Source of the DNA: a virus
Direction: 5' to 3' (one strand)
DNA: 64,000 nt
IMG/VR virus record: IMGVR_UViG_3300012954_000010
Location: 1-64,000 of that record
Shown: positions 1-64,000 of the stretch, piece by piece
How the letters are laid out: each line of letters opens with the position of its first letter
How positions within the stretch are numbered: the first letter of the stretch is position 1
Notes under the pieces: model-generated
What the model was told of the DNA's origin: nothing
Database searches by the model: none
The model's input: the letters and a program-made list of their open reading frames with translations, nothing else
Translations under genes and position numbers: made by a program

Positions 1-746
1 AGGATAGGGAAACGCTCAGTATTGATAGCTGCAGCGTTTGGATATGTAGGAACAATCAAGTCACGGTTACCCCAACCATCCTTAAAGAAGGAAGGTAGTT
101 CGTCGTTTGGTTTACCGTATGGAGCAAGACCCATGAGTTTACCTGCTTCAATAGCAGGGAATCCACAGTATTGAGTTACTGCTTCATACATCTTAGTATG
201 ACCAGGATACTCAGTCACATAGTGATTAGGTTCTGGTTCATGGAATCCAATAGCAGCTTTGGTTCCGATGTGCTTCCAGACTGTATCAAAGTCATCAGGA
301 TATGATGCTTGGAAAATAGTCTCAAACTCATACAGAGTATCAGGAACTGCTTCCATCCTGAGGAAACTACCAGCACCATCAGCAATAACACATGCAGCAG
401 TTTCAAAACCAGAGTTATAGAAACCACATGCAGCGTGCATTTCATGGTGTGTAGTATCAATATAGTGCGTCTTGAATTCAAAACGCTTACGAGCGATCTT
501 ACGAACTAGACCCTCATACATGTCCTCGCCTGTCCAATCGAGTTGAGGACCGTCACGGTGGGTGTGACACACAACTAGGTGATCAATGTGATCAACATAC
601 TCAAATGCTTTGAGCATACCCATCAATGGAGCACCATCATATTTGAAGCGAGATAGGCGTTCTTCTTCTAAGTAAAAAACAATCTCACCATCAACCATGA
701 GTGTCGTGCTGCCATTGTGACCACGAGCAACTGCAAGAATAATCAT
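1..746 (-). CDS. Carbamoyltransferase (NodU/CmcH family), N-terminal part; runs off the left edge
   Basis: Not in the ORF track; translated by hand: MIILAVARGHNGSTTLMVDGEIVFYLEEERLSRFKYDG...HHEMHAACGFYNSGF...VIADGAG...EAGKLMGLAPYG. EEERLSR.K, HH..HA, DG.G and GKLMGLAPYG are hallmark motifs. SD GAGG at about 756-759. Confidence 0.9.
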   Translation of the reverse strand, partial: MIILAVARGHNGSTTLMVDGEIVFYLEEERLSRFKYDGAPLMGMLKAFEYVDHIDHLVVCHTHRDGPQLDWTGEDMYEGLVRKIARKRFEFKTHYIDTTHHEMHAACGFYNSGFETAACVIADGAGSFLRMEAVPDTLYEFETIFQASYPDDFDTVWKHIGTKAAIGFHEPEPNHYVTEYPGHTKMYEAVTQYCGFPAIEAGKLMGLAPYGKPNDELPSFFKDGWGNRDLIVPTYPNAAAINTERFPI

Positions 747-757
747 TTTTTAATACC

Positions 758-1918
758 TCACTTCTTAGATGATTTAAAACCAGTAACACTCTTCAGTGGA
801 TCTGGTGTAACTCCTGCCTCACTCATTAGTGCAGGAATTAGGTTTGGGTTGTTGGATTTCTTTCCATTACCACTAAAGGTTGGAGTAGGCATACTCTTCT
901 GCATCTCCGCCATTTGTTCTGGAGATGGTCCAAGAGGTTGCATCATTTCCTGTGGTAGTTTTACCTCAAAGGTAGGTTTCTTGTAATACTTATTCATGTA
1001 TACATCAACCTCTTTGAGAATAGCATTCTCAACTTTGTCATTCATCGCCATGATACGATCATTGTTGCGACTCGTATACTCATCAATAGAAATACGAATC
1101 GGATCATAAACACGGAGATCACCACCCATATCCATGACAGAGAATTTCTCATAGTCAGGATAACTGATGTTTTCACCAAAGGTGGATCCGACAACAACGA
1201 CAGAAGGTGTGTCGAATGCATATGCAATGTGTTGTCCGACACTATCACATCCGAGGAACAAGTCTGCTGCTTTGATAGCACCAGCAAGATTTCTCAGAGG
1301 CATCTGCTTAGGATGCGAGACAGTTTCAGTAAAACCTTCCTTCTCAAAATCAATCTCAATCTCAGAGATCAAAACAACAGAATACTTTTTCTGAAGTTTT
1401 TTGATGATGTTGATAGTGTTACTGTACTCAAAACTCCTACCAGAATTATCAGCGATAATATTACCAGCAGTGTTAACACCACGACCAAAAGGTTGGAAGA
1501 CAACAGTCTTTTTCTTATTGGTGCGCTGACGAACTTCTTCTACAATAAACAGTCCAGCAATCTCTTCTTCACGAGAGAGTTTGATCTTAGGACGCTGTAG
1601 TTCTCTAATTCCTTTTCCATTAATGCAAATATCAAATGCCTGAGACAGGTTGCATTTCTGGTTGTAGTATTCCCAAACTCTGTATGGTTCGGGAGTCTGA
1701 ATATCTGTGTGTTTAATTTTGTCTTGGAACAATCCTTTGTGCCAATGGTCAAACACTTTGTCGTAGAGTGTAGGATGACCTTTGAAAAAATCCGTTCCAC
1801 CTTCACAGACAATTACAAAATCTTCGTCTGGGTGTTCTTCTTGGTATTTTTCAAGTGCAGGGATGGAGCAAATTACACGTCCTGCTCCACCATTTATGAA
1901 AAATGATTTGGGTCTCAT
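758..1918 (-). CDS. GT-B glycosyltransferase, GT9 (heptosyltransferase-like)
   Basis: GGAGRVICSIPAL N-terminus and LRNLAGAIKAADLFLGCDSVGQHIAYAFDTPSVVV match GT9 motifs. Start moved to ATG 1918 because the track's extension crosses a terminator and a late promoter. Confidence 0.75.
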   Translation of the reverse strand: MRPKSFFINGGAGRVICSIPALEKYQEEHPDEDFVIVCEGGTDFFKGHPTLYDKVFDHWHKGLFQDKIKHTDIQTPEPYRVWEYYNQKCNLSQAFDICINGKGIRELQRPKIKLSREEEIAGLFIVEEVRQRTNKKKTVVFQPFGRGVNTAGNIIADNSGRSFEYSNTINIIKKLQKKYSVVLISEIEIDFEKEGFTETVSHPKQMPLRNLAGAIKAADLFLGCDSVGQHIAYAFDTPSVVVVGSTFGENISYPDYEKFSVMDMGGDLRVYDPIRISIDEYTSRNNDRIMAMNDKVENAILKEVDVYMNKYYKKPTFEVKLPQEMMQPLGPSPEQMAEMQKSMPTPTFSGNGKKSNNPNLIPALMSEAGVTPDPLKSVTGFKSSKK

Positions 1919-1968
1919 AATAGTGTCAGTATCAAACAGAATAATATAGAATTCTTTGAATTCGTAAG

Positions 1969-1975
1969 TATTTAT
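1969..1975 (-). promoter_or_regulatory. T4-type late promoter (ATAAATA) for the glycosyltransferase-carbamoyltransferase pair
   Basis: Motif lies just downstream of a terminator and about 50 nt upstream of ATG 1918. Confidence 0.6.
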
Positions 1976-1979
1976 GCAA

Positions 1980-2006
1980 TAAAAAAGAGGCGGTTTCCCG
2001 CCCCTC
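1980..2006 (-). terminator. Intrinsic terminator
   Basis: GAGGGGCGG-GAAA-CCGCCTC followed by a T run on the minus strand. Confidence 0.85.
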
Positions 2007-2036
2007 ATATTAACACATTATTGTGTATCTATCAAC

Positions 2037-2849
2037 TTATTCTTCGGTAGCTTCTGCTTTATCTACTGATGCCTTAGGAAGACCTGTAGAAGAAGCGACT
2101 AGTTCATCATAGTCGGTAACTCTATAGTCATAACCATCAATCCAGTCAGTTCTAGGATCATCTGGGAATGGAATCATGTGAGGACCCCAACCATCTTCTG
2201 GAGAGAACTTGGTGTATAGACCTTCAAGTTCAGCGATGAATGCTTGAAGTTTTGCTCTCATCTCATCAGTCAAGTTTCCGTTGCCACCGTTCTCAGTTGC
2301 TTCTGCGTCAAGATTTGCTTGAGCATCTGCAAGAAGACCGTCACGCGCTGCTTTGTGCTGCTCCATAGTGATCCAAGGCTTGAACCATGGAAGTGGAGTC
2401 ACAAACTTTTCAGTTGCTGGGTCGTACTCGATCTCATCAGCGGCATAGGTGTGATCAGGAGACTGTGGATTAGGACGCTCGTAGTATACAGTGTCATCTC
2501 CAGCGAGTTTATACTCTTTCTGAGGATAACCACCTGCTTTTCCAGTGTCCTTACCAAACAGGATTGATCCGATTACTGCTTCTGCGTCATCCGCAGTTTG
2601 CATGTCAATCAGAACTGCTCTCTGGTCTTGACCAGCGCGAACATTTGCCTGCTCAGTTTCTTCCGCAGTTGGTGTGCGGGTGAAAGGAATGCATGACTGA
2701 GATGGGTTCCATCTGTTAGTCTCGCGGCTAACAAAAACAAAGAGGAATCTAGGACCTTCGTAGGTCCAATCCGCTGTCAACCCGAGATTATCAGTCTGCG
2801 CCAGATACTCATCTGGGAGTTTGTATGTAAATGCTTTTGTGAATGCCAT
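2037..2849 (-). CDS. Hypothetical protein with a C-terminal tail-fibre assembly chaperone-like region
   Basis: RDGLLADAQ...LQAFIAELEGL...IPFPDDP resembles the R..LL...D...Y...LRDL...WP..P chaperone pattern. Has its own late promoter. Confidence 0.5.
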   Translation of the reverse strand: MAFTKAFTYKLPDEYLAQTDNLGLTADWTYEGPRFLFVFVSRETNRWNPSQSCIPFTRTPTAEETEQANVRAGQDQRAVLIDMQTADDAEAVIGSILFGKDTGKAGGYPQKEYKLAGDDTVYYERPNPQSPDHTYAADEIEYDPATEKFVTPLPWFKPWITMEQHKAARDGLLADAQANLDAEATENGGNGNLTDEMRAKLQAFIAELEGLYTKFSPEDGWGPHMIPFPDDPRTDWIDGYDYRVTDYDELVASSTGLPKASVDKAEATEE

Positions 2850-2886
2850 ATCTAATAAGGAAAGTGACTTTGACCTATGCTGAATG

Positions 2887-2894
2887 TATTTATA
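2887..2894 (-). promoter_or_regulatory. T4-type late promoter TATAAATA
   Basis: Exact consensus, intergenic. Confidence 0.8.
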
Positions 2895-2897
2895 TGA

Positions 2898-3788
2898 TTA
2901 CAAGTTCTCGTCGTACTTGTAACTGATGCGAACCATACCTGGGTTACCGTTCTGACCATGGCAGCAACCGCCACAAGTCCAACCAGAAGCACCACCGACG
3001 CCAGGTACATAGTTAGTTTCACTATGTCCACCGCCCCAGTTTAGCTGGTCTACCGCCCAATGCATTAGGCAATAACCACAACCACTGTTTTCGCATTGGT
3101 TACCAGGCAACCAACCGCCTTTACCGTTGACTAGACCGCCTGGGTAAGCAATCATCTGCTTGTTCCAGCAGTGATTGTTATAACACCACATGTATGTGTA
3201 TCCAGGGACTCCTCTAGAACCGCCGTCTGCTCCATAGTAGCAAGCACAGCATCCATAAGGGCAGTTAGATAGACTGATGTAATTAGAGGTGCAGCAGCAG
3301 AGGAAGCAGCAAGAGCATCCTGCTGGACCACCATCTGCACAGAAGTTTGACAAACCAGGACCAGAGATCGATGTATAGTTTCCAGGATCTCCACACTGCC
3401 ATCCCATTCTACCACATCCAGGTTCTCCAACCTCGATTTGGTAAGCGCAACCAGCATACTGACTACCGACTAGACGCTTGTATGCATATGCACCAGATCC
3501 AGCGGGAACGCCTCGTGAACAGCAGCAGGAAGAACCGCCGCCGCCACCGCCGCCCCAGAGTTCAAAGATGATGTCACAGACACCATTAGGAACGCACCAG
3601 TTAGGGTACTGCATGTAGTAGTAATTTGTACTATACTCCGAACATGTAGCACCACAATATGCAGTGATATATTGGACGCAGTATCCTTCGGATGGAAGTC
3701 TTGCGATCTTCGTTGTATCGTCAGGTGCCGCTGATGCTTTCAGGGTTTCCTCTGATACAATACCGAGTAAGTCTCTAAGGTTTGACAT
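2898..3788 (-). CDS. Cys/Gly-rich virion (fibre-tip/adhesin-like) protein, paralogue 3
   Basis: 30 Cys in 296 aa by hand count; WCVP..ELWGGGGGG..CCC, GLSNFCADGG and C-terminal GMVRISY. Confidence 0.7.
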   Translation of the reverse strand: MSNLRDLLGIVSEETLKASAAPDDTTKIARLPSEGYCVQYITAYCGATCSEYSTNYYYMQYPNWCVPNGVCDIIFELWGGGGGGGSSCCCSRGVPAGSGAYAYKRLVGSQYAGCAYQIEVGEPGCGRMGWQCGDPGNYTSISGPGLSNFCADGGPAGCSCCFLCCCTSNYISLSNCPYGCCACYYGADGGSRGVPGYTYMWCYNNHCWNKQMIAYPGGLVNGKGGWLPGNQCENSGCGYCLMHWAVDQLNWGGGHSETNYVPGVGGASGWTCGGCCHGQNGNPGMVRISYKYDENL

Positions 3789-3814
3789 TGTGCTTTACTA
3801 TCCTCCAGTATTTA

Positions 3815-4768
3815 TCAGTTGTAGAAGAAACAGGAACATGCTTGGTTGCCGTCAGATCTACGGTCAGAACCGTGAATCCAGCAAGAGCAATATGTGATTT
3901 TGATCATTCCAGATGCACCACCTCTACCGTAGCAGCAACCGCCACCACAAGAAGTTGCAGAAGGACCACCCTTACCAGGGATACCTGATCTACCACCACA
4001 GTTGACATTGAATGCGTATGGTGTAGTACCACGGCACATCATGTATTCATGGTGACATGCTTCACCAGAATAGTTAACAGTCTGATAAGTTGGACCGTTA
4101 GCAACTAGACCGTAAGGAATTGCGAATCCTGCCTTTGCCCAGCAGTTACTAGAGGAGTTGGAGGTTCTAAACCAGCTAGGTTTGCCGCCTGCCATAAAGT
4201 CTCCACCGTATGCACAAGCACAGCAGTTATGTAGACTCCATCCACCACAACCATCAAAGGAAACTTTATCCTTACATCTAAACTCATTGCTCCAGAATGC
4301 ATAGCAGCAAGTCTTACCAGGAAGACCACCGTCTGCACAAAGGTTACTTAAGTTACAACCTTGGACCCATGTCTTACAACCTGTGATACCACAGCAGCAG
4401 CGTGAGCAGCATGTAGGAGGCGCTGCACAGAGTGAATAACACCAACCACCTTGTACTAGTGGATACTCTAGAGTCTTTCTTACATAAGATCCAGCACCAC
4501 CAGGGAAACCTTGCTGACAGCAGCAACCGCCACCACCAGATCCGCCACCACCCCATAACTCGAAAGTTACTTGGGTAGTACCACAAGGAACGCACCAGTG
4601 CTGCAAGCAGTAGTTCCAATAGCTGTTATCACAGTTACCTTCACCACAATAACCACGGAAAAGGAATACTCTTCCTTCGTTATTCATGTCGAGAGCACCG
4701 ACTTCACCAATGGTGTTGTCCAATGTACTTGCGTACTCTCGACCAATTAAACTTCTAAGATTTGCCAT
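3815..4768 (-). CDS. Cys/Gly-rich virion protein, paralogue 2
   Basis: About 36 Cys in 317 aa; same motif order; N-terminus MANLRSLIG. Confidence 0.7.
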   Translation of the reverse strand: MANLRSLIGREYASTLDNTIGEVGALDMNNEGRVFLFRGYCGEGNCDNSYWNYCLQHWCVPCGTTQVTFELWGGGGSGGGGCCCQQGFPGGAGSYVRKTLEYPLVQGGWCYSLCAAPPTCCSRCCCGITGCKTWVQGCNLSNLCADGGLPGKTCCYAFWSNEFRCKDKVSFDGCGGWSLHNCCACAYGGDFMAGGKPSWFRTSNSSSNCWAKAGFAIPYGLVANGPTYQTVNYSGEACHHEYMMCRGTTPYAFNVNCGGRSGIPGKGGPSATSCGGGCCYGRGGASGMIKITYCSCWIHGSDRRSDGNQACSCFFYN

Positions 4769-4780
4769 TACTCCCCGTGA

Positions 4781-5707
4781 TTAAGATTTGCAGAAAAGTG
4801 TGACTCTAATGAGTCCGTGAGCACCCTCAGAAGAACAGCAGCAACCGCCACCGTATACCTGAGCAGAAACACCACCAGAACCAGGAGGACCGTTTCTATG
4901 GCAGGAACTGGAGAAACCACCATTATTACCAGTCAACCATAATGTAGCTCTTCTACCACAGGAGTGCATCTCTGGACGACGAAGGACATGGTGAATACCA
5001 TATCTAGCACCGAACATAGGAGCAACTGGGTGGTAGTCTTTCTTATGACACCAGTTACCACAACCTGGGTTACAATCATAATGAATATAGGAATCTAGGT
5101 TACCCCAGAAGAACTTACCTTTAGCTTCACACCCTCTATAGACTTCACCATTATTAGCAGGATAGTGATCAGTCTGCCATCTGTTACATGCAGGACCGAT
5201 TTCGTTCTTCCTTGTTCTACAAGAGAAGTAAGAATTAACCCAGTGACAGCAGTTAAATCCGTGACATCCACCACAAGCACAGAAGTCAGATAATCCAGGA
5301 CCCTGGACATAGGACTTACAACCGTCGAAACCACCTCTAGATGGGTGACGACATGTACCAGATGCTACGCAAATATCGTAGCAGCAACCATCCAATTGAG
5401 ACACGCCCATATCTTCAGCACACAGTGTGCAAGACATATACTGTCCCGAGTGTCCAGACCATGCGATAGAGCAGCAGCATGTACCTGAGCCGCCACCGCC
5501 GCCACCCCAAAGTTCCCATTTGATGCGACAAATGCATTCATTTGGGACGCACCACCTGTAACGGTTGTAGTCATAGTCATGACTGCTACCGTAGGACCAA
5601 CAGTGGTTTCCTCTGAATAGATACTGATGTGCTCCTGGACCCAAATACGTCTGGACGGGTAAGTTATCCAGTGATGGCACATCTAGAAGATCTCTTAAAC
5701 TTGACAT
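4781..5707 (-). CDS. Cys/Gly-rich virion protein, paralogue 1
   Basis: About 31 Cys in 308 aa; same motif order; N-terminus MSSLRDLLD. Confidence 0.7.
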   Translation of the reverse strand: MSSLRDLLDVPSLDNLPVQTYLGPGAHQYLFRGNHCWSYGSSHDYDYNRYRWCVPNECICRIKWELWGGGGGGSGTCCCSIAWSGHSGQYMSCTLCAEDMGVSQLDGCCYDICVASGTCRHPSRGGFDGCKSYVQGPGLSDFCACGGCHGFNCCHWVNSYFSCRTRKNEIGPACNRWQTDHYPANNGEVYRGCEAKGKFFWGNLDSYIHYDCNPGCGNWCHKKDYHPVAPMFGARYGIHHVLRRPEMHSCGRRATLWLTGNNGGFSSSCHRNGPPGSGGVSAQVYGGGCCCSSEGAHGLIRVTLFCKS

Positions 5708-5731
5708 TCTAGTGTTCCCTCTGTTAGTTTA

Positions 5732-6055
5732 TCAGTTAGATAGAATCGACCAACCAAAAGCAGAACCTGTGTAGATTAGCTCTAGTGATGCATTCTTGAT
5801 ATCAAAGTCAAGGTCCTCTGCTAAGTTAGCGATCTTATGACCGTTGCGTAAGACATTTACTTTATTATTTCCGCAGTTTCCAGCAGCGTCAATTAGATTG
5901 ATTCTGTCACCTACTCTTGGGTTAGCTGGCAAAGTCAAATCAAAAACTGCTGAAGTTGTGTCAAGTAGCAGGATCTGTCCTGCTAAGACATTATGATTAG
6001 AGGTCACTGCGAGAGTCTCTCTAGTATCAGATGGTGGTGTTAATACTCGTCCCAT
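5732..6055 (-). CDS. Small fibre adaptor, T4 gp34/gp9-10-like beta-sandwich domain
   Basis: LDTTSAVFDLTLPANPRVGDRINLID...NKVNVLRNG...LIYTG..GW pattern; SD GGAG. Confidence 0.6.
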   Translation of the reverse strand: MGRVLTPPSDTRETLAVTSNHNVLAGQILLLDTTSAVFDLTLPANPRVGDRINLIDAAGNCGNNKVNVLRNGHKIANLAEDLDFDIKNASLELIYTGSAFGWSILSN

Positions 6056-6093
6056 GGGTCTTTATACTCCTATGTGTTTATTTATTGAAAAAA

Positions 6094-6414
6094 TTAAGCG
6101 GTTTCTTCAACACCGTAAACGGAGATACTGACGCCAGTTGTATCAGCAAATGCTACAACTTTTTTGGTTGCATCAAGTGCAATACCAGTTCTCTCCAAAA
6201 CGCCGTAACCACCAATCTCAGCGTTGTACTCAATGTACTCGCCAGGTACGGGTGTGTCGGTTGCAGCTAAAGCAATACGAACGCTAACAGGTGTAGCATT
6301 TGTGTTGACCATATTAAGGTTGAGGTACGAAACTGTAGAACCAGGAACGGTATATACAGTTGTTAATGTTGCCGCAGCTAGGGAAGATTGAGTCCCCAGA
6401 ATTCCAGAAGCCAT
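6094..6414 (-). CDS. Small virion structural protein
   Basis: TLTTVYTVP beta-rich protein; SD AAGGAG; late promoter at 6459-6466. Confidence 0.6.
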   Translation of the reverse strand: MASGILGTQSSLAAATLTTVYTVPGSTVSYLNLNMVNTNATPVSVRIALAATDTPVPGEYIEYNAEIGGYGVLERTGIALDATKKVVAFADTTGVSISVYGVEETA

Positions 6415-6458
6415 TGTTTTCTCCTTGTGGTGTGTCTAAAAGAAAGTAAGTTCGATAA

Positions 6459-6466
6459 TATTTATA
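6459..6466 (-). promoter_or_regulatory. T4-type late promoter TATAAATA
   Basis: Exact consensus, intergenic. Confidence 0.8.
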
Positions 6467-6475
6467 AAATGGGGA

Positions 6476-9400
6476 TCAAATCGATCCTGCCCAGAACACA
6501 TATCCCTTGGTGGTTCTCGTGCTATCAACATATGTCTTAACAGCACGCTGAGTTGGGACCTTTTGGTTGCTGTTAGCGGAGAGAGTAACATCAGAAGAGA
6601 ATTCTGTGATACTTTCACCAAGTTGAGCACCAATGGAACCCAGTCTCAAGGACGATAGACCAGATAGGTCGAAGGAAGAAGCGTTCAGGGTTGTGCTACC
6701 AGTTGCCTGGTTAACTCTGAAGTAACGACCAACAGTGAAGTTGCCGTCTTGGTCAGTAGAAACAAAGAATACGCGACCTGGGAAGTCTTCAGTAACTTCG
6801 TTACCTGGAGCAGGTGGTACGAGTGGTTCACCTGGCCAGTTAACTTGTGTCTTGGTTCCACTACCGATGTTCAGGAAGTCATGACCAGTTAGACGCACCT
6901 GAGAGTAGGAATATCTAATCTTATATCCCTGACCATCATATGTTCTGGTTGGTTTTTCAGCAGCAAGAACAACTAGAACAGTACCAGTGGTATCTGTCTG
7001 AGCATTGCTGACCTGCATGAATTCGTTATCAATCTTGATAAAGTCATTGAGGTTGAAACCAGAAGCATCAGTAACTCTGATGTCTTGCTGACTGCTATCA
7101 AGATCTCTACGAGTATCTGTTTGACCAACGACTTTAATTTCAATAGAACGAACTGTTAAACCAGAGTTGTGAGCGATAGCATTTGTTCCTTCAACTCCAC
7201 GGACAACTTCCATAGAAGTTGCAGTTGGGAAGGAGGTAATGCTCATCATCTCATCTTCTACAACTAGGAATGCACCAATAGAGAATCCACTAATCGAAGA
7301 AACAAAGATTGTAGTTTCAGTTGGGTTGTTAATTGCAGCACTCAATGTAGTTGGATCACCATACTGATATCTGGTGATGCTCTCCAAACCATCATGAGTT
7401 GCAGCTGCAGAACCAAGTAGTCCTCTAGCAACCGTTAGAGTACCATACCCTAGAGGTGCATTGTAAGAGGAGTTAGAAACAACAAAGGTGAATGGTTCTT
7501 CACCAAGTCCACCAGGACCAGTGATGAATTCAATAGAACCACCTGGCTTTGGTGCCTCAGTTAGACCAGTTAGAACAAGAACGAATCCGTTTTGTCCGCC
7601 AACTGCATCTGCATTACTGTCTAAGTTTGCTGAAACATTAGTTGTTTGACCACTAATAACTTCACCCTGTACGAAAGTTCCCTTAAGTGGTCTGTAAAGG
7701 ATCTTGTAAACACCTGCCTGAACAGAAACAATCTCACCAATTGCTCCAGAAGTTAGACCGACGATTCTCTCATCATTCGACCAAATAGTATCACCGCCAG
7801 GACCAGCAGTAATGGTTGCTACATCATACTGTAGTTGTAGACCATCGATCTGTCCTTGAAGTGTTGCTTCGTTCTGGTTGAAACCAGAAGAAACGATAGC
7901 ATATACACCCCAAGAAGAGTTACCTGCAAGAGATCTAATTCTACCGCCTCTAGTAGCAGTGTAAGAGATGTGTGCGTAGTAGGTAAAGCAAGAAACGATT
8001 TCAGATGCACCGTTATTTGTTACCCAGAAACCAACACCACCTTCCTCATAGATTTGAGTCCATGAGTCAAACACAATTGACTTGTTAGAAGGAGTTGCAG
8101 TGCCGTCCCACTTAGCGTGAACATCACCATCGATAATTGCACCAGTTGCAGTACCACCGAAGGAGGAACACTGAGAAACATAAGGAGACTTGGTAATTGG
8201 TGAATTAGGATCAAGTCTTACATAAACACCCTTAACAGTTGCGGTGTTCATGTCCTTAGGATCAGAAGTGGAAGGAACGAAACCGCTCATTCCATCCATA
8301 ACAAGATCCTTCAACATTGTCTTGTTACCGAGCAAGAACATTGTTGCGTGCTCGTTATTAACAATTGAAACACCATTGATAGCAATGTCAGTTGCACCAG
8401 CTTCATAGGTGTCAGAAGTTGTCCAGAGACTGCTGTTAGCAGTTCTAGTTACGCCACTGAGGTTACCAGCAGTAAGACCATCAGTAACTACTTGGATCAA
8501 TGCAGCGATTGCTGCTTCGATTGCAGCACAACCATTAGGATCGCTAGTAATTGTGTTATCAATTACCTGTGTAATACCATGGGATCCAGTTACAGTGACA
8601 GGAACATTGTTGATGATGTCATATGCGATCTGGTTCATGTAACCGAGAATCGAAATGACCTCAGCTTCACCACCATTCCAGTAGTTGTTAGTTAGTTGAG
8701 TATCAACTCTGTCATAGATTATATCGTTACCACCATAACCAAGGTTACTATAAATGTCCTGAATGATTAGAGTTAGGTCATTTTCAAACTGAGTTTGATC
8801 AGATCCAGGTGGATATGAAAGTGAAACACCACCAGCAGCTGCCTTAGCAAGTGTTTCCTTTACAAGGAAAGATGTATTTGCTTTGAGTAGGTTGTATGCG
8901 TCACCATTTCTGTGACCAACAAATCCTTGAATCTTAAGAACGATAGTAGAACCACCATCCTTAACATCAATAACTTCACCAGTTTTTGAACCGTCACCAG
9001 AGTTTACGGTAGAACCAAGAACTTTATACTGAGCATCAGGAACCTGTGCAAGATCTAGTTCAATCGTTGTAGAAGGTTCACCCTGTCTAGGTGTAATGCG
9101 AGTGGTTCTGAGGTTATCACCAACAATGGATACTTCCTCAGGAACACGCATTGGAAGAATTTCATTGTAAGTACCTGCCTTAACATAGATTGTTGCAGGA
9201 CCACTTACGCTGTCAACAGCGTGACGAAGAGTTCCGAATGCTTCTGTGATGTTCTCACCAGTATTGCTATCGCTACCCTCTTGAGTAACATAATAAACTT
9301 TTTGAGTTACCTGATTCTTTTTCCATGCAGGAAATCCAGTATCAGCGTCAACTGTTAGAACTGTACCGTCGTTACCGATAGGTAGTCTTGCAGGACCAGC

Positions 9401-10255
9401 ACCAGATTGATATAGGATATCACCAGCAGTGGTTAGAACATTCGCCTGAGCACCTTGTGCTAGGGAATTCCAATATTGACCAGTGGTGTCAGTTTCTGGT
9501 GTATTACCTTGAGATTGAGCAACACAAATATAGGAGTTGCTGTTTCTAGAAACTGCGTCACCTGGGAAGTAAACTGTGCTTGTATCCCAAGTTCCTCTCC
9601 ATGTGAAACCACCGACGATGAAGTCCCAATCAGTCTGACCAGGAGCAGCAGGAGAAGAGTTTACATTAGTAGTTTTTGCAACATACGAGTTACCACCTAG
9701 AAGGACAACATCACCAGGCTTGTATGTTGTAGTTGCATCCCAGTTACCAACAACCTTGAAACCAGTTGTTAGGATTTCCCAAGTGGTGCCAAGACCATTG
9801 TTGGGTTGAATACCTGTGGATGTCGATAGTGCGATGTATGAGTAACCACCGTAAGTTACAATATCACCTTTTTGATATTCAGTGCTTGCGTCCCAAGTAT
9901 CTTCAAACTTTAGACCATCAAGATAATCAGCAAACTTTGCAGGATCAAAGTTAGCTCCAGCGGTGTGAGGAACAGTACATCTATAGAGAACATTACCATA
10001 CTTGGCAATATCGTTCAATCTATAGAAAGTGGCTGTTGCCCAGTCACCAGTATTGTAGATACCCTCTGTGTGCAACGACCAGTTGCCTACATCAGTGGAG
10101 TACCATTGTGCCGCCGTTGAGACCGAAGTATGGTTCGCGGTTGCAACATAAGTGTTAGCACCAAATTTAACAATGTCGTCGATGACATAGGCAGTATCAG
10201 CCGCCCAATCACCGCGCCAGTTAAATTTTAGTCTTCCAAGTCTAAAATCTGCCAT
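6476..10255 (-). CDS. Tail fibre/tailspike-like protein with N-terminal CBM5/12-like repeats and a pectin-lyase-like beta-helix entry
   Basis: Five W....Y..GD.V...G..Y-type repeats; YYVTQEGSDSNTG...AFGTLRHA...IYVKAGTYNE. Confidence 0.7.
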   Translation of the reverse strand: MADFRLGRLKFNWRGDWAADTAYVIDDIVKFGANTYVATANHTSVSTAAQWYSTDVGNWSLHTEGIYNTGDWATATFYRLNDIAKYGNVLYRCTVPHTAGANFDPAKFADYLDGLKFEDTWDASTEYQKGDIVTYGGYSYIALSTSTGIQPNNGLGTTWEILTTGFKVVGNWDATTTYKPGDVVLLGGNSYVAKTTNVNSSPAAPGQTDWDFIVGGFTWRGTWDTSTVYFPGDAVSRNSNSYICVAQSQGNTPETDTTGQYWNSLAQGAQANVLTTAGDILYQSGAGPARLPIGNDGTVLTVDADTGFPAWKKNQVTQKVYYVTQEGSDSNTGENITEAFGTLRHAVDSVSGPATIYVKAGTYNEILPMRVPEEVSIVGDNLRTTRITPRQGEPSTTIELDLAQVPDAQYKVLGSTVNSGDGSKTGEVIDVKDGGSTIVLKIQGFVGHRNGDAYNLLKANTSFLVKETLAKAAAGGVSLSYPPGSDQTQFENDLTLIIQDIYSNLGYGGNDIIYDRVDTQLTNNYWNGGEAEVISILGYMNQIAYDIINNVPVTVTGSHGITQVIDNTITSDPNGCAAIEAAIAALIQVVTDGLTAGNLSGVTRTANSSLWTTSDTYEAGATDIAINGVSIVNNEHATMFLLGNKTMLKDLVMDGMSGFVPSTSDPKDMNTATVKGVYVRLDPNSPITKSPYVSQCSSFGGTATGAIIDGDVHAKWDGTATPSNKSIVFDSWTQIYEEGGVGFWVTNNGASEIVSCFTYYAHISYTATRGGRIRSLAGNSSWGVYAIVSSGFNQNEATLQGQIDGLQLQYDVATITAGPGGDTIWSNDERIVGLTSGAIGEIVSVQAGVYKILYRPLKGTFVQGEVISGQTTNVSANLDSNADAVGGQNGFVLVLTGLTEAPKPGGSIEFITGPGGLGEEPFTFVVSNSSYNAPLGYGTLTVARGLLGSAAATHDGLESITRYQYGDPTTLSAAINNPTETTIFVSSISGFSIGAFLVVEDEMMSITSFPTATSMEVVRGVEGTNAIAHNSGLTVRSIEIKVVGQTDTRRDLDSSQQDIRVTDASGFNLNDFIKIDNEFMQVSNAQTDTTGTVLVVLAAEKPTRTYDGQGYKIRYSYSQVRLTGHDFLNIGSGTKTQVNWPGEPLVPPAPGNEVTEDFPGRVFFVSTDQDGNFTVGRYFRVNQATGSTTLNASSFDLSGLSSLRLGSIGAQLGESITEFSSDVTLSANSNQKVPTQRAVKTYVDSTRTTKGYVFWAGSI

Positions 10256-10267
10256 TTGTGTTTTCCT

Positions 10268-10678
10268 TTACTTAGGTCCTTCGGTGGTATAATCGTATGC
10301 TTCGTTAAAGCGGATAACAAAATATCCATCATCATCGATGTAGTAGGTAATTTTCCTACTATCAAATCTATACTGTTGATATTTATCCTGTGGATCATTG
10401 ACATATGATTTGTCTTCCGTAGTTTCTTCTACGTAATCATACAATCCAGTCGCAATATCTAGGTAAGGAGTTCCATCAAGTCTGTGGAAATCAATAACCT
10501 CATCATCAATACTTCTGATTTTGGTGTAGCGAAGCATACCATCTTCATCTCTGCGAAGAGCGTGAATAGTAAAGTCATTACCCAAATCATAGCTATTACC
10601 AGAGAAACCTCCACCACCGCCAGTGCCTCCACTGCCGCCGCCAGAAGTTCTGTAACTATCGCTGATATACATCGTCAT
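10268..10678 (-). CDS. Hypothetical virion-associated protein
   Basis: Start set at ATG 10678, which makes an ATGA overlap with the upstream stop; Gly linker near the N-terminus. Confidence 0.6.
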   Translation of the reverse strand: MTMYISDSYRTSGGGSGGTGGGGGFSGNSYDLGNDFTIHALRRDEDGMLRYTKIRSIDDEVIDFHRLDGTPYLDIATGLYDYVEETTEDKSYVNDPQDKYQQYRFDSRKITYYIDDDGYFVIRFNEAYDYTTEGPK

Positions 10679-11136
10679 GATACGATTACCCTCCAGTAAC
10701 TGCCTTCCCATATTAACTGAACACTTGCGCCTTTCAGATCAAAAACTAGAGGAGAATCAACTACTCCAAAAGTATTTTGAAACTGTCTGCCGATAGGGTC
10801 CACAATAGTAATATTATTTATATCCCATGTGAACTTTACGTCGATAAACTCTATAACATCACCTGCTTTTGGGACAAGTTGATTATTATAGAGAGGGAGC
10901 GTAAGTGTTAGGGGACCGCTTGAGGAGTCTACAAGATATCTGAGTGAGGTTCCGAGAACTTGACTAGAATTAATTAATTCCCATCTAGCTCTAAAAACAT
11001 CAAAACCGCCAGTCGTACTACCGTCATGAATGACGGCCATATTCTTATCGGTATCAATTGTAAGCTCACCTTCAGCACCAGTAAACAGTGCGTGTTCGGC
11101 TGTAGTACCCCTTCTAAATTGAACCTGAGTTGTCAT
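10675..11136 (-). CDS. Fibre adaptor: Mtd_N-like N-terminus plus gp34-like domain
   Basis: QVQFRRGT...FTGAEGELTIDTDK...IHDG; C-terminal half resembles 5732-6055. Confidence 0.7.
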   Translation of the reverse strand: MTTQVQFRRGTTAEHALFTGAEGELTIDTDKNMAVIHDGSTTGGFDVFRARWELINSSQVLGTSLRYLVDSSSGPLTLTLPLYNNQLVPKAGDVIEFIDVKFTWDINNITIVDPIGRQFQNTFGVVDSPLVFDLKGASVQLIWEGSYWRVIVS

Positions 11137-11159
11137 CAGTGTTTTTTAGATATCATTTG

Positions 11160-11167
11160 TATTTATA
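11160..11167 (-). promoter_or_regulatory. T4-type late promoter TATAAATA
   Basis: Exact consensus upstream of ATG 11136. Confidence 0.8.
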
Positions 11168-11170
11168 GGA

Positions 11171-14100
11171 TTAGATAATCCATCCATAAGATCTTGGAGG
11201 TGTTACCTGGACAAACTTAATTCTCGATTCACCAAATACAATTGCGTCGGTGCTACCTGTGTAGAATTGGAATGGAGCAACATACTTAGTAGAAATATCG
11301 ACTTCGATATTTGTATGACCGAAGTATCTGATAATTCTCTTGTATGTCGTGAGAACATTAACATCAATGTTCCCATCAGTAGTGAAGTAATTTCTGGTGA
11401 GTACAGGAACAACATCTTTGTTGAGTACCCTCGCAGTTCCGAATGTAGATACGACACGAGTAAAGCTGTGTTGAGTATCTCCAACAATCGTAACTTGACC
11501 AGTAGTGATCCATGCACCTCTGCTGAATCTTTCAACTGCGGAACCAGAGATCTCAAGATTGATATCAGATGTAACAGTTCTCGTGAATCTCTGGCGAGCA
11601 GCACCAACAAAGTCGTAGATTGCTCTCGCAGAAACAGCGATTGTTCTAGACTCAGTTGCACTGTCGAATCCGAATAGATTTCCAGATCCAATGAATCTTC
11701 TAGTAGCGACAACCTTAGCATCGCCACTGAATGCAATGTCACCTTCAACAGTGATTCTATTTGTTGTAGACTCAGCAGCACCATTAACTGCAAACAGATT
11801 ACCAAATCCAGTGTAATCAATTGCTCTTGCAATGTCAGCGATACCAGAAATATCAAGTGCGCCTGTCGTGCTGTGTGCAAATGTACGACGCTCGATGCTG
11901 GTAACGAAGTTGAATAGAATACCACCGCCCGTCTCGACTGCGGATGTTCTTTCTGTAGCAAGACCGTTGAATTTGAATAGTCCTTCTGCTGGTGGTAGGA
12001 CAACAGTAGATTCTGCAGCACCGTTGACTGCGAATAGAGAACCATCTCCAATGTAAGATCTTGTAGATCTGATAAATCCAACACCAGTGAAATCGAAGAG
12101 TGCTTCTTTCTCGTCTGGGTTGAATGTGACAGATTCTGCTGCACCACCAAGACCAAATAGTTGACCGTCGCCAATGTAAATCTTGGTAAGAGAATTTGTA
12201 GATACACCAGATGTGAATACTGTACCAGTACCAATATTGTTTGGTGTAAATCTCTCGAATACATCTCCAGTGAGGTCGAGAAGTGCTCCTTCTTCTGGTG
12301 GATTGAAGGTAACTTTCTCTGCGATTCTCTGACCAGAGAAGGAGAACAGTAGTTGTTTTTCTTCTGGATTGAATGTGACAGATTCTGCTGCACCAGAGAA
12401 TTTCTTGAGTGAACCAGTACCAATGTAGATCTTGGTGAGACTTGTTTCTGTAGAAACAAATAGATTGACAGCACCAGAACCAATCCAGTTTGGAATGTAC
12501 TTGATGCTTGCTTCGCCGCGTACAATAGAATCTGCAAATACAGTTTCTGCGAATGTTGCTTTGAGTACAGCTGCTTCTGGACGGAATACAATATCTGACT
12601 GGAACTCTGGTAGTTTGAGAGTAATACTCTCAGCAGCACCACCAAAGTGACCAATAAAGACATCAGCTTCGTATGCACGAGCTCTGGTTGTTCCGCCAAC
12701 ACCTGTGATATCGACGAATACTGTTGGTTGCTCTGCAAATGTGAGGATTGGTTCTGATACTTCTCCAGAGAACAGGATGGTTCCACCCTGACTGACTTCT
12801 CTGTAACCAGCACGAAGACCTGCTTTGTCTGGACGGAATGCAATGTCTACCTGGAATGCAGGTAGTTTTCTGGTAATTGCTTCGTTGGTAAATCCAACTG
12901 TGAAGATAGAACCTTCGACAGAGTAAGCACGAGCTCTTGGAGTTTCTGCAACTCCAAATACTTCGACTTGTACTTCTGGTTGCTCTGCAAATGTAAGTAG
13001 TTCTGGTGCAGTTGTTCCAGAAACAAATAGATTTCCGAACCCAATATTGCCGCCAAATGTGCGTCTTTGAGCAACAGCACCCTTGAGTTCCAGATCTGCC
13101 TGGAATGCAGGGATTCTGATTGTGATTGCTTCCGCACTTTGACCGATACTGAATAGAGTACCTTCGCCAAGGTGAACATCGACGATTCTGTAAGATGCTG
13201 CTCCAAATACAGATACTGTACCAAATGGTTGCTCTGCAAATGTGAGGATTTCTGGTGCAGTTGTTCCAGATAGTTTGATGTTTGCAGTGAAGGATTCTGC
13301 ACGAGCAACTCGTACATCTGCTGCACCAACTGGAGAGAATAGTGCAGTCTTCTCTTCTGGATTTGCAGTGAAGGACTCTGCTGCTCCACTGAGTGCGAAG
13401 ATGCGACCTTCGCCAAAGTGAGACAGAGTAATAATTGGTACAACAGATTCGTTGAATACACGAAGATCTGCTTGACCGACATAGTTGTCTGTCTGTTTCT
13501 CGACTGCGATACCAGATAGTTTGGTGTGTGCAGTGAAGGATTCGACAATTGTGGATCTGATTCCAGCGGTTCCCTTGAGTTCCAGATCTGCCTGGAACGC
13601 TGGAATATCGATTGTAATTGCTTCGGAACTTGCTCCGATAGAGAATAGTAGACCAGAACCATTCCAATTTGGTGCAAATCTGAATTTCGCTCCACCTCTG
13701 ATTTCGACATCGACTTGTCTGAGAGTGTCGGTTGCTGCTCTCTCGTCTGCTGTACCAAAAACCCTGAGATCGACATGACCAGTGTATCCGAGAGCAAATG
13801 CCTCGTCTGCTGTGCCAGTAAACTTGTAAGTGAATGTCTCTGCTGGTGGTGTTGCTCCAACAGACTCGACTGCTCCACCAAATCCAAATAGTCTTCCAGA
13901 ACCAATGTATACTGGTGCAAGTCTGGTAGTGGTAGATACAAGAGTGAATAGAGATCCAGAACCAATGTGCAACAGACTGAAGTTTGTCTTGACTTGTCTG
14001 AAGTCGCTGGTAAGATTGGAGATTCTTCCGAATGGGTATTCGGATACTTTGCTGAGTAGAGAAGCAGGGTAGGAAGTAAATCCGTAGTCTTCCCTGACAG

Positions 14101-17100
14101 TTCTTTCGTTGTTTTCGCTTGTGATAAATCCACAATCGACACTGCTTGTAACAACAGAACCAATAGTAGGATTGATGGAGAATGTATTTTGAACTGTTGC
14201 AACAACACCTGCTCCAGGAGATCCAATCTGAATGATTGAAGTTGGAGCACTTCCAGTAAGAACTTGACTGGTTGCAATGTTGGTAATTTGACCAGAAGCA
14301 GGAAGACCCTGATAGTCTCTCTTCTGGTAGAAGTTGATAGAAGAATCGTTGTAGTGGTAGGTCCTTCTTTCTGCGCTGCCACTGACTGCAAACAGACTTC
14401 CTTCTGTCTGATAACCAAATGTTCTGAGGACTGGTTCTGCAGTACCAAAAATTTCTGCGCGAGCAGTACCATTCCAGTTTGGTACGAACGATTCGCCTGC
14501 GTCTCCAAAGAAGGAGAAGAGCATCTGCTTCTCGTCTGGATTGAAGCTGACGCTTTCGACAAGACCGCCAAGACCAAATAGTTGACCTTCGCCTTCGTAT
14601 GCAAATGTTCTGCGCTCGTCTTTTCCAACAAACGAAGGAATTCTTCCTTCTCCAGTAAATACCTTGGAAAGACTGCTGTGTGCAGAACCATTGACTTCGA
14701 TCTGGATCTCTGCAACCCACTGAGGATTGACTCTTGCGCGACCATCGACAAATATCTTGAGTCCACCAGAACCAATATGTCTGAGAGCAAAATTGGTACG
14801 AGTTGCACTGTTGAGTAGGAACTTGCCAAACGGATAGTTCGTAACAGTCTGGGTGATGAATCCCCAATCGATTGTACCAGAGTGTCCAGTTGTAATAACT
14901 CCATGATCTAGAGTTAGTGTTGGAACTGCATTTGCAGTTAGGATAATCTGATACTGAGGATCTACTACCGCAGTGACACCATTCTCGATTCTGATAACTG
15001 GATCCGAAGAAGTTCCAGAGAGAATAGTTGGAGTTGTAATACTTCCAAGCGATGCTGTAGATGGAAGGAATCCGAAGTTCTCGTAATCGAAGAACCCAAT
15101 AGAAGAATCGTTGTAGCTGTAGGTACGACGCTCGTGATAAGCATCTCCCTCGAATACAAACAGATTGCTGACTTCGTTCTGAGCAAATGTTCTGAGAACA
15201 GAAGATGGTGTACCATCGACTTTGATGGATCCCTCGACAATCCAGTTGGGAGAGAAGGATACATGAGCAGCACCAACAAACTCGAATAGACCATCCTTGA
15301 GTTCGCTGAAGGTTGCAGATTCTGCAGCACCATTGATTGCAAAGATCTGACCTTCGCCTTGGTATGCAAATGCTCTGCTGTCTGTTGTAGATACAAAGTT
15401 GAACAGGTCACCGCGTCCAACATAAGTCTTAGTGAGACTGTACTCCTCACCACCGAAGACTTCGATTTGAATCTCAGCAAACCATTGAGGATTGACTCTT
15501 GCTCTACCCTCACCACTAAGTATGACTTCACCGTCACCAATGTGTCTGAGGGAGAAGTTAGTGTGAGCAGCACCGTTGTAAAGGAACTTACCGAATGGAT
15601 AGTTGGTAACTGTCTGACTGATGAAGCCCCAGTCGATGTTTCCAGAGTAACCTTCGGTAATAGTACCGTGATCGTATACCGTAGTTGGAACGGTATTTGC
15701 ATTCAAGACGAGCCTGAATGTTGGATTGACCGTTACAGTATTCTCGATTCTTACAACTGGATCTGTAGACTCTCCTGATATAGTCTGAGGACCAGAAATA
15801 GTCTGTATAGATGCACTGGATGGAATGAATCCAAAGTTCTCGTATCTGAAGAACGAGATAGAAGAATCGTTGTAATCGTAAGTGCGTCTTTCGTGGTATG
15901 CATCACCAGTAAAGACGAATAGATTACCAACTTCATCCTGAGCAAATGTTCTCTTGATGTCAGATACAGCACCTGTTACATCAATGACACCTTCAGAGAT
16001 CCAGTTAGGTGCGAAGCTGACATGTGCAGCATTGCTGAATTCAATACCACCAGATCCAATATAATCAGTAGCAACTCTCTCTTCTGTAGAGACGAAGTTG
16101 AATAGGTCTCCAGAACCTGCGTATGCATATGCTCTGGTTTCTTCGCCGCCACCAATACTGAATAGGTTACCAGAACCAGGATGTAGAAGACTGAAGTTAG
16201 TTTTGGCAACACCACTAACTTTGTTGATGATGAATCCTTTCCAGATTGGATTGGTTTTAGCAATCGCAACACCAAAGACAGAGATGTCACCCTGAACAAC
16301 ATAATTAGGAACAAAGTTGATGAGTGTCTCAGACTTGAGTCTGCTGACACCGAATGGGAATTTAGTTCCAGTAACATTAATGAATCCCCAATCCTCATTG
16401 GTAGTCTTACCAATAGAAATAGGAGCGTATTCAATTGTATTTTGTGGAGTACCAATAGGCAGTGCAACTTGGTACTGTGGTGAAACACTCGCCGTTACAC
16501 CAGGATCAACCAGAACTATCGACTCAGAACTGACTCCCGATAGTGTCTGGTTGCTTGTAATATGTTGGTATGTCTGGAGTGGAACAGTTCCAAAATCCAG
16601 ATACCCGAATGGTACAACAGAAGATGTGTTGTACGAATAAGTTCTTCTTTCGTCCTTACTGTTGAGTGCTGGTAGAGTTCCAGAAGCTTCGTATCCGAAG
16701 GTTCTAAGTATAGGTGCAGAACCATCAACTTCGACAGTACCACTACCGACCCAGTTAGGCTGGAATGCAACATCTGCATTTCCACTAACTTCAATAACTC
16801 CTTGCGTTTCGTATGCTCTGCTACGAAGGGAGAATCCATTACCAATATTGAATAGATTTCCACTTCCAAGTTCTTGCTTGGAGAATGCAATATCCGTAAG
16901 CGACTGGATGCCAAAGAGACCATCGGTCTTGATGCTTGGCACCCAGTGCGTAACGGTGTTACCAGTAACATGCAGTGTACCCGTAACGATATACGGAGCG
17001 ACCAGACGATAGTAAGTATCGCCTCTTTCAAATACAGTACCTGTACCAACCCATGCATGTACAACTGTCCAAGTTGTATTACTGACAGGTCTAAGTGTTC

Positions 17101-17359
17101 CGAATGGGAAGTTAGTGTCTGTGTAGATGATTCTTCCCCAATCATCCACTGCAACTGCTTCGGTGTCTCTAACGGACCCACCATCAACAAAAGCAGTTGG
17201 TGTTAATGCTAGTGAATTTAAACCGTAGTCAATCTCAATGAACGGTTCAATAGACGAAGGATTCCATGAATATGAATGTCTCTCACCACTAAAAATACGC
17301 AGCGCAAAACTAGACCCAGAAGGTCCATCTATACCAGTTGTATAGACATGCGTTGCCAT
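11171..17359 (-). CDS. 2062-aa periodic beta-strand-rich virion protein (candidate fibre scaffold/ruler)
   Basis: Long ORF with SD GGAGGG; recurring G.G.LF...GAAES and TFAEQP units with about 83-aa and about 253-aa periods. Confidence 0.8.
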   Translation of the reverse strand: MATHVYTTGIDGPSGSSFALRIFSGERHSYSWNPSSIEPFIEIDYGLNSLALTPTAFVDGGSVRDTEAVAVDDWGRIIYTDTNFPFGTLRPVSNTTWTVVHAWVGTGTVFERGDTYYRLVAPYIVTGTLHVTGNTVTHWVPSIKTDGLFGIQSLTDIAFSKQELGSGNLFNIGNGFSLRSRAYETQGVIEVSGNADVAFQPNWVGSGTVEVDGSAPILRTFGYEASGTLPALNSKDERRTYSYNTSSVVPFGYLDFGTVPLQTYQHITSNQTLSGVSSESIVLVDPGVTASVSPQYQVALPIGTPQNTIEYAPISIGKTTNEDWGFINVTGTKFPFGVSRLKSETLINFVPNYVVQGDISVFGVAIAKTNPIWKGFIINKVSGVAKTNFSLLHPGSGNLFSIGGGEETRAYAYAGSGDLFNFVSTEERVATDYIGSGGIEFSNAAHVSFAPNWISEGVIDVTGAVSDIKRTFAQDEVGNLFVFTGDAYHERRTYDYNDSSISFFRYENFGFIPSSASIQTISGPQTISGESTDPVVRIENTVTVNPTFRLVLNANTVPTTVYDHGTITEGYSGNIDWGFISQTVTNYPFGKFLYNGAAHTNFSLRHIGDGEVILSGEGRARVNPQWFAEIQIEVFGGEEYSLTKTYVGRGDLFNFVSTTDSRAFAYQGEGQIFAINGAAESATFSELKDGLFEFVGAAHVSFSPNWIVEGSIKVDGTPSSVLRTFAQNEVSNLFVFEGDAYHERRTYSYNDSSIGFFDYENFGFLPSTASLGSITTPTILSGTSSDPVIRIENGVTAVVDPQYQIILTANAVPTLTLDHGVITTGHSGTIDWGFITQTVTNYPFGKFLLNSATRTNFALRHIGSGGLKIFVDGRARVNPQWVAEIQIEVNGSAHSSLSKVFTGEGRIPSFVGKDERRTFAYEGEGQLFGLGGLVESVSFNPDEKQMLFSFFGDAGESFVPNWNGTARAEIFGTAEPVLRTFGYQTEGSLFAVSGSAERRTYHYNDSSINFYQKRDYQGLPASGQITNIATSQVLTGSAPTSIIQIGSPGAGVVATVQNTFSINPTIGSVVTSSVDCGFITSENNERTVREDYGFTSYPASLLSKVSEYPFGRISNLTSDFRQVKTNFSLLHIGSGSLFTLVSTTTRLAPVYIGSGRLFGFGGAVESVGATPPAETFTYKFTGTADEAFALGYTGHVDLRVFGTADERAATDTLRQVDVEIRGGAKFRFAPNWNGSGLLFSIGASSEAITIDIPAFQADLELKGTAGIRSTIVESFTAHTKLSGIAVEKQTDNYVGQADLRVFNESVVPIITLSHFGEGRIFALSGAAESFTANPEEKTALFSPVGAADVRVARAESFTANIKLSGTTAPEILTFAEQPFGTVSVFGAASYRIVDVHLGEGTLFSIGQSAEAITIRIPAFQADLELKGAVAQRRTFGGNIGFGNLFVSGTTAPELLTFAEQPEVQVEVFGVAETPRARAYSVEGSIFTVGFTNEAITRKLPAFQVDIAFRPDKAGLRAGYREVSQGGTILFSGEVSEPILTFAEQPTVFVDITGVGGTTRARAYEADVFIGHFGGAAESITLKLPEFQSDIVFRPEAAVLKATFAETVFADSIVRGEASIKYIPNWIGSGAVNLFVSTETSLTKIYIGTGSLKKFSGAAESVTFNPEEKQLLFSFSGQRIAEKVTFNPPEEGALLDLTGDVFERFTPNNIGTGTVFTSGVSTNSLTKIYIGDGQLFGLGGAAESVTFNPDEKEALFDFTGVGFIRSTRSYIGDGSLFAVNGAAESTVVLPPAEGLFKFNGLATERTSAVETGGGILFNFVTSIERRTFAHSTTGALDISGIADIARAIDYTGFGNLFAVNGAAESTTNRITVEGDIAFSGDAKVVATRRFIGSGNLFGFDSATESRTIAVSARAIYDFVGAARQRFTRTVTSDINLEISGSAVERFSRGAWITTGQVTIVGDTQHSFTRVVSTFGTARVLNKDVVPVLTRNYFTTDGNIDVNVLTTYKRIIRYFGHTNIEVDISTKYVAPFQFYTGSTDAIVFGESRIKFVQVTPPRSYGWII
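12120..13597. repeat. Exact 25-27 bp direct repeats spaced about 249 bp (or twice that) apart inside the 2062-aa gene
   Basis: ttgaatgtgacagattctgctgcacca at 12120 and 12369; tggttgctctgcaaatgtgaggatt at 12725 and 13226 (18-bp partial at 12977); cccttgagttccagatctgcctggaa at 13080 and 13572. Confidence 0.85.
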
Positions 17360-17384
17360 AGATTCAGATTCCCTCCACTAAAAC

Positions 17385-17414
17385 AAAAAAGGGGATCCAA
17401 CAATGAATCCCCTC
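17385..17414 (-). terminator. Intrinsic terminator between the 462-aa and 2062-aa genes
   Basis: GAGGGGATTCA-TTGT-TGGATCCCCTT followed by TTTT. Confidence 0.85.
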
Positions 17415-17444
17415 ACACATAATAATGAATTCAATTTGAACCAA

Positions 17445-18833
17445 TCAGTCGAGGCTGACATTCAGTGTGACTTTGATTTGGTCACCCGCGTTTTGAATCG
17501 CGTATGGACCATTTGTGAATCTCTCAGCGAAGAAGATCGCATCATAGAGAGTCGCTGCACCAGTACCATCAATTGCTTTGGTAGTGGTGAAAGTATTTGC
17601 ATCAGGTACAGTGTGAACAATGTATGTACCAGCAGTAGTTGTGCTGTTACCAGTACCCTGATCGATGTAGACTGCATCACCAACAACTAGACCATGACCA
17701 GTTGCAGTAACTTTGCTGAAGTCAAAGAGAACAGTGTCGTTACCGTTAGATGCCTGAATGTTTTCAATCAGTAGGTTGTTCAAGTAAACTGTTACAGTTC
17801 CGTCAGTGTCTTCTGTCTCGAAGTCAATACCAGTGATGATGGTGTTAGCATCAATACCGTTTGGAGTAGAACTCTGAGAAACTCTCATGCCGAGTGCTAG
17901 GTCTTCAGCAACATTCGCCTTGAATGTAGCATCACCAGAAACTGCACCAGCGTTAGGCTTGTCTAGGTATACAGTAGTACCAACGATACCAGCAACGCGA
18001 GCGTTAAGAGCGATGTTAGTTCCAGTTACGCGCTGGTTAACAACAACGCCAGTAGTGGAAGCAACGCTGATCTCGAACTCACCAGCAGTACCAGTAGCAG
18101 CAGTAACTGCAGATACAGCAGCAAGAGTTAGATAGTTGTTACCAATCGTTCCTCTGACACCAGACTTAGAAATCTGAGTACCAGCAGCAATAGTTGCTGC
18201 GTCTGCCACACCGTGAATAGTGGTAGGCATGTTGTTGGCACGGGACAGATAGTAACCGTAGATGTTACCTGCAGGACCATCAAAGGTGAAAGTCTGCTCA
18301 GGATAAGAAGCAGTTGTTCTACCCTTACCGAAAGCAAGAGGTTGTGCAGTGAAGTTACCGCTGTTTTTGACACTCAAGTTGAGGGTTGTGCCGTCGATAT
18401 CGACAACATATGCACCAGTTCCGACAGAACCACCAGTGACATAATCGCCCTTCTTAATACCAGTATTGCTAGCAACAGTAATCAGGTATTCGCCAGAGAC
18501 ACCATCACCATTGACGGTAGTAACTGCAGATGGTTCAGTTTCAATGGTCCAACGGTTACCATTCAAGAGGATACCATACTGCTGAACATAGTCCTGGTCA
18601 GTTCTGTTGTTAATGACCTGAGGATATCCAGTAGTAGGACCAGAACCGTAACCGATCGTGTTGTTATCGGTGTATGGTTCAAAATATCTAGTCTGAGAGG
18701 GAGTGTCACTCTCTGCAGGATATGTGTCTGTGCTAAACAGTTTTAGAATTAGATTCCTAGGAATGTTCTGCGAATAGTTCAGCAGATTTCTTAGAGAATC
18801 AATTTCGCCGTTGTCGGTTACTAAGAGTGCCAT
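17445..18833 (-). CDS. Virion structural protein (candidate major fibre/filament subunit)
   Basis: LILKLF...TP...ASYPEQTFTF...IYGYY and AERFTNGPY..QNAGDQIKVTL flank inserted small beta domains; SD GAGG; own late promoters. Confidence 0.65.
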   Translation of the reverse strand: MALLVTDNGEIDSLRNLLNYSQNIPRNLILKLFSTDTYPAESDTPSQTRYFEPYTDNNTIGYGSGPTTGYPQVINNRTDQDYVQQYGILLNGNRWTIETEPSAVTTVNGDGVSGEYLITVASNTGIKKGDYVTGGSVGTGAYVVDIDGTTLNLSVKNSGNFTAQPLAFGKGRTTASYPEQTFTFDGPAGNIYGYYLSRANNMPTTIHGVADAATIAAGTQISKSGVRGTIGNNYLTLAAVSAVTAATGTAGEFEISVASTTGVVVNQRVTGTNIALNARVAGIVGTTVYLDKPNAGAVSGDATFKANVAEDLALGMRVSQSSTPNGIDANTIITGIDFETEDTDGTVTVYLNNLLIENIQASNGNDTVLFDFSKVTATGHGLVVGDAVYIDQGTGNSTTTAGTYIVHTVPDANTFTTTKAIDGTGAATLYDAIFFAERFTNGPYAIQNAGDQIKVTLNVSLD

Positions 18834-18870
18834 GTGTGTCCTCTGTCGATTACGTTGCTATCTGTAAGAT

Positions 18871-18894
18871 TATTTATACCACTAATTATTTATA
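18871..18894 (-). promoter_or_regulatory. Tandem late promoters (TATAAATA twice)
   Basis: Exact motifs at 18871-18878 and 18887-18894. Confidence 0.75.
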
Positions 18895-19621
18895 ATTTGA
18901 TCCTAAGTGATACAGTGACTTTAGTTATGTCGTGAACATAGTTTACGACAAACCTTAGGATGTCTCCAGCATCGATAGTGGTATTCCATGTGGAGAGGTT
19001 GTCGTCCTTTTTCTTGTCCTCCTTTAATTGATTTATAACACCTAGAGTAGGAAGTTCTGTGCCACAGATAGATGTGAAATTAGGAAAGTCAGCAAATGAT
19101 GCTTTCAAAATGTCCATCTCAATATTGCCAGGAGTATCTGAAAAAATAGTCCATGACTCAATTGTGCCTGTGACATCTAGGGTCATATCTCCTTTTGGAC
19201 CAGTCGCCATAGAGAATGATCCAGAGTCAATTACGAAGTTAAGTGTTCTGGTTAAATCTGCGGTAGTTACAAGTGCAACACCAGAGAATTTATTACCAGC
19301 GCATGGGGCGGATGAAAAAACAATTTGATTGTTAGAAACGATATAATCAACCGCAGGTTTTAGAACAACATCATTAATAGAAATAATAAGTTGTTGTTCA
19401 TTGATTGGGTAATATGCCTCACCATTAACAGAGAGGTTAAATGTATCAACAGCAGGACTACTCACACAATCAAAGGATGCTGAAATGTCATCCAGGATTA
19501 GATTGGTGAACTGTGTTGACTTTGTTGGAATTTGGTAGTTAACATCTAAGTTGAACTGAGGATTTTGTCTCAGAGCAACACGATGTGTATTTGAACCAAC
19601 TCTTACATTATACTCTGCCAT
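18890..19621 (-). CDS. Virion structural protein
   Basis: LDDIS..FD....TFNL...LIISINDV.LKP..DY domain, also seen in gp7. Confidence 0.65.
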   Translation of the reverse strand: MAEYNVRVGSNTHRVALRQNPQFNLDVNYQIPTKSTQFTNLILDDISASFDCVSSPAVDTFNLSVNGEAYYPINEQQLIISINDVVLKPAVDYIVSNNQIVFSSAPCAGNKFSGVALVTTADLTRTLNFVIDSGSFSMATGPKGDMTLDVTGTIESWTIFSDTPGNIEMDILKASFADFPNFTSICGTELPTLGVINQLKEDKKKDDNLSTWNTTIDAGDILRFVVNYVHDITKVTVSLRIKL

Positions 19622-19956
19622 CAGGAGGATACTCCAGGATTGACTTCTACAATGCCCTCAATGACTCTCGTCTTATATCCTTGGGGTGATTCTAGAAGAA
19701 TGTCATAGACATATCTTCTACGGTCAAGCACTCCCGTTTCAGCGCCAGTCATAGAGATACCAATTTCACCTGATGTTCTATTCACAAACACTAGGGGAAC
19801 TTGGATGCTAGATGTAGCACTATAACTCTTCTTGAAATGAGCTTCTCCAGTATAACCCACCATGTTTAATGGAGTGCCATCCTTATTTGTAATGAAGAAA
19901 GTCACATCAAAGTTGGCATGACGATCAACTACAATATTTACAGGTATCGCTGCCAT
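19621..19956 (-). CDS. Small virion adaptor protein
   Basis: IVVDRHANF...PLNMVGYT...RRYVYDILL...RVIEG.VEV.PGV; ATAAATA at 19981-19987. Confidence 0.65.
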   Translation of the reverse strand: MAAIPVNIVVDRHANFDVTFFITNKDGTPLNMVGYTGEAHFKKSYSATSSIQVPLVFVNRTSGEIGISMTGAETGVLDRRRYVYDILLESPQGYKTRVIEGIVEVNPGVSS

Positions 19957-20011
19957 CAGTTATATCTTATAAAGCTCTACTATTTATCTTTGAACCCTTA
20001 ACAGAGTTAGT

Positions 20012-20203
20012 TTACTTAGATTTAGCAGGTTTGTCAACCTCAGGAGGTTCGGGTGACTCAAGTAAATCTAATGTTTCAAGACCACCTTGCAGTTTGAGTT
20101 TATACTCCTTGATAGAGACAACTTCCTCTTCTGCCTTCTTGAGTCTCAGTTCTGCATCTGCAATTTGTTTTTGAAACTCAGTTCTCAGTTTTGCTGGATC
20201 CAT
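20012..20203 (-). CDS. Small coiled-coil hypothetical protein
   Basis: Heptad pattern ending LKLQGGLETL; CTAAATA late motif at 20225-20231. Confidence 0.6.
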   Translation of the reverse strand: MDPAKLRTEFQKQIADAELRLKKAEEEVVSIKEYKLKLQGGLETLDLLESPEPPEVDKPAKSK

Positions 20204-20233
20204 GGTAAATTCATGCTAAAATATTATTTAGGT

Positions 20234-20938
20234 TTACACATAATATGTCAATACGATGCTTCCGTTTCTAGTAGAAGGAGCGCCACCTGAGCGTGAAACA
20301 TAACCACTATTAAAATTATAACTTTGCCCAGGTGTAACACTAATATTGGTTTGAGTAACGGTTGTTGGCGATCCCCCAACAGGTGCTCCTGCAGCAGTGA
20401 ATCCAAACATTGTTGCATCGTTTCCAGCTACACCAGCAGCGGTTGCTTGCAATCCATAGAAATAATGGAAAATTCTTCCAAAATTTGCTTGGTGAGTCGC
20501 GTTAGTAAAACTGGTTCCCATTGTGCCAATTACAGTTCCACTTTGACCAGAATTATAAAAAACTTGTGACTCTTGCATAGTCACAGTATCTCCATTGTCA
20601 AGAGAAACTGAAACTTCAAACGGTCCAGTAAGAGTTCTTGAACCTGGAGCACCAGCGTTAATTGTTGATGCGTGAGCATTTAACCATGATTGAACTGCAT
20701 TATTCATGCTAGCCTGTGAAGGAGCATTACCAATACTGGTATAGTTGCCACTTGCTGCCAAAGTCACACCAAAATTGCTTTGAGGTATATCATCAGCTCC
20801 ATTTAACACAGCGTTTACTGATGTTACACCAGCAGGAGCTGTCCAACTACCACCACTAGTAGAATTAGCTGTGAGTGTTTCGGTCACTTCTTGCTGACCT
20901 GCACCACCCATGCCAAGAAACATTTGTTGTATAGGCAT
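20234..20938 (-). CDS. Fibre-tip/receptor-binding protein
   Basis: MPIQQMFLG leader, SWTAPAGVTSV, ISVTPGQSY and NGSIVLTY motifs; follows the tail fibre gene. Confidence 0.55.
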   Translation of the reverse strand: MPIQQMFLGMGGAGQQEVTETLTANSTSGGSWTAPAGVTSVNAVLNGADDIPQSNFGVTLAASGNYTSIGNAPSQASMNNAVQSWLNAHASTINAGAPGSRTLTGPFEVSVSLDNGDTVTMQESQVFYNSGQSGTVIGTMGTSFTNATHQANFGRIFHYFYGLQATAAGVAGNDATMFGFTAAGAPVGGSPTTVTQTNISVTPGQSYNFNSGYVSRSGGAPSTRNGSIVLTYYV

Positions 20939-20942
20939 GTTC

Positions 20943-22610
20943 TTAACTCAATTGAGAACCTGAAATGTAACAAGTGGTGTTATTGACAAAATATATTGTT
21001 GCCATTCCTCTACCACCAAAAGTTAGATTTCCACTAGTGCCAGTAGCAACATTAAACATATTACCTAAACCCGATCCCATTGAAATAGATAGATCCGAAG
21101 CAGTATCGTTAATGATAGTTATGGCATCACCAGAACCAAAAACTCCATTTGGTACAGTAATATTACCTTGTGCTTCAATTGCTTTACCAGCATCAGCAGC
21201 AACTAAAGTATATGCACTACCTTCTTGTTTAAAAGGTATCTTTCTTAGATCACCTTTTGAGTCACTGATGGTGCCATCTGCTGCAATAGATCCATCAGAT
21301 CCATTCAAATTAATTTTGTCTGTTCCACCGCTACCAACTTTCAAACCAGCATTGTAAATGGTAACAGCGTCTTGACTGCTATCCAGGTTAAAAATCAGTT
21401 TAGATCCTGATCCTCCTGAACCAGGGTCAGTTGTAATTTTGACTGAATTAGTACCATCACCAACATCTTCAATCCTCAGATTTCCAGCAGCAACATTAAG
21501 TTTTCCGTTACCAAAAGCTTGTAGTGCAATGTTTGTACCACTACCAGATGTGTTAAGAATTTGGAAACAGTCTGTCGTATATCTGTCAGTGTAGACATTT
21601 AAGGAACCGTTATTACCACCAACTGCTATACCATTATTTCCCGTGGAGTTTGAAGCAGATCCAAAATTTCCTAAACCACTAGCGTAAAGTTCAAATGTAG
21701 TGGCACCAGCAGCATTATCACCAGTAAAATTACGACCATCAGAAAGGTTTCTAGCATATACAGCAGACTTGTTTGAAAGAGTATCTGCGTCCGCATAAGC
21801 AATCAAACCATAGTCGTTAGGAGCTGCAGATCCACTACCAATAGTTAAAGTATCGCTGAAACTAGCGGCACCACCAGTGATGTCGGTGACGGTGATATTT
21901 GGGGATCCCGTTAATCCTTGAGCAAGAGCAGCAGTTCCAGAGGTATCTTGGTTACCTGCAGCATTGACGCCAGGCAGGTTGATATCGGCAGAACCATTGA
22001 AGGAAACTCCACCAATGTTTCTAGCAGTCTGAAGTGCAGTTGCAGTTGCAGCATTTCCAGAGGTGTCCTGATTACCTCCTGTATTAACGCCTGGTAGGTT
22101 AATATTAGCAGTACCATCAAATGATACTCCACCAATGTTTCTTGCTGTTTCAAGTGCAGTTGCTGTATCTGCGTTACCTGTGACATCACCAGTTAGATCA
22201 CCAGTAACATTACCAGTTAGATCACCAGTAACATTACCAGTTAGATCACCAGTAACAGTACCAGTTGCGCCATCTAGAGTAATAGCAGGTGTAGCACCAG
22301 CATTGTTGTGGAAAAGATAGATTCCACTAGCACCACCTGCACTAGAACCAACATTAATTTTACCGTTAACACTATCTACAACAAATTTTTCGTTGCTGGA
22401 TCCATCTTCAACAACGAAAGCAGTTGCTGCGTTGTTTTCAATTTTGATAGGGTTGGTTGTGGTAAATCCTCTACCAGTAACCGTTTGAAGGGTATCTGAT
22501 TCTGCTGTTAATACAGAAGAGGCAAGAGTATCTACATCAGTAGCAAGTTCGTTGATTTCAACTCTTTGCTCTTCAAATGTTGCGGTTGAGGGAACGTTTC
22601 TAAGTACCAT
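20943..22610 (-). CDS. Tail fibre protein
   Basis: TFEEQRVEINELA N-terminus, TGDLTGNV repeats, duplicated TAL.TARNIGGVSF.G.A.INLPGVN unit, C-terminal YTLVAADAGK domain. Confidence 0.8.
   Translation of the reverse strand: MVLRNVPSTATFEEQRVEINELATDVDTLASSVLTAESDTLQTVTGRGFTTTNPIKIENNAATAFVVEDGSSNEKFVVDSVNGKINVGSSAGGASGIYLFHNNAGATPAITLDGATGTVTGDLTGNVTGDLTGNVTGDLTGDVTGNADTATALETARNIGGVSFDGTANINLPGVNTGGNQDTSGNAATATALQTARNIGGVSFNGSADINLPGVNAAGNQDTSGTAALAQGLTGSPNITVTDITGGAASFSDTLTIGSGSAAPNDYGLIAYADADTLSNKSAVYARNLSDGRNFTGDNAAGATTFELYASGLGNFGSASNSTGNNGIAVGGNNGSLNVYTDRYTTDCFQILNTSGSGTNIALQAFGNGKLNVAAGNLRIEDVGDGTNSVKITTDPGSGGSGSKLIFNLDSSQDAVTIYNAGLKVGSGGTDKINLNGSDGSIAADGTISDSKGDLRKIPFKQEGSAYTLVAADAGKAIEAQGNITVPNGVFGSGDAITIINDTASDLSISMGSGLGNMFNVATGTSGNLTFGGRGMATIYFVNNTTCYISGSQLS
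22186..22259. repeat. 24-bp tandem repeat (about 3 copies) encoding TGDLTGNV
   Basis: accagttagatcaccagtaacatt repeated head to tail. Confidence 0.9.
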
Positions 22611-22809
22611 TGGACTTCAGCAATTCTTGTAGTAAAGATTTTATTTCATTAAGTTCACTCTTCACATGATCCAGTTCTTGCTCCATGTTCTGAAACTTTC
22701 CTCTGGACTTTTTATATTTCTCAAAAGCAGACCTATCGGTATTTATGATTGCGCCTGTATCAGAGTCGCGATACAGACCATCTTCGTTCTTCACCTTAAT
22801 GTGTTTCAT
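22600..22809 (-). CDS. Small conserved protein downstream of the VrlC-like gene
   Basis: KVKNEDGLYRDSDTGAIIN followed by a coiled coil; start set at 22809. Confidence 0.7.
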   Translation of the reverse strand: MKHIKVKNEDGLYRDSDTGAIINTDRSAFEKYKKSRGKFQNMEQELDHVKSELNEIKSLLQELLKSNGT

Positions 22810-22810
22810 A

Positions 22811-25800
22811 TCAATAAGATGCAACTGCTCTCATGTCTTGAATCTTAGGAACGAATGCTGGGTTGCTAGACTTCATAACGATCTTCACTGCGAATGAAGA
22901 GAATTCTGGTAGATTCTCAACACTGTATGACAATTCTTGGTATGATGCTTGCTTCTCAGTAATACCACTGATAGCATTCTCAGATGTTGCAATTAAGTCT
23001 ACATCTGGTACACCTGTACCATTGAAGTATGCCCACTCAATATCCTCGAAGTTTTCCTGAGAGGAAGACTTCTTGATTTTAAATAGAACTTTTAGATTCT
23101 CAATGTCACTAACATTTGCAGTTAGTTTTACATTGACAGATGTTGCTGGATTCTCAATAGCAACTTCCTTAGTTACATACTTGGAAATACCAGAACTATT
23201 CTTAGACTGAATCTCAGAGATAAAGTCAACACCATCTGTGTATTCAATACTAGACACTTCAATAAATCTAGACTCATCATCAGGTTGATTTGGATAAGAT
23301 AGAAGATCACCAACTCTAAAGATGTCATCTAATTGAGCATCAACACTAGCATTTCTAGTAAATGATTGACTATCAATAATTCTTCCAGTATAATCATTGT
23401 TGAGTGGTTGTTTGTCATTGACAATAGTCAACTTCTCTAGATTTGCATTCCATAGAACAATCTTACCAGCAATAGTATTGTCATAAGTTTGTGCAGGAAC
23501 AGATGGGTTTCTTGCTGTTACATATGTTGGTGGTGCTACAGTATTAGGAATTTCAAATAAGAACTTAGTTACACCAGTGTCTCCAACTGTAATTGTATTT
23601 TGGAATGTATCACTACTGAATGATAGTTCCTCACGAGGAATGAATGTGTTTACAGATACTAGTTTGATGAACACTGTAGATCCATCTACCTTGACAACAA
23701 TACCTTCTGCCTTAGTTGTACCACCAGTGACTCTTTGATCAAGACTGATAACTTCAGAAGGATCAACTCCAGCAACAGTCATAGAAAATACAGGGAAGAA
23801 AGATAGAATTTGATCTCTTCTACCAAATCTAGATTCTTTACCGCTTGGATTTTCTACTCTATTTGTGATAGTCTTGACAGATGCTCTGGACAGATCAACT
23901 AGTGGCGATAGGTAAGAGACTGTACTGGACAGATCTAACTTATACACCAATGAATTATCAATATTATTAATAGTCTCATTAATCTTAGATGCGACTATTT
24001 TTTGATTGATGAAGAAGAAATCTTCATTCAAGAAAGTTTTTTCATAGTCGGTCTGGGAATATGATGCAAATGTTTGTACATTATCATCAACAGGAGATAG
24101 GTTTGTTGTCTTAATAAAACTATCGATCTTAGTTTGACCAAATGTTAGATTTGGAATTGCAGCATATAGTTTTTCAAACTTTCTGTTGTATGTTGCTAGT
24201 ACAGAATCACCACCACCAAATGCATTTGCGGATGCCTTTGCATTAGATGTAATGTTGTAATAGTCTACACCGTTGTTGCTGACTTGATATAGTTCTGTGT
24301 TGAGTTGGGATCCAGTGATGCCACCAACATTCTCAGCATTCTTGAAGAACACATAAGAATTACCAGAATCAAATCCATTATCTCTATGTGAGATTTTAAC
24401 AACATTATTGTTGTTCTTGAATAGATCTGAAGTTGCAGTTGTATTAGATTCTGCATTAGTTTCAATAGGATGAGACTCTAGTGCCTCATATCCTAGATCT
24501 TCGTTGGTGAGAAGTAGACTTGCAGTTCTAGAAATATCAAACTCTGCTCTGTTTAGAACAAATTTAATATCTTCAAACAAATCTTCTTTCCAGTCATCTG
24601 CATTTTGAGACTTAAATAGTGATCCCAATAGTGGTTGAGTTGTTACGATCTGACTCGTAGCAACATCAGTCTCAGACAATCTAGATGCCCATAGTTCATA
24701 GTCAATAGAATCTGTCTCGATAGCGAGTGCATACTCAGTATCATTCTCCAGGTATACTGGATAATCAAACACAAACTTAGTAGGTGTGATTGATGCTGTA
24801 TTTCCTGCCACATCAATTGCAACACCCATTCTTACAGCAGGTGTGTCAATTGTAATTTCAGACTCAATTACTGCACCAGCATTACCAGATCCAGTTCCTC
24901 TGAGAACAACAGCAGGTGGTTCAGTATAACCAGAACCTTGCAGAGTAATTTCAGAATGATATACTCTACCACCAGATACTCTCACTGTAGCAGTTGCGTT
25001 ACTTCCACCAGGAAGTTGTGGACTTTCTACAGTAATGATTGCAGAATCATAGTTGCTACCAGTATTGGTAACTTTCATTCCAGTCAATCTGCCAGAGTCC
25101 TTAGCAATCTTGAGTGATAGTTGTGTGTTGTTTAGATTATTTGCCTCTGTGATACTAGTAACATTGAGTGTCTCATCTTGTACAAATGCTGTGCCATTGT
25201 TGTTGCTTAGAACCAATGTGTAGCACTGATCATTAGTTAGAGTAAAGATTCCAGTTGCACTAGGTACAACTTCAATGTTATTCTTGTCAATCAATCTGGA
25301 AACAGGACCAGATGCATTAGATGTAGCACCTGTTACAATTTCATCTTTGTTGAGGGTCAGTGTATCATTAGCAACAACCTTCAAGAATGTTTCTGGTTCT
25401 AGAACTTTCTGTGTGCCAGGAATAATATTCTTTCCAGGTTTACCAGTAACAACATCTGTTAGATAAACTCTGAGAGGAATATTAGTATCTTTCTTGCTAA
25501 AGAACAGATCAACACTGGTTGCAAATACACCACCATCAAAGTTTTCTACCTTGAATGTTTGTGCAAATGGATTTGGTCTGACTTTTTCATCAGTATTACT
25601 CTTGACTTCCTGTAGTCCTTCATTTGCTTTGAAGAATGCAGGTCTAGTAGAAACAATCCCAGATGGATTTTCTGGAACAATACCTGTCGCATAGAACTTA
25701 ACTTCTGCATAGGTATCTACAGTGTCTTTATCAGCATCCACATCACTGGATGTAAATCTAATAGTCTTAACACCAGTTGTAAATCTTACTTCACTCGCAT

Positions 25801-28800
25801 CTGAATCATAAGAAACTGTATCAACACTACCTGTCCAAATAGCATTTTCTCTAGGTGGTTTACCAGCAGGAACCAGAATGATACCACTAGCATTACCATT
25901 AGCATCTGTGGTAATCTCTCCATTAAATGCAGATAGAGAGTTACCAGCAATACCAGTATACTTCAGGTCAGGGTTGACCCATCTAGCAATATTCTGTCCT
26001 TCCATGAAGACATGAATTCTAGTATTTGGTTTTAGTCTGTTAATCTTATATTGTACTGGAATACTTCTAGCGTAGAAAGATAGTGCAGTTGAGATAACAC
26101 TAGAACCTACACCCTTAGTAGCAAGACCTTTACCAATTTCGTTGTTCTGTGGACTGATATTAGAAGAACTACCAACCGCTGCTGTTGTGACAGAAGAGTC
26201 TGCAACATTGGAGTTTACATCAGCAAACGAATTGATATTAAAGAATGACTGATTTGCACCGATCCAGTTAATTTGATATGAGTTGTGTAGACTGGAGAAT
26301 GCATCCTGTAGTTCTTCCTTAGCAAGGAAGATGGTATTAACATTAGTGTTGTCATCCGTAACTAGAGGAGCAACAGATGTGTCATACCATGTATCTACAG
26401 AAGGTGCTACAAACGAGTCACCAACATAACTGAGAACAACAAATGGATTTGGATTTACAGTCTTAGTTGCAAAACCATTTCCTAGTAACTCCAGTTCACT
26501 ATATGGAAGTGTTACTACATCAGATGTTCTTTGATAACCAGCAACAGATCTTTCGTCATCTCTGCTGAATACTTCTTCTAGATTGATAGAATCTTCTCTA
26601 GACTGTGGACGCAATACAGACTGCTGTGTGTCGATAGAACATCTATAGTCAAGAGATCTTAGAGAACCAATCTTATGAGACTCAAAATTGTCTACAAGGA
26701 AACCGCTCTTAAATCTGTTGAAACCTGCAGAATCAGTTACCTGCATGTTAAGAGCTTGTTGCTCTAGAATACTAAGAGTGGTATAATACTCAAGACGCTC
26801 AATACGCTTCTCTAGTTTGCCGATGTCACGCATTGTGTAACGACGGTTATCTACAGAAGTAATTCTTACATCCTTACTAGTCTGTGTAAATGCTGGGATG
26901 TACATGTAGTACAGAGCAATAGCATCACTAATAGGATCTGGTTTAGATGGGTTAAGTGAAGAGTTACCTTCTTTGATGATAAACTGTCCCTTTTGATTTA
27001 GGAACACACCATCAATTCTGTCAAGATATTGTGTTTGTGTGAATGAGAATGTAAATTCTAGATTCTTATCTGGAGCAGGAGTGCTCGAAACAATACCACC
27101 CGTTCCTGTATAAGATCTGCTGTTTGGTGCAGAAAGAATAGACTTGTTCTGGAAACCACTGACGATTGCATCGTTATCAATCTTTGGTCTGAAGTCTAAT
27201 ACATCTTTAAGATTTACTTTACCTAGAGTTGGAGAGTTGAAAGAAGGAATCTCACCAGCACCAACACCAGCTTCATGTAAGTAGGAGTCTACAGTTACAA
27301 AATCTCCATTGGTGTGCTCAAAGTAATCAAATGCAACTACAAGTTGACCTGCAGGTGGTTCAAATCCTGGTTTGATTACAATTCTAGAAATATCATAGAT
27401 GGTATCTCTTTGACCATCGTCAAATGTAAATCTATTGGTAATGTCAATACCATTGACTAAATTACCATTTCTATCAACAACTGGTGGTTCTGTAGGTGAA
27501 CCTTCATAAACATATCTTAGTTTATACGCATCAGAGTAACTGTATACATCTAGAGAATCTGTATCATAATCTCTTCCTCTAAATGGAATTACTCTATCAC
27601 CAGTAGATTCAATAATAATTCTCTTATTAACATTAGCAGTCTTAAGTCTTGGTTTTGCTTTAGATACTTCTAATGTAGCAGTTAGTTTTAATGTAGGATA
27701 AGTTCCTCCAATAGGAATAGTTCCAAAGTAATTATTAGGTAGACTTAGTTTAACACTACCAGAAGTTAGACCACTAGCAGCATCTGTAGATGCCTTGATC
27801 TCAACTTGACTTGATTTGATGTAAACAATATCACCATCTACAATGTCTGGAGCATCACCTGCATCCAGAACAGTAACAACAAAATTACTTTCACTGAAAG
27901 AAACAAATCTTTGTGTTCCAAATGGTAGTTGAGCAGCAAAGGTAATTACACCTTGACCACCAGCACCTGTACTTACAAAATCTCTTCTGGAGAAATACTT
28001 GATCTTAGAATCTTCGCTGCTTGCTACAATAGAACTGACCTGTGAAGATCCAGTTTTGTATAGTAATGAACCTTGATTAAAGTTATCAATAGCAGGACGA
28101 ACTCTAACTACCGTACCGTTTGTGAGGTTTTCTGGTAGGGATCTATCAAAATAAACTCTAGATTTCAGAACACCAGCAGGTGTAGTTGCTCTCTGTACAA
28201 CTGCTCTCAGAAGTTCTCCAGAATCATCTGTAAATTGAACTAGATCACCTTGCTGTAGAAATGTGGAAGCATCTCCACCAAAACCAGTACACTCAATATA
28301 TTTTCTTCCTTTGTATCCAGTAAATGTGAAGTCAGTTACAGAAATAACTTCAGAGTATTTTGCCTCATTAATTTCAATATCAGAAGTAAATACATTGTTA
28401 TTACCAGAACCAAATTCTGCGTAGAATGACTTAACATTTTGTGGTGTGTATGTAGTTACAGCGTCTCTCACCAATACAGGTGTGATTACTGCAGCACTTG
28501 GATTACCACCACCAAAACCTTGAATAACTTCTACCAAAGGTGGTTGTGAATATTCAACATTTACAGCATCTCTGTTGATAACCTGAACTTTAAAGATACT
28601 GCCACTACCACTAAGATTTACTTTAATTTTTGCTGAGTCATACTCAACACCATCAATTCTCAGAATAGTTCCTTGCACATAGTTCGCACCCTTATCATTA
28701 GTGATGAAGTGTGAAATGGTATTGTCTTTTGCAATTCTTAGGGAGTTATTTCCTTCGTCAACAATAACCTCACCACTGACAAAATTACCAAACAACCCTT

Positions 28801-30928
28801 TAACCATGAGGGTTTTGTTTGATGTATATACACCAGTAGAGGTTCCTTCTACAACACCATATGCTCCAGAACTCAATCCATAAACATATTGCCCTGGCGT
28901 GAAACTTCCTGCTGCAGTGATTGGTTCATCAAGTAGAATCTTAGTAAAGAAAGTTGGATCAAAATAAGACAGACTAAAGGTAGAGTTGTACGTTGGATCT
29001 CCATTTGGTAGGCGTCCTTTCGAGGAAACAACATCTGTGTCTGTATTGAAACCAGATCCTTTTTCTAACAGAGTAAAGTTACTTGGTTTTGCAATACCGA
29101 TTACTGGTGTGATAGTTTCGTTGTAGTCAACGATTTGACCGAATGGAATTGATCCTGAAGTTTCTGCGTCAGATTTGCTATAATATAGGTATCTAATTTT
29201 ATTAGGATCTCCTTCATCATACTCAAGCATGAAGTTATCAAGGAAATCTTTCTGTGCTGTAATAGTAACTTCTAAGAAAGTAACTGTAGGGTCAGAGTTA
29301 ATTTCAATTCTAGGAACTTTTGCGTAAGAAATTACAGAAACTGTATTGACAACAGATGGTGTTCCAGATGTATTTCTTGCCTGAACAAACCATAGAGTTC
29401 CAATTTCATTGACAAAATTATCACCTGTCAATCCAGCAACCACTGTTGCATAGTTGTTCTCAACTGCAATATAGATGGTCTTGATACCTTGATTGATATC
29501 AAAGAAAGTTCCTCTTCTGGAAAGAGTCTGTTTTACTGCACTAGATGCCTCTGTATCGTTTAGACCTAGAGAACCATCATTAAATGATGCAGATAGATAT
29601 AGATCTGGATATGCAGTTAGTTCGCTTCCCTCTGCATTTAGAGGTACACTATTGAATGTGTTTGTAATTCTGTAAGTAGGAAGACCTTTAGTCTTAATAC
29701 GAATATCTTCTCTGTTAAGAGTTTCTCTCGCTTTATCAATAGGAATGTATTTGGTTTCTTTGTTTACAATTTCAAAACCTTTTACATATGCCTTACCAGG
29801 ACCAACACTAGCAAGTAGTTTAGAATCTGCATCATCTGGAGATAGACCATTTACTGTGCCATCTGCTTCTAATGGATAGATGCCTTGATTGTTATCTCTC
29901 TGGTAGTATTCTCTTACATTAAGAGAGAAATTGTCAACAACATAGTCTCCAGACTCGTCAAATGTTCTTCTAGCTAGAGTTTGCTCTAGTAGATTGTAGT
30001 CAGTCTGAGATACTTGTGATTGGATAACACCACTTCTTACAGACAAAAGTTTGATGAAGTTACTATCAGTCTTTTGGTCTAATGCGTATGAAATGAGACT
30101 CAGTTTGATACTAAGTCTATGTGCTCCAGGTGCTGAATAATTGGATGATCCAATTGAATTATCATATAGAGAAGCATCCTCTTCTGGAGTTACAATGCTC
30201 TCTGAAATTTTAAAACCAACTTTTGCAGATGGTTTGTTGTAATACTTGTCAACAATTAATAGTTGTGCGTCATTTCTAACGAAATAACCATTGACAAAAT
30301 AGATACCTTCTTCTACTTTAACAGCAGAAGCAAATCCCATAGCAGGACTTTCTATTGAAGAAGTCTCACCTGTATCAGGATTCTCAATTGTGATACTAGT
30401 TGGTAGGACACTTCCGTCAGTTCCAACAACCATCAGAGGTGTATTGATGCCGTCTACAACCTCTACAGTTTCACCTTGTCTGAATGTTTCTTCATTACCA
30501 GCGTCACCACTAGTTGTGTAGTTTACAAATAAAACATCAGAAGCAGTATCAGTAGCAATTGCAGAAGACACAACAGTTGCTACAACACCAGAAGTCAGAC
30601 CCCTTACCTGCCTTCCGTCGAGTTGTGTGATGTCATACTTTTTGTAAACAATCTGACCATCCTGATTGACAGGAATCTCAGAAACAGAAGACAGTTTGAC
30701 ATATGGGAGTTTGGTATTGAAACCAACCTCACCAGGAATTACCAGTTCTCCCTGCTTGAAAGCATACTTACCGAACTGTTCAATCTGATTCTGCAATAAA
30801 GATTGCAGCTGAGTAAGCTCCCTGCCTTGGATAGCATACCCAGGACGGAAAAGAACTTTATAAAAATTTTTATCAGAATCGAAATCGTCGTAGTAGGGAG
30901 CTACATTTAGATTAGTCTTTTGTGGCAT
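22811..30928 (-). CDS. Large VrlC-like (DUF4815-like) baseplate/virion structural protein
   Basis: MPQKTNLNVAPYYDDF...FRPG..IQGRELTQLQ, RRYTMRDIGKLEKRIERLEYYT and RFKSGFLVDNF; lies directly after gp8. Confidence 0.85.
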   Translation of the reverse strand: MPQKTNLNVAPYYDDFDSDKNFYKVLFRPGYAIQGRELTQLQSLLQNQIEQFGKYAFKQGELVIPGEVGFNTKLPYVKLSSVSEIPVNQDGQIVYKKYDITQLDGRQVRGLTSGVVATVVSSAIATDTASDVLFVNYTTSGDAGNEETFRQGETVEVVDGINTPLMVVGTDGSVLPTSITIENPDTGETSSIESPAMGFASAVKVEEGIYFVNGYFVRNDAQLLIVDKYYNKPSAKVGFKISESIVTPEEDASLYDNSIGSSNYSAPGAHRLSIKLSLISYALDQKTDSNFIKLLSVRSGVIQSQVSQTDYNLLEQTLARRTFDESGDYVVDNFSLNVREYYQRDNNQGIYPLEADGTVNGLSPDDADSKLLASVGPGKAYVKGFEIVNKETKYIPIDKARETLNREDIRIKTKGLPTYRITNTFNSVPLNAEGSELTAYPDLYLSASFNDGSLGLNDTEASSAVKQTLSRRGTFFDINQGIKTIYIAVENNYATVVAGLTGDNFVNEIGTLWFVQARNTSGTPSVVNTVSVISYAKVPRIEINSDPTVTFLEVTITAQKDFLDNFMLEYDEGDPNKIRYLYYSKSDAETSGSIPFGQIVDYNETITPVIGIAKPSNFTLLEKGSGFNTDTDVVSSKGRLPNGDPTYNSTFSLSYFDPTFFTKILLDEPITAAGSFTPGQYVYGLSSGAYGVVEGTSTGVYTSNKTLMVKGLFGNFVSGEVIVDEGNNSLRIAKDNTISHFITNDKGANYVQGTILRIDGVEYDSAKIKVNLSGSGSIFKVQVINRDAVNVEYSQPPLVEVIQGFGGGNPSAAVITPVLVRDAVTTYTPQNVKSFYAEFGSGNNNVFTSDIEINEAKYSEVISVTDFTFTGYKGRKYIECTGFGGDASTFLQQGDLVQFTDDSGELLRAVVQRATTPAGVLKSRVYFDRSLPENLTNGTVVRVRPAIDNFNQGSLLYKTGSSQVSSIVASSEDSKIKYFSRRDFVSTGAGGQGVITFAAQLPFGTQRFVSFSESNFVVTVLDAGDAPDIVDGDIVYIKSSQVEIKASTDAASGLTSGSVKLSLPNNYFGTIPIGGTYPTLKLTATLEVSKAKPRLKTANVNKRIIIESTGDRVIPFRGRDYDTDSLDVYSYSDAYKLRYVYEGSPTEPPVVDRNGNLVNGIDITNRFTFDDGQRDTIYDISRIVIKPGFEPPAGQLVVAFDYFEHTNGDFVTVDSYLHEAGVGAGEIPSFNSPTLGKVNLKDVLDFRPKIDNDAIVSGFQNKSILSAPNSRSYTGTGGIVSSTPAPDKNLEFTFSFTQTQYLDRIDGVFLNQKGQFIIKEGNSSLNPSKPDPISDAIALYYMYIPAFTQTSKDVRITSVDNRRYTMRDIGKLEKRIERLEYYTTLSILEQQALNMQVTDSAGFNRFKSGFLVDNFESHKIGSLRSLDYRCSIDTQQSVLRPQSREDSINLEEVFSRDDERSVAGYQRTSDVVTLPYSELELLGNGFATKTVNPNPFVVLSYVGDSFVAPSVDTWYDTSVAPLVTDDNTNVNTIFLAKEELQDAFSSLHNSYQINWIGANQSFFNINSFADVNSNVADSSVTTAAVGSSSNISPQNNEIGKGLATKGVGSSVISTALSFYARSIPVQYKINRLKPNTRIHVFMEGQNIARWVNPDLKYTGIAGNSLSAFNGEITTDANGNASGIILVPAGKPPRENAIWTGSVDTVSYDSDASEVRFTTGVKTIRFTSSDVDADKDTVDTYAEVKFYATGIVPENPSGIVSTRPAFFKANEGLQEVKSNTDEKVRPNPFAQTFKVENFDGGVFATSVDLFFSKKDTNIPLRVYLTDVVTGKPGKNIIPGTQKVLEPETFLKVVANDTLTLNKDEIVTGATSNASGPVSRLIDKNNIEVVPSATGIFTLTNDQCYTLVLSNNNGTAFVQDETLNVTSITEANNLNNTQLSLKIAKDSGRLTGMKVTNTGSNYDSAIITVESPQLPGGSNATATVRVSGGRVYHSEITLQGSGYTEPPAVVLRGTGSGNAGAVIESEITIDTPAVRMGVAIDVAGNTASITPTKFVFDYPVYLENDTEYALAIETDSIDYELWASRLSETDVATSQIVTTQPLLGSLFKSQNADDWKEDLFEDIKFVLNRAEFDISRTASLLLTNEDLGYEALESHPIETNAESNTTATSDLFKNNNNVVKISHRDNGFDSGNSYVFFKNAENVGGITGSQLNTELYQVSNNGVDYYNITSNAKASANAFGGGDSVLATYNRKFEKLYAAIPNLTFGQTKIDSFIKTTNLSPVDDNVQTFASYSQTDYEKTFLNEDFFFINQKIVASKINETINNIDNSLVYKLDLSSTVSYLSPLVDLSRASVKTITNRVENPSGKESRFGRRDQILSFFPVFSMTVAGVDPSEVISLDQRVTGGTTKAEGIVVKVDGSTVFIKLVSVNTFIPREELSFSSDTFQNTITVGDTGVTKFLFEIPNTVAPPTYVTARNPSVPAQTYDNTIAGKIVLWNANLEKLTIVNDKQPLNNDYTGRIIDSQSFTRNASVDAQLDDIFRVGDLLSYPNQPDDESRFIEVSSIEYTDGVDFISEIQSKNSSGISKYVTKEVAIENPATSVNVKLTANVSDIENLKVLFKIKKSSSQENFEDIEWAYFNGTGVPDVDLIATSENAISGITEKQASYQELSYSVENLPEFSSFAVKIVMKSSNPAFVPKIQDMRAVASY

Positions 30929-30953
30929 CTCAACCAGTCTCTAAGGTGTTCGT

Positions 30954-32714
30954 TTAGAACTCGATTACTAGCTTGATGTCCTCAATTTGGTCAGCAGCTC
31001 TAGTAATCTGTCTTCTATTCTCTATGTATACGATTTCCCCAGAGTTAGGTTCGATTTCTGGTGATGCGAGACCGCCAGTAAACGCAATGTCAGACACGGT
31101 TCCATTTTCAGAAGTATCTACATTACCAGATGTTGTAGAAGATGCACCGATAATAGCGTTAGCAGCGTTAGATTCAAATGCTCTAACTACACCACTGTCA
31201 CTATGTAGTTCAGGTGATTGGTAATACTTCAGAACTCCAGTAGATGCATCCCAGGAAACAACCTTACCGTATGCAGTACCACCTGTTACAGCTTGGAAAA
31301 TATCTTCATCAACGGTATAATCAGAAGATGCGCCAGTTACAACCATGGAATATGTTCCACGAAGTGTTGCACTGTCAGCAAAATCTGTAGTACCAAAATC
31401 ATATGGGTCTTGGATGATACCAATGCGACGGAAATCATTATCTACAGGGAAATCGCCAGCGCCTTCATCATAGGTTAGGCGAATGTTTGTCATGATTCTC
31501 TTCGCAAACATTTCGTTCTCTGCGTCGGAACCATGTCCTCCTTTTGGAGAAATAACCAATTCAATAGCAGCAGTTCCACTGAATGCACCAGCAGCTGCAG
31601 TAAGACCAGAGTCAGTGTAGACTTGTCCAGTCTCAAGTAGTAGATTGCCGTAAGAATATCCAGTACCAACAGAATACATTGATGCCGCTGTAACAGTTCC
31701 AGAAGCGTCTGTGGTAAGTTCTACTACAGCACCGCTACCATCGCCCTTAACAGATGTGTAAAGGGTGTCAGAAGCAGGTAGACCGCTGCCACCATCTTTA
31801 ACTACAGCAACATGGATAGCACCATCAACTGCAAGTGCTTCTACTTGTGTTCTGCTGAGTTCTGTGGACTCAACAATAGGCATGAAGTCTGTAGACAAGA
31901 ATGCTAGAACATCACCAGTAGGAACAGTGAACATATGTTTCCAGATGTATCCTGCCGTTCCAGCGGGTTCAGTGTAGATGCCATTTGCAAAGGAACCCTG
32001 ACCAGAAGAAGGTTGAGACTTTGGTTCGTATGTGGCATTCTGACCAGTTGGATTGGCTGCACCTTCACCATTAAAGAGGCACTTGAATACTTCATACTGA
32101 GAGTTCATCACATAAAACTTACCTTCGGACAACGAAGATTGTCCTGTAGCTGTATCTTTACCAACTGAACCGCCACCACCAGGGGTAGGAGCGTAGTTAG
32201 GACGATACATGTCAAACTTTGGATTCAGAGTTAGGTTCCAGTTGTAGCGAGGAACAACGAGTCTTGCAAATGGTCCAGTGATTCTCTTGGCAGCAATCAG
32301 TTCATTATAGATTGCAAGTTTCTCGGAATAGTTGTCTAGTGGAGCAGGAGGTGCTTCTTCGGTGGCGTATCTATAAGTTCCAGACTTGGCAGTAGCACTG
32401 GATGTAGCGCCTGTTAGTGTCGTACCAAACGATGGCGTTGTAGTAGCAGTAGGCAGAACATTGTTAACGAGAATACTATTCTCATTGACCTCTGCAACAG
32501 TTGCGGACCATCCACCACCTGAGACGGTTTCACCAACAACGAAGGTGCCGCTAATGTTGAAGATCTCTACATAAGCGTCCCATCTTGCAGATCTTCCAAC
32601 GAAGAAATACATCCTAGTACGAGCAGCATCTGCATCGTTAGCGCCTTCGCTTAAGGATTCTAGGAATTGTTTCGCGTTGAAAATTCTGAATTTTTCTGAA
32701 ATAATAGCTGCCAT
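30954..32714 (-). CDS. gp8: Baseplate wedge subunit gp8
   Basis: MAAIISEKFRIFNA, FYVMNSQYEVFKCL, GYIWKHMF, FLSTDFMP, SGEIVYIENR..I.RA.DQIEDIKLVIEF. Confidence 0.9.
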   Translation of the reverse strand: MAAIISEKFRIFNAKQFLESLSEGANDADAARTRMYFFVGRSARWDAYVEIFNISGTFVVGETVSGGGWSATVAEVNENSILVNNVLPTATTTPSFGTTLTGATSSATAKSGTYRYATEEAPPAPLDNYSEKLAIYNELIAAKRITGPFARLVVPRYNWNLTLNPKFDMYRPNYAPTPGGGGSVGKDTATGQSSLSEGKFYVMNSQYEVFKCLFNGEGAANPTGQNATYEPKSQPSSGQGSFANGIYTEPAGTAGYIWKHMFTVPTGDVLAFLSTDFMPIVESTELSRTQVEALAVDGAIHVAVVKDGGSGLPASDTLYTSVKGDGSGAVVELTTDASGTVTAASMYSVGTGYSYGNLLLETGQVYTDSGLTAAAGAFSGTAAIELVISPKGGHGSDAENEMFAKRIMTNIRLTYDEGAGDFPVDNDFRRIGIIQDPYDFGTTDFADSATLRGTYSMVVTGASSDYTVDEDIFQAVTGGTAYGKVVSWDASTGVLKYYQSPELHSDSGVVRAFESNAANAIIGASSTTSGNVDTSENGTVSDIAFTGGLASPEIEPNSGEIVYIENRRQITRAADQIEDIKLVIEF

Positions 32715-32750
32715 AGCACTAGTGCCCGTTTGATAAGACTGAATCCGAGT

Positions 32751-32767
32751 TATTTATATTTATTTAG
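32751..32767 (-). promoter_or_regulatory. Late promoter cluster upstream of gp8
   Basis: TATAAATA at 32751-32758 plus an adjacent CTAAATA. Confidence 0.8.
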
Positions 32768-35700
32768 GAGAGTAGTCGGATGTACTCTCCAACTGCATGG
32801 AACTCTGTAGGAGTGCCATTGATGCCACGATCGACACCAAGTAAACGATCAGATAACTTAGATGTATAAGTCATCTGCTCTCTACCAACCAGGATAGTTC
32901 CTGATGCTGGTAGTTTATCTGTATTACAGTAAACAATATTGTTAGTTTCAGTGAAGTCATAATCAACATTCTTGATCCATTTAAACTGACCAATCTGATT
33001 GTTGTATGCACTGATATCAAAGTTTGGTTTCAACACAATTCCCTGAACATTAGGATCAGCAGTGCCTCTGAATACATCATAGTATCCGTATCCAGTTTGG
33101 AATGCTTTGTTCTGAATTCTGTCTTGAAGGTTAGGAGCATTACTGTCGTTAGCAAATCCAGTTAGTGAATCACCAGAGTAATAGTTATTCAGTACAACTG
33201 GACCTGGACCCCATTCAACATAAATGCCATCCGTCTGCAGTAGACTTGTTCCAGGGAAGGTGCCAGAACCGCTAATGTTGCTGCGGAAACTAGTCACCGC
33301 ATCTGTACCAGCTGCTACAGAAACATATAAGAATACTGCACCATTATATATCTTGTAATATCCATCTGGAGAAGGATCTGGGTATCCAGAAGCAGAAATG
33401 TAACTATTATCAAATATATCAGCACCTGTGTATCTTCCAGGAATGTCGTCAGTCTGCAACTGAGTTAAGTAGTCGTTAATAGATCCTGTAACAAATGGTG
33501 GTTTAAAGTATGGATCGTTGAATTGATCAATAGTAATTCCATATCTGTCAAGTTCCTCAATTGACAAACCAGACACAGGAATTCCTGCAGCAGAAACAAT
33601 GTTTCCATAGTTCTGGAAGATTTGGAATGATCCTGCATTAGGTCCAAACTGATCAGGAGCAACAAACTGGTATCCAAATGTTTTTGCAGATATTGTGGTC
33701 AATACTGGTTGTGATTCTAGAGTTCTATCAATCTCAATTGTTTTGCGAACTGCATCCGTACCAGCAGATACCGTAGATATAGCGTGAACTTGAGATACAG
33801 TAGGTGGGGTGAATACAGTAAACTGTTGCTTGACTAAGAAAGTAGCACTGAAATCAACTTTCTTCTGGATAACCAATTGAACATCAATATCGTTGTATGA
33901 GATTGCTGCTTCGGTAGTGTTGATTGATTCAATGCCTCTATTGAACTCAAATGTAATATTAACTGCAGCTGGAGATGCTTTTTTAATTTTATTTGCAAAT
34001 GCCAGACTTACAAAACTATCAATCTTTCTAGAATTTCCTTTTAGTAGATCATACTTTCTAGCAACAACAATCTTAGGTGCTTCTGTGTAACCAGAACCAG
34101 ATTCAATTAGAACAATGTCTACAATTTGTCCCTTAGATACAATAACTTTTGCTTTTGCACCGCCGCCTTGTCCATTCTGAGGAACAAAGTGTAACACTGG
34201 TGCAGTATCATAACCGTATGCAGTAGTTGGTTGAATAATTCCTTCGTTATAGTATAATGCTAGATCTTTTCTATTCCAATCAACACGAGAAACCTTATCG
34301 CCATCCATAACAGCAGTGGCACTTAAACCAACACCATTAGTATTACCATTGTAATTTGTCGTTGTTACAGATCCAAAATACTCAGAACCAATATACTGAT
34401 TGTCACGGTAATCTTTTGGATTTACAAACTGTGGTAACTTTTTAATAGTTCTGAATTCAAGTTCACCATCAATTTTTACCTTGTCGCCAGCATTTAATCG
34501 TGCAAGACCATTCTTTCTAACATAGAATGAATTATCTGCAAGAACGCTGTCATACAACCAAGGAGAAGAATCTCTCTGCATTCTTCTGTTGCCATTTTCG
34601 TCCAACTGGTATGCAAGTGTTGCTGTTACACCTGAAAGTTGTACCTCATCTGCATAACTAATGTAATCTGTAGAGAAGTACAATTCAGAACTGCCGTTGA
34701 ACACTGGGTTGTTACCAGATACAACTAATTCAATAGTACGATCATTTGTTCTGGAAAGTTTTTTGATTTTACCAATGATGTTTACAGTAGAACCATCTTT
34801 CTGATATACAAACCTTTCTTTATCGTAGTTTATGTTTGTAAATGTGAATACATTATCGTATTGATTGGGACTAGAGTCTGAAATGGTCAGAGTTAGTCTG
34901 TTTAAGTATGTGTTCGGTTCAAAATCGTGTAATGCGATAGATTGATCTAGTTCTCGTCCATACAATAGTATTAATTCAATATTGTTGTAATCATATACTT
35001 TTCTAGTAAAACGAATCGCTGGACCGTTGATGCTGTATGCATCACGACGCTGCATGACACCATCAATGAATACAAACATGTATCTAGGATCGTCTACAGT
35101 TTGTACATTATCATCTTCTTTCCTAATAATAATGAATGGACCAGCAGAACCATCCAGGATACCTGAGGTATCTAACTTGCATCGCTTGTAGTTACCTACA
35201 CCATGCATTGCAATTCTTTCTACCGCTAGTGGTTCCTGCACAGTCTTAACATTCTCACCTTGGTCCCAAATTGGAGCTCCACTGAACACAATTCTGTTTG
35301 GTGTTTGAGTTTTATCGATAAAATACGCACCATCATGCTGTAAAATGCCACTGATGGACACAAACAGGTTCTCATCATCATCTAGGTCAACAACGCCTCC
35401 ATCTTCATAATAAAGATCAAAGATTGTATTCTCGTTATTTGTATAATCAGGTAGAGAGATCTCTACAGTTCCAGGTCCAGTAACCAAAGTAGACTTGATA
35501 CCATCATACAAAGAATCTAGTGCTGAAGCAACTTCTTCACACTCGCTAAGTGTTGCATTGACCAGTAGAGGGTCAGGTAAGATGTTTTTGTTTACATATG
35601 TTTTCAGCGTAGTCCAGTATCCAGTAGAACTTTCATTTTCTGGAGTTGCTACTACTCTATTAGGTCCTCCTTGTAGAATAGTTGTCACTACATTGATATA

Positions 35701-38700
35701 AGATGTAATAGCACTTTCAACATCAGCACAGTATGGTGTTATATTGTCCACTCTGACCAGAGGATCAGTGACTGGAGCAATAATTGTAGAACCAGAGATA
35801 TTGTTTCTCATAGCAAGAATCATGAGATCGCGAGCAACCTCATTTGCATAGATTGTTTCTAGCAATTCACCTTGAATATGATTTAGTTTGTAGTTGTTGA
35901 AATATGCCTCTGCAAATTCAACAACTTTCTGGGTTCCACCCCAGCGAAGTGAGTATACGATAGCATCTACTAGGATGCCAGTATCTCTGAAGCAGAAGTC
36001 TTCTGCTTCGACCCATTCTTTAATACCAGTGTTAACTGTAGTAGTTGGTGCTGTATTGTTTGTGAGTGCGTCGGTTAGAATACCGAATAGAGTTGTAACC
36101 GCAGAGTTTACGTTTGTGCAGTCAGGAACAAGGATAATACCAGGATCTTGTACTGTACCTCTGTTATTGATTGCTTCGATGCAAAGATCTCTTGCAAAGT
36201 TAAAACCATATATCGATTCTGTTCGTTCTCCATCTAGTGCGTCGTGATTTGTGAAATATCTGTTGGTTGCTGCAATAGTGGCAGAGTTTCCACCCCGACC
36301 AGTATCTTCAGCAACAGCGGCGATAACAATCTTCAAATCTCTTGCACATTTTTCTGTAGCAAATTCTGAACCATACTTAGTATCCAGTTCCGCAATAGTT
36401 TGTGTTACGATGTCTTGTAGATTATCGTAAATAAGTCTTCTTCCATCTTTAAATCTGAAAGCTGCTTCAGGAACTCTAGGATATGTAAACTTAGGATACT
36501 TATCATAGATTCTGTGTGCTGCTTCTCTTTGGATGTTAATTTTGTTTGCTTCAATTAGTGTAGAAGCATCATAGAATGTACCATTATTAAGTCCACTCCA
36601 AATAAATGTCATCTGTGCATTTGCAGAGACATTAATCTGTCCACTTTGAGGTAGTGAAATAGTATATGTTGCACCCTGATCAATTTGAATGAAAATACCA
36701 GGAGCAATCTGTAAAATTGGAGCAGTTGATTGATCAGTAGTTAAAATTTGATTAACAGTTAACTGCTGTAGTGTGTTGGAAATATTGAGAGAAGGTTGAC
36801 TAATTCTAATAGTTCTCTCGTCAATAATTTCAGTAACAGTTGTTGCTGGATTGAATGCTCTACCAGCACTAATCTTCATACCAATAGCAATGTTATCGCT
36901 ATTTGATACAGTAACTAAATCTGTACCAGGAGTCCAACTGACTTGTCTGTCAACAAAGTCCCAGTTACGCATTGCCAACTTACAAAGTCTAACAGCGTAA
37001 TCATATGCTTTGATAGATGCTTCTAATTCTCCGTCGATGTATGCCAGAACACCATCGATAAAATATTTCTCGATAGCATCAATAGTCTTACTGTTACCAC
37101 CAAATCTTAAATCATGCTCAAGTGCTTCAACGACTAATCCAATGTCTCTATAACACTTAGTACCTAGAGTTCCCCATGATAGGTTTGGATATTCATTTTG
37201 AATGTAACCAAGAGTCTCAGATTGAATGAACGCTTTGTTCATTGCTAACTGGTTTGCAGAGTCAATCCATGTACCTTCTCTCTGGTAAATATTTCTGACT
37301 CTCTTCAGATATCTTGCATTTAGAGTTGCATTCTTAAACTCAAAATATCTACAATGGAATGTTACACCAGGAACTTGCTGTCCATCTTTAACACTAGGTC
37401 CTAATGGAGGTGCAGCAAATGTAATTTTGTTTCCATTGACTGTATATGCTCTTCCAGGTTCTTGTAAGATACCATCAAGAGTAATGGTCAATGCTTGCTC
37501 ATTATATGGAGAGATAGTAGCACCAGTATTATCAACTAATGTAAATACGGTTCTACCCTCTAGATTTCCACGGTCTGTAAATGCTCCAGTGAAAGCTCCA
37601 TTTAGATATAGTTCCTTCGCTCTGATCTCTGTCGTATTGAATGTCTCAAGACCAATAGATCCAGCACCACGCTCAATCTTAAGTTGCTCTGTTTTAATAA
37701 CAGATGTAGTAACTTGCTTCTTGGTACTAACAACAGTGATTTTGTTTTTGTTAGGATCCCAGAGTTGTACGATACTAGTGCCGACTGTCTTCGTATTTGG
37801 AGACATAGGTACTGCAGAGTCTGACTCAACCAACACTTCTCCAAATAATTGGAAACCTGCAGGGTGAGTTGTCTTCTTAATTAACTCTCTCCAAGAATTA
37901 ATTGAAGTACGAGACTTAACAACATACGAGTAATCTTGATAATAGAATGAATCAGTTAGTCTTTGGTTAGAAGAACTAACCACACCTTGGTCATCTTGGA
38001 AGCTTCCGATGTTGTCAAAATATGTTTTAATATTTTTATTAAATTTAGAATACGCAATGGTATCCAGTACAGCTGTGTTGCGTCTAGAAATGCCTAAAAT
38101 TTCAATGTTTTCTCTAAACAATCCAGTGATGTCTTTTACGATCAAAATGTTGGATCCTTTTCTCCAAGAAACCACTTTTGCTCTAGCAGTTTCTACACCA
38201 GAATTTGTTTGAATTATTGTTTCGCCAATCCCAAATGCATCTTCTCTAAAATTAGATACTTTGAAAATATAATTTGATCTGATAGTTGAACTTAGAGTCT
38301 TATCATTATGGTAAGATCCACCATTGTTAATGATTCTTACATTTCTAGGCAAACCAATTGTTTCACTGGTAAGGTAAACTCTTACATCAGACTCAACAAT
38401 ATTAATTGTTGGTGGAGTAGTATAACCAGAACCAGGATGCTTAACTACAATACCAGTTACTCTTCCCTGATCTTGTACAACTTCCAGTAAAGCATTACCT
38501 TCAACAATTGCTTTTGCTTTCGAGTAGTTAGATCCATTGTTAGTTACTACGACAGCAGACAAAGATCCATCTACAATATCTGCTGTTGCCTTTGCAACAT
38601 ATGTCGGTGTTGGTAACACACCAGTTACAATAGGAAGTTTTCTATACTCGGTTCCAGTGTTGATTACATTGACAGTGTTAATCTCACCAACTGAGAACTG

Positions 38701-41700
38701 AGACATAGAGTTATACTTGATAACTCCTGTTCCGTCATGTGGAGCAGCAATTGTTGTGTCGTATACAATAGATCTTGGTGTAACATATAGTGCAGACTTC
38801 TTGCCTTGTAGGGGATCATCTACAACATTAAAGAATCCAGTTTCCGAAGAAGACTGACCATTCTTATCAAAGTAGTAATACTTAGAGTATTGTAATGCTT
38901 GTTTTTTAGAATATGAATTATTTGTAAGTCTTGATCCGAAACCAAGTTTTAAATCAACAATCCCACCATTGATTGTTCTTTCTGTAGTAACAATGTTATA
39001 ATTGATACTTGGAGAAATTTCAAACGCTCTTCCATTCATAGAAGGGTGAGCAGTATTGAAACTATATTTGTAGAACTTCTTAATATCAATTACAGGGTTT
39101 CTTGTAAACTCTAGATTGTCAGAAGAAAATTCAAATACAGATTTTGCTGGTTCTATATCTAAAATTCTAACTAGTTTCTGATCAGCACTCTGATCAAAGA
39201 ATACTGTGCTTAGAGAAACTTCATTGATTGTACTTAGAGTTTGATCATATCCAAATACAACTTCAGCAACTTGAGTTGACGCATCATATTCTTCGATGAC
39301 TGGATCTCTAGGACTAGATCCAAGAGCAAATCCTTTTGGTAAATTAAATGCAGGTGCAATCTGTGTTAATGCAGCACCATCAAAATGTTCTACCGCAGTA
39401 GTTCCTAACTGTCCTCTCAATACAGTTAGTACATTGTCAGTTCTATTAACTACCTTTACGATCTCACTGCCAATTCTGATAAAATCATCTGCAGTGAATC
39501 CAGTACCATCAGCTACATTGATATCAGTTTCTTCTGCACCAAGACCAACATGGTCTACACGAATCTGAACACTACCAGTTGTTAGATCTGATTTTGAGAG
39601 ATAAGCAGCACTAACTGTAAGGACATCACCTCTCTTGTATCCAGTTCCCTTCTTATCCGATCTTGGTGCTACAGATGTTACATATCCTTCAGGTCCAACA
39701 ACTATACGCGCTGTTGCGTCCTCTCCAGATCCACCAAGTAGAGGTGCCTCTGCATATGTTTGGTTTGGTAGGTAGTCAGCACCACCAGTTAGGAGCGTCA
39801 GTTTACCAACACCAGTATCCGTGAGAACCGTTGCAGCAACTGGGATGTTGAACTTAATTTTTTGATAAATTCTACTTCTTACATAGTATAGTGTTGTTGA
39901 TGATGAATCGTCTGGATTGATATCAACATCAATCACATCATTAACACCAACACCATGATCTTGACTGGTCTTCAGTATTGCAACATTGTTGTTAATGTTG
40001 AAAATAATCAAACCACTACTTAGAGAACCAACTTGGGCAACATTAACACCAGGAGTATCAAGTAAATTTGAACTTCTGATAAAATAGTCGTCTGTTGGTG
40101 TAAATGAACCAAATACTAGTCGTACTTTTACACTATTCTTAGAAATAGTAGTTTCTAGCACAATTCCTTGTGCAATTACTGATGCAGCACCATCAGTGTA
40201 CTCAAGCATTGCACCAGATGTGTATGATGCATTCTCATCAAGAATTAAATTTAGTACAGTTGTATTAGAACTGAGTGTGTCTCCAGTAGAAAACTCACCA
40301 CTTACATTTCTAAGTGCAAATTTCTTACCAGAGAATACATCACCAACAATCTCACCAGACGCACCAGTTACATCTTGAGTGATAGTATCACCATCAAACA
40401 AATATGCAGTGTTGGAAAGATTGACCAGTAGCGCCTTTGTAGATTGAGACTCAATAGACTCAACTTGTTTTCCTTTTACAGAAGATACTTCTGCAGTGGC
40501 ACCAAAACCACTGGTAGATGTATTGTCAATGAATACTTCAGATCCTACAGAGAATGTATCGACACTAGAATAGATCTCAGCACCAGATACATTACCTCTT
40601 TCGATATCTTCAATAACTGCTACTGCCAGTTCACCATTAGCATCGATGTCAGCAGTTCTGAGTCTCGTAGAAGTCTTAGGAATGTCAGTATGAGACAATG
40701 CCTGTGTATAGTTTGAATCTCTAGGAATAGAATAATAGTTGTCTCCTAGGATATATGGGAACTGTGGGTCGTCATTACCATCAACAGTAATGAAGTATGC
40801 ATAAGTTCCTTCTGGGTAGTCTGGAGTCACACAGAATCTACCATTGTTTTGATCTAGGTGTCCACTCTGGTGAACATAAGTATAATCTTCAAAAAATGAA
40901 CCTAACGGATAAGTAGCAACAGCAGGTCCATTACTTCTTGCAATATTTTTAGTGTAACTAGAATCCATTCTTACAATGGAACTAGTAGGATCTAGAGCAT
41001 CAGAAAAACCAAAAGCACCGTAAATAGGATTGCCATCATAAGCAAATCCTAAAATAGGAGAGTGGTTAGATCCATTATCGTTTTGTCTCAAAGCAGTTGG
41101 TGATGCATAGTATGCATACCCATAATCTTGAGAGATATCTTTGTTTTGGATAGCATAACCATTATTACTATCTAACTCAGACGAATATAGTTCATAACGA
41201 TTCTTAGTCCATTGCAATACTTTAGATTCTGCAATAGCACCAGAACCAACAGCAATAACATCTACACGAATGTTCTCTGCTGTATAACCGCTACCTTTAT
41301 TGATCTGAATAAAATCAACTAGTTGACCTGCAGGAGAAACTACAGCAGTGTAGTCAGCAAATCTTCCTTTACCTGCTAGATCTATAATTCTGATGACTGG
41401 TGAGGAAGAGTAGAACTCACCTGGGTTCGATACCACTAAACTAGTGATTTCACCATTAGTAATGATTGGTGTTACTACACCGTTTCTACCAGATACAACT
41501 TCTACTTGTGGGTTGCCTTGATAGTTGCCAGGATTGTCTACTACAATAGACTCAACAACCTGACCTGCCATTTTTGCTCTAGCAATACCAGCAGCACCGT
41601 CTACTAATACAAATGGTTCTCTTGCATAACCAGAACCCCTGTTGAGCACAGCGATCTCTTGTAGTGGACCATTGAATACTTTCTCAGTATCCTTGGCACT

Positions 41701-43221
41701 CATTGCAACAACACCATTTACAAAGATACCAACATCTCTATCGTTGGTTTTGTAAATCTCTGTGGTGCTTGTAGGTTGCTTTGGTATAATTCTTAATTGA
41801 CGCTGATCCTTAATAGGAACATTCAATGTGAATGGGTGATCAGGGAATCCAGAAGATGCAATGTAATAGTCTGTGTCATCCTCGAAAACTGCAGATACAC
41901 CAGAGTTTAGTAGTGGTAAACCAGATACTTTACCACTTGATAGATTCCATCTAATATTATTCTGAGAGTCAACAATTTTTTGATTCGTTGTCTCAAATCC
42001 TGGTCTAGAAATTTCTAGTTTTTCACCAGCAACTGCATATGGTTCTTTAGTCTCAGATTCTACTGAATATAAGACACCTAAGATTAAAATTGAGTCTGTA
42101 CCTACATTGACTTCAGCAGCGTCATATACAAGACTGCCCGCAGTGTAAGAAGAACTGCCAGATCTGGTCTTGATGGTAAATTGATTGACATTTTTAGTTT
42201 CAAATGTGAAGACTTCGTTCTCAATGTAGAACTTACCAGTCTCACCCCATCCCATAGTAGAAAACACATCAACAACTGTGCTGCTGATGTCAATGTCTTC
42301 TGTTAGTTTTGTTTTAGATGAAATTACAAAGTCACCATTGACAGTTTCTTCTGCCAAGATAAATTCGTATAAATCAATACCGTCATATGTACCAGAGAAT
42401 AGTACATTGTCGATGGTAGCAGAAGCGTAGTTACCATCTAGGTTTTGGACGATTTGTTTTCCAATAAATGACTCTGGAGAACCAGAAATGATTTTTACTT
42501 TTAGAGAATAGTTATTAGTCCATGTAGACTCAGATGACTTGAGTGTATAATCTCTAGGATATAATACCTCAGGGTTCTGGTCATTAGGAACTAGACATTT
42601 GAACAAAAACTTGATAGAGTTCTTTGTTCCCTTAGATTTGTAAAAATCACCGATGTTTTTGATCAGTGTTCTTTGATCAACCTTCTCATTTAGAAATGCT
42701 ATAGGAAAGTCTGGTAAGTATTGTGCCTCGAAACTCTTCACAAGAGCAAAGAGGAACAGATTACTAATATTTTGTACAGTAGAACCATTTGGGTGGTCTG
42801 CTGCTTGTGTAGTTACAAATGTAGACTCATTATACAGATCTCCCAGTGTAGTGTTACCACTTACACCTCTGCTTACATGGAGAAACTTTGTATCGGTTCT
42901 TTCTTTGTAAAAACAAATTTCGTCGTTTACTGCTAAGTATCCTGATGTAGGAAACGCAGTGGCATCTACTACAGTAATAGTAGTATCAGTGTCTTGTGCA
43001 AATTCTGCAAGTTTAGTCTCTTGCTGCAGAATTTTCTTCTCATAAAAATCAATATTACGATATGTCGCAATATTGTTTGCAATGTCTAATGGTTGCCCTT
43101 GTAATTCAAGCTGCTCATAATACTTCTGCACGAACTTACCAAAAAGTTCGTACTCATCGCTGATAAATGCTGGAAGTTGATCTTCAATTAAAAGAGAGAT
43201 CTTATTAGCAGTTTTAGGCAT
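32764..43221 (-). CDS. gp7: Baseplate wedge initiator gp7-like giant protein with an inserted YHYH-like domain
   Basis: Lies between gp6 and gp8; QLPAFI, FYKSKGT..SI.FLF, DSFYYQDYSYVVKS...HPAGF; HSPILGFAYDGNPIYG...LDQNNGRFCVTPDYP.GTYAYF. Confidence 0.85.
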   Translation of the reverse strand: MPKTANKISLLIEDQLPAFISDEYELFGKFVQKYYEQLELQGQPLDIANNIATYRNIDFYEKKILQQETKLAEFAQDTDTTITVVDATAFPTSGYLAVNDEICFYKERTDTKFLHVSRGVSGNTTLGDLYNESTFVTTQAADHPNGSTVQNISNLFLFALVKSFEAQYLPDFPIAFLNEKVDQRTLIKNIGDFYKSKGTKNSIKFLFKCLVPNDQNPEVLYPRDYTLKSSESTWTNNYSLKVKIISGSPESFIGKQIVQNLDGNYASATIDNVLFSGTYDGIDLYEFILAEETVNGDFVISSKTKLTEDIDISSTVVDVFSTMGWGETGKFYIENEVFTFETKNVNQFTIKTRSGSSSYTAGSLVYDAAEVNVGTDSILILGVLYSVESETKEPYAVAGEKLEISRPGFETTNQKIVDSQNNIRWNLSSGKVSGLPLLNSGVSAVFEDDTDYYIASSGFPDHPFTLNVPIKDQRQLRIIPKQPTSTTEIYKTNDRDVGIFVNGVVAMSAKDTEKVFNGPLQEIAVLNRGSGYAREPFVLVDGAAGIARAKMAGQVVESIVVDNPGNYQGNPQVEVVSGRNGVVTPIITNGEITSLVVSNPGEFYSSSPVIRIIDLAGKGRFADYTAVVSPAGQLVDFIQINKGSGYTAENIRVDVIAVGSGAIAESKVLQWTKNRYELYSSELDSNNGYAIQNKDISQDYGYAYYASPTALRQNDNGSNHSPILGFAYDGNPIYGAFGFSDALDPTSSIVRMDSSYTKNIARSNGPAVATYPLGSFFEDYTYVHQSGHLDQNNGRFCVTPDYPEGTYAYFITVDGNDDPQFPYILGDNYYSIPRDSNYTQALSHTDIPKTSTRLRTADIDANGELAVAVIEDIERGNVSGAEIYSSVDTFSVGSEVFIDNTSTSGFGATAEVSSVKGKQVESIESQSTKALLVNLSNTAYLFDGDTITQDVTGASGEIVGDVFSGKKFALRNVSGEFSTGDTLSSNTTVLNLILDENASYTSGAMLEYTDGAASVIAQGIVLETTISKNSVKVRLVFGSFTPTDDYFIRSSNLLDTPGVNVAQVGSLSSGLIIFNINNNVAILKTSQDHGVGVNDVIDVDINPDDSSSTTLYYVRSRIYQKIKFNIPVAATVLTDTGVGKLTLLTGGADYLPNQTYAEAPLLGGSGEDATARIVVGPEGYVTSVAPRSDKKGTGYKRGDVLTVSAAYLSKSDLTTGSVQIRVDHVGLGAEETDINVADGTGFTADDFIRIGSEIVKVVNRTDNVLTVLRGQLGTTAVEHFDGAALTQIAPAFNLPKGFALGSSPRDPVIEEYDASTQVAEVVFGYDQTLSTINEVSLSTVFFDQSADQKLVRILDIEPAKSVFEFSSDNLEFTRNPVIDIKKFYKYSFNTAHPSMNGRAFEISPSINYNIVTTERTINGGIVDLKLGFGSRLTNNSYSKKQALQYSKYYYFDKNGQSSSETGFFNVVDDPLQGKKSALYVTPRSIVYDTTIAAPHDGTGVIKYNSMSQFSVGEINTVNVINTGTEYRKLPIVTGVLPTPTYVAKATADIVDGSLSAVVVTNNGSNYSKAKAIVEGNALLEVVQDQGRVTGIVVKHPGSGYTTPPTINIVESDVRVYLTSETIGLPRNVRIINNGGSYHNDKTLSSTIRSNYIFKVSNFREDAFGIGETIIQTNSGVETARAKVVSWRKGSNILIVKDITGLFRENIEILGISRRNTAVLDTIAYSKFNKNIKTYFDNIGSFQDDQGVVSSSNQRLTDSFYYQDYSYVVKSRTSINSWRELIKKTTHPAGFQLFGEVLVESDSAVPMSPNTKTVGTSIVQLWDPNKNKITVVSTKKQVTTSVIKTEQLKIERGAGSIGLETFNTTEIRAKELYLNGAFTGAFTDRGNLEGRTVFTLVDNTGATISPYNEQALTITLDGILQEPGRAYTVNGNKITFAAPPLGPSVKDGQQVPGVTFHCRYFEFKNATLNARYLKRVRNIYQREGTWIDSANQLAMNKAFIQSETLGYIQNEYPNLSWGTLGTKCYRDIGLVVEALEHDLRFGGNSKTIDAIEKYFIDGVLAYIDGELEASIKAYDYAVRLCKLAMRNWDFVDRQVSWTPGTDLVTVSNSDNIAIGMKISAGRAFNPATTVTEIIDERTIRISQPSLNISNTLQQLTVNQILTTDQSTAPILQIAPGIFIQIDQGATYTISLPQSGQINVSANAQMTFIWSGLNNGTFYDASTLIEANKINIQREAAHRIYDKYPKFTYPRVPEAAFRFKDGRRLIYDNLQDIVTQTIAELDTKYGSEFATEKCARDLKIVIAAVAEDTGRGGNSATIAATNRYFTNHDALDGERTESIYGFNFARDLCIEAINNRGTVQDPGIILVPDCTNVNSAVTTLFGILTDALTNNTAPTTTVNTGIKEWVEAEDFCFRDTGILVDAIVYSLRWGGTQKVVEFAEAYFNNYKLNHIQGELLETIYANEVARDLMILAMRNNISGSTIIAPVTDPLVRVDNITPYCADVESAITSYINVVTTILQGGPNRVVATPENESSTGYWTTLKTYVNKNILPDPLLVNATLSECEEVASALDSLYDGIKSTLVTGPGTVEISLPDYTNNENTIFDLYYEDGGVVDLDDDENLFVSISGILQHDGAYFIDKTQTPNRIVFSGAPIWDQGENVKTVQEPLAVERIAMHGVGNYKRCKLDTSGILDGSAGPFIIIRKEDDNVQTVDDPRYMFVFIDGVMQRRDAYSINGPAIRFTRKVYDYNNIELILLYGRELDQSIALHDFEPNTYLNRLTLTISDSSPNQYDNVFTFTNINYDKERFVYQKDGSTVNIIGKIKKLSRTNDRTIELVVSGNNPVFNGSSELYFSTDYISYADEVQLSGVTATLAYQLDENGNRRMQRDSSPWLYDSVLADNSFYVRKNGLARLNAGDKVKIDGELEFRTIKKLPQFVNPKDYRDNQYIGSEYFGSVTTTNYNGNTNGVGLSATAVMDGDKVSRVDWNRKDLALYYNEGIIQPTTAYGYDTAPVLHFVPQNGQGGGAKAKVIVSKGQIVDIVLIESGSGYTEAPKIVVARKYDLLKGNSRKIDSFVSLAFANKIKKASPAAVNITFEFNRGIESINTTEAAISYNDIDVQLVIQKKVDFSATFLVKQQFTVFTPPTVSQVHAISTVSAGTDAVRKTIEIDRTLESQPVLTTISAKTFGYQFVAPDQFGPNAGSFQIFQNYGNIVSAAGIPVSGLSIEELDRYGITIDQFNDPYFKPPFVTGSINDYLTQLQTDDIPGRYTGADIFDNSYISASGYPDPSPDGYYKIYNGAVFLYVSVAAGTDAVTSFRSNISGSGTFPGTSLLQTDGIYVEWGPGPVVLNNYYSGDSLTGFANDSNAPNLQDRIQNKAFQTGYGYYDVFRGTADPNVQGIVLKPNFDISAYNNQIGQFKWIKNVDYDFTETNNIVYCNTDKLPASGTILVGREQMTYTSKLSDRLLGVDRGINGTPTEFHAVGEYIRLLS

Positions 43222-43224
43222 CTA

Positions 43225-45030
43225 CTACTCTTTATATGCGACGAATTTACTCTTAGCAACATCAACATCCAGATATGCTTCTCTAAGTACAGAAACATCA
43301 TCTGACGCTGGTTTTACACGCAACTCAATACGATTGTCTGAGAAACTTCCTTGGATAATAGTTAGATCATACATTTTGATCTCACCATGAACATAATCAA
43401 TGTCACCCAGAGAGTCATTTAAGACAATTTTTTCACCAGTCAGTGCATCTAGTCTATATAGGACAATTTTGCCAGATCTATCCTCTAGATACACGGTATA
43501 GTTTGGATACTCAAGGGTTACGAATCCACTGGATGATACAACTGGATCGTCACAATCCGTTAGGAATTCATTCTGGTAACAGATCTCATAATATGATGTA
43601 GCATTTAGTTGTGCATAGAAATCTTTTCTGAGAGTTACTTCCGTCAAGTTTGAATTGATTGCTCTATCAGCATCGTCAATCACACCAACGAATTTGGAGT
43701 ATCTGAACTTACCATTAAACTTCTCAGTATCAGAAGTTTTTAGATACTCTGTAATTGCACTACTGACTTTAGAAGCAACATCTCTTGGTAGTAGATTTGT
43801 CTTTGTTCCGTTGTAATAGATCTTGGAAGACAACTCCACATATAGAATAGATGGATCAACCAATACAGGTCTTACGGAACCCACTGAGTATTGCTTCAGA
43901 TCCGCCTCAATCTGTCTCTTTGTGAATTGTGATAAGAACGATGCATCAGATGGTTTGATGGCAATGAAGACCTTACCGTAGGCAGGAGGGACTTGATCTT
44001 CTCCACCAAATACAATGATGTCGCTGATCGCTGGATATACATTACGAGCGATTACTTCATAGTCACTGCTTGTGACTGCTCTGTTTTGAGATGCAAAGTA
44101 TTTTGGTGCAAGATACTTGATTTTGTTAATGCTCTCAATATCTTCACCACCAGATGCCTTCGAGACTGTAGTGATATTATTTACACTGTAAGGAACAGAG
44201 AGAACACCTACATCATCTAAGAAGACACCTGCAAATGAGAATGTACGCGCACCATTAGACTCTTTTCCATTGGTCCTCACATAGTTCATCTCAACAACTT
44301 CGCCGTCTTCTAACTTACGACCTAGTACACCATCACCAAAAATAACTTGATATCTCTCATCTTCAATTTCATTGACAAAAAATACCTTAGCATCCTTATC
44401 AATACTAGGATCTAAGATGTTGTCAACACGCTTGTATGAATCATTGATTGTACTAGTCTCAGATTGAAATACATTTACCTTCAATGTATTCAAGTCTGCA
44501 CTAGAATTCTCAATTAAAAACTTTTGAGACTCAGATACACTATTGACTACAGTTCTTGACTTAACCTGAGTTCCTTCTACCAATTCTACTTCTGTAAATG
44601 TAGCAACACCGTTTGCTACTTCCGCCCTGGTATCTTCAACTACAATGTACTGATATACACTGTCATCGTAGTTAGTGATAAAACCAGTTCCCTTCTTCAG
44701 AGTGATAAACCCTGGTGCGTTGTTAGGGATGCTAACATTAAATGATAATACTGTCTTTGGAGCAGTAATTGACTTCGGTGTGTATCCTAACTGTTTCGCT
44801 AGTGTAACAACATTGTCTCTCAGTGTTGCACTATCGAGAAACATCTCGTTTACCACCATGTTCGTATTGAACGCAGTGTAGTATGTGTTATACGCTAACA
44901 CATCTAATAGTTGACTGAGCACAGAACCATCAAAGTCATAGTCTGTGAAATCAGACTGCGCTCTCATGTATTCCTTTAGCGCAGTTTTAATCTCAGAAAA
45001 ATCTAGATTATTGAGCTGAGTGTATGGCAT
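43225..45030 (-). CDS. gp6: Baseplate wedge subunit gp6
   Basis: LDF..IK, FTDYDFDGS, LAYNTYY, EMFLDSA, AKQLGYTP, QNRAVT..DY, YGKVFIAIKP. Confidence 0.95.
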   Translation of the reverse strand: MPYTQLNNLDFSEIKTALKEYMRAQSDFTDYDFDGSVLSQLLDVLAYNTYYTAFNTNMVVNEMFLDSATLRDNVVTLAKQLGYTPKSITAPKTVLSFNVSIPNNAPGFITLKKGTGFITNYDDSVYQYIVVEDTRAEVANGVATFTEVELVEGTQVKSRTVVNSVSESQKFLIENSSADLNTLKVNVFQSETSTINDSYKRVDNILDPSIDKDAKVFFVNEIEDERYQVIFGDGVLGRKLEDGEVVEMNYVRTNGKESNGARTFSFAGVFLDDVGVLSVPYSVNNITTVSKASGGEDIESINKIKYLAPKYFASQNRAVTSSDYEVIARNVYPAISDIIVFGGEDQVPPAYGKVFIAIKPSDASFLSQFTKRQIEADLKQYSVGSVRPVLVDPSILYVELSSKIYYNGTKTNLLPRDVASKVSSAITEYLKTSDTEKFNGKFRYSKFVGVIDDADRAINSNLTEVTLRKDFYAQLNATSYYEICYQNEFLTDCDDPVVSSSGFVTLEYPNYTVYLEDRSGKIVLYRLDALTGEKIVLNDSLGDIDYVHGEIKMYDLTIIQGSFSDNRIELRVKPASDDVSVLREAYLDVDVAKSKFVAYKE

Positions 45031-45429
45031 TTATCTTGTGCGGGTCAGGAAGAACTCTACAGCAATTGGTGCAATCTCTGTACCAACAACCTCAAATGAC
45101 AACTCCACATTAAAACCATTATCATTATAATTAGGTGCTGTGTTTATTTGCACAATCTCAATTCTAGGTTCAAATGTTTTTAGTGTTTCACGAATCGATG
45201 AATTAATAAGTGCTGCAGTAGCAAAATCTAATGGCTCAAATAAAAAGGAGCGAAGACCACTCCCAATATTGGGTTGGAATGGTCTCTCTCCTTGATCAGT
45301 TAATAGTAATGTTGTGATCGCTTGTTTGATTGCGGCAGCATCCTTAGTAACAACCAGATCATCAGTAACTGGATGCTTCTTAAAACTAAGATTCAAATCC
45401 TTGAAGGATTGTGTCAGAGCTTTTGCCAC
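45031..45429 (-). CDS. gp25: Baseplate wedge subunit gp25
   Basis: FKDLNLSF..HP.T.D, GERPFQP.IGS, FEPRI; CTAAATA at 45453-45459. Confidence 0.92.
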   Translation of the reverse strand: MAKALTQSFKDLNLSFKKHPVTDDLVVTKDAAAIKQAITTLLLTDQGERPFQPNIGSGLRSFLFEPLDFATAALINSSIRETLKTFEPRIEIVQINTAPNYNDNGFNVELSFEVVGTEIAPIAVEFFLTRTR

Positions 45430-45459
45430 AATATAAGTAGAAGATTACTTCTTATTTAG

Positions 45460-45633
45460 TCACTCCGTCCAACGCTCAACAAAATCGTCCATATCCTTCT
45501 TACGACGCTTTTGATCTGCAATTTGCTTAAGATACTTTTCACTGTCAACTTCAGTGATCAGTGTCATGCCGCTACGAATAAACTCATCACCTTTATCTAC
45601 AGATCCGTCCAGGTGTTGTGGATGTCCCATCAT
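45460..45633 (-). CDS. Hypothetical protein (57 aa)
   Basis: Hand-translated MMGHPQHLDGSVDKGDEFIRSGMTLITEVDSEKYL...; ATGA-coupled to the upstream gene; SD GGAG. Confidence 0.65.
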   Translation of the reverse strand: MMGHPQHLDGSVDKGDEFIRSGMTLITEVDSEKYLKQIADQKRRKKDMDDFVERWTE

Positions 45634-46328
45634 TTGTTCTCCTCCGTTAGTAGTTGTGGATCAGAACTTTTAGTGGGGTTGCTATCCCGTTCTGCTGGTG
45701 TGGTCCAAAAATAATCATCGGTGTCTCCAAGGCGTCCCCAGGCGGTTCCGTTCTCTACTTGGTATTCTATAGTCGATACCTTGAAGTCGGGCATCAGGGG
45801 CGTCTCAGGTGTGATAGAGAGATCGTATACACGCATCCTATTATTAGGATACAAAGCAAACTGACCATTCTCTAATGCAATGCAATTATGTGACTTGTGC
45901 TCGGCGGGCACTTCACTCACATTATTATCTATAACATCAATGTTCGCGTGATAGTTATCTAATGTAAACAAATACTCACCGCGCATCAAACCATGGTCTC
46001 TAGTTCTCAATTCAATATCCATAGAACTAATAAAACCTTTATTGATGCATCCTACACCGTAGTCCATACAGTTCCAGAATTGTAAATTGGGTAAATCCAT
46101 ATCTACATTCGGAGTTTTCGGCGTTCGGAGGAACGCGCTTATCGGTAACTTATCATACAAAGCACCATACTCAGGTAGGTAAGTCTCAAAGTAAAAAGCA
46201 CGCCCAGGTATCGACTTTGCAGATACCCAGACGCCTCTAACAAACTCACCATGCCCATCCTGATGGTCGCGAAGATATTCTCTACGGACCCATACAGTCA
46301 CAGCAGGCAAATTACAAATCAGATTCAT
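45630..46328 (-). CDS. Conserved phage hypothetical protein
   Basis: 232-aa ORF (LYDKLPISAF, LQFWNC, EHKSHN, YPNNR), coupled to neighbours on both sides. Confidence 0.75.
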   Translation of the reverse strand: MNLICNLPAVTVWVRREYLRDHQDGHGEFVRGVWVSAKSIPGRAFYFETYLPEYGALYDKLPISAFLRTPKTPNVDMDLPNLQFWNCMDYGVGCINKGFISSMDIELRTRDHGLMRGEYLFTLDNYHANIDVIDNNVSEVPAEHKSHNCIALENGQFALYPNNRMRVYDLSITPETPLMPDFKVSTIEYQVENGTAWGRLGDTDDYFWTTPAERDSNPTKSSDPQLLTEENK

Positions 46329-46471
46329 TTCTCTGTTTTCGGATAGTATACTTCAACATATGAATCACACTTAGGACAGTGGAGGTTAGTTACAAAACTA
46401 TAATCTTCGCAGAGCTCACAATCAGTGTCTCCACCCCAGATAAGTTCTGTATCACAATGCCAACATCTCAC
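46325..46471 (-). CDS. Small zinc-ribbon protein (48 aa)
   Basis: GTG start; MRCWHCDTELIWGGD...LHCPKCDSYVEVYYP; overlaps both neighbours by 4 nt. Confidence 0.7.
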   Translation of the reverse strand: MRCWHCDTELIWGGDTDCELCEDYSFVTNLHCPKCDSYVEVYYPKTEK

Positions 46472-46614
46472 CTGCCCTGACCGCGATAACGCTTGCGCTT
46501 GCCGTTGCGAGAGGTGGCACTATATTTCGTGTGCTGCCCAGAACCCTGACGAGTGCGCTTGGGTTTGGATTCGATGGTGGGTCCGCCACTGAGACCAACT
46601 TTTGCTCGAGCCAT
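46468..46614 (-). CDS. Small basic protein ending RYRGQGR (48 aa)
   Basis: Hand-translated MARAKVGLSGGPTIESKPKRTRQGSGQHTKYSATSRNGKRKRYRGQGR. Confidence 0.7.
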   Translation of the reverse strand: MARAKVGLSGGPTIESKPKRTRQGSGQHTKYSATSRNGKRKRYRGQGR

Positions 46615-46622
46615 AATTTAGG

Positions 46623-47078
46623 TTATTGTTTTGTACCGATTAGTATTGTAGGATAAGGAGTGACTCCTGTCAAGTCCCTAAACTTAGGTGTGCCACTTGG
46701 AGCATTGACTGTATCACCACTGACAACGACTCGCTTGCCTTCAAAGAAGACAGTGGTGTTGACCTTCCCAAGGATGTTGAGACGCTCCAACGGTGGTGGG
46801 ACAGGTGGTAGTATATTAGGCCATGTTCCTGGAACAGGTAGCGGTGGTCTGTCAGGATCGACAACCAGCATCGGCACACCTGTTGGTGCTTCCTTTGTAG
46901 CACCTGTTCGCAATGTCTTTAATTCTGTTGGATAGTTCGCAGCACCTTGAATAGGATACGCTGGATACTGGGCGCTGATCTCATTCCTAGTCGATGGAGA
47001 GTCCAACGCAGCTCCAGTAACAATCGTACCCTCTAGAGGGTAATCTATACCAGCAACAGGCGAATCATCAGTTGACAT
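46623..47078 (-). CDS. Pro-rich protein, possibly PAAR/gp5.4-like spike tip
   Basis: C-terminal TVFFEGKRVVVSGD...ILIG; located just upstream of the baseplate operon. Confidence 0.4.
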   Translation of the reverse strand: MSTDDSPVAGIDYPLEGTIVTGAALDSPSTRNEISAQYPAYPIQGAANYPTELKTLRTGATKEAPTGVPMLVVDPDRPPLPVPGTWPNILPPVPPPLERLNILGKVNTTVFFEGKRVVVSGDTVNAPSGTPKFRDLTGVTPYPTILIGTKQ

Positions 47079-47283
47079 ACTTACCCATCATTCTGATTTT
47101 CTCATATAGATCATCCAATGCTTCAGAGATCTTCATGTAACTCTGGGAGTGGGGCGGCTTGTACATCAATTGGGGGTTTTCTAAAGCCTTCACCCTCAGT
47201 TCCAGTCTCTCTAATTTCTCGTGCAGCTTTAGGAGTAGCTCTTTGCACTCGTGCGTCGTCAATTGGGTTTCTTGAGTCATCAT
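47068..47283 (-). CDS. Coiled-coil hypothetical protein
   Basis: LHEKLERLELRVKALE...LMYKPP; start placed at ATG 47283. Confidence 0.55.
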   Translation of the reverse strand: MMTQETQLTTHECKELLLKLHEKLERLELRVKALENPQLMYKPPHSQSYMKISEALDDLYEKIRMMGKYVN

Positions 47284-47380
47284 CTTGTCCAGTGAATCGT
47301 TGTGCTGCAGCTGCTTCAAATTGATCGCAGAATGCATCGAAGTTATTCAGTATATCTTCGTAGAAGTTGTTTTTGGTCAT
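47123..47380 (-). CDS. Hypothetical protein overlapping the next gene
   Basis: MTKNNFYEDILNNFDAFCDQFE; ATGA-coupled to the upstream ORF. Confidence 0.55.
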   Translation of the reverse strand: MTKNNFYEDILNNFDAFCDQFEAAAAQRFTGQDDDSRNPIDDARVQRATPKAAREIRETGTEGEGFRKPPIDVQAAPLPELHEDL

Positions 47381-47556
47381 AGTCCCATCATCTTTCCAAA
47401 TGTGGTTGCTTTTCCCCTCCCTGGAAGATCCTTCAGTGGATCGTTTGCAGGGTCCTTGCTGAACCTCAGGTCCATTTCCAGATCATGGAATTTTTTCTCC
47501 AAGGCGTCAATGCGCTCATTGATTTTTCTCAAGGTATATGTTAGTTCAGAATCCAT
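47377..47556 (-). CDS. Hypothetical protein (59 aa), first gene of the late block
   Basis: Hand-translated MDSELTYTLRKINERIDALEKKFHDLEMDL...; ATAAATA at 47632-47638. Confidence 0.6.
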   Translation of the reverse strand: MDSELTYTLRKINERIDALEKKFHDLEMDLRFSKDPANDPLKDLPGRGKATTFGKMMGL

Positions 47557-47707
47557 AACGACTTTTTGGGCGAATTTTTTGCTGGGAAATTTTTTTAGAT
47601 TTCATGGTTTTAAAAAAACCATTTCCAAATATATTTATCGGTCGCTGGGGAACCTTTGTAGGTTAGGAAGGACCCATGTTTTTCGCTTGGCGCCCCTTAC
47701 ATATAAC

Positions 47708-47733
47708 AAAAGGGGGCAAATCACTGCCCCCTT
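47708..47733 (-). terminator. Intrinsic terminator closing the early region
   Basis: AAGGGGGCA-GTGATT-TGCCCCCTT followed by TT. Confidence 0.85.
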
Positions 47734-47807
47734 AGTGTTAATTAGTGGACTTACAGTCTGGGCTCGCCAGTAAAGATGTAGGCGCCGCAGTCCATGCCAC
47801 TATGTGA

Positions 47808-48071
47808 TCACAACTCCCACATCATTTCATTCATTTCATCTGCATCAATCGCGGGGTCATTCCACTTAACGCCGTCACCTGTCTCACCCAACATGCGACC
47901 GATCTGTCCATCCATCATGCAACGGACGAAGCAGTCCCATGGGGTCTCCAGTGTCTGGCGATAGGTCACACATGCCTTAGCGGTGTTGTAGAGAAACTCA
48001 TCGTTGCCGATCCAGAGGGAAGCGTTCCAAGTTTCGTAGTTTGCCCAACCGTTGTAGGTAGTGTCGCTCAT
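47808..48071 (-). CDS. Early hypothetical protein (YNGW.NYETW motif)
   Basis: Start ATG 48071 follows SD AAGGA and an early promoter. Confidence 0.75.
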   Translation of the reverse strand: MSDTTYNGWANYETWNASLWIGNDEFLYNTAKACVTYRQTLETPWDCFVRCMMDGQIGRMLGETGDGVKWNDPAIDADEMNEMMWEL

Positions 48072-48093
48072 GATGTCCTTTGTTGTGTATGTA

Positions 48094-48330
48094 CTAATTA
48101 TAGGCGGGCATACAGGAAGTGCCACCACGCATGTGGCAGTTTACCCACTGTCCCAATGACCTGTCCCCTGCGATCATCAATGCTAAGATGTCACGCTTGC
48201 GAGTCTTGAAGGTGTACTCTGCCGAAGGGGTCTTAAACCAGCGCACTCTACAGGTGCCCGTGAAGGGGTTGACTCTCAGCGTCCACACGCTGCGGGAGAT
48301 GCTGGGAGAGGTGCAGGAAATGTCAATCAT
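48094..48330 (-). CDS. Early hypothetical protein
   Basis: 78-aa ORF in the tandem array. Confidence 0.55.
   Translation of the reverse strand: MIDISCTSPSISRSVWTLRVNPFTGTCRVRWFKTPSAEYTFKTRKRDILALMIAGDRSLGQWVNCHMRGGTSCMPAYN
48097..48153 (-). promoter_or_regulatory. Early promoter: TATAAT plus palindromic upstream element
   Basis: -10 at 48097-48102; element GGACAGT-GGGTA-AACTGCCAC at 48133-48153. Confidence 0.75.
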
Positions 48331-48457
48331 AAATGGGGGCGAACAGTTGGTAGTAGAAGTCGTCGAAAATTTTGAACTGGTAGGAGGTCTCTGTTAGTGC
48401 GTCATCCTGTCCAGCGTTCCAGCAGTCTAGCACTGCGTCGTAAGTTTTTTCTGTCAT
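48323..48457 (-). CDS. Early hypothetical protein (44 aa)
   Basis: Hand-translated MTEKTYDAVLDCWNAGQDD...; fills the gap between neighbours. Confidence 0.5.
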   Translation of the reverse strand: MTEKTYDAVLDCWNAGQDDALTETSYQFKIFDDFYYQLFAPIYD

Positions 48458-48465
48458 GGCGGGCA

Positions 48466-48669
48466 TCAGTGGCGGTCGCTGATGTTCCAATATCCCCAGT
48501 TGTCATATCGGGGGGCGGGTTCCAGACCCTGACGCACACGCTCGCGGTATGCTGTCTCTGCTGCCATTTGCTTTCTGATGCTGTCCATCGCTGCTTGCAT
48601 GATGGGTGAAGGGTTCTCATTGTGAAGGAAGAGACCGTCTTCTGATTTGATGAGTTTGGTTTTGTTCAT
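48466..48669 (-). CDS. Early hypothetical protein, probably leaderless
   Basis: TATAAT-6nt-ATG; upstream element at 48713-48733. Confidence 0.7.
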   Translation of the reverse strand: MNKTKLIKSEDGLFLHNENPSPIMQAAMDSIRKQMAAETAYRERVRQGLEPAPRYDNWGYWNISDRH

Positions 48670-48694
48670 GTCTTTATTATAGGGGGCGCTGCCC

Positions 48695-48925
48695 CTAATT
48701 GGTGACAGGGTAGACCACTTCGTCAGGTGTCACACGAACCCACTTCATTGCTGCCTGTGTGCCTATCTTCCAGATCATGGCGTCTTCACCCAGTTCAGCG
48801 GCGAGACGGTAGGCGGCGTTCATGTTGGTGGCATACTCGCAACCGTGCCCGTCCAACTTTGCCCACGATGCAGGTTGCACAGCGAAGAGGCGCTGTCCCT
48901 CGGTTGGTCGTTTGATTTCGTTCAT
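48695..48925 (-). CDS. Early hypothetical protein
   Basis: 76 aa; ATGA-coupled to the HicA-like ORF. Confidence 0.65.
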   Translation of the reverse strand: MNEIKRPTEGQRLFAVQPASWAKLDGHGCEYATNMNAAYRLAAELGEDAMIWKIGTQAAMKWVRVTPDEVVYPVTN

Positions 48926-49095
48926 GCTGCTTTGTTTAATTGTTTTGCTATGTTGGACGCCACGAACGGGCGGGGTCGATATGGTATGGTTATTTGCTTA
49001 CCCGAAGGGTGGCGAAAAACCATGTGCTTTGATCCGTTACGGTGCAGGACCCAGCCCCGCACCTTTGCAAGTTTGACCAATTGCTTTGGCGTCAT
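48922..49095 (-). CDS. hicA: HicA-like toxin / mRNA interferase (57 aa)
   Basis: Hand-translated MTPKQLVKLAKVRGWVLHRNGSKHMVFRHPSGKQITIPY...; matches L...GW...R.GS.H..F.HP.G..ITIP. Confidence 0.7.
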   Translation of the reverse strand: MTPKQLVKLAKVRGWVLHRNGSKHMVFRHPSGKQITIPYRPRPFVASNIAKQLNKAA

Positions 49096-49096
49096 G

Positions 49097-49402
49097 TCAG
49101 ACGAAGGCGGTTTCCGTTTGCAGTTCAGAGATTAGCACTGCTTCCTGACGGAAGGCGCGTTTGTAATCATTCGCAACATCTACGAACAGAGGCATCATCT
49201 CAGCGACCTGAGACTCAGGCATCTCAATGTAGAAGATTTTGGTCTCCTCCATCTCACCTTTCCAAAAACCGACGCCATCGATGAAAGTACCGAATTCAAA
49301 CCGTGGCATGATGCTAGTACGGATGAACTCGTTCATCATTCCGTCGCTGACTTTGCCACTGTCGGGGATGTTGCGTCCCATTGTGATTTCGAGTCTGATC
49401 AT
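49097..49402 (-). CDS. DUF3574-like protein
   Basis: GRNIP..G.VS....FI...IMPRF..GT..DG.G.WKG..E.TK...YKRAFRQEAV; start follows SD AAGGA. Confidence 0.7.
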   Translation of the reverse strand: MIRLEITMGRNIPDSGKVSDGMMNEFIRTSIMPRFEFGTFIDGVGFWKGEMEETKIFYIEMPESQVAEMMPLFVDVANDYKRAFRQEAVLISELQTETAFV

Positions 49403-49427
49403 GCTGTCCTTTGTTGTGTATACAGTT

Positions 49428-49484
49428 ATTATAGAGGATGGGGCAGACCTTGCTACCCCTACTGTGCCACTACCACAACTGGTC
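49428..49484 (-). promoter_or_regulatory. Early promoter with upstream element
   Basis: GACCAGTT-GTGGT-AGTGGCAC, about 30 nt upstream of TATAAT. Confidence 0.8.
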
Positions 49485-49628
49485 TTCAAACCGTTGACGG
49501 GCGATCCATTCGCAGTGTTCAATGAGGGCGGCGTCTGTCATAGTGTCCGCTATGCCCGATTGCTTCATTGATGCCATTTCCTCGTCATAGAATTCTAATA
49601 GCATGTCTTCATGATGGGGACTACTCAT
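49470..49628 (-). CDS. Early acidic hypothetical protein
   Basis: MSSPHHEDMLLEFYDE...ARQRFEDQLW. Confidence 0.55.
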   Translation of the reverse strand: MSSPHHEDMLLEFYDEEMASMKQSGIADTMTDAALIEHCEWIARQRFEDQLW

Positions 49629-49815
49629 ATTCACCCCCGTGAAATGCTTCATGTGCATCTAGGACGAAATCAATAATTTCATCTGTAGCACTGCAACTGA
49701 ATCTATCACAGAACCAGTCGAGGGTCATTTCTGCTGACCACATTGTGTCTAGCATGAATGCTTGAAGTTCAAGCAGGTTGTCATCGTTGATGACTGCGTT
49801 GATGTTTTGTCTCAT
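49621..49815 (-). CDS. Early hypothetical protein, probably leaderless
   Basis: TATAAT-AAGCAC-ATG. Confidence 0.65.
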   Translation of the reverse strand: MRQNINAVINDDNLLELQAFMLDTMWSAEMTLDWFCDRFSCSATDEIIDFVLDAHEAFHGGEYE

Positions 49816-49821
49816 GTGCTT

Positions 49822-49878
49822 ATTATAGGGCAAGGGGTCAGCAGTTCAACCCAGGCTGTGCCACTACGGGAACTGGTC
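49822..49878 (-). promoter_or_regulatory. Early promoter with upstream element
   Basis: GACCAGTT-CCCGT-AGTGGCAC; TTGAAC-16-TATAAT. Confidence 0.8.
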
Positions 49879-50086
49879 CGTATATGTGGTTCATTAGGTC
49901 CCGCACTCTCTCGCGGTCTATACTGTCACCGTCACCCCAGTCCCAGTGATCCATTGCATCATTACACCTGTCGAGGTACATTAACAATGCATAGGAAATT
50001 TGTTCCTTAGTTCTGTTCTGTGCATACATGCCACCCTGACCATAATAAGAGTAGACATAGTTGATGAATTCGTTGAAGTCTTTCAT
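49838..50086 (-). CDS. Early hypothetical protein
   Basis: FINYVYSYYG.GG.Y...GDSIDRERVRD. Confidence 0.7.
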   Translation of the reverse strand: MKDFNEFINYVYSYYGQGGMYAQNRTKEQISYALLMYLDRCNDAMDHWDWGDGDSIDRERVRDLMNHIYGPVPVVAQPGLNC

Positions 50087-50091
50087 GTTAA

Positions 50092-50274
50092 TTAAGCAAA
50101 TAGTGGACGCATGTACTCTTTAAATTCCTCGCGCTTAGCATCAGCAAGGACCTTTAACTCTGTTTCAGAGAGATGCTTATATCTGAAATCTGCTTTCATC
50201 TCATCATAACATGCCTGACTTATTCCTTTGTCAGTGATGTCATATTCATGAAGTTGAATGTGCTTAAAGAACAT
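50092..50274 (-). CDS. Early hypothetical protein
   Basis: 60 aa; downstream of the element promoter at 50299-50355. Confidence 0.6.
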   Translation of the reverse strand: MFFKHIQLHEYDITDKGISQACYDEMKADFRYKHLSETELKVLADAKREEFKEYMRPLFA

Positions 50275-50343
50275 AATAAAAAAATCCTGTACATCTATAC
50301 AATAGACGATCAGGATTTAAATGCAACACATAGTGTGCCACTT

Positions 50344-50454
50344 TTAAGATTGGACGGTGTAGTCAATTTCTACATTGCTTTGTGTGCTATCATCAAAAAA
50401 GAGTTCATTGTCATCCTGTAGAAGTGATTCAGCAATCATTTCTTCATTAGTCAT
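50344..50454 (-). CDS. Small acidic peptide (36 aa)
   Basis: MTNEEMIAESLLQDDNELFFDD...; SD GGAG and TTGACA-18-TATAAT (50483-50512). Confidence 0.5.
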   Translation of the reverse strand: MTNEEMIAESLLQDDNELFFDDSTQSNVEIDYTVQS

Positions 50455-50592
50455 AATACTCTCCCTAGAAAATACACTACTAATTATAATGCTTAAGCAC
50501 CTTTTTTGTCAATATAAAAATAAACCACGGCAAAAGATGATCGTTCGTCGATGTCGGAACGTACTTCATTATTGTGGGGGTAAGGGTATATT

Positions 50593-50619
50593 AAAAAGGG
50601 GGAGCAACGCGGCTCCCCC
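50593..50619 (-). terminator. Intrinsic terminator
   Basis: GGGGGAGC...GCTCCCCC followed by TTTTT. Confidence 0.85.
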
Positions 50620-50629
50620 ATATATTATA

Positions 50630-50953
50630 TCATGCTGCTCTGAATTCGTAACCGTTGATGAACTGGTATTGCTTACCGCCATCCATCACATACCACACAA
50701 AATCTTTCTGAAATACGCCATCAGTGAAAGCGTTACAGAATTGGTTGATGATTGCATTAAGTCTAGACTTAGTGGTGTTGGATTGCCATCCACCATCAAA
50801 GATCTTAACGAAGTCATCACCAAGGGTAGCGATGTGGTTGCCGTGCAAATGTACATAGGTCATGCCGTTGCAGTTGGTGACTTCTGTGTTACCAGATCTC
50901 CAATCCTTGCAGTTGGCGATGGCGCTGTTCATTTGCTGTTCAATCTTACGCAT
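50630..50953 (-). CDS. Early conserved hypothetical protein
   Basis: MRKIEQQMN..I...W..GNT.V...LHGN.IA...DGGWQS.TTKSRLNA; element promoter at 50981-51037. Confidence 0.75.
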   Translation of the reverse strand: MRKIEQQMNSAIANCKDWRSGNTEVTNCNGMTYVHLHGNHIATLGDDFVKIFDGGWQSNTTKSRLNAIINQFCNAFTDGVFQKDFVWYVMDGGKQYQFINGYEFRAA

Positions 50954-51024
50954 GAGAGTCGGTGTTGTGTTGACTCTTTTAATATGACACAAAAAATCGA
51001 GGTGTGCAACCACTAGTGGACAGT

Positions 51025-51183
51025 TCAATAACTGTCATAGTATTCATCGACCTCGCGTTTGAATTTGTTAACCTTCTTTTTGGATTGCCGCCGAATGTTT
51101 TTCACTTCATAACCGAAGTCTTCAAAATCATCCTGCAATTCTTTATACTTACTGGACTCGTACTTACCGTGTCTCTTACCCAT
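51025..51183 (-). CDS. Small charged protein (52 aa)
   Basis: MGKRHGKYESSKYKELQDDFEDFGYEVKNIRR...; CTAAATA late motif at 51222-51228. Confidence 0.55.
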   Translation of the reverse strand: MGKRHGKYESSKYKELQDDFEDFGYEVKNIRRQSKKKVNKFKREVDEYYDSY

Positions 51184-51220
51184 GGTCTAGTTTGTATTAC
51201 TCTACTGCCGAAAGTGATAA

Positions 51221-51460
51221 TTATTTAGTTTCAGTTAGATATCCATCTTTAATCTGGGCATGTAAGAATTTACCCATAGATCCATTGTCTCTGAACAACA
51301 CTTTCAGGATCTCTTCTTGTAGTTGTTCGACGAATAGTTCAGTATTTTTAGCAATAAATGAGTATTCTTTACTATTATTGCTATTATACACAATTTTGAC
51401 AGTATTATCAACGATTTCAACTGATTTTACAGCTGAACTGTTGAATTTATCGTAAATCAT
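51221..51460 (-). CDS. Hypothetical protein (KTSC-like pattern)
   Basis: NSSAVKSV...IVY......EYSF...SMGKF. Confidence 0.55.
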   Translation of the reverse strand: MIYDKFNSSAVKSVEIVDNTVKIVYNSNNSKEYSFIAKNTELFVEQLQEEILKVLFRDNGSMGKFLHAQIKDGYLTETK

Positions 51461-51597
51461 GACGCTTTTGTCTTAAATACGCAAGTGGTTAAATGTTAAA
51501 AAATGAAAAAACTCAAAAATCTTAAAATTTAACTTTTTAAGAATTCTGAAAAACTCAAAAAACGCAAAAAGTGAGATTTCTGTATTTCCATGAATTC

Positions 51598-51656
51598 ATT
51601 ATAATGGCATTCTGAGGATTTTGGAGGTTTGGGTGTGCCACTTTGAGGACTGGCAC
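51598..51656 (-). promoter_or_regulatory. Early promoter with a near-perfect palindromic element
   Basis: GTGCCAGT-CCTCAA-AGTGGCAC; TATAAT at 51598-51603. Confidence 0.8.
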
Positions 51657-51795
51657 ATTCTCGGTTGACTTTCGATAGGTCGCGTGCTAAGCCAGCATCT
51701 CCAGAGTACCTTTACAGTATCTTCACAGTATCTACACAGCGTACATGGTATATTTTTTTATATATTTCTAATATATTTGGTATCACCATGTACAA

Positions 51796-52029
51796 TCACT
51801 TAAATCCCTTACTATCACTGGCGCGGACAGGAGGCAAATCATTAACAATTACATGTGACAGGTGCTTAGTCTTTGACCAACCGAACCAGTATGATCTCAT
51901 CTGTTCATAGTCATCAAATGTAAGTGTTTTTTTGTTCTTAAACACTACTGTGTAAGTGTGTCTATCATACAATCCATCACTTGTTTGAGTGTAGTATTGT
52001 GGATCAGAGGGTTGGATCAATTGTGTCAT
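51796..52029 (-). CDS. Hypothetical protein
   Basis: YDRHTY.VV......FDDYE.MR..W...KGF. Confidence 0.7.
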   Translation of the reverse strand: MTQLIQPSDPQYYTQTSDGLYDRHTYTVVFKNKKTLTFDDYEQMRSYWFGWSKTKHLSHVIVNDLPPVRASDSKGFK

Positions 52030-52243
52030 CGTATTTGGATGCTCGTTTACCTTTGTATACTAGATCATCATAGTCACGAGGGAAACAACAAACTAGTATG
52101 TGATCTTTCTTATGTTGTGATAGACCATCGAGTCTAGGTTTAGTTCCTATCTCTATTGTGACATACTCATCACATGAGAAATAGACCCATCCTTCTAACT
52201 CTTTCCATACAACATAGTCATTTACTTGCGGTTTGTATGTCAT
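52004..52243 (-). CDS. Hypothetical protein
   Basis: YKPQVNDYVVW...EGWVYF....Y.TIE; ATGA coupling gives start 52243. Confidence 0.7.
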   Translation of the reverse strand: MTYKPQVNDYVVWKELEGWVYFSCDEYVTIEIGTKPRLDGLSQHKKDHILVCCFPRDYDDLVYKGKRASKYDDTIDPTL

Positions 52244-52386
52244 GGGTGTAATGACTTCCATACTGCTTCAATGTGCATGTTACCTTTAATGTATCCACTT
52301 ACTATGATAGTAATAGTGAATAAGAATACTGCTACTAGTGATAGTACGAGTGGTACTGTTGGGTTAGCATTAGTATTGTTCGCCAT
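52240..52386 (-). CDS. Small single-TM membrane protein (48 aa)
   Basis: Hand-translated MANNTNANPTVPLVLSLVAVFLFTITIIVSGYIKGNMHIEAVWKSLHP. Confidence 0.55.
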   Translation of the reverse strand: MANNTNANPTVPLVLSLVAVFLFTITIIVSGYIKGNMHIEAVWKSLHP

Positions 52387-52534
52387 CTTTTGCTTTAGCG
52401 GCGCTGTGTACTGTTTCGACTACTGTGTATATCATTTCAGTAGTGGGCGACATGTTGGTGGTCACAATGATCAGACCAGCAACAGCGATGATGGCAGATG
52501 TCCACCAATAGTGCTTTGTGATCAGGGTCGTCAT
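52370..52534 (-). CDS. Small membrane protein
   Basis: WWTSAIIAVAGLIIV; TGG-TATAAT promoter upstream. Confidence 0.5.
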   Translation of the reverse strand: MTTLITKHYWWTSAIIAVAGLIIVTTNMSPTTEMIYTVVETVHSAAKAKDGEQY

Positions 52535-52572
52535 GATGTAGTGTCGTATAGGTATATTATACCATAGATGGG

Positions 52573-53040
52573 TCAACTGTGTCGAACATATCGTTGAATC
52601 CTGACTCCACCAGTCAGTGGGTCAGTCAATGGTACACTGGTGTGACACATCAATTTGTAGTCTCGTGGTTTAAGGTTGGATCGTTCGATCTGGTCAACAG
52701 CATGGTCAAAACACATGAACCATGATAGATTGAATTTGTCTGTTCGTGGTTCGAGACGCCATGGCATACTCCTCACTGGAAATAGATCTGTGTCTTTGCA
52801 TCGAGTATGCTTAACACCACGATCTTTTGTTTTAGAACCACTTACCTTTCGTTTTGAGGAAGTCTTTTGTTGTGTGGCGAGTGATTTCAGGTTCTTGTCC
52901 AGACTTTGTTGTGTCTTGGATGATGATACTGTCGCCTTCGACTTTCCACTCGACTTCTGTACCCGCTTGCCACTGGAGTTCTTGGAGGATGTAGTGCGGG
53001 ATCGTGATGTAGAGGTCTTTCGTGTCGTCATACTGTTCAA
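52573..53040 (-). CDS. Hypothetical protein (true start probably internal)
   Basis: C-terminal FP..MPWRLE...WF.C..H part looks coding; the N-terminal part shadows the AbrB-like gene. Confidence 0.45.
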   Translation of the reverse strand: MNSMTTRKTSTSRSRTTSSKNSSGKRVQKSSGKSKATVSSSKTQQSLDKNLKSLATQQKTSSKRKVSGSKTKDRGVKHTRCKDTDLFPVRSMPWRLEPRTDKFNLSWFMCFDHAVDQIERSNLKPRDYKLMCHTSVPLTDPLTGGVRIQRYVRHS

Positions 53041-53056
53041 TCTTGAATGTATCCAT
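52832..53056 (-). CDS. AbrB/MazE/SpoVT-like DNA-binding protein
   Basis: DLYITIP..ILQELQW..GTEVEW.VEGDSIII swapped-hairpin pattern. Confidence 0.65.
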   Translation of the reverse strand: MDTFKIEQYDDTKDLYITIPHYILQELQWQAGTEVEWKVEGDSIIIQDTTKSGQEPEITRHTTKDFLKTKGKWF

Positions 53057-53723
53057 TCTCAGTTAACCATTTGCGAGTGAGTGGTGTCGGTTCATATTCT
53101 GTCCACATGGACCCACGAGCACATGCCTGGAGTGCTTTCATAGTCATGTCCTCTGTACGACCTGCCCATTGTGCTTCCGCTTCCCATGGTACAGCAGATG
53201 CGGGATAGGTGCGCTCTGCCATGACACGCCAGATCATAGGGACATCTTCCTCTGGTTTGATAATAGCAATTAAACTATTATCAATGGTGCCTGCCATACA
53301 GTCCTGAGCAGCGTGCCATCCTTCATGTCGCATCAATTGCATCAATACATGTGGTTCATTCATGTATCTCTTATTGAGATATACATTGTTACTCACAGTA
53401 TGATACACACCACGATGCATGATGGGAAAGTATCGTGAGTCAGCAAGATATACTTTGATGCCAATCTGATTCATTGTCATCAACATATTGTTGAACTCAT
53501 TGGCATGACGAGTGAATCGTTCTGGGTTATCATACTGTGAACTAATGTCCAACAGTGAGAACACTTCATCTACATCCTTCTTGCATTCTCGTACAAGCAT
53601 ACAACCCATTGAGTCCATGCTATTGTATCCTTGGGTGATTTTATCCTCACCTGCATTGACACTGGTAGTACCTAGTAGTAGTGCTGCTGCGATTGTGTTA
53701 AACAGTCTGATCCGATGTGCCAT
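53037..53723 (-). CDS. HExxH zincin-like protein with N-terminal signal/TM segment
   Basis: LMRHEGWHAAQDC...WEAEA; N-terminus IAAALLLGTTSVNA. Confidence 0.65.
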   Translation of the reverse strand: MAHRIRLFNTIAAALLLGTTSVNAGEDKITQGYNSMDSMGCMLVRECKKDVDEVFSLLDISSQYDNPERFTRHANEFNNMLMTMNQIGIKVYLADSRYFPIMHRGVYHTVSNNVYLNKRYMNEPHVLMQLMRHEGWHAAQDCMAGTIDNSLIAIIKPEEDVPMIWRVMAERTYPASAVPWEAEAQWAGRTEDMTMKALQACARGSMWTEYEPTPLTRKWLTENGYIQD

Positions 53724-53797
53724 AGTGATAAGTATAATTCAAGAATGCATTGATGTTTGGTTTAACTCCGAGTGACAAGCAGCACTCATACCATGAG

Positions 53798-53965
53798 TCA
53801 AAGTCCGTCTGGAGTGTCTTGCTCAGAGCAATTTGGACATAGTTTTTTGATGGTGTTGATGTCATGTAGGATTTTCTCTGCGAGTGCTTTGTCACCATCG
53901 GCATACGCTTTCATGTAATTAAGTACAAGAGAGCGTAGTTGCTCCTTAAGTTGTGAGTTCGTCAT
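53798..53965 (-). CDS. Hypothetical protein (55 aa)
   Basis: Hand-translated MTNSQLKEQLRSLVLNYMKAYADGDK... Confidence 0.45.
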   Translation of the reverse strand: MTNSQLKEQLRSLVLNYMKAYADGDKALAEKILHDINTIKKLCPNCSEQDTPDGL

Positions 53966-54170
53966 ACAGTGCTACGAGTTCGTCACTATTGTAAAAGTGA
54001 GTTTGCTCGTTTATATAGTTGTTGGGGTCCAACCACTCAAACCACTCATCAGCAAAACAAATAGCATCATCAGTGCGATTGTCAGCGATCAGTTCACGAA
54101 ACCGTTCTACTACCCACTCACAGATAGCATCACGGTTCTCAGAGATTTGCAGAGCGAATTCGTTGTTCAT
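53946..54170 (-). CDS. Hypothetical protein
   Basis: 74 aa, ATGA-coupled. Confidence 0.65.
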   Translation of the reverse strand: MNNEFALQISENRDAICEWVVERFRELIADNRTDDAICFADEWFEWLDPNNYINEQTHFYNSDELVALYDELTT

Positions 54171-54460
54171 TGCTTGTTAAGAGTGAGTTGGTTGTTCAGG
54201 TGGTCGTAGGAGACAAACTCTGTCCCTCGGGGCAGAGACTCAATGATAGCACGAGTGAACTCAAGAGTAAAGCGTGACTGGTATTTCCAGAACAAACGAT
54301 ACAATTTGTTATGTGGTTCAACAATGGTGTCCACTCGCACAGTATACTCACCACGAGTGTATCGTGCTGGGAATGGCATCAGCAGTTCTTTGACATGACT
54401 GACAACAACAGGAGAGCAGCGTTGCTGCTTGTTGACTTGATTACCTAAACGCAAACTCAT
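54167..54460 (-). CDS. Hypothetical protein
   Basis: 97 aa, ATGA-coupled. Confidence 0.65.
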   Translation of the reverse strand: MSLRLGNQVNKQQRCSPVVVSHVKELLMPFPARYTRGEYTVRVDTIVEPHNKLYRLFWKYQSRFTLEFTRAIIESLPRGTEFVSYDHLNNQLTLNKQ

Positions 54461-54699
54461 TTTACAAATACCTCTTTGTTGAATTCTTTAGTAAGATCTA
54501 CTGTCTGTTTGAGTAGATTGCAGATATGAATCACATAGTCTGCTTCATTGTCATCCATGCCACGCTCAAAGTCGAAGTCATAGGATGCGTCCCAATCGGG
54601 TGTGCCATCCATCTTAACAGGTGCTCCGTACATATATCCATCTTCTTCCATCGCATATGCGTTGCCGTCAGCAACAATGTAGAAATCTGGGGCGTTCAT
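54457..54699 (-). CDS. Hypothetical protein
   Basis: 80 aa, downstream of a near-consensus sigma70 promoter. Confidence 0.7.
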   Translation of the reverse strand: MNAPDFYIVADGNAYAMEEDGYMYGAPVKMDGTPDWDASYDFDFERGMDDNEADYVIHICNLLKQTVDLTKEFNKEVFVK

Positions 54700-54728
54700 G
54701 GTTGGTAAGTGTGAGTTGGTATGATAGT

Positions 54729-54757
54729 ATTTTATAAAAGAAATGAGCGTTTGTCAA
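54729..54757 (-). promoter_or_regulatory. sigma70-like promoter TTGACA-17-TAAAAT
   Basis: Near-consensus with optimal spacing. Confidence 0.8.
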
Positions 54758-55173
54758 CTCATGTAGAGATAACCTCCCGCCCAATCAGCAACTTCAAGAC
54801 AACGCTCGCGGGATTCTTCATTCAAAAGATTGTAGCGAACATATTTGGCAGGTCCTTTCCAACCTGCTGGTTTGTAGACATCACCAGTGTTACGATCGAT
54901 GAATGCATGTACAGACTGAGAACCACTAGAGTCCTTCATGATAAGTTTGTAATACTTACGACCTTTGTCAAGGTAGAAGTCATAATCAGCATTGCCTGCC
55001 TGGAGAGAATCGATCTGAGACTGGTGATAGTCAATGCTATGCTGTTGAGTAGCATTAGCAAGAGAACGCTTCTGACTACGGATGCTATACTCAATGAAGT
55101 CGGTAAGCAATGCCATGCACAGTTCGTGACTGTGTTGGGTAACTTGTGATTGTTGAGCAGTTGCGGTGGTCAT
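54754..55173 (-). CDS. Early conserved hypothetical protein
   Basis: GRKYYKL...SVHAFID..TGDVYKPA.WK.PAK.VRY; element promoter at 55201-55257. Confidence 0.75.
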   Translation of the reverse strand: MTTATAQQSQVTQHSHELCMALLTDFIEYSIRSQKRSLANATQQHSIDYHQSQIDSLQAGNADYDFYLDKGRKYYKLIMKDSSGSQSVHAFIDRNTGDVYKPAGWKGPAKYVRYNLLNEESRERCLEVADWAGGYLYMS

Positions 55174-55356
55174 GATGCGTTCTGTGTTGTGTATACAGTT
55201 ATTATAACGGTCAGTTGAGCAGTGCCAACACCTCAGGTGACAGTTCCTCAACTGTCCACTGGTCGCTCAGGTCAGGGATGTCATCATCCCAATCTACCTC
55301 AGCAGAATCAATCAGGTCAAGCAGTTTACGATCGAGCAGAACTTCAGCAACGGTAG

Positions 55357-55566
55357 TCATAGTAATTTGGAGAGACTAATGAACAGTAGAAAAGTGAGCA
55401 TGATTACCACATCATACGATTTAGTGCGTATGAAATATGGCAGGGAGACTAGATCTCCTATAAAGTGGAGTGCGACTCCACCAATTACGCTAACATGTAA
55501 CACAACAAAGTATGCTACAACTACACACGCACTGCCTGCAATGCGTAGATTGACATCATAAGTCAT
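55357..55566 (-). CDS. Small multi-pass membrane protein
   Basis: Three hydrophobic segments in 69 aa. Confidence 0.65.
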   Translation of the reverse strand: MTYDVNLRIAGSACVVVAYFVVLHVSVIGGVALHFIGDLVSLPYFIRTKSYDVVIMLTFLLFISLSKLL

Positions 55567-55784
55567 GGGCGAACAACCACATCAGCAGGGACACGAGAGA
55601 CTGTGTAACGACGGATCTGACTGCCATACTCACGCCATGCCTCTACAGTCTCGTTCACGATGCGATTGTGTTGACGATCCATACCCTTAGCAGTCTTACA
55701 CTTACGCTCCTTACGGAAATAGATGATGGGATGCTGGGGTGACTCGAAAGTGTCGATCTCGATCTTGTAGTGGGAGTAGGTCAT
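55563..55784 (-). CDS. Early hypothetical protein
   Basis: Start 55784 follows the element promoter at 55809-55864. Confidence 0.65.
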   Translation of the reverse strand: MTYSHYKIEIDTFESPQHPIIYFRKERKCKTAKGMDRQHNRIVNETVEAWREYGSQIRRYTVSRVPADVVVRP

Positions 55785-55816
55785 GACCTGTGTTTCGCTG
55801 ACTCCGTTAGTATAGG

Positions 55817-56074
55817 TCAGGTGGCGTCGTTGAGGGCATTGGATAGACACTCCTGTAAGTGTCCCTCAAGTGCAACATCATTCACATTGTGACGAATTGC
55901 AAACGATTGACTGTCATGTCGGTTCATAGACCACATACTATCAATCAGGAACCTAATCTGATCTGTATTCAGTTCAATCTGTAATGTGATAGGTTTGGGT
56001 CTTACAGGAAGTTCAACACCGAAGGTGTGAGCGGACGCAAGATCTGCATCGCTGTATAAGGGGTCGTTTGACAT
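55817..56074 (-). CDS. Hypothetical protein
   Basis: 85 aa; overlaps the upstream gene. Confidence 0.5.
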   Translation of the reverse strand: MSNDPLYSDADLASAHTFGVELPVRPKPITLQIELNTDQIRFLIDSMWSMNRHDSQSFAIRHNVNDVALEGHLQECLSNALNDAT

Positions 56075-56286
56075 AGTTCTACTGGGTCGTTACCCATGCG
56101 CTTTGCATTAATGGGTGGATAGAATTGTTTGCTTTTTTTGTGGTAGAATCCCCAAATTGTAGAAACAGATGCACTGTTAAAAATGTATTCACGATGATGG
56201 CGCAACCATATAGCAATAACACCGCGTTTGTGTTCCTTAAATTCATAAGAGTATCCATCTGGTGGTTTATGAGTGAATTCTATCAT
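56002..56286 (-). CDS. Conserved hypothetical protein
   Basis: FTHKPP.GYSYE...IWL.H...TIWGFY...PIN...TTPYTAM. Confidence 0.7.
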   Translation of the reverse strand: MIEFTHKPPDGYSYEFKEHKRGVIAIWLRHHREYIFNSASVSTIWGFYHKKSKQFYPPINAKRMGNDPVELCQTTPYTAMQILRPLTPSVLNFL

Positions 56287-56534
56287 GTGACACAAGCAAA
56301 TGGGGATCCGTGTACAGGTTGTGTGTGGAAATCAGTGACACTGTATCCATAACCATGAATACGAGAGTTTGCTTCCTCACGCAATGCCTTACGAGTGATT
56401 ATAGACCGAGAGATGGTCTCGATGCCATAATATTTGACATGCTTAACAATAAAGTTAGGAGACACATGTCCGTCTGCCGTCATGCATGGATAGAAATCCA
56501 CTACCATGTGACCTTCAGGTGACTTGAGTTGCAT
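56283..56534 (-). CDS. Early hypothetical protein
   Basis: MQL.S..G.MVVDFYP; element promoter at 56558-56614. Confidence 0.7.
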   Translation of the reverse strand: MQLKSPEGHMVVDFYPCMTADGHVSPNFIVKHVKYYGIETISRSIITRKALREEANSRIHGYGYSVTDFHTQPVHGSPFACVT

Positions 56535-56567
56535 GGGGTTGTTCGCTTGACTCTTCTAATATACATG

Positions 56568-56592
56568 AAAAAGGGGCGGTTGCCCACCCCTT
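56568..56592 (-). terminator. Intrinsic terminator nested inside an early promoter
   Basis: AAGGGGTGG-GCAA-CCGCCCCTT followed by TTT. Confidence 0.75.
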
Positions 56593-56603
56593 GTGCCACT
56601 AAA

Positions 56604-56777
56604 TCAACTGTCACTCATACAAGGGATGACATCGATAGGACCTGTTACCTTTGGATCGTTCTCTAGATGTTTAATGAAATTACAAATGTCATCTAGATCA
56701 TACATTACAACACGCTGTTGTGCTGAGTAACCTTTCTTCTTTAGTTTTTTCCAAGTAATAGCGTACTTCTCAATCAA
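56604..56777 (-). CDS. Hypothetical protein (57 aa)
   Basis: TTG start overlapping the upstream stop; KYAITWKKLKKKGYSAQQ... Confidence 0.5.
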   Translation of the reverse strand: MIEKYAITWKKLKKKGYSAQQRVVMYDLDDICNFIKHLENDPKVTGPIDVIPCMSDS

Positions 56778-57109
56778 AGTGATGAACCTCGTTGGAACTT
56801 GGCGATGTCTGCCAGTGTGATTCTAGCAGCATAGTTATATGATTTACTGCCATCATCATGCTCTGTAACATCCTGCTGTGCTGCCAAGTGACCATATGCG
56901 TCATCAAATGCATCAGCAGGACGGTGACCCTGCATCAGATCATACAAATCAGATGCTTTATCAAGTTCCTTACGATGATAATCAATGTTATCTTGAATTG
57001 CCATCAGCATCTGCTCATAGCAAGCGCGAGCATCTAGAGTATCATCATTAAGATAATCATCAACACACTCTTGCATACGCTTATTTCTCTGTTGTGAATA
57101 AGATTCCAT
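56774..57109 (-). CDS. Hypothetical protein
   Basis: 111 aa; SD GGAG. Confidence 0.7.
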   Translation of the reverse strand: MESYSQQRNKRMQECVDDYLNDDTLDARACYEQMLMAIQDNIDYHRKELDKASDLYDLMQGHRPADAFDDAYGHLAAQQDVTEHDDGSKSYNYAARITLADIAKFQRGSSL

Positions 57110-57288
57110 TAATAAAACTCCTGGTTACGGCGTGAATCCAAGTATGCGAGGATTTCTCCGCGCCATTCGAGTAACTCATGATAACATAGTTGCTCATGTG
57201 CATCTTCTCTCAGTTCATGGTCTGGTTTGAGGACACTCTCATAGAATAGATTGAATGCATCTCTGCGCTTTTGTGATTTAGTCTCCAT
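57109..57288 (-). CDS. Hypothetical protein (59 aa)
   Basis: Hand-translated METKSQKRRDAFNLFYESVLKPDHELR...LEWR. Confidence 0.6.
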   Translation of the reverse strand: METKSQKRRDAFNLFYESVLKPDHELREDAHEQLCYHELLEWRGEILAYLDSRRNQEFY

Positions 57289-57309
57289 GAATTTTACCTA
57301 ATGTACATT

Positions 57310-58032
57310 CTATGTAAAGGACAGAACACTGCTTTTAAGTCTATCATTTGATATCTTAATGTATTCATCATCGATTTCATACCCAATCCAATCTCTATTC
57401 AGTGATTGTGCCACCAGTGCAGTGGTTCCTGATCCCAGAAAGGGGTCTAGGACCGTCTGTGATGCCTGTGTAGTGAGTTGGATACAGTTGCGTACCAACT
57501 GCTCAGGGAAGGGGGCAGGATGCTGCTTCTGACGATCGGGTGGAATCACCCATACCTCACCACGATATTGTGGATCAACAGCATCACGGAACACCTTGGG
57601 TTTCTTCTTACAGAACCAGTAGATATGTTCTGTGCATGGCACTAAGATATCATTGCGGATGTTTGGAGAGTTGCGTCTGTCCCAAATAATAAGTTGATAC
57701 AACTGTGCCGCACTATGTGCAATGAAATCAGTGGGTAGATAGCATCTGTTTTTGTGTCTGCGTGGTTTATGGTTGAAAAATATACTACCATCATCTTTGA
57801 TGACGCGGTGACACTCATCCAATACTGCTACCATCCATGCCTGATACTCTTCCTCTGGCATATCATCACCATAAGAAGAGTAATCGATGTTGAACTTACC
57901 CCATATTTGATTACCACGCTTAACATTGCCAAGCAGACCTTTCTTATTGTATGGTGGTGATGTAATAATACAATCAATAGAGTTGTCATCCAACTCCTTC
58001 ATACCCTCAAGACAGTCTTTATTGATAATCAT
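57310..58032 (-). CDS. Beta-class amino-DNA methyltransferase (N4-C/N6-A)
   Basis: DCLEGM, ITSPPYN, HPAPFP, VLDPFLGSGTT, IGYEID; ATGA-coupled start at 58032. Confidence 0.92.
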   Translation of the reverse strand: MIINKDCLEGMKELDDNSIDCIITSPPYNKKGLLGNVKRGNQIWGKFNIDYSSYGDDMPEEEYQAWMVAVLDECHRVIKDDGSIFFNHKPRRHKNRCYLPTDFIAHSAAQLYQLIIWDRRNSPNIRNDILVPCTEHIYWFCKKKPKVFRDAVDPQYRGEVWVIPPDRQKQHPAPFPEQLVRNCIQLTTQASQTVLDPFLGSGTTALVAQSLNRDWIGYEIDDEYIKISNDRLKSSVLSFT

Positions 58033-58694
58033 ACAAATAGATGGAGGTGAATGTGCCACAGCACATTATAGCGGTTGCTCTTCGATTTCTTACCTTCACG
58101 CTGAAAGTGAAAGTATGATTTGCCTTGCTTGTTCTTCAAGTGTATACCACCAGAGAGGAATTTCCACTCAGCGTCTTCGATTTTATCAATGATCTGCTGA
58201 TATGTCAACTCATATTCTTTATGCTCTAGGTGATTGTATACAACATGGGTGATGCCATCACCATTGCTGATGATAAGATCAACAACCTTACGCTTGTTGT
58301 TGTTAAGGAATTCTTTGAATGCTTCAATTTGGTCATCATCAATCTGTTTAATTGTACGGCGATCCTTGCCGTTGTAGTTATAGTCTGCATTACCACAGAA
58401 GTTGCGGATAAATGCAGCAGCGAGACCAGTAATACCAAGGGTCTCCATGAAATGTTTTTGAGTAGTAAGATGCACCTGAGTGGATGTACCACTAGCATTC
58501 TTAATACTCTTATTGTTTACACCATCAGTGCCATCAACTTTAGTACGAGAACCACCAATTTGCTGCAGTCCATGTGCATCACAGATTGCTTTCTCTTTAG
58601 GACCAGAGTATTCTGCTCTAATCAGAGCACCCTTCTCTTCCTTGGTGAGCATGTCGTATGATGTTTTTGGTGGTGGAACTGTAAAGTCTGGCAC
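58029..58694 (-). CDS. Putative PD-(D/E)XK type II restriction endonuclease-like protein
   Basis: E...KVD...KSIK...TQVHL...HFQREG pattern reminiscent of MspI/HinP1I-type enzymes; coupled to the methyltransferase. Confidence 0.55.
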   Translation of the reverse strand: MPDFTVPPPKTSYDMLTKEEKGALIRAEYSGPKEKAICDAHGLQQIGGSRTKVDGTDGVNNKSIKNASGTSTQVHLTTQKHFMETLGITGLAAAFIRNFCGNADYNYNGKDRRTIKQIDDDQIEAFKEFLNNNKRKVVDLIISNGDGITHVVYNHLEHKEYELTYQQIIDKIEDAEWKFLSGGIHLKNKQGKSYFHFQREGKKSKSNRYNVLWHIHLHLFV

Positions 58695-58717
58695 GATAGT
58701 AACTTGGGTATGGATTT

Positions 58718-58773
58718 AATATACTACATTACATGCTCATGTGCAAGCATGGTAGACACTTCAAGAATTGGAC
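58718..58773 (-). promoter_or_regulatory. Early promoter with upstream element driving the nuclease-MTase pair
   Basis: GTCCAATT-CTTGA-AGTGTCTAC; TTGCAC-17-TATATT. Confidence 0.7.
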
Positions 58774-59402
58774 CTACTACCCCACCTAAACATCTGACCT
58801 GTGCTAAGTTCATCATCAAATGGAGGTCGAACGCTCTCATGTGGCACTACATTAAAATTGAATGCAAAGATAGTTCTAGGTTTCTCTGATTCATTTGGTC
58901 TGGCAAGATGGTCAGCATATGCAGGAAACAATATTAATGTACCTTCATTACAGTTAGGTATTTCAATCTGCCTCTTCTGACCATCCCAGAAACTAGGCAA
59001 TGGTTCATAGAATACAGTAGATGTATGCTCACTAGGATCAAAATCTACATAGCATGTTGCAGAAAATCCTTTGTATCCATGATTATGAATACCTTGCTCC
59101 ATTCCTTTGAATGATGTTTGTGTCCAACCAAGTGTGATTTCATATGAAATAGCACCAAGAGTCTTAGCGAAGTTTAAAATATCATCACCAAAGATATCTT
59201 GCACTGCTTCACATGCAGGTTTCAACCTATCAGGATTTGTACGAATAGTATCGTAGTTACTCATAGGTTGATAGCGACCCTTTTGATATGGGTGCTGTTT
59301 AGTAAACTCGTAGATCTTTTGTTTTTTATTTTCCCAGTCATTCAGTTGCACAACTGAACAGGGCCATGGAAATAATTGTTTAATCAACTGCATCAACTCC
59401 AA
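58761..59402 (-). CDS. 2OG-Fe(II) oxygenase-like protein (TIGR02466-like)
   Basis: HNH...SATCY...EGTLILFP....H...N.S..PR...AFN. Confidence 0.8.
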   Translation of the reverse strand: MELMQLIKQLFPWPCSVVQLNDWENKKQKIYEFTKQHPYQKGRYQPMSNYDTIRTNPDRLKPACEAVQDIFGDDILNFAKTLGAISYEITLGWTQTSFKGMEQGIHNHGYKGFSATCYVDFDPSEHTSTVFYEPLPSFWDGQKRQIEIPNCNEGTLILFPAYADHLARPNESEKPRTIFAFNFNVVPHESVRPPFDDELSTGQMFRWGSRSNS

Positions 59403-59604
59403 CTATATCTTTGACTGGCACTTCATGCTCTCCTGCGATAAGATACCAGTGCTCACCCTCACGCACTCCGAGATACTTTATCTCGCTTGGGGGCATATCG
59501 TTCTCTCTTAATATTGCTTGTAGTTGCAAGTGCAGCAACTCGCTGTTCGTTGGCACACTCAATTTCTCGTCGCCAGTGTTGTCTGATTCGTTTGTATTCT
59601 GCAT
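59380..59604 (-). CDS. Hypothetical protein overlapping the DUF4385 tail (start uncertain)
   Basis: ELLHLQLQAILRE...KYLG.R...HWY.I looks coding. Confidence 0.5.
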   Translation of the reverse strand: MQNTNESDNTGDEKLSVPTNSELLHLQLQAILRENDMPPSEIKYLGVREGEHWYLIAGEHEVPVKDIVGVDAVD

Positions 59605-60019
59605 TGTTTGCCACGATGTCGCGTACTTTCTTAAAGATCTGAGCACTCTTATTATAGTCACAGGTCCAGTGATCAGATTCCTGAGGGCGGACTTCACCTT
59701 TACTATCATACTTCTTTCCACTATGATGGTTAGCATATCTACGAGCACGAGTAAATCCCATCTCCAGGAATTTACGACACATATCCATGCCTACAAAATC
59801 TTTAGCATCTCTGTAATCGAGATACATTGCATATATCTTGTTAGCAGACTTTACTGCAACATCAGGAGTTCGGAACCGCCAATGAGCACAAATGTCGTCT
59901 GTATAAGGCCGTACCAATAGAACTCCTTGTTCTCCCCGACCAATACGATAAAGTTCGTGAGTTTCTGGATCTGTAAAGTCAAGTGACTTGTAGTCGAGTT
60001 CATAACAAAACTCAAGCAT
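59459..60019 (-). CDS. DUF4385-like protein
   Basis: YRIGRGEQGVLLV.PY...I..HWRF.TP...DFVGMDM.RKFL.MGFTRARRYANH. Confidence 0.85.
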   Translation of the reverse strand: MLEFCYELDYKSLDFTDPETHELYRIGRGEQGVLLVRPYTDDICAHWRFRTPDVAVKSANKIYAMYLDYRDAKDFVGMDMCRKFLEMGFTRARRYANHHSGKKYDSKGEVRPQESDHWTCDYNKSAQIFKKVRDIVANNAEYKRIRQHWRREIECANEQRVAALATTSNIKRERYAPKRDKVSRSA

Positions 60020-60041
60020 AGTGGTGTGCTAGTTCAGAACC

Positions 60042-60070
60042 AGCATAGCATCACGCTACTATGATGTCAA
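60042..60070 (-). promoter_or_regulatory. sigma70-like promoter TTGACA-17-TATGCT
   Basis: Upstream of ATG 60019. Confidence 0.7.
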
Positions 60071-60408
60071 GCGTTGTCCCAGATAATATCTCCATATGCA
60101 TCCACGACATATGCATGGATGAAATGATCAGAGTCTGGACACTCGCTCTCCTTAGGGAACCACGACCCTGCCATCAATGAAGCAATATTCTCTTCATCAA
60201 ACTCTAATGTGTTAAACTTACCTTGCTTGATAATATCCATGACATAATCATCAACAAAGTCTGCATAAAATGCAGTTACAGTTGCTTTCTTTGTTGCATC
60301 TAGTGCATTATATGTAATGAGATCAAAATATACTAGTGTTTTTTGATATCTCTGTGCATAACATGCAACTAAATCGAATACTTGTAGTTCTTTACCCTCA
60401 ATAATCAT
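60067..60408 (-). CDS. Hypothetical protein
   Basis: ATGA-coupled start at 60408 with SD GGAGG. Confidence 0.65.
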   Translation of the reverse strand: MIIEGKELQVFDLVACYAQRYQKTLVYFDLITYNALDATKKATVTAFYADFVDDYVMDIIKQGKFNTLEFDEENIASLMAGSWFPKESECPDSDHFIHAYVVDAYGDIIWDNA

Positions 60409-60644
60409 TTCCATCCTCCTTTTAGAACCCACTCGTCATGGTATTGGTTTTTCCAACCACTACTGATTCCATAGGATGGTTGAATCACTTGCTCAATGTA
60501 CCTACGATTTTCTTTTGCAATATTTAGACTCTGCTCTTCTAGAGTTTTCACTCGTCCATCTATTTGCGAGGACCACCAGACAGCACCTGCACCCTGAACG
60601 AGCAGGAATGATACAATGGCAAAGGGAATTTTAAAATCACTCAT
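60405..60644 (-). CDS. Small membrane-anchored coiled-coil protein
   Basis: N-terminal TM IPFAIVSFLLVQGAGAVWW followed by IDGRVKTLE. Confidence 0.65.
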   Translation of the reverse strand: MSDFKIPFAIVSFLLVQGAGAVWWSSQIDGRVKTLEEQSLNIAKENRRYIEQVIQPSYGISSGWKNQYHDEWVLKGGWK

Positions 60645-61554
60645 CGTTCTCAGTATCCAGTTCTTCTTCTACCTTAGTAATTAACATTTCCAACCATTGC
60701 TTTCTGTCAGCAAGTTGACTTTCGGTTAGATCTGTTTCACCAACACCAACATCCTCAACAGCATTTGCATTCTTAAGTTTTTCATACTCAAGTAATAATG
60801 TAGCGAAGTAGTTGTTCTCTGTTAGAGACTTCAGAACTAGGAAGTTTGCAATCTTTTCTCTGAATAGTTTGAGATAGTGTTTTGAGATAGGCAACCACTG
60901 ATCATCAGTTGCAAGATACTCTCTATCAGGATAGTCTTCAGAATATATTTTCTTGAAAAAGTCAGGAGAAATTGGAAACTTAACTCCTTCTGGGTTGGTA
61001 GAGAACTCACTTGCAGTAGTTAGATCTCTAAGTTTAGATCTATACAATGTATACTGTGCTTTAGCATCAGCATCAAGTGGAGAATCTACTGCCAACGCCC
61101 AGTCAGTTTCTGATAGTAAGAAGTTTCTTGCCAATCTAACAGTGAAAGGAGATACTTTTCTCTGCTTACCATACATACGAGACAGTTCCGTTTGGAACTC
61201 TTCATTCTCGATAGAGTCAATTAGATAGAATGTTTCTACTAACTTATCTCTTACTTGCTTTGCCTGCTCAACATCAACCTGCTCCATTTCATAGTCAATC
61301 CACTCATACTCACCAGTTTTGAAGTTCTTGATGAATCTTCTGCGCTTAGCATAGTATGTGTTATTGGTGAACCAACTAAACATGATTAATTTATCCTTAT
61401 CACTATCCCACAAAGGATAGAGAAAAGGCACCAGTTCATCCTGCCAATAGTTGTCGGGGATGACCTTGATGGTTCCATTGTAACTGATTTCTTGCTGTAC
61501 AGTATCCAACTGTACTTGCAATACAGGAATATCAGCGGAGTTGAAGGTTGACAT
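60637..61554 (-). CDS. Protein with a tail-fibre assembly chaperone domain
   Basis: ARNFLLSETDW....DSPL....AQY..YR.KLRDL; CTAAATA at 61579-61585. Confidence 0.75.
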   Translation of the reverse strand: MSTFNSADIPVLQVQLDTVQQEISYNGTIKVIPDNYWQDELVPFLYPLWDSDKDKLIMFSWFTNNTYYAKRRRFIKNFKTGEYEWIDYEMEQVDVEQAKQVRDKLVETFYLIDSIENEEFQTELSRMYGKQRKVSPFTVRLARNFLLSETDWALAVDSPLDADAKAQYTLYRSKLRDLTTASEFSTNPEGVKFPISPDFFKKIYSEDYPDREYLATDDQWLPISKHYLKLFREKIANFLVLKSLTENNYFATLLLEYEKLKNANAVEDVGVGETDLTESQLADRKQWLEMLITKVEEELDTENDE

Positions 61555-61581
61555 ATTGCTGAATATAGTCTCCAGATGTAT

Positions 61582-63999
61582 TTAGAACGCTTTGATTAGA
61601 TACTTACATAATCTATATGGTGTAACCAGAGGAATATCAAAGTCAGGGTCAATTGATGCTACTGGTTCTACCTTCGTAGTTGACTTGAGTGTTAGTCTAG
61701 CATCAGTTGCTCCAAGACCAGAACTATATGTAATTCCTGGTCCAGTCTCACCTTGTACAACATATTTTAGAGAGTCAACTGCTGGTTTGGATATAGCACC
61801 CGCACTTGGAACGAATACCAATTCAGTTACCTTCTCTCTCCAGTAGATAAACTCAGCAATACCATAATGGTCTGTGTTACCATCATTATCATTTGCACCA
61901 CTAGCATTTCCTCTAGGTTGCTCAACTTTGAATTTAGTGTTATTCTGTCTCGCTGCCTGTGGAACTGCAACTGAATATGTATACCACTTAGTATCTCCAG
62001 CTGCTCCATCCCATGATTGAGAGATGCTAGGAACATCACCGATGATAGGATCAGTTCTAGTAGCATTTGGATTGATGATAGTATCAATCAGTGTCCATCC
62101 AGTAGATCCTTCTAGTTGATAATAGACACGCAATGTCTCTTCTGGTTGGTTACCACCGTTGACACCATTTCCTCTACATGCTTTGATAGAGAAGTAATGA
62201 ACATTTGTCGTATCTACAGGCACCAACTCAACAAATCTGGTCTTGGTTGTTTGACCATTTTGCCCACCAAACAGTAAGTAGCGAACATATTTTGCTGAAG
62301 TATTTGGTCCCAGAGTGATATCAGAAACCGTACCAGATGCAGAGTCAACATTTGCAGTCACAACAGTACCACCAGCAGCACCATTCATAACATAAACATA
62401 TGGTGTCTCAGTATATCCACCACCAGCATTACCTAGTGTCACTGCTGTTACCTTTTGATTAGCAATAGTTGCTGTTGCAGTTGCACCAGATCCACCACCA
62501 CCAACGATGTATACGCTTGGAGTTGCAGTTGGTAGTTTGAAACTACCATCATTGCCAGTTCCTGTGCCATCACTGTAAATGTTAACATCCCAGTCATCTG
62601 CGGTAGCACTACCAGCAGTAACAACATCACCCTGAGATACTGTGAGGTTACCACCAACATATCCAGTAATAACACCGAGTGCTACTTTCACATAACCGTT
62701 AGCACCACTAGCAGTGGATCCACTACTGGATCCAGATGCAGACTTACCAGCACCACCAGAACCAACAGTAACTGTAGCGCCAGCTGGATTTCCTAGGTCT
62801 GCCCATGAGACATTACCATTCCAGTATGCACCACCGCCACCGCCACCTCCACCAGGAGTCCAGTAATCATTATTATATTGAACAACCAGTCTTACTTTAC
62901 CATTTGTTCTACCAGAGTTGGAGAGTGAACCATTTTGGAAGTAGTCTGATCTATAAGAGGAGACACCAGTCTGTCCTCCACCACCACCACCGTGACCACC
63001 GTCACCAGCAGGACCACCACCAGGACCAGCGGATCCACCACCGTTACCGTTACCACCAAAGGTGAGACCGTTACGAGCGCAGCCACCGCCGCCGCCTCCA
63101 CCGCCGCCACCGATACATCCGTAACGTCCACCGACACCACCTGCACCAGAACCGAGAGCACTAGTCGTAGCTTGCAAACCTGCGGGAGGTCCACTACCAT
63201 TGACACCAGCGCCATTATCATATCCAGTAGCACCAGCGCCGCCGCCACCACCTGCTCCAGCAACAATTTGAGATCCTCTCTTCAATAGAGTTGATGCTCC
63301 ACCAGAACCGCCATCAGCATCATTATGTCCTTCTCCACCGTTGCCACCTCTACCAGAGTGTGATGCAGTACCACCACTTGGAGGACTATTACTAGTGTTA
63401 CCATCACCACCAGCGTATCCAATTTCACAAGACCACGCTTGCTGTGTAAATGTACCTAATTGATTAGATTTTACTTCAACATAAACTCTTGCTGATGGGT
63501 GTCCAGTATAACCACCACGAGCTCCACCACCTTTACCACCATGAACATAAAATACAGCGGATGATGGATTAGCAACACCTGCTAGGTTAAATGTTCCATT
63601 AGATTCTAATGTCTGGTCATATGTACCACTCTGTCCACCAACTTCCACATTGACTCCAGCAGTTCCTGATCCATATGGAGGTAAACCAAACACACCAGCA
63701 GAACCACCATTGTTAGGATTGTTTGGATAATCTACCTTTGGAAAACCATTTCCTGACACACCATTGCCGCCATCGCCGCCATCAAATCCATCAGCACCAC
63801 CAGTGCCTTCACTACCATATGATGATTTAGTTCCACCAGCTCCACCATTACCGCCTTGTAGACCTGAAGAACCTGATCCTCCGCCGCCACCTCTTGCTAG
63901 TAGGTTGATCTCATTACCATTACCAATTACAAGAGAACTATTTGTACCTGAAGATCCAGAAATTGTACCAGCAGCGCCCGATCCACCACCACCAACTAC
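61582..63999 (-). CDS. Gly-rich tail fibre protein, C-terminal part; 5' end lies outside the window
   Basis: Frame stays open to the right edge (VVGGGGSGAAG...); polyglycine tracts; ends KYLIKAF. Confidence 0.85.
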   Translation of the reverse strand, partial: VVGGGGSGAAGTISGSSGTNSSLVIGNGNEINLLARGGGGGSGSSGLQGGNGGAGGTKSSYGSEGTGGADGFDGGDGGNGVSGNGFPKVDYPNNPNNGGSAGVFGLPPYGSGTAGVNVEVGGQSGTYDQTLESNGTFNLAGVANPSSAVFYVHGGKGGGARGGYTGHPSARVYVEVKSNQLGTFTQQAWSCEIGYAGGDGNTSNSPPSGGTASHSGRGGNGGEGHNDADGGSGGASTLLKRGSQIVAGAGGGGGAGATGYDNGAGVNGSGPPAGLQATTSALGSGAGGVGGRYGCIGGGGGGGGGGCARNGLTFGGNGNGGGSAGPGGGPAGDGGHGGGGGGQTGVSSYRSDYFQNGSLSNSGRTNGKVRLVVQYNNDYWTPGGGGGGGGAYWNGNVSWADLGNPAGATVTVGSGGAGKSASGSSSGSTASGANGYVKVALGVITGYVGGNLTVSQGDVVTAGSATADDWDVNIYSDGTGTGNDGSFKLPTATPSVYIVGGGGSGATATATIANQKVTAVTLGNAGGGYTETPYVYVMNGAAGGTVVTANVDSASGTVSDITLGPNTSAKYVRYLLFGGQNGQTTKTRFVELVPVDTTNVHYFSIKACRGNGVNGGNQPEETLRVYYQLEGSTGWTLIDTIINPNATRTDPIIGDVPSISQSWDGAAGDTKWYTYSVAVPQAARQNNTKFKVEQPRGNASGANDNDGNTDHYGIAEFIYWREKVTELVFVPSAGAISKPAVDSLKYVVQGETGPGITYSSGLGATDARLTLKSTTKVEPVASIDPDFDIPLVTPYRLCKYLIKAF

Positions 64000-64000
64000 G

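Follow-up and report, generated by a model that had tools for sequence, protein, structure and literature searches.

A structural gene with kilobase-scale stop-free stretches

Why should a phage structural gene contain more than 2 kb in which no frame of the coding strand can be terminated? The window (the whole stretch of viral DNA analyzed here, 64,000 nucleotides, from a marine cyanophage) carries a 2062-aa repeat-built structural gene (11171..17359, minus strand; phrog_11522, no Pfam) that raises this question. Its core void, a run with zero TAA, TAG or TGA in the three sense-strand frames, spans 12850..14909 (minus strand, 2060 nt), as originally claimed. A second all-frame void of 776 nt (11856..12631) and a third of 442 nt (14968..15409), both on the minus strand, complete a void zone of about 3.5 kb (11856..15409, minus strand, codons 650-1835). 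The coding (minus) strand from 11856 to 15407 holds 8 stop triplets in all, against a background of about 50 per kb: six in the +1 frame (14965, 14962, 14938, 14914, 14908 and 12847) and two in the -1 frame (12663 and 12630), the same positions as in the original prediction. Five of the +1 stops are clustered within 60 nt directly 5' of the core void (14908..14967, minus strand). In the -1 frame, 915 codons in a row are open (12666..15407, minus strand, gene nt 1949-4694), where about 914 had been counted. The +1 frame (11208..14907, minus strand, gene nt 2449-6154) has the single stop that had been noted between 14907 and about 11206, at 12847-12849; it thus has open runs of 687 and 548 codons and ends 32 nt short of the stop codon of the gene. 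With both strands of the 98.5-kb contig considered, these three stretches were the only voids of at least 200 nt. Stop density on the opposite strand, described earlier as full of stops, is normal, and beyond this gene and its orthologues, some 2.7 Mb of cyanophage sequence contained no void of at least 300 nt.

The gene is built from four super-repeats of ~253 aa followed by repeats of ~83 aa and has a G+C content of 0.44-0.46 (about 45%). A GGAGGG Shine-Dalgarno sequence precedes its ATG at 17359, and a terminator-like hairpin with a T-run (17389..17414, minus strand) lies between it and the upstream 462-aa gene. Its location is that of a tail-fibre module: it is flanked by phrog_10467 and by a 153-aa 'tail protein' encoded downstream (10675..11136, minus strand), with a 1259-aa tail fibre (phrog_9851) next in line, and this gene order is identical in S-CAM1, S-CAM3, S-SSM7 and Sf-FS3. 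Over its first 58 aa, the 153-aa protein shares 58.6% identity with the N-terminal domain of Bordetella phage BPP-1 Mtd, the only domain of Mtd that the two have in common; full-length homologues of this protein were found in void-gene phages only. The motif TATAAATA (11160..11167, minus strand), immediately 3' of the void-gene stop, matches the T4-type late-promoter consensus and probably serves as a late promoter for the 153-aa gene. With such a motif of its own, the downstream gene does not need translational coupling to the void gene, and we rejected coupling as an explanation. The void-gene protein itself had no match in Pfam, PDB sequences or the protein atlas, the annotated function of phrog_11522 is unknown, and the AlphaFold models (pLDDT 41 for one, 25 for another built on a 32-row alignment) were too poor to use. 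Megablast of the gene against phages matched nothing, and an Rfam scan of 10000-19000 gave nothing relevant.

Synonymous codon choice in the void zone

Two null models were used. Synonymous shuffling within the zone (2000 shuffles, with protein sequence and regional codon usage unchanged) expects 32.8 stops in the +1 frame and 84.3 in the -1 frame, about 117 in total, where 6 and 2 were observed. The second model, a simulation from the junction-conditioned codon usage of the phage itself, predicts 44.6 and 111.7, about 156 in total. As the original prediction implied, neither gave a 2-kb stop-free stretch, the longest voids being 380 and 222 nt, respectively, versus ~2060 nt observed. Both nulls therefore reject chance, amino-acid composition and codon-pair bias. 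Recent amplification of a stop-free repeat would suit a gene that is highly repetitive, but the repeats are only 60-75% identical at the DNA level, the same types occur inside and outside the void, and orthologues at saturated divergence retain voids; the probability of this whole group of explanations is negligible. A void bound to one repeat type was also rejected, given this distribution of types and limits that shift on the family alignment.

The missing stops can be traced to individual codon junctions. Codons before AA-, AG- or GA-starting codons ended in T in 0 of 204 cases in the zone versus 309 of 710 (43.5%) elsewhere (binomial about 1e-51); the T-ending fractions before GA-, AA- and AG- codons were 0.02, 0.00 and 0.00 in the zone and 0.50, 0.36 and 0.40 in other genes. 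Only the junctions T-GA, T-AA and T-AG, plus T-TT, depart from the genome background. T-GG, T-GC, T-GT, T-AC and T-AT are at background, and off-frame TAT, TAC, TGG, TGT and TGC are unaffected or enriched, so the junction statistics bear out the claim that these five triplets remain common. In the other genes of the phage off-frame stops are at expectation, with T-GA even enriched. Off-frame stops are not depleted in the neighbouring giant structural genes (2705, 3485 and 4618 aa), and gene length alone is therefore insufficient as a cause. A duplication had been cited as an internal control; its pair GCT-GAG versus GCA-GAG was found, the pair GGT-GAT/GGA-GAT was not, and the pairs recovered also include GGT-AAG versus GGC-AAG, ACT-AAC versus ACC-AAT and GGT-AGA versus GGT-CGC. 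In substance, this control is borne out. The data support context-dependent synonymous choice as the source of the depletion.

The family also avoids the -1-slippery junction T-TTY (0.02-0.13 versus 0.27 background). This avoidance spans the whole gene and is not void-specific, while in-frame TTT use is normal (43 of 100 Phe). Because it is frame-specific, it constitutes a translation-level signal. Differences in homopolymers or in slippery sites generally were rejected, as run statistics resemble those of other genes and only T-TT deviates, gene-wide. Avoidance of in-frame internal starts was rejected as well, since Met, GTG and TTG are rare in the neighbouring structural genes too; distant orthologues carry periodic Met residues.

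Conservation of the open frames

The trait is kept in S-CAM1, S-CAM3 and 56 of 58 family ORFs (24-97% identity), including orthologues at 24-42% identity whose synonymous divergence is saturated; the retention of voids despite synonymous divergence, on which the original prediction depended, is thus seen across the family. Orthologues recognised by position, whose similarity is weak or undetectable (S-SSM7, Sf-FS3, G009 and G010), have voids as well, and two ORFs (L029 and L048) have largely lost theirs with the ORF intact. Between the window gene and L003 (95% identity), 86 synonymous changes in the zone created 0 new stops (P about 7e-6), where a random synonymous change would make one in 12% of transitions and 19% of transversions. 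These data support ongoing purifying selection on synonymous sites that maintains openness.

Family members range from 1453 to 2559 aa with highly variable repeat number, void positions vary on the family protein alignment, and boundaries move between lineages. In distant orthologues, the -1 voids are modules of 0.5-0.95 kb with stop-rich breaks between them, so that frameshifted ribosomes there would still terminate within the gene. The long +1 open run ends -86 to +31 nt from the real stop in 19 of 30 orthologues.

Alternative frames and rival explanations

Are the other frames translated for their products? Purposeful translation, from an overlapping gene or by a programmed +1/-1 frameshift whose products need length but little sequence, would suit the long open runs, the mechanical ORF calls of 1259-1283 aa that overlap the orthologues, a +1 frame with 20 ATG that usually co-terminates with the gene, and the five clustered +1 stops just before the core void. 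However, synonymous differences per identical-residue codon are not lower in voids than outside them (0.086/0.072, 0.120/0.110 and 0.179/0.152, void/non-void; 9 pairs compared), which argues that the other frames are unconstrained as proteins. The -1 peptide contains 9% Cys, 7% Trp and 13.5% Arg (mostly CGA/AGA/AGG/CGG), and no Pfam family matched the alternative-frame peptides; their composition and the absent matches agree with the earlier remark that they look unnatural. With 0 ATG, 1 GTG and 3 TTG in 1185 codons, the -1 frame could be entered only by frameshifting (or via those few GTG and TTG codons). A single X_XXY_YYZ heptamer occurs in the gene, T_TTA_AAT at gene nt 137, a long way from the voids; the void starts of 7 orthologues had none, and the boundaries are mobile. 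Purposeful translation is thus improbable, and programmed frameshifting to alternative C-termini, one of the reasons originally suggested, is unsupported. Avoidance of alternative-frame starts or Shine-Dalgarno motifs was rejected separately: ATG, GTG and TTG are at expectation and Shine-Dalgarno-like words mildly low. In agreement with the suggestion that openness itself may be the selected trait, the synonymous rate is unreduced, the alternative-frame peptides have no matches, and neither slippery heptamers at the voids nor frameshifted segments turned up; it appears to be openness, rather than an alternative-frame protein, that is under selection.

Openness might instead serve evolvability, that is, DNA-level tolerance of frameshifts in which paired compensating indels create new segments in a host-range protein. 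Family length and repeat number vary greatly, the gene sits in a tropism module beside the Mtd-N-domain protein, and the concept has been published for PE_PGRS genes (PMC13328622). Nevertheless, indels among close relatives are all multiples of 3, and blastp of 447 alternative-frame segments from the 58 ORFs against the 58 frame-0 family proteins gave no match at E<=1e-3, by which a reading of the repeats in different frames was also rejected. Folding into beta repeats is unlikely for junk frames so rich in Cys and Trp, and the benefit would be second-order, whereas individual synonymous sites are purified at 95% identity; we consider evolvability distinctly unlikely. Avoidance at the nucleic-acid level, by a nuclease, an RNA-binding protein or a DNA enzyme recognising UAA/UAG/UGA (template TTA/CTA/TCA), would by sequence alone look identical, since frame 0 excludes stops anyway and absence from all frames cannot be separated from strand-wide motif avoidance. 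Yet the avoided set is exactly that of the stop codons, with TGG, TGT, TAT and TAC untouched, same-strand late-module genes of the phage are not purged, and the accompanying T-TT avoidance is frame-specific, all of which make it quite improbable. The stop-triplet RNase proposed earlier is unlikely, as the phage's other giant genes are not purged.

Proposed denial of release to out-of-frame ribosomes

As a tentative explanation, plausible though short of probable, we favour selection against release-factor termination of frame-losing ribosomes, protecting a long fibre-like protein. Purifying selection on synonymous sites clears the +1 and -1 frames of the three stop triplets over the 3' two-thirds of the gene, and a ribosome out of frame 0 could thus not be freed by a release factor within the zone. 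The purpose would be quality control of the long repeat-built protein: a frameshift followed by a nearby off-frame stop would free chains that are stable but lack the C-terminus and that, with their N-terminal part retained, could disturb assembly. If no such stop is there, the ribosome would add a long unnatural tail, rich in Cys/Trp/Arg (-1) or Leu/Gln (+1), and would finish near the gene's normal end or stall; the tailed aberrant chain, presumably unfit for assembly, would be degraded. This presupposes that a junk-tailed chain does less harm than a truncated one, both sharing the same N-terminal part. The original prediction, that selection keeps ribosomes from terminating in any frame, holds for stop-specific, conserved and ongoing selection. 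We infer ribosomes and their release factors as the agent, from an avoided set that is exactly the stop set and from the frame-specific T-TT avoidance; truncated chains would be the cost. Of the reasons originally suggested, that of truncated products would be the best candidate.

Co-occurrence with phage tmRNA

The window's genome encodes a two-piece cyano-type tmRNA (G000:82879-83206; RF01851 above cut-off; ARAGORN tag ANTSDVAANNIVAFSRQAAPVAA). All seven void-gene genomes found independently of tmRNA carry one (the window's, whose record is only 51% complete, and S-CAM1, S-CAM3, G001, G002, S-SSM7 and Sf-FS3, which are complete or near-complete). G009 and G010 also have both, having been found through their tmRNA. 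Syn9, S-PM2, S-SM1, S-RSM4 and P-SSM2 have no tmRNA, no void gene and no void above 295 nt. A tmRNA search of five further void-gene contigs was negative, these being uninformative fragments, 27-35% complete. In two structural-protein trees, S-SSM7 and Sf-FS3 group with P-SSM2, and the other carriers with S-RSM4 and S-PM2. Since carriers do not form one clade and the two loci lie 65-85 kb apart, joint gain or loss would have occurred at least 2-3 times.

The void and the phage tmRNA might thus act as one system, in which frame-losing ribosomes, denied release by RF1/RF2, would stall in the junk frames and be rescued by the tmRNA, with the aberrant fibre chain tagged for proteolysis. Presence of tmRNA in every complete or near-complete void-gene genome tested, absence of the void gene from the five tmRNA-free relatives, and scattered carriers with unlinked loci favour such a system. 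Against it, there are three independent contrasts only, the trees were built from structural genes that may themselves be mobile, and S-CBWM1 and G011 are tmRNA-positive without a void gene. Moreover, tmRNA acts at mRNA 3' ends, whereas frameshifted ribosomes meet ordinary stops at the void ends, and stalling in junk frames is an assumption. We regard the combined system as unlikely, and likewise co-gain and co-loss of a stop-free fibre gene and tmRNA disposal, as two unlinked parts, across cyanomyovirus lineages. If true, it would be a phage-borne translation quality-control system in two parts.

Comparison with known systems

Our literature search found no description of a comparable off-frame stop purge, in keeping with the earlier statement that no described system matches, and no known mechanism explains it. 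The gene offers a natural system for costing frameshift errors and premature termination in large assembling proteins, and can also show whether viruses recruit trans-translation to that end. In practice, mechanical ORF callers report spurious overlapping 'genes' of 700-1300 aa here, and recoding such genes synonymously, or optimising their codons, could do harm unforeseen by current design rules.

The known action of tmRNA is at the ends of non-stop mRNAs and not on ribosomes that have shifted frame within an ORF. Trans-translation is a quality-control device present in the same phages as the void gene, the link being one of co-distribution only. Phage tail genes use programmed frameshifting of the -1 type in lambda G/GT and of the +1 type in Listeria phage PSA. 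Like such overprinted or frameshifted genes, the void gene has long open alternative frames, located inside a tail-module gene or at its end; unlike them, it has no slippery site, no reduced synonymous rate and no protein-like alternative product, and both alternative frames are open simultaneously over kilobases.

In the PE_PGRS genes of Mycobacterium, out-of-frame stops are depleted and frameshift tolerance has been proposed (PMC13328622). They too are rich in repeats, encode surface or structural proteins and hold few off-frame stops, and translation in them continues after a frameshift, but their depletion is in large part explained by extreme GC and Gly/Ala richness. In the void gene, G+C is about 45%, the depletion survives both the synonymous and the junction nulls (protein- and usage-preserving shuffles still expect 117 stops), and no frameshifted variants were found among the 58 ORFs or in the indels of close relatives.

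The ambush hypothesis of hidden out-of-frame stop codons was reportedly put forward by Seligmann and Pollock in 2004. It holds that off-frame stops are enriched so that frameshifted translation is cut short; across genomes, the effects are weak and contested (PMC2996987, PMC3700767, PMC5909447). As proposed for the void gene, selection on off-frame stops is tied to ribosomal frameshift errors, but the sign is opposite: the zone has 8 off-frame stops versus 117-156 expected, a near-total, local and gene-specific depletion of very large effect. Off-frame stops are usually viewed as neutral by-products or mild 'ambushes'; this natural gene presents the opposite, a kilobase-scale purge kept through deep divergence at the measurable expense of the codon pairs that the genome prefers.

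Off-frame stop triplets in the void gene

The gene on the minus strand at window 11171-17359 encodes 2062 residues, and all TAA, TAG and TGA triplets on its sense strand were listed. Over its 6189 nt, 17 off-frame stops lie in the +1 frame and 82 in the -1 frame. The -1 frame has none at gene nt 1949-4694 (915 codons), and the +1 frame has a single one at gene nt 2449-6154. Three stretches, hereafter voids, are free of stops in all three sense-strand frames: window 12850-14909 (-) (2060 nt), 11856-12631 (-) (776 nt) and 14968-15409 (-) (442 nt). The zone that holds them, 11856-15409 (-), carries 3, 0 and 5 minus-strand stop triplets in its three kilobases, versus ~50 per kb elsewhere. The eight stops listed between 11856 and 15407 in the original prediction are the complete and exact set, and the opposite strand does have a normal stop density there, as it had claimed. 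Apart from these three, neither strand of the 98.5-kb contig has a void of at least 200 nt. Depletion in the +1 frame extends over the whole gene, since +1 stops are also low outside the zone (10 versus 25 expected in the 5′ part, 1 versus 9 in the 3′ part). Of 30 orthologs, 19 have a long open +1 run that stops at -86 to +31 nt from the true stop codon.

Mechanical ORF listing yields alternative-frame "ORFs" of 685-1283 aa, at window 12663-14867 (-) and 12847-14904 (-) and also in the orthologs at loci L291 and L292. Automatic annotation could report these as spurious overlapping genes.

Synonymous shuffling placed both alternative frames far from expectation. When synonymous codons were permuted inside the zone, which leaves its protein sequence and its codon usage unchanged (2000 permutations), 32.8 ± 3.2 (+1) and 84.3 ± 6.2 (-1) stops were expected, versus 6 and 2 observed, and the longest void in any permutation was 380 nt. 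A second null drew each codon of the protein from the phage's usage given the base before it, which preserves junction biases; it gave 44.6 (+1) and 111.7 (-1) stops and a longest void of 222 nt. Chance or composition as the cause of the void is excluded.

The depletion acts at codon junctions. In the -1 void, none of the 204 codons preceding a codon that starts with AA, AG or GA ends in T, versus 309/710 of the other codons. In a junction table set against twelve other genes of the window, only T-ending codons before GA, AA, AG and TT (T|GA, T|AA, T|AG and T|TT) departed from background. In those twelve genes off-frame stops match expectation, with T|GA even favored, so the depletion singles out stop triplets and the void gene. 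The internal repeats, whose DNA identity is only 60-75%, bear out in substance the duplicated-copy control of the original prediction: for the same residue pair in paired repeats, the stop-making codon is used outside the void and a synonym inside it.

Conservation of the void

Orthologs of the void gene were found in phages S-CAM1 (31% identity) and S-CAM3 (~27%), with voids of 1.2-1.7 kb. In a family of 58 ORFs from IMG/VR and the S-CAM1/S-CAM3 phages (24-97% identity), 56 kept voids, some 0.5-2.2 kb long, within the gene's 3′ half, the outcome anticipated for orthologs. In large genes adjoining family ORFs no void exceeded ~135 nt, and all voids of at least 250 nt across 1.07 Mb of family loci lie inside the void gene, on the sense strand. 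The void is always in the 3′ part, its limits shift between lineages, and in distant orthologs the -1 void is split into modules of 0.5-0.95 kb.

Selection maintains the void, which is no decaying relic, because none of the 86 synonymous differences in the zone between the window and the 95% identical ortholog L003 creates a stop (P about 7e-6); 12% of the possible synonymous transitions and 19% of the transversions in the zone would do so. Two intact orthologs, L029 7998-14573 (longest void 264 nt) and L048 7629-12083 (313 nt), have lost most of the void. For these natural "revertants", void-bearing sisters are available for comparison (L022/L057 and L045/L060, respectively).

Gene product and neighborhood

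The product has no sequence relatives in Pfam or PDB and is assigned to phrog_11522, a family without known function. Four super-repeats of ~253 residues are followed by repeats of ~83 residues; AlphaFold models from two runs were unusable. The protein contains merely 2 Met and 1 Cys, whereas distant orthologs have a Met every ~83 residues, marking the repeat period. Several codons are nearly absent from the zone (TTA 0, TTG 1, GTG 0, ATA 1).

The gene lies within the tail-fiber module, followed directly by a 153-residue tail protein (window 10675-11136 (-)) and then by a 1259-residue tail fiber. A late-promoter motif read from the sequence, TATAAATA, lies just past its stop codon. Over its first 58 residues, the 153-residue protein shares 58.6% identity with the N-terminal domain of Mtd from Bordetella phage BPP-1 (hence Mtd-N). 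BPP-1 Mtd is a tropism protein diversified by a DGR. This domain also heads tail proteins in Vibrio, Pelagibacter, Pseudomonas and T7-like cyanophages.

The contig encodes several giant structural proteins (2705, 3485 and 4618 aa) that share 42-60% identity with their S-RSM4 and S-PM2 counterparts over most of their length, and only short parts align with S-SSM7 and Sf-FS3, although the fiber-tip module is shared with these two phages. These similarities indicate that the void-gene module has been exchanged modularly.

Co-distribution with tmRNA

A circularly permuted, two-piece phage tmRNA with the tag ANTSDVAANNIVAFSRQAAPVAA was identified outside the window, at 82879-83206 (-) of the whole contig (locus L069 1476-1803), by RF01851 (182.9 bits) and ARAGORN; it overlaps a tRNA-Thr by ~20 nt. 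RF01851 matches above the cut-off were also obtained in S-CAM1, S-CAM3 and contigs G001 and G002, and blastn against the phage collection added only a few cyanophages, S-SSM7 and Sf-FS3 among them. For the homologous tmRNAs of S-CAM1, S-CAM3, S-SSM7, Sf-FS3 and S-CBWM1 there is either no annotation or a "hypothetical protein" call over the locus, and the tag C-termini vary among the homologs (…ELATA, …DELVTA, …AVSCA).

The void protein had no match in S-SSM7 or Sf-FS3 by collection-wide tblastn, and a direct genome search added a single weak hit (Sf-FS3, E 3.6e-4). Whole-genome scans of both phages revealed voids of 362-1196 nt, all in the gene that occupies the same position as the void gene, immediately upstream of the one for the Mtd-N tail protein. 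These genes have the same shuffle signature, with adjoining fiber genes at expectation, and the pattern recurs in two more tmRNA-positive IMG/VR contigs bearing the Mtd-N tail protein. The tmRNA-negative cyanomyoviruses Syn9, S-PM2, S-SM1, S-RSM4 and P-SSM2 (about 1 Mb) lack the void gene and any void above 295 nt; the longest stop-free stretches in these five are in P-SSM2 (NC_006883.2 24304-24598 (-), 295 nt; 19670-19914 (+), 245 nt).

In two structural-protein trees, which may mirror module exchange instead of genome history, S-SSM7 and Sf-FS3 group with P-SSM2, and the window's group and S-CAM1/S-CAM3 with S-RSM4 and S-PM2, so the carriers are not a single clade. The void gene and tmRNA loci, 65-85 kb apart, have therefore changed together at least 2-3 times; independent contrasts number only three. 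S-CBWM1 and contig G011 carry a tmRNA and no void gene, the latter being an exception to the rule that tmRNA implies void gene. In G011 (IMGVR_UViG_3300026257_000002; 68728-81683 (-), L293), ORFs of 2343 and 1882 aa with normal off-frame stop density lie beside a short Mtd-N-like ORF.

Possible causes of the void

Several readings were not borne out. In nine pairs spanning 95% to about 60% identity, synonymous divergence is no lower within voids than beyond them, which argues against an overlapping gene. The alternative-frame peptides resemble no frame-0 family protein, which excludes repeats read in other frames, and the moving void limits exclude a link to one repeat type or fixed protein segment. 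Initiation within the -1 frame is excluded by its complete lack of ATG.

Our tentative candidate for the selective agent is termination of ribosomes that no longer read frame 0. It is favored because the avoided set is exactly the release-factor set, because a second signal, itself frame-specific, involves slip sites, and because ribosomes could reach the -1 frame, lacking ATG, only through frame loss. The second signal is gene-wide in the family: T-ending codons before TT-starting codons are scarce (0.02-0.13 versus 0.27 in other genes), although in-frame TTT is normal (43/100 Phe codons). Established slip sites include U UUY, on which tRNA-Phe can shift by -1, and xUU U, which serves the +1 shift in prfB; the T|TT avoidance fits a scarcity of sites at which tRNA-Phe could slip. 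The proposed cost of off-frame termination would be stable truncated chains of an assembling fiber. Off-frame stop avoidance is confined to the void gene despite even larger neighboring genes.

Other readings are possible at lower odds. Motif avoidance independent of translation could also purge triplets, but T|TT is avoided out of frame only, which points to decoding rather than DNA or RNA recognition. Purposeful translation of the alternative frames would suit their long open runs. The peptides have the unnatural composition originally described (9% Cys, 7% Trp, 13.5% Arg and 0% Met in -1; 20% Leu in +1) and no Pfam matches, and the programmed frameshifting also proposed there was not borne out, no slippery heptamer being present at void starts. 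A classical heptamer, T_TTA_AAT, occurs at window 17220-17226 (-) (gene nt 137) and is kept in the window, L003 and L009; three +1 stops follow within 20 nt, with no long alternative frame beyond. Tolerance of mutational frameshifts would likewise make open frames useful; there is no sign of compensated frameshifts, and the indels of close relatives are multiples of three. A coupled system of void and tmRNA is less probable too: it would account for their joint changes, with the tmRNAs of S-CBWM1 and G011 standing apart.

Comparison with known systems

The literature search returned the ambush hypothesis and a report on PE_PGRS genes and nothing like the void gene, in line with the original view that no described system matches. 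The ambush hypothesis makes the opposite prediction to a purge of off-frame stops. Off-frame stop depletion was recently reported for PE_PGRS genes (PMC13328622); there it is compositional, whereas composition is excluded for the void gene.
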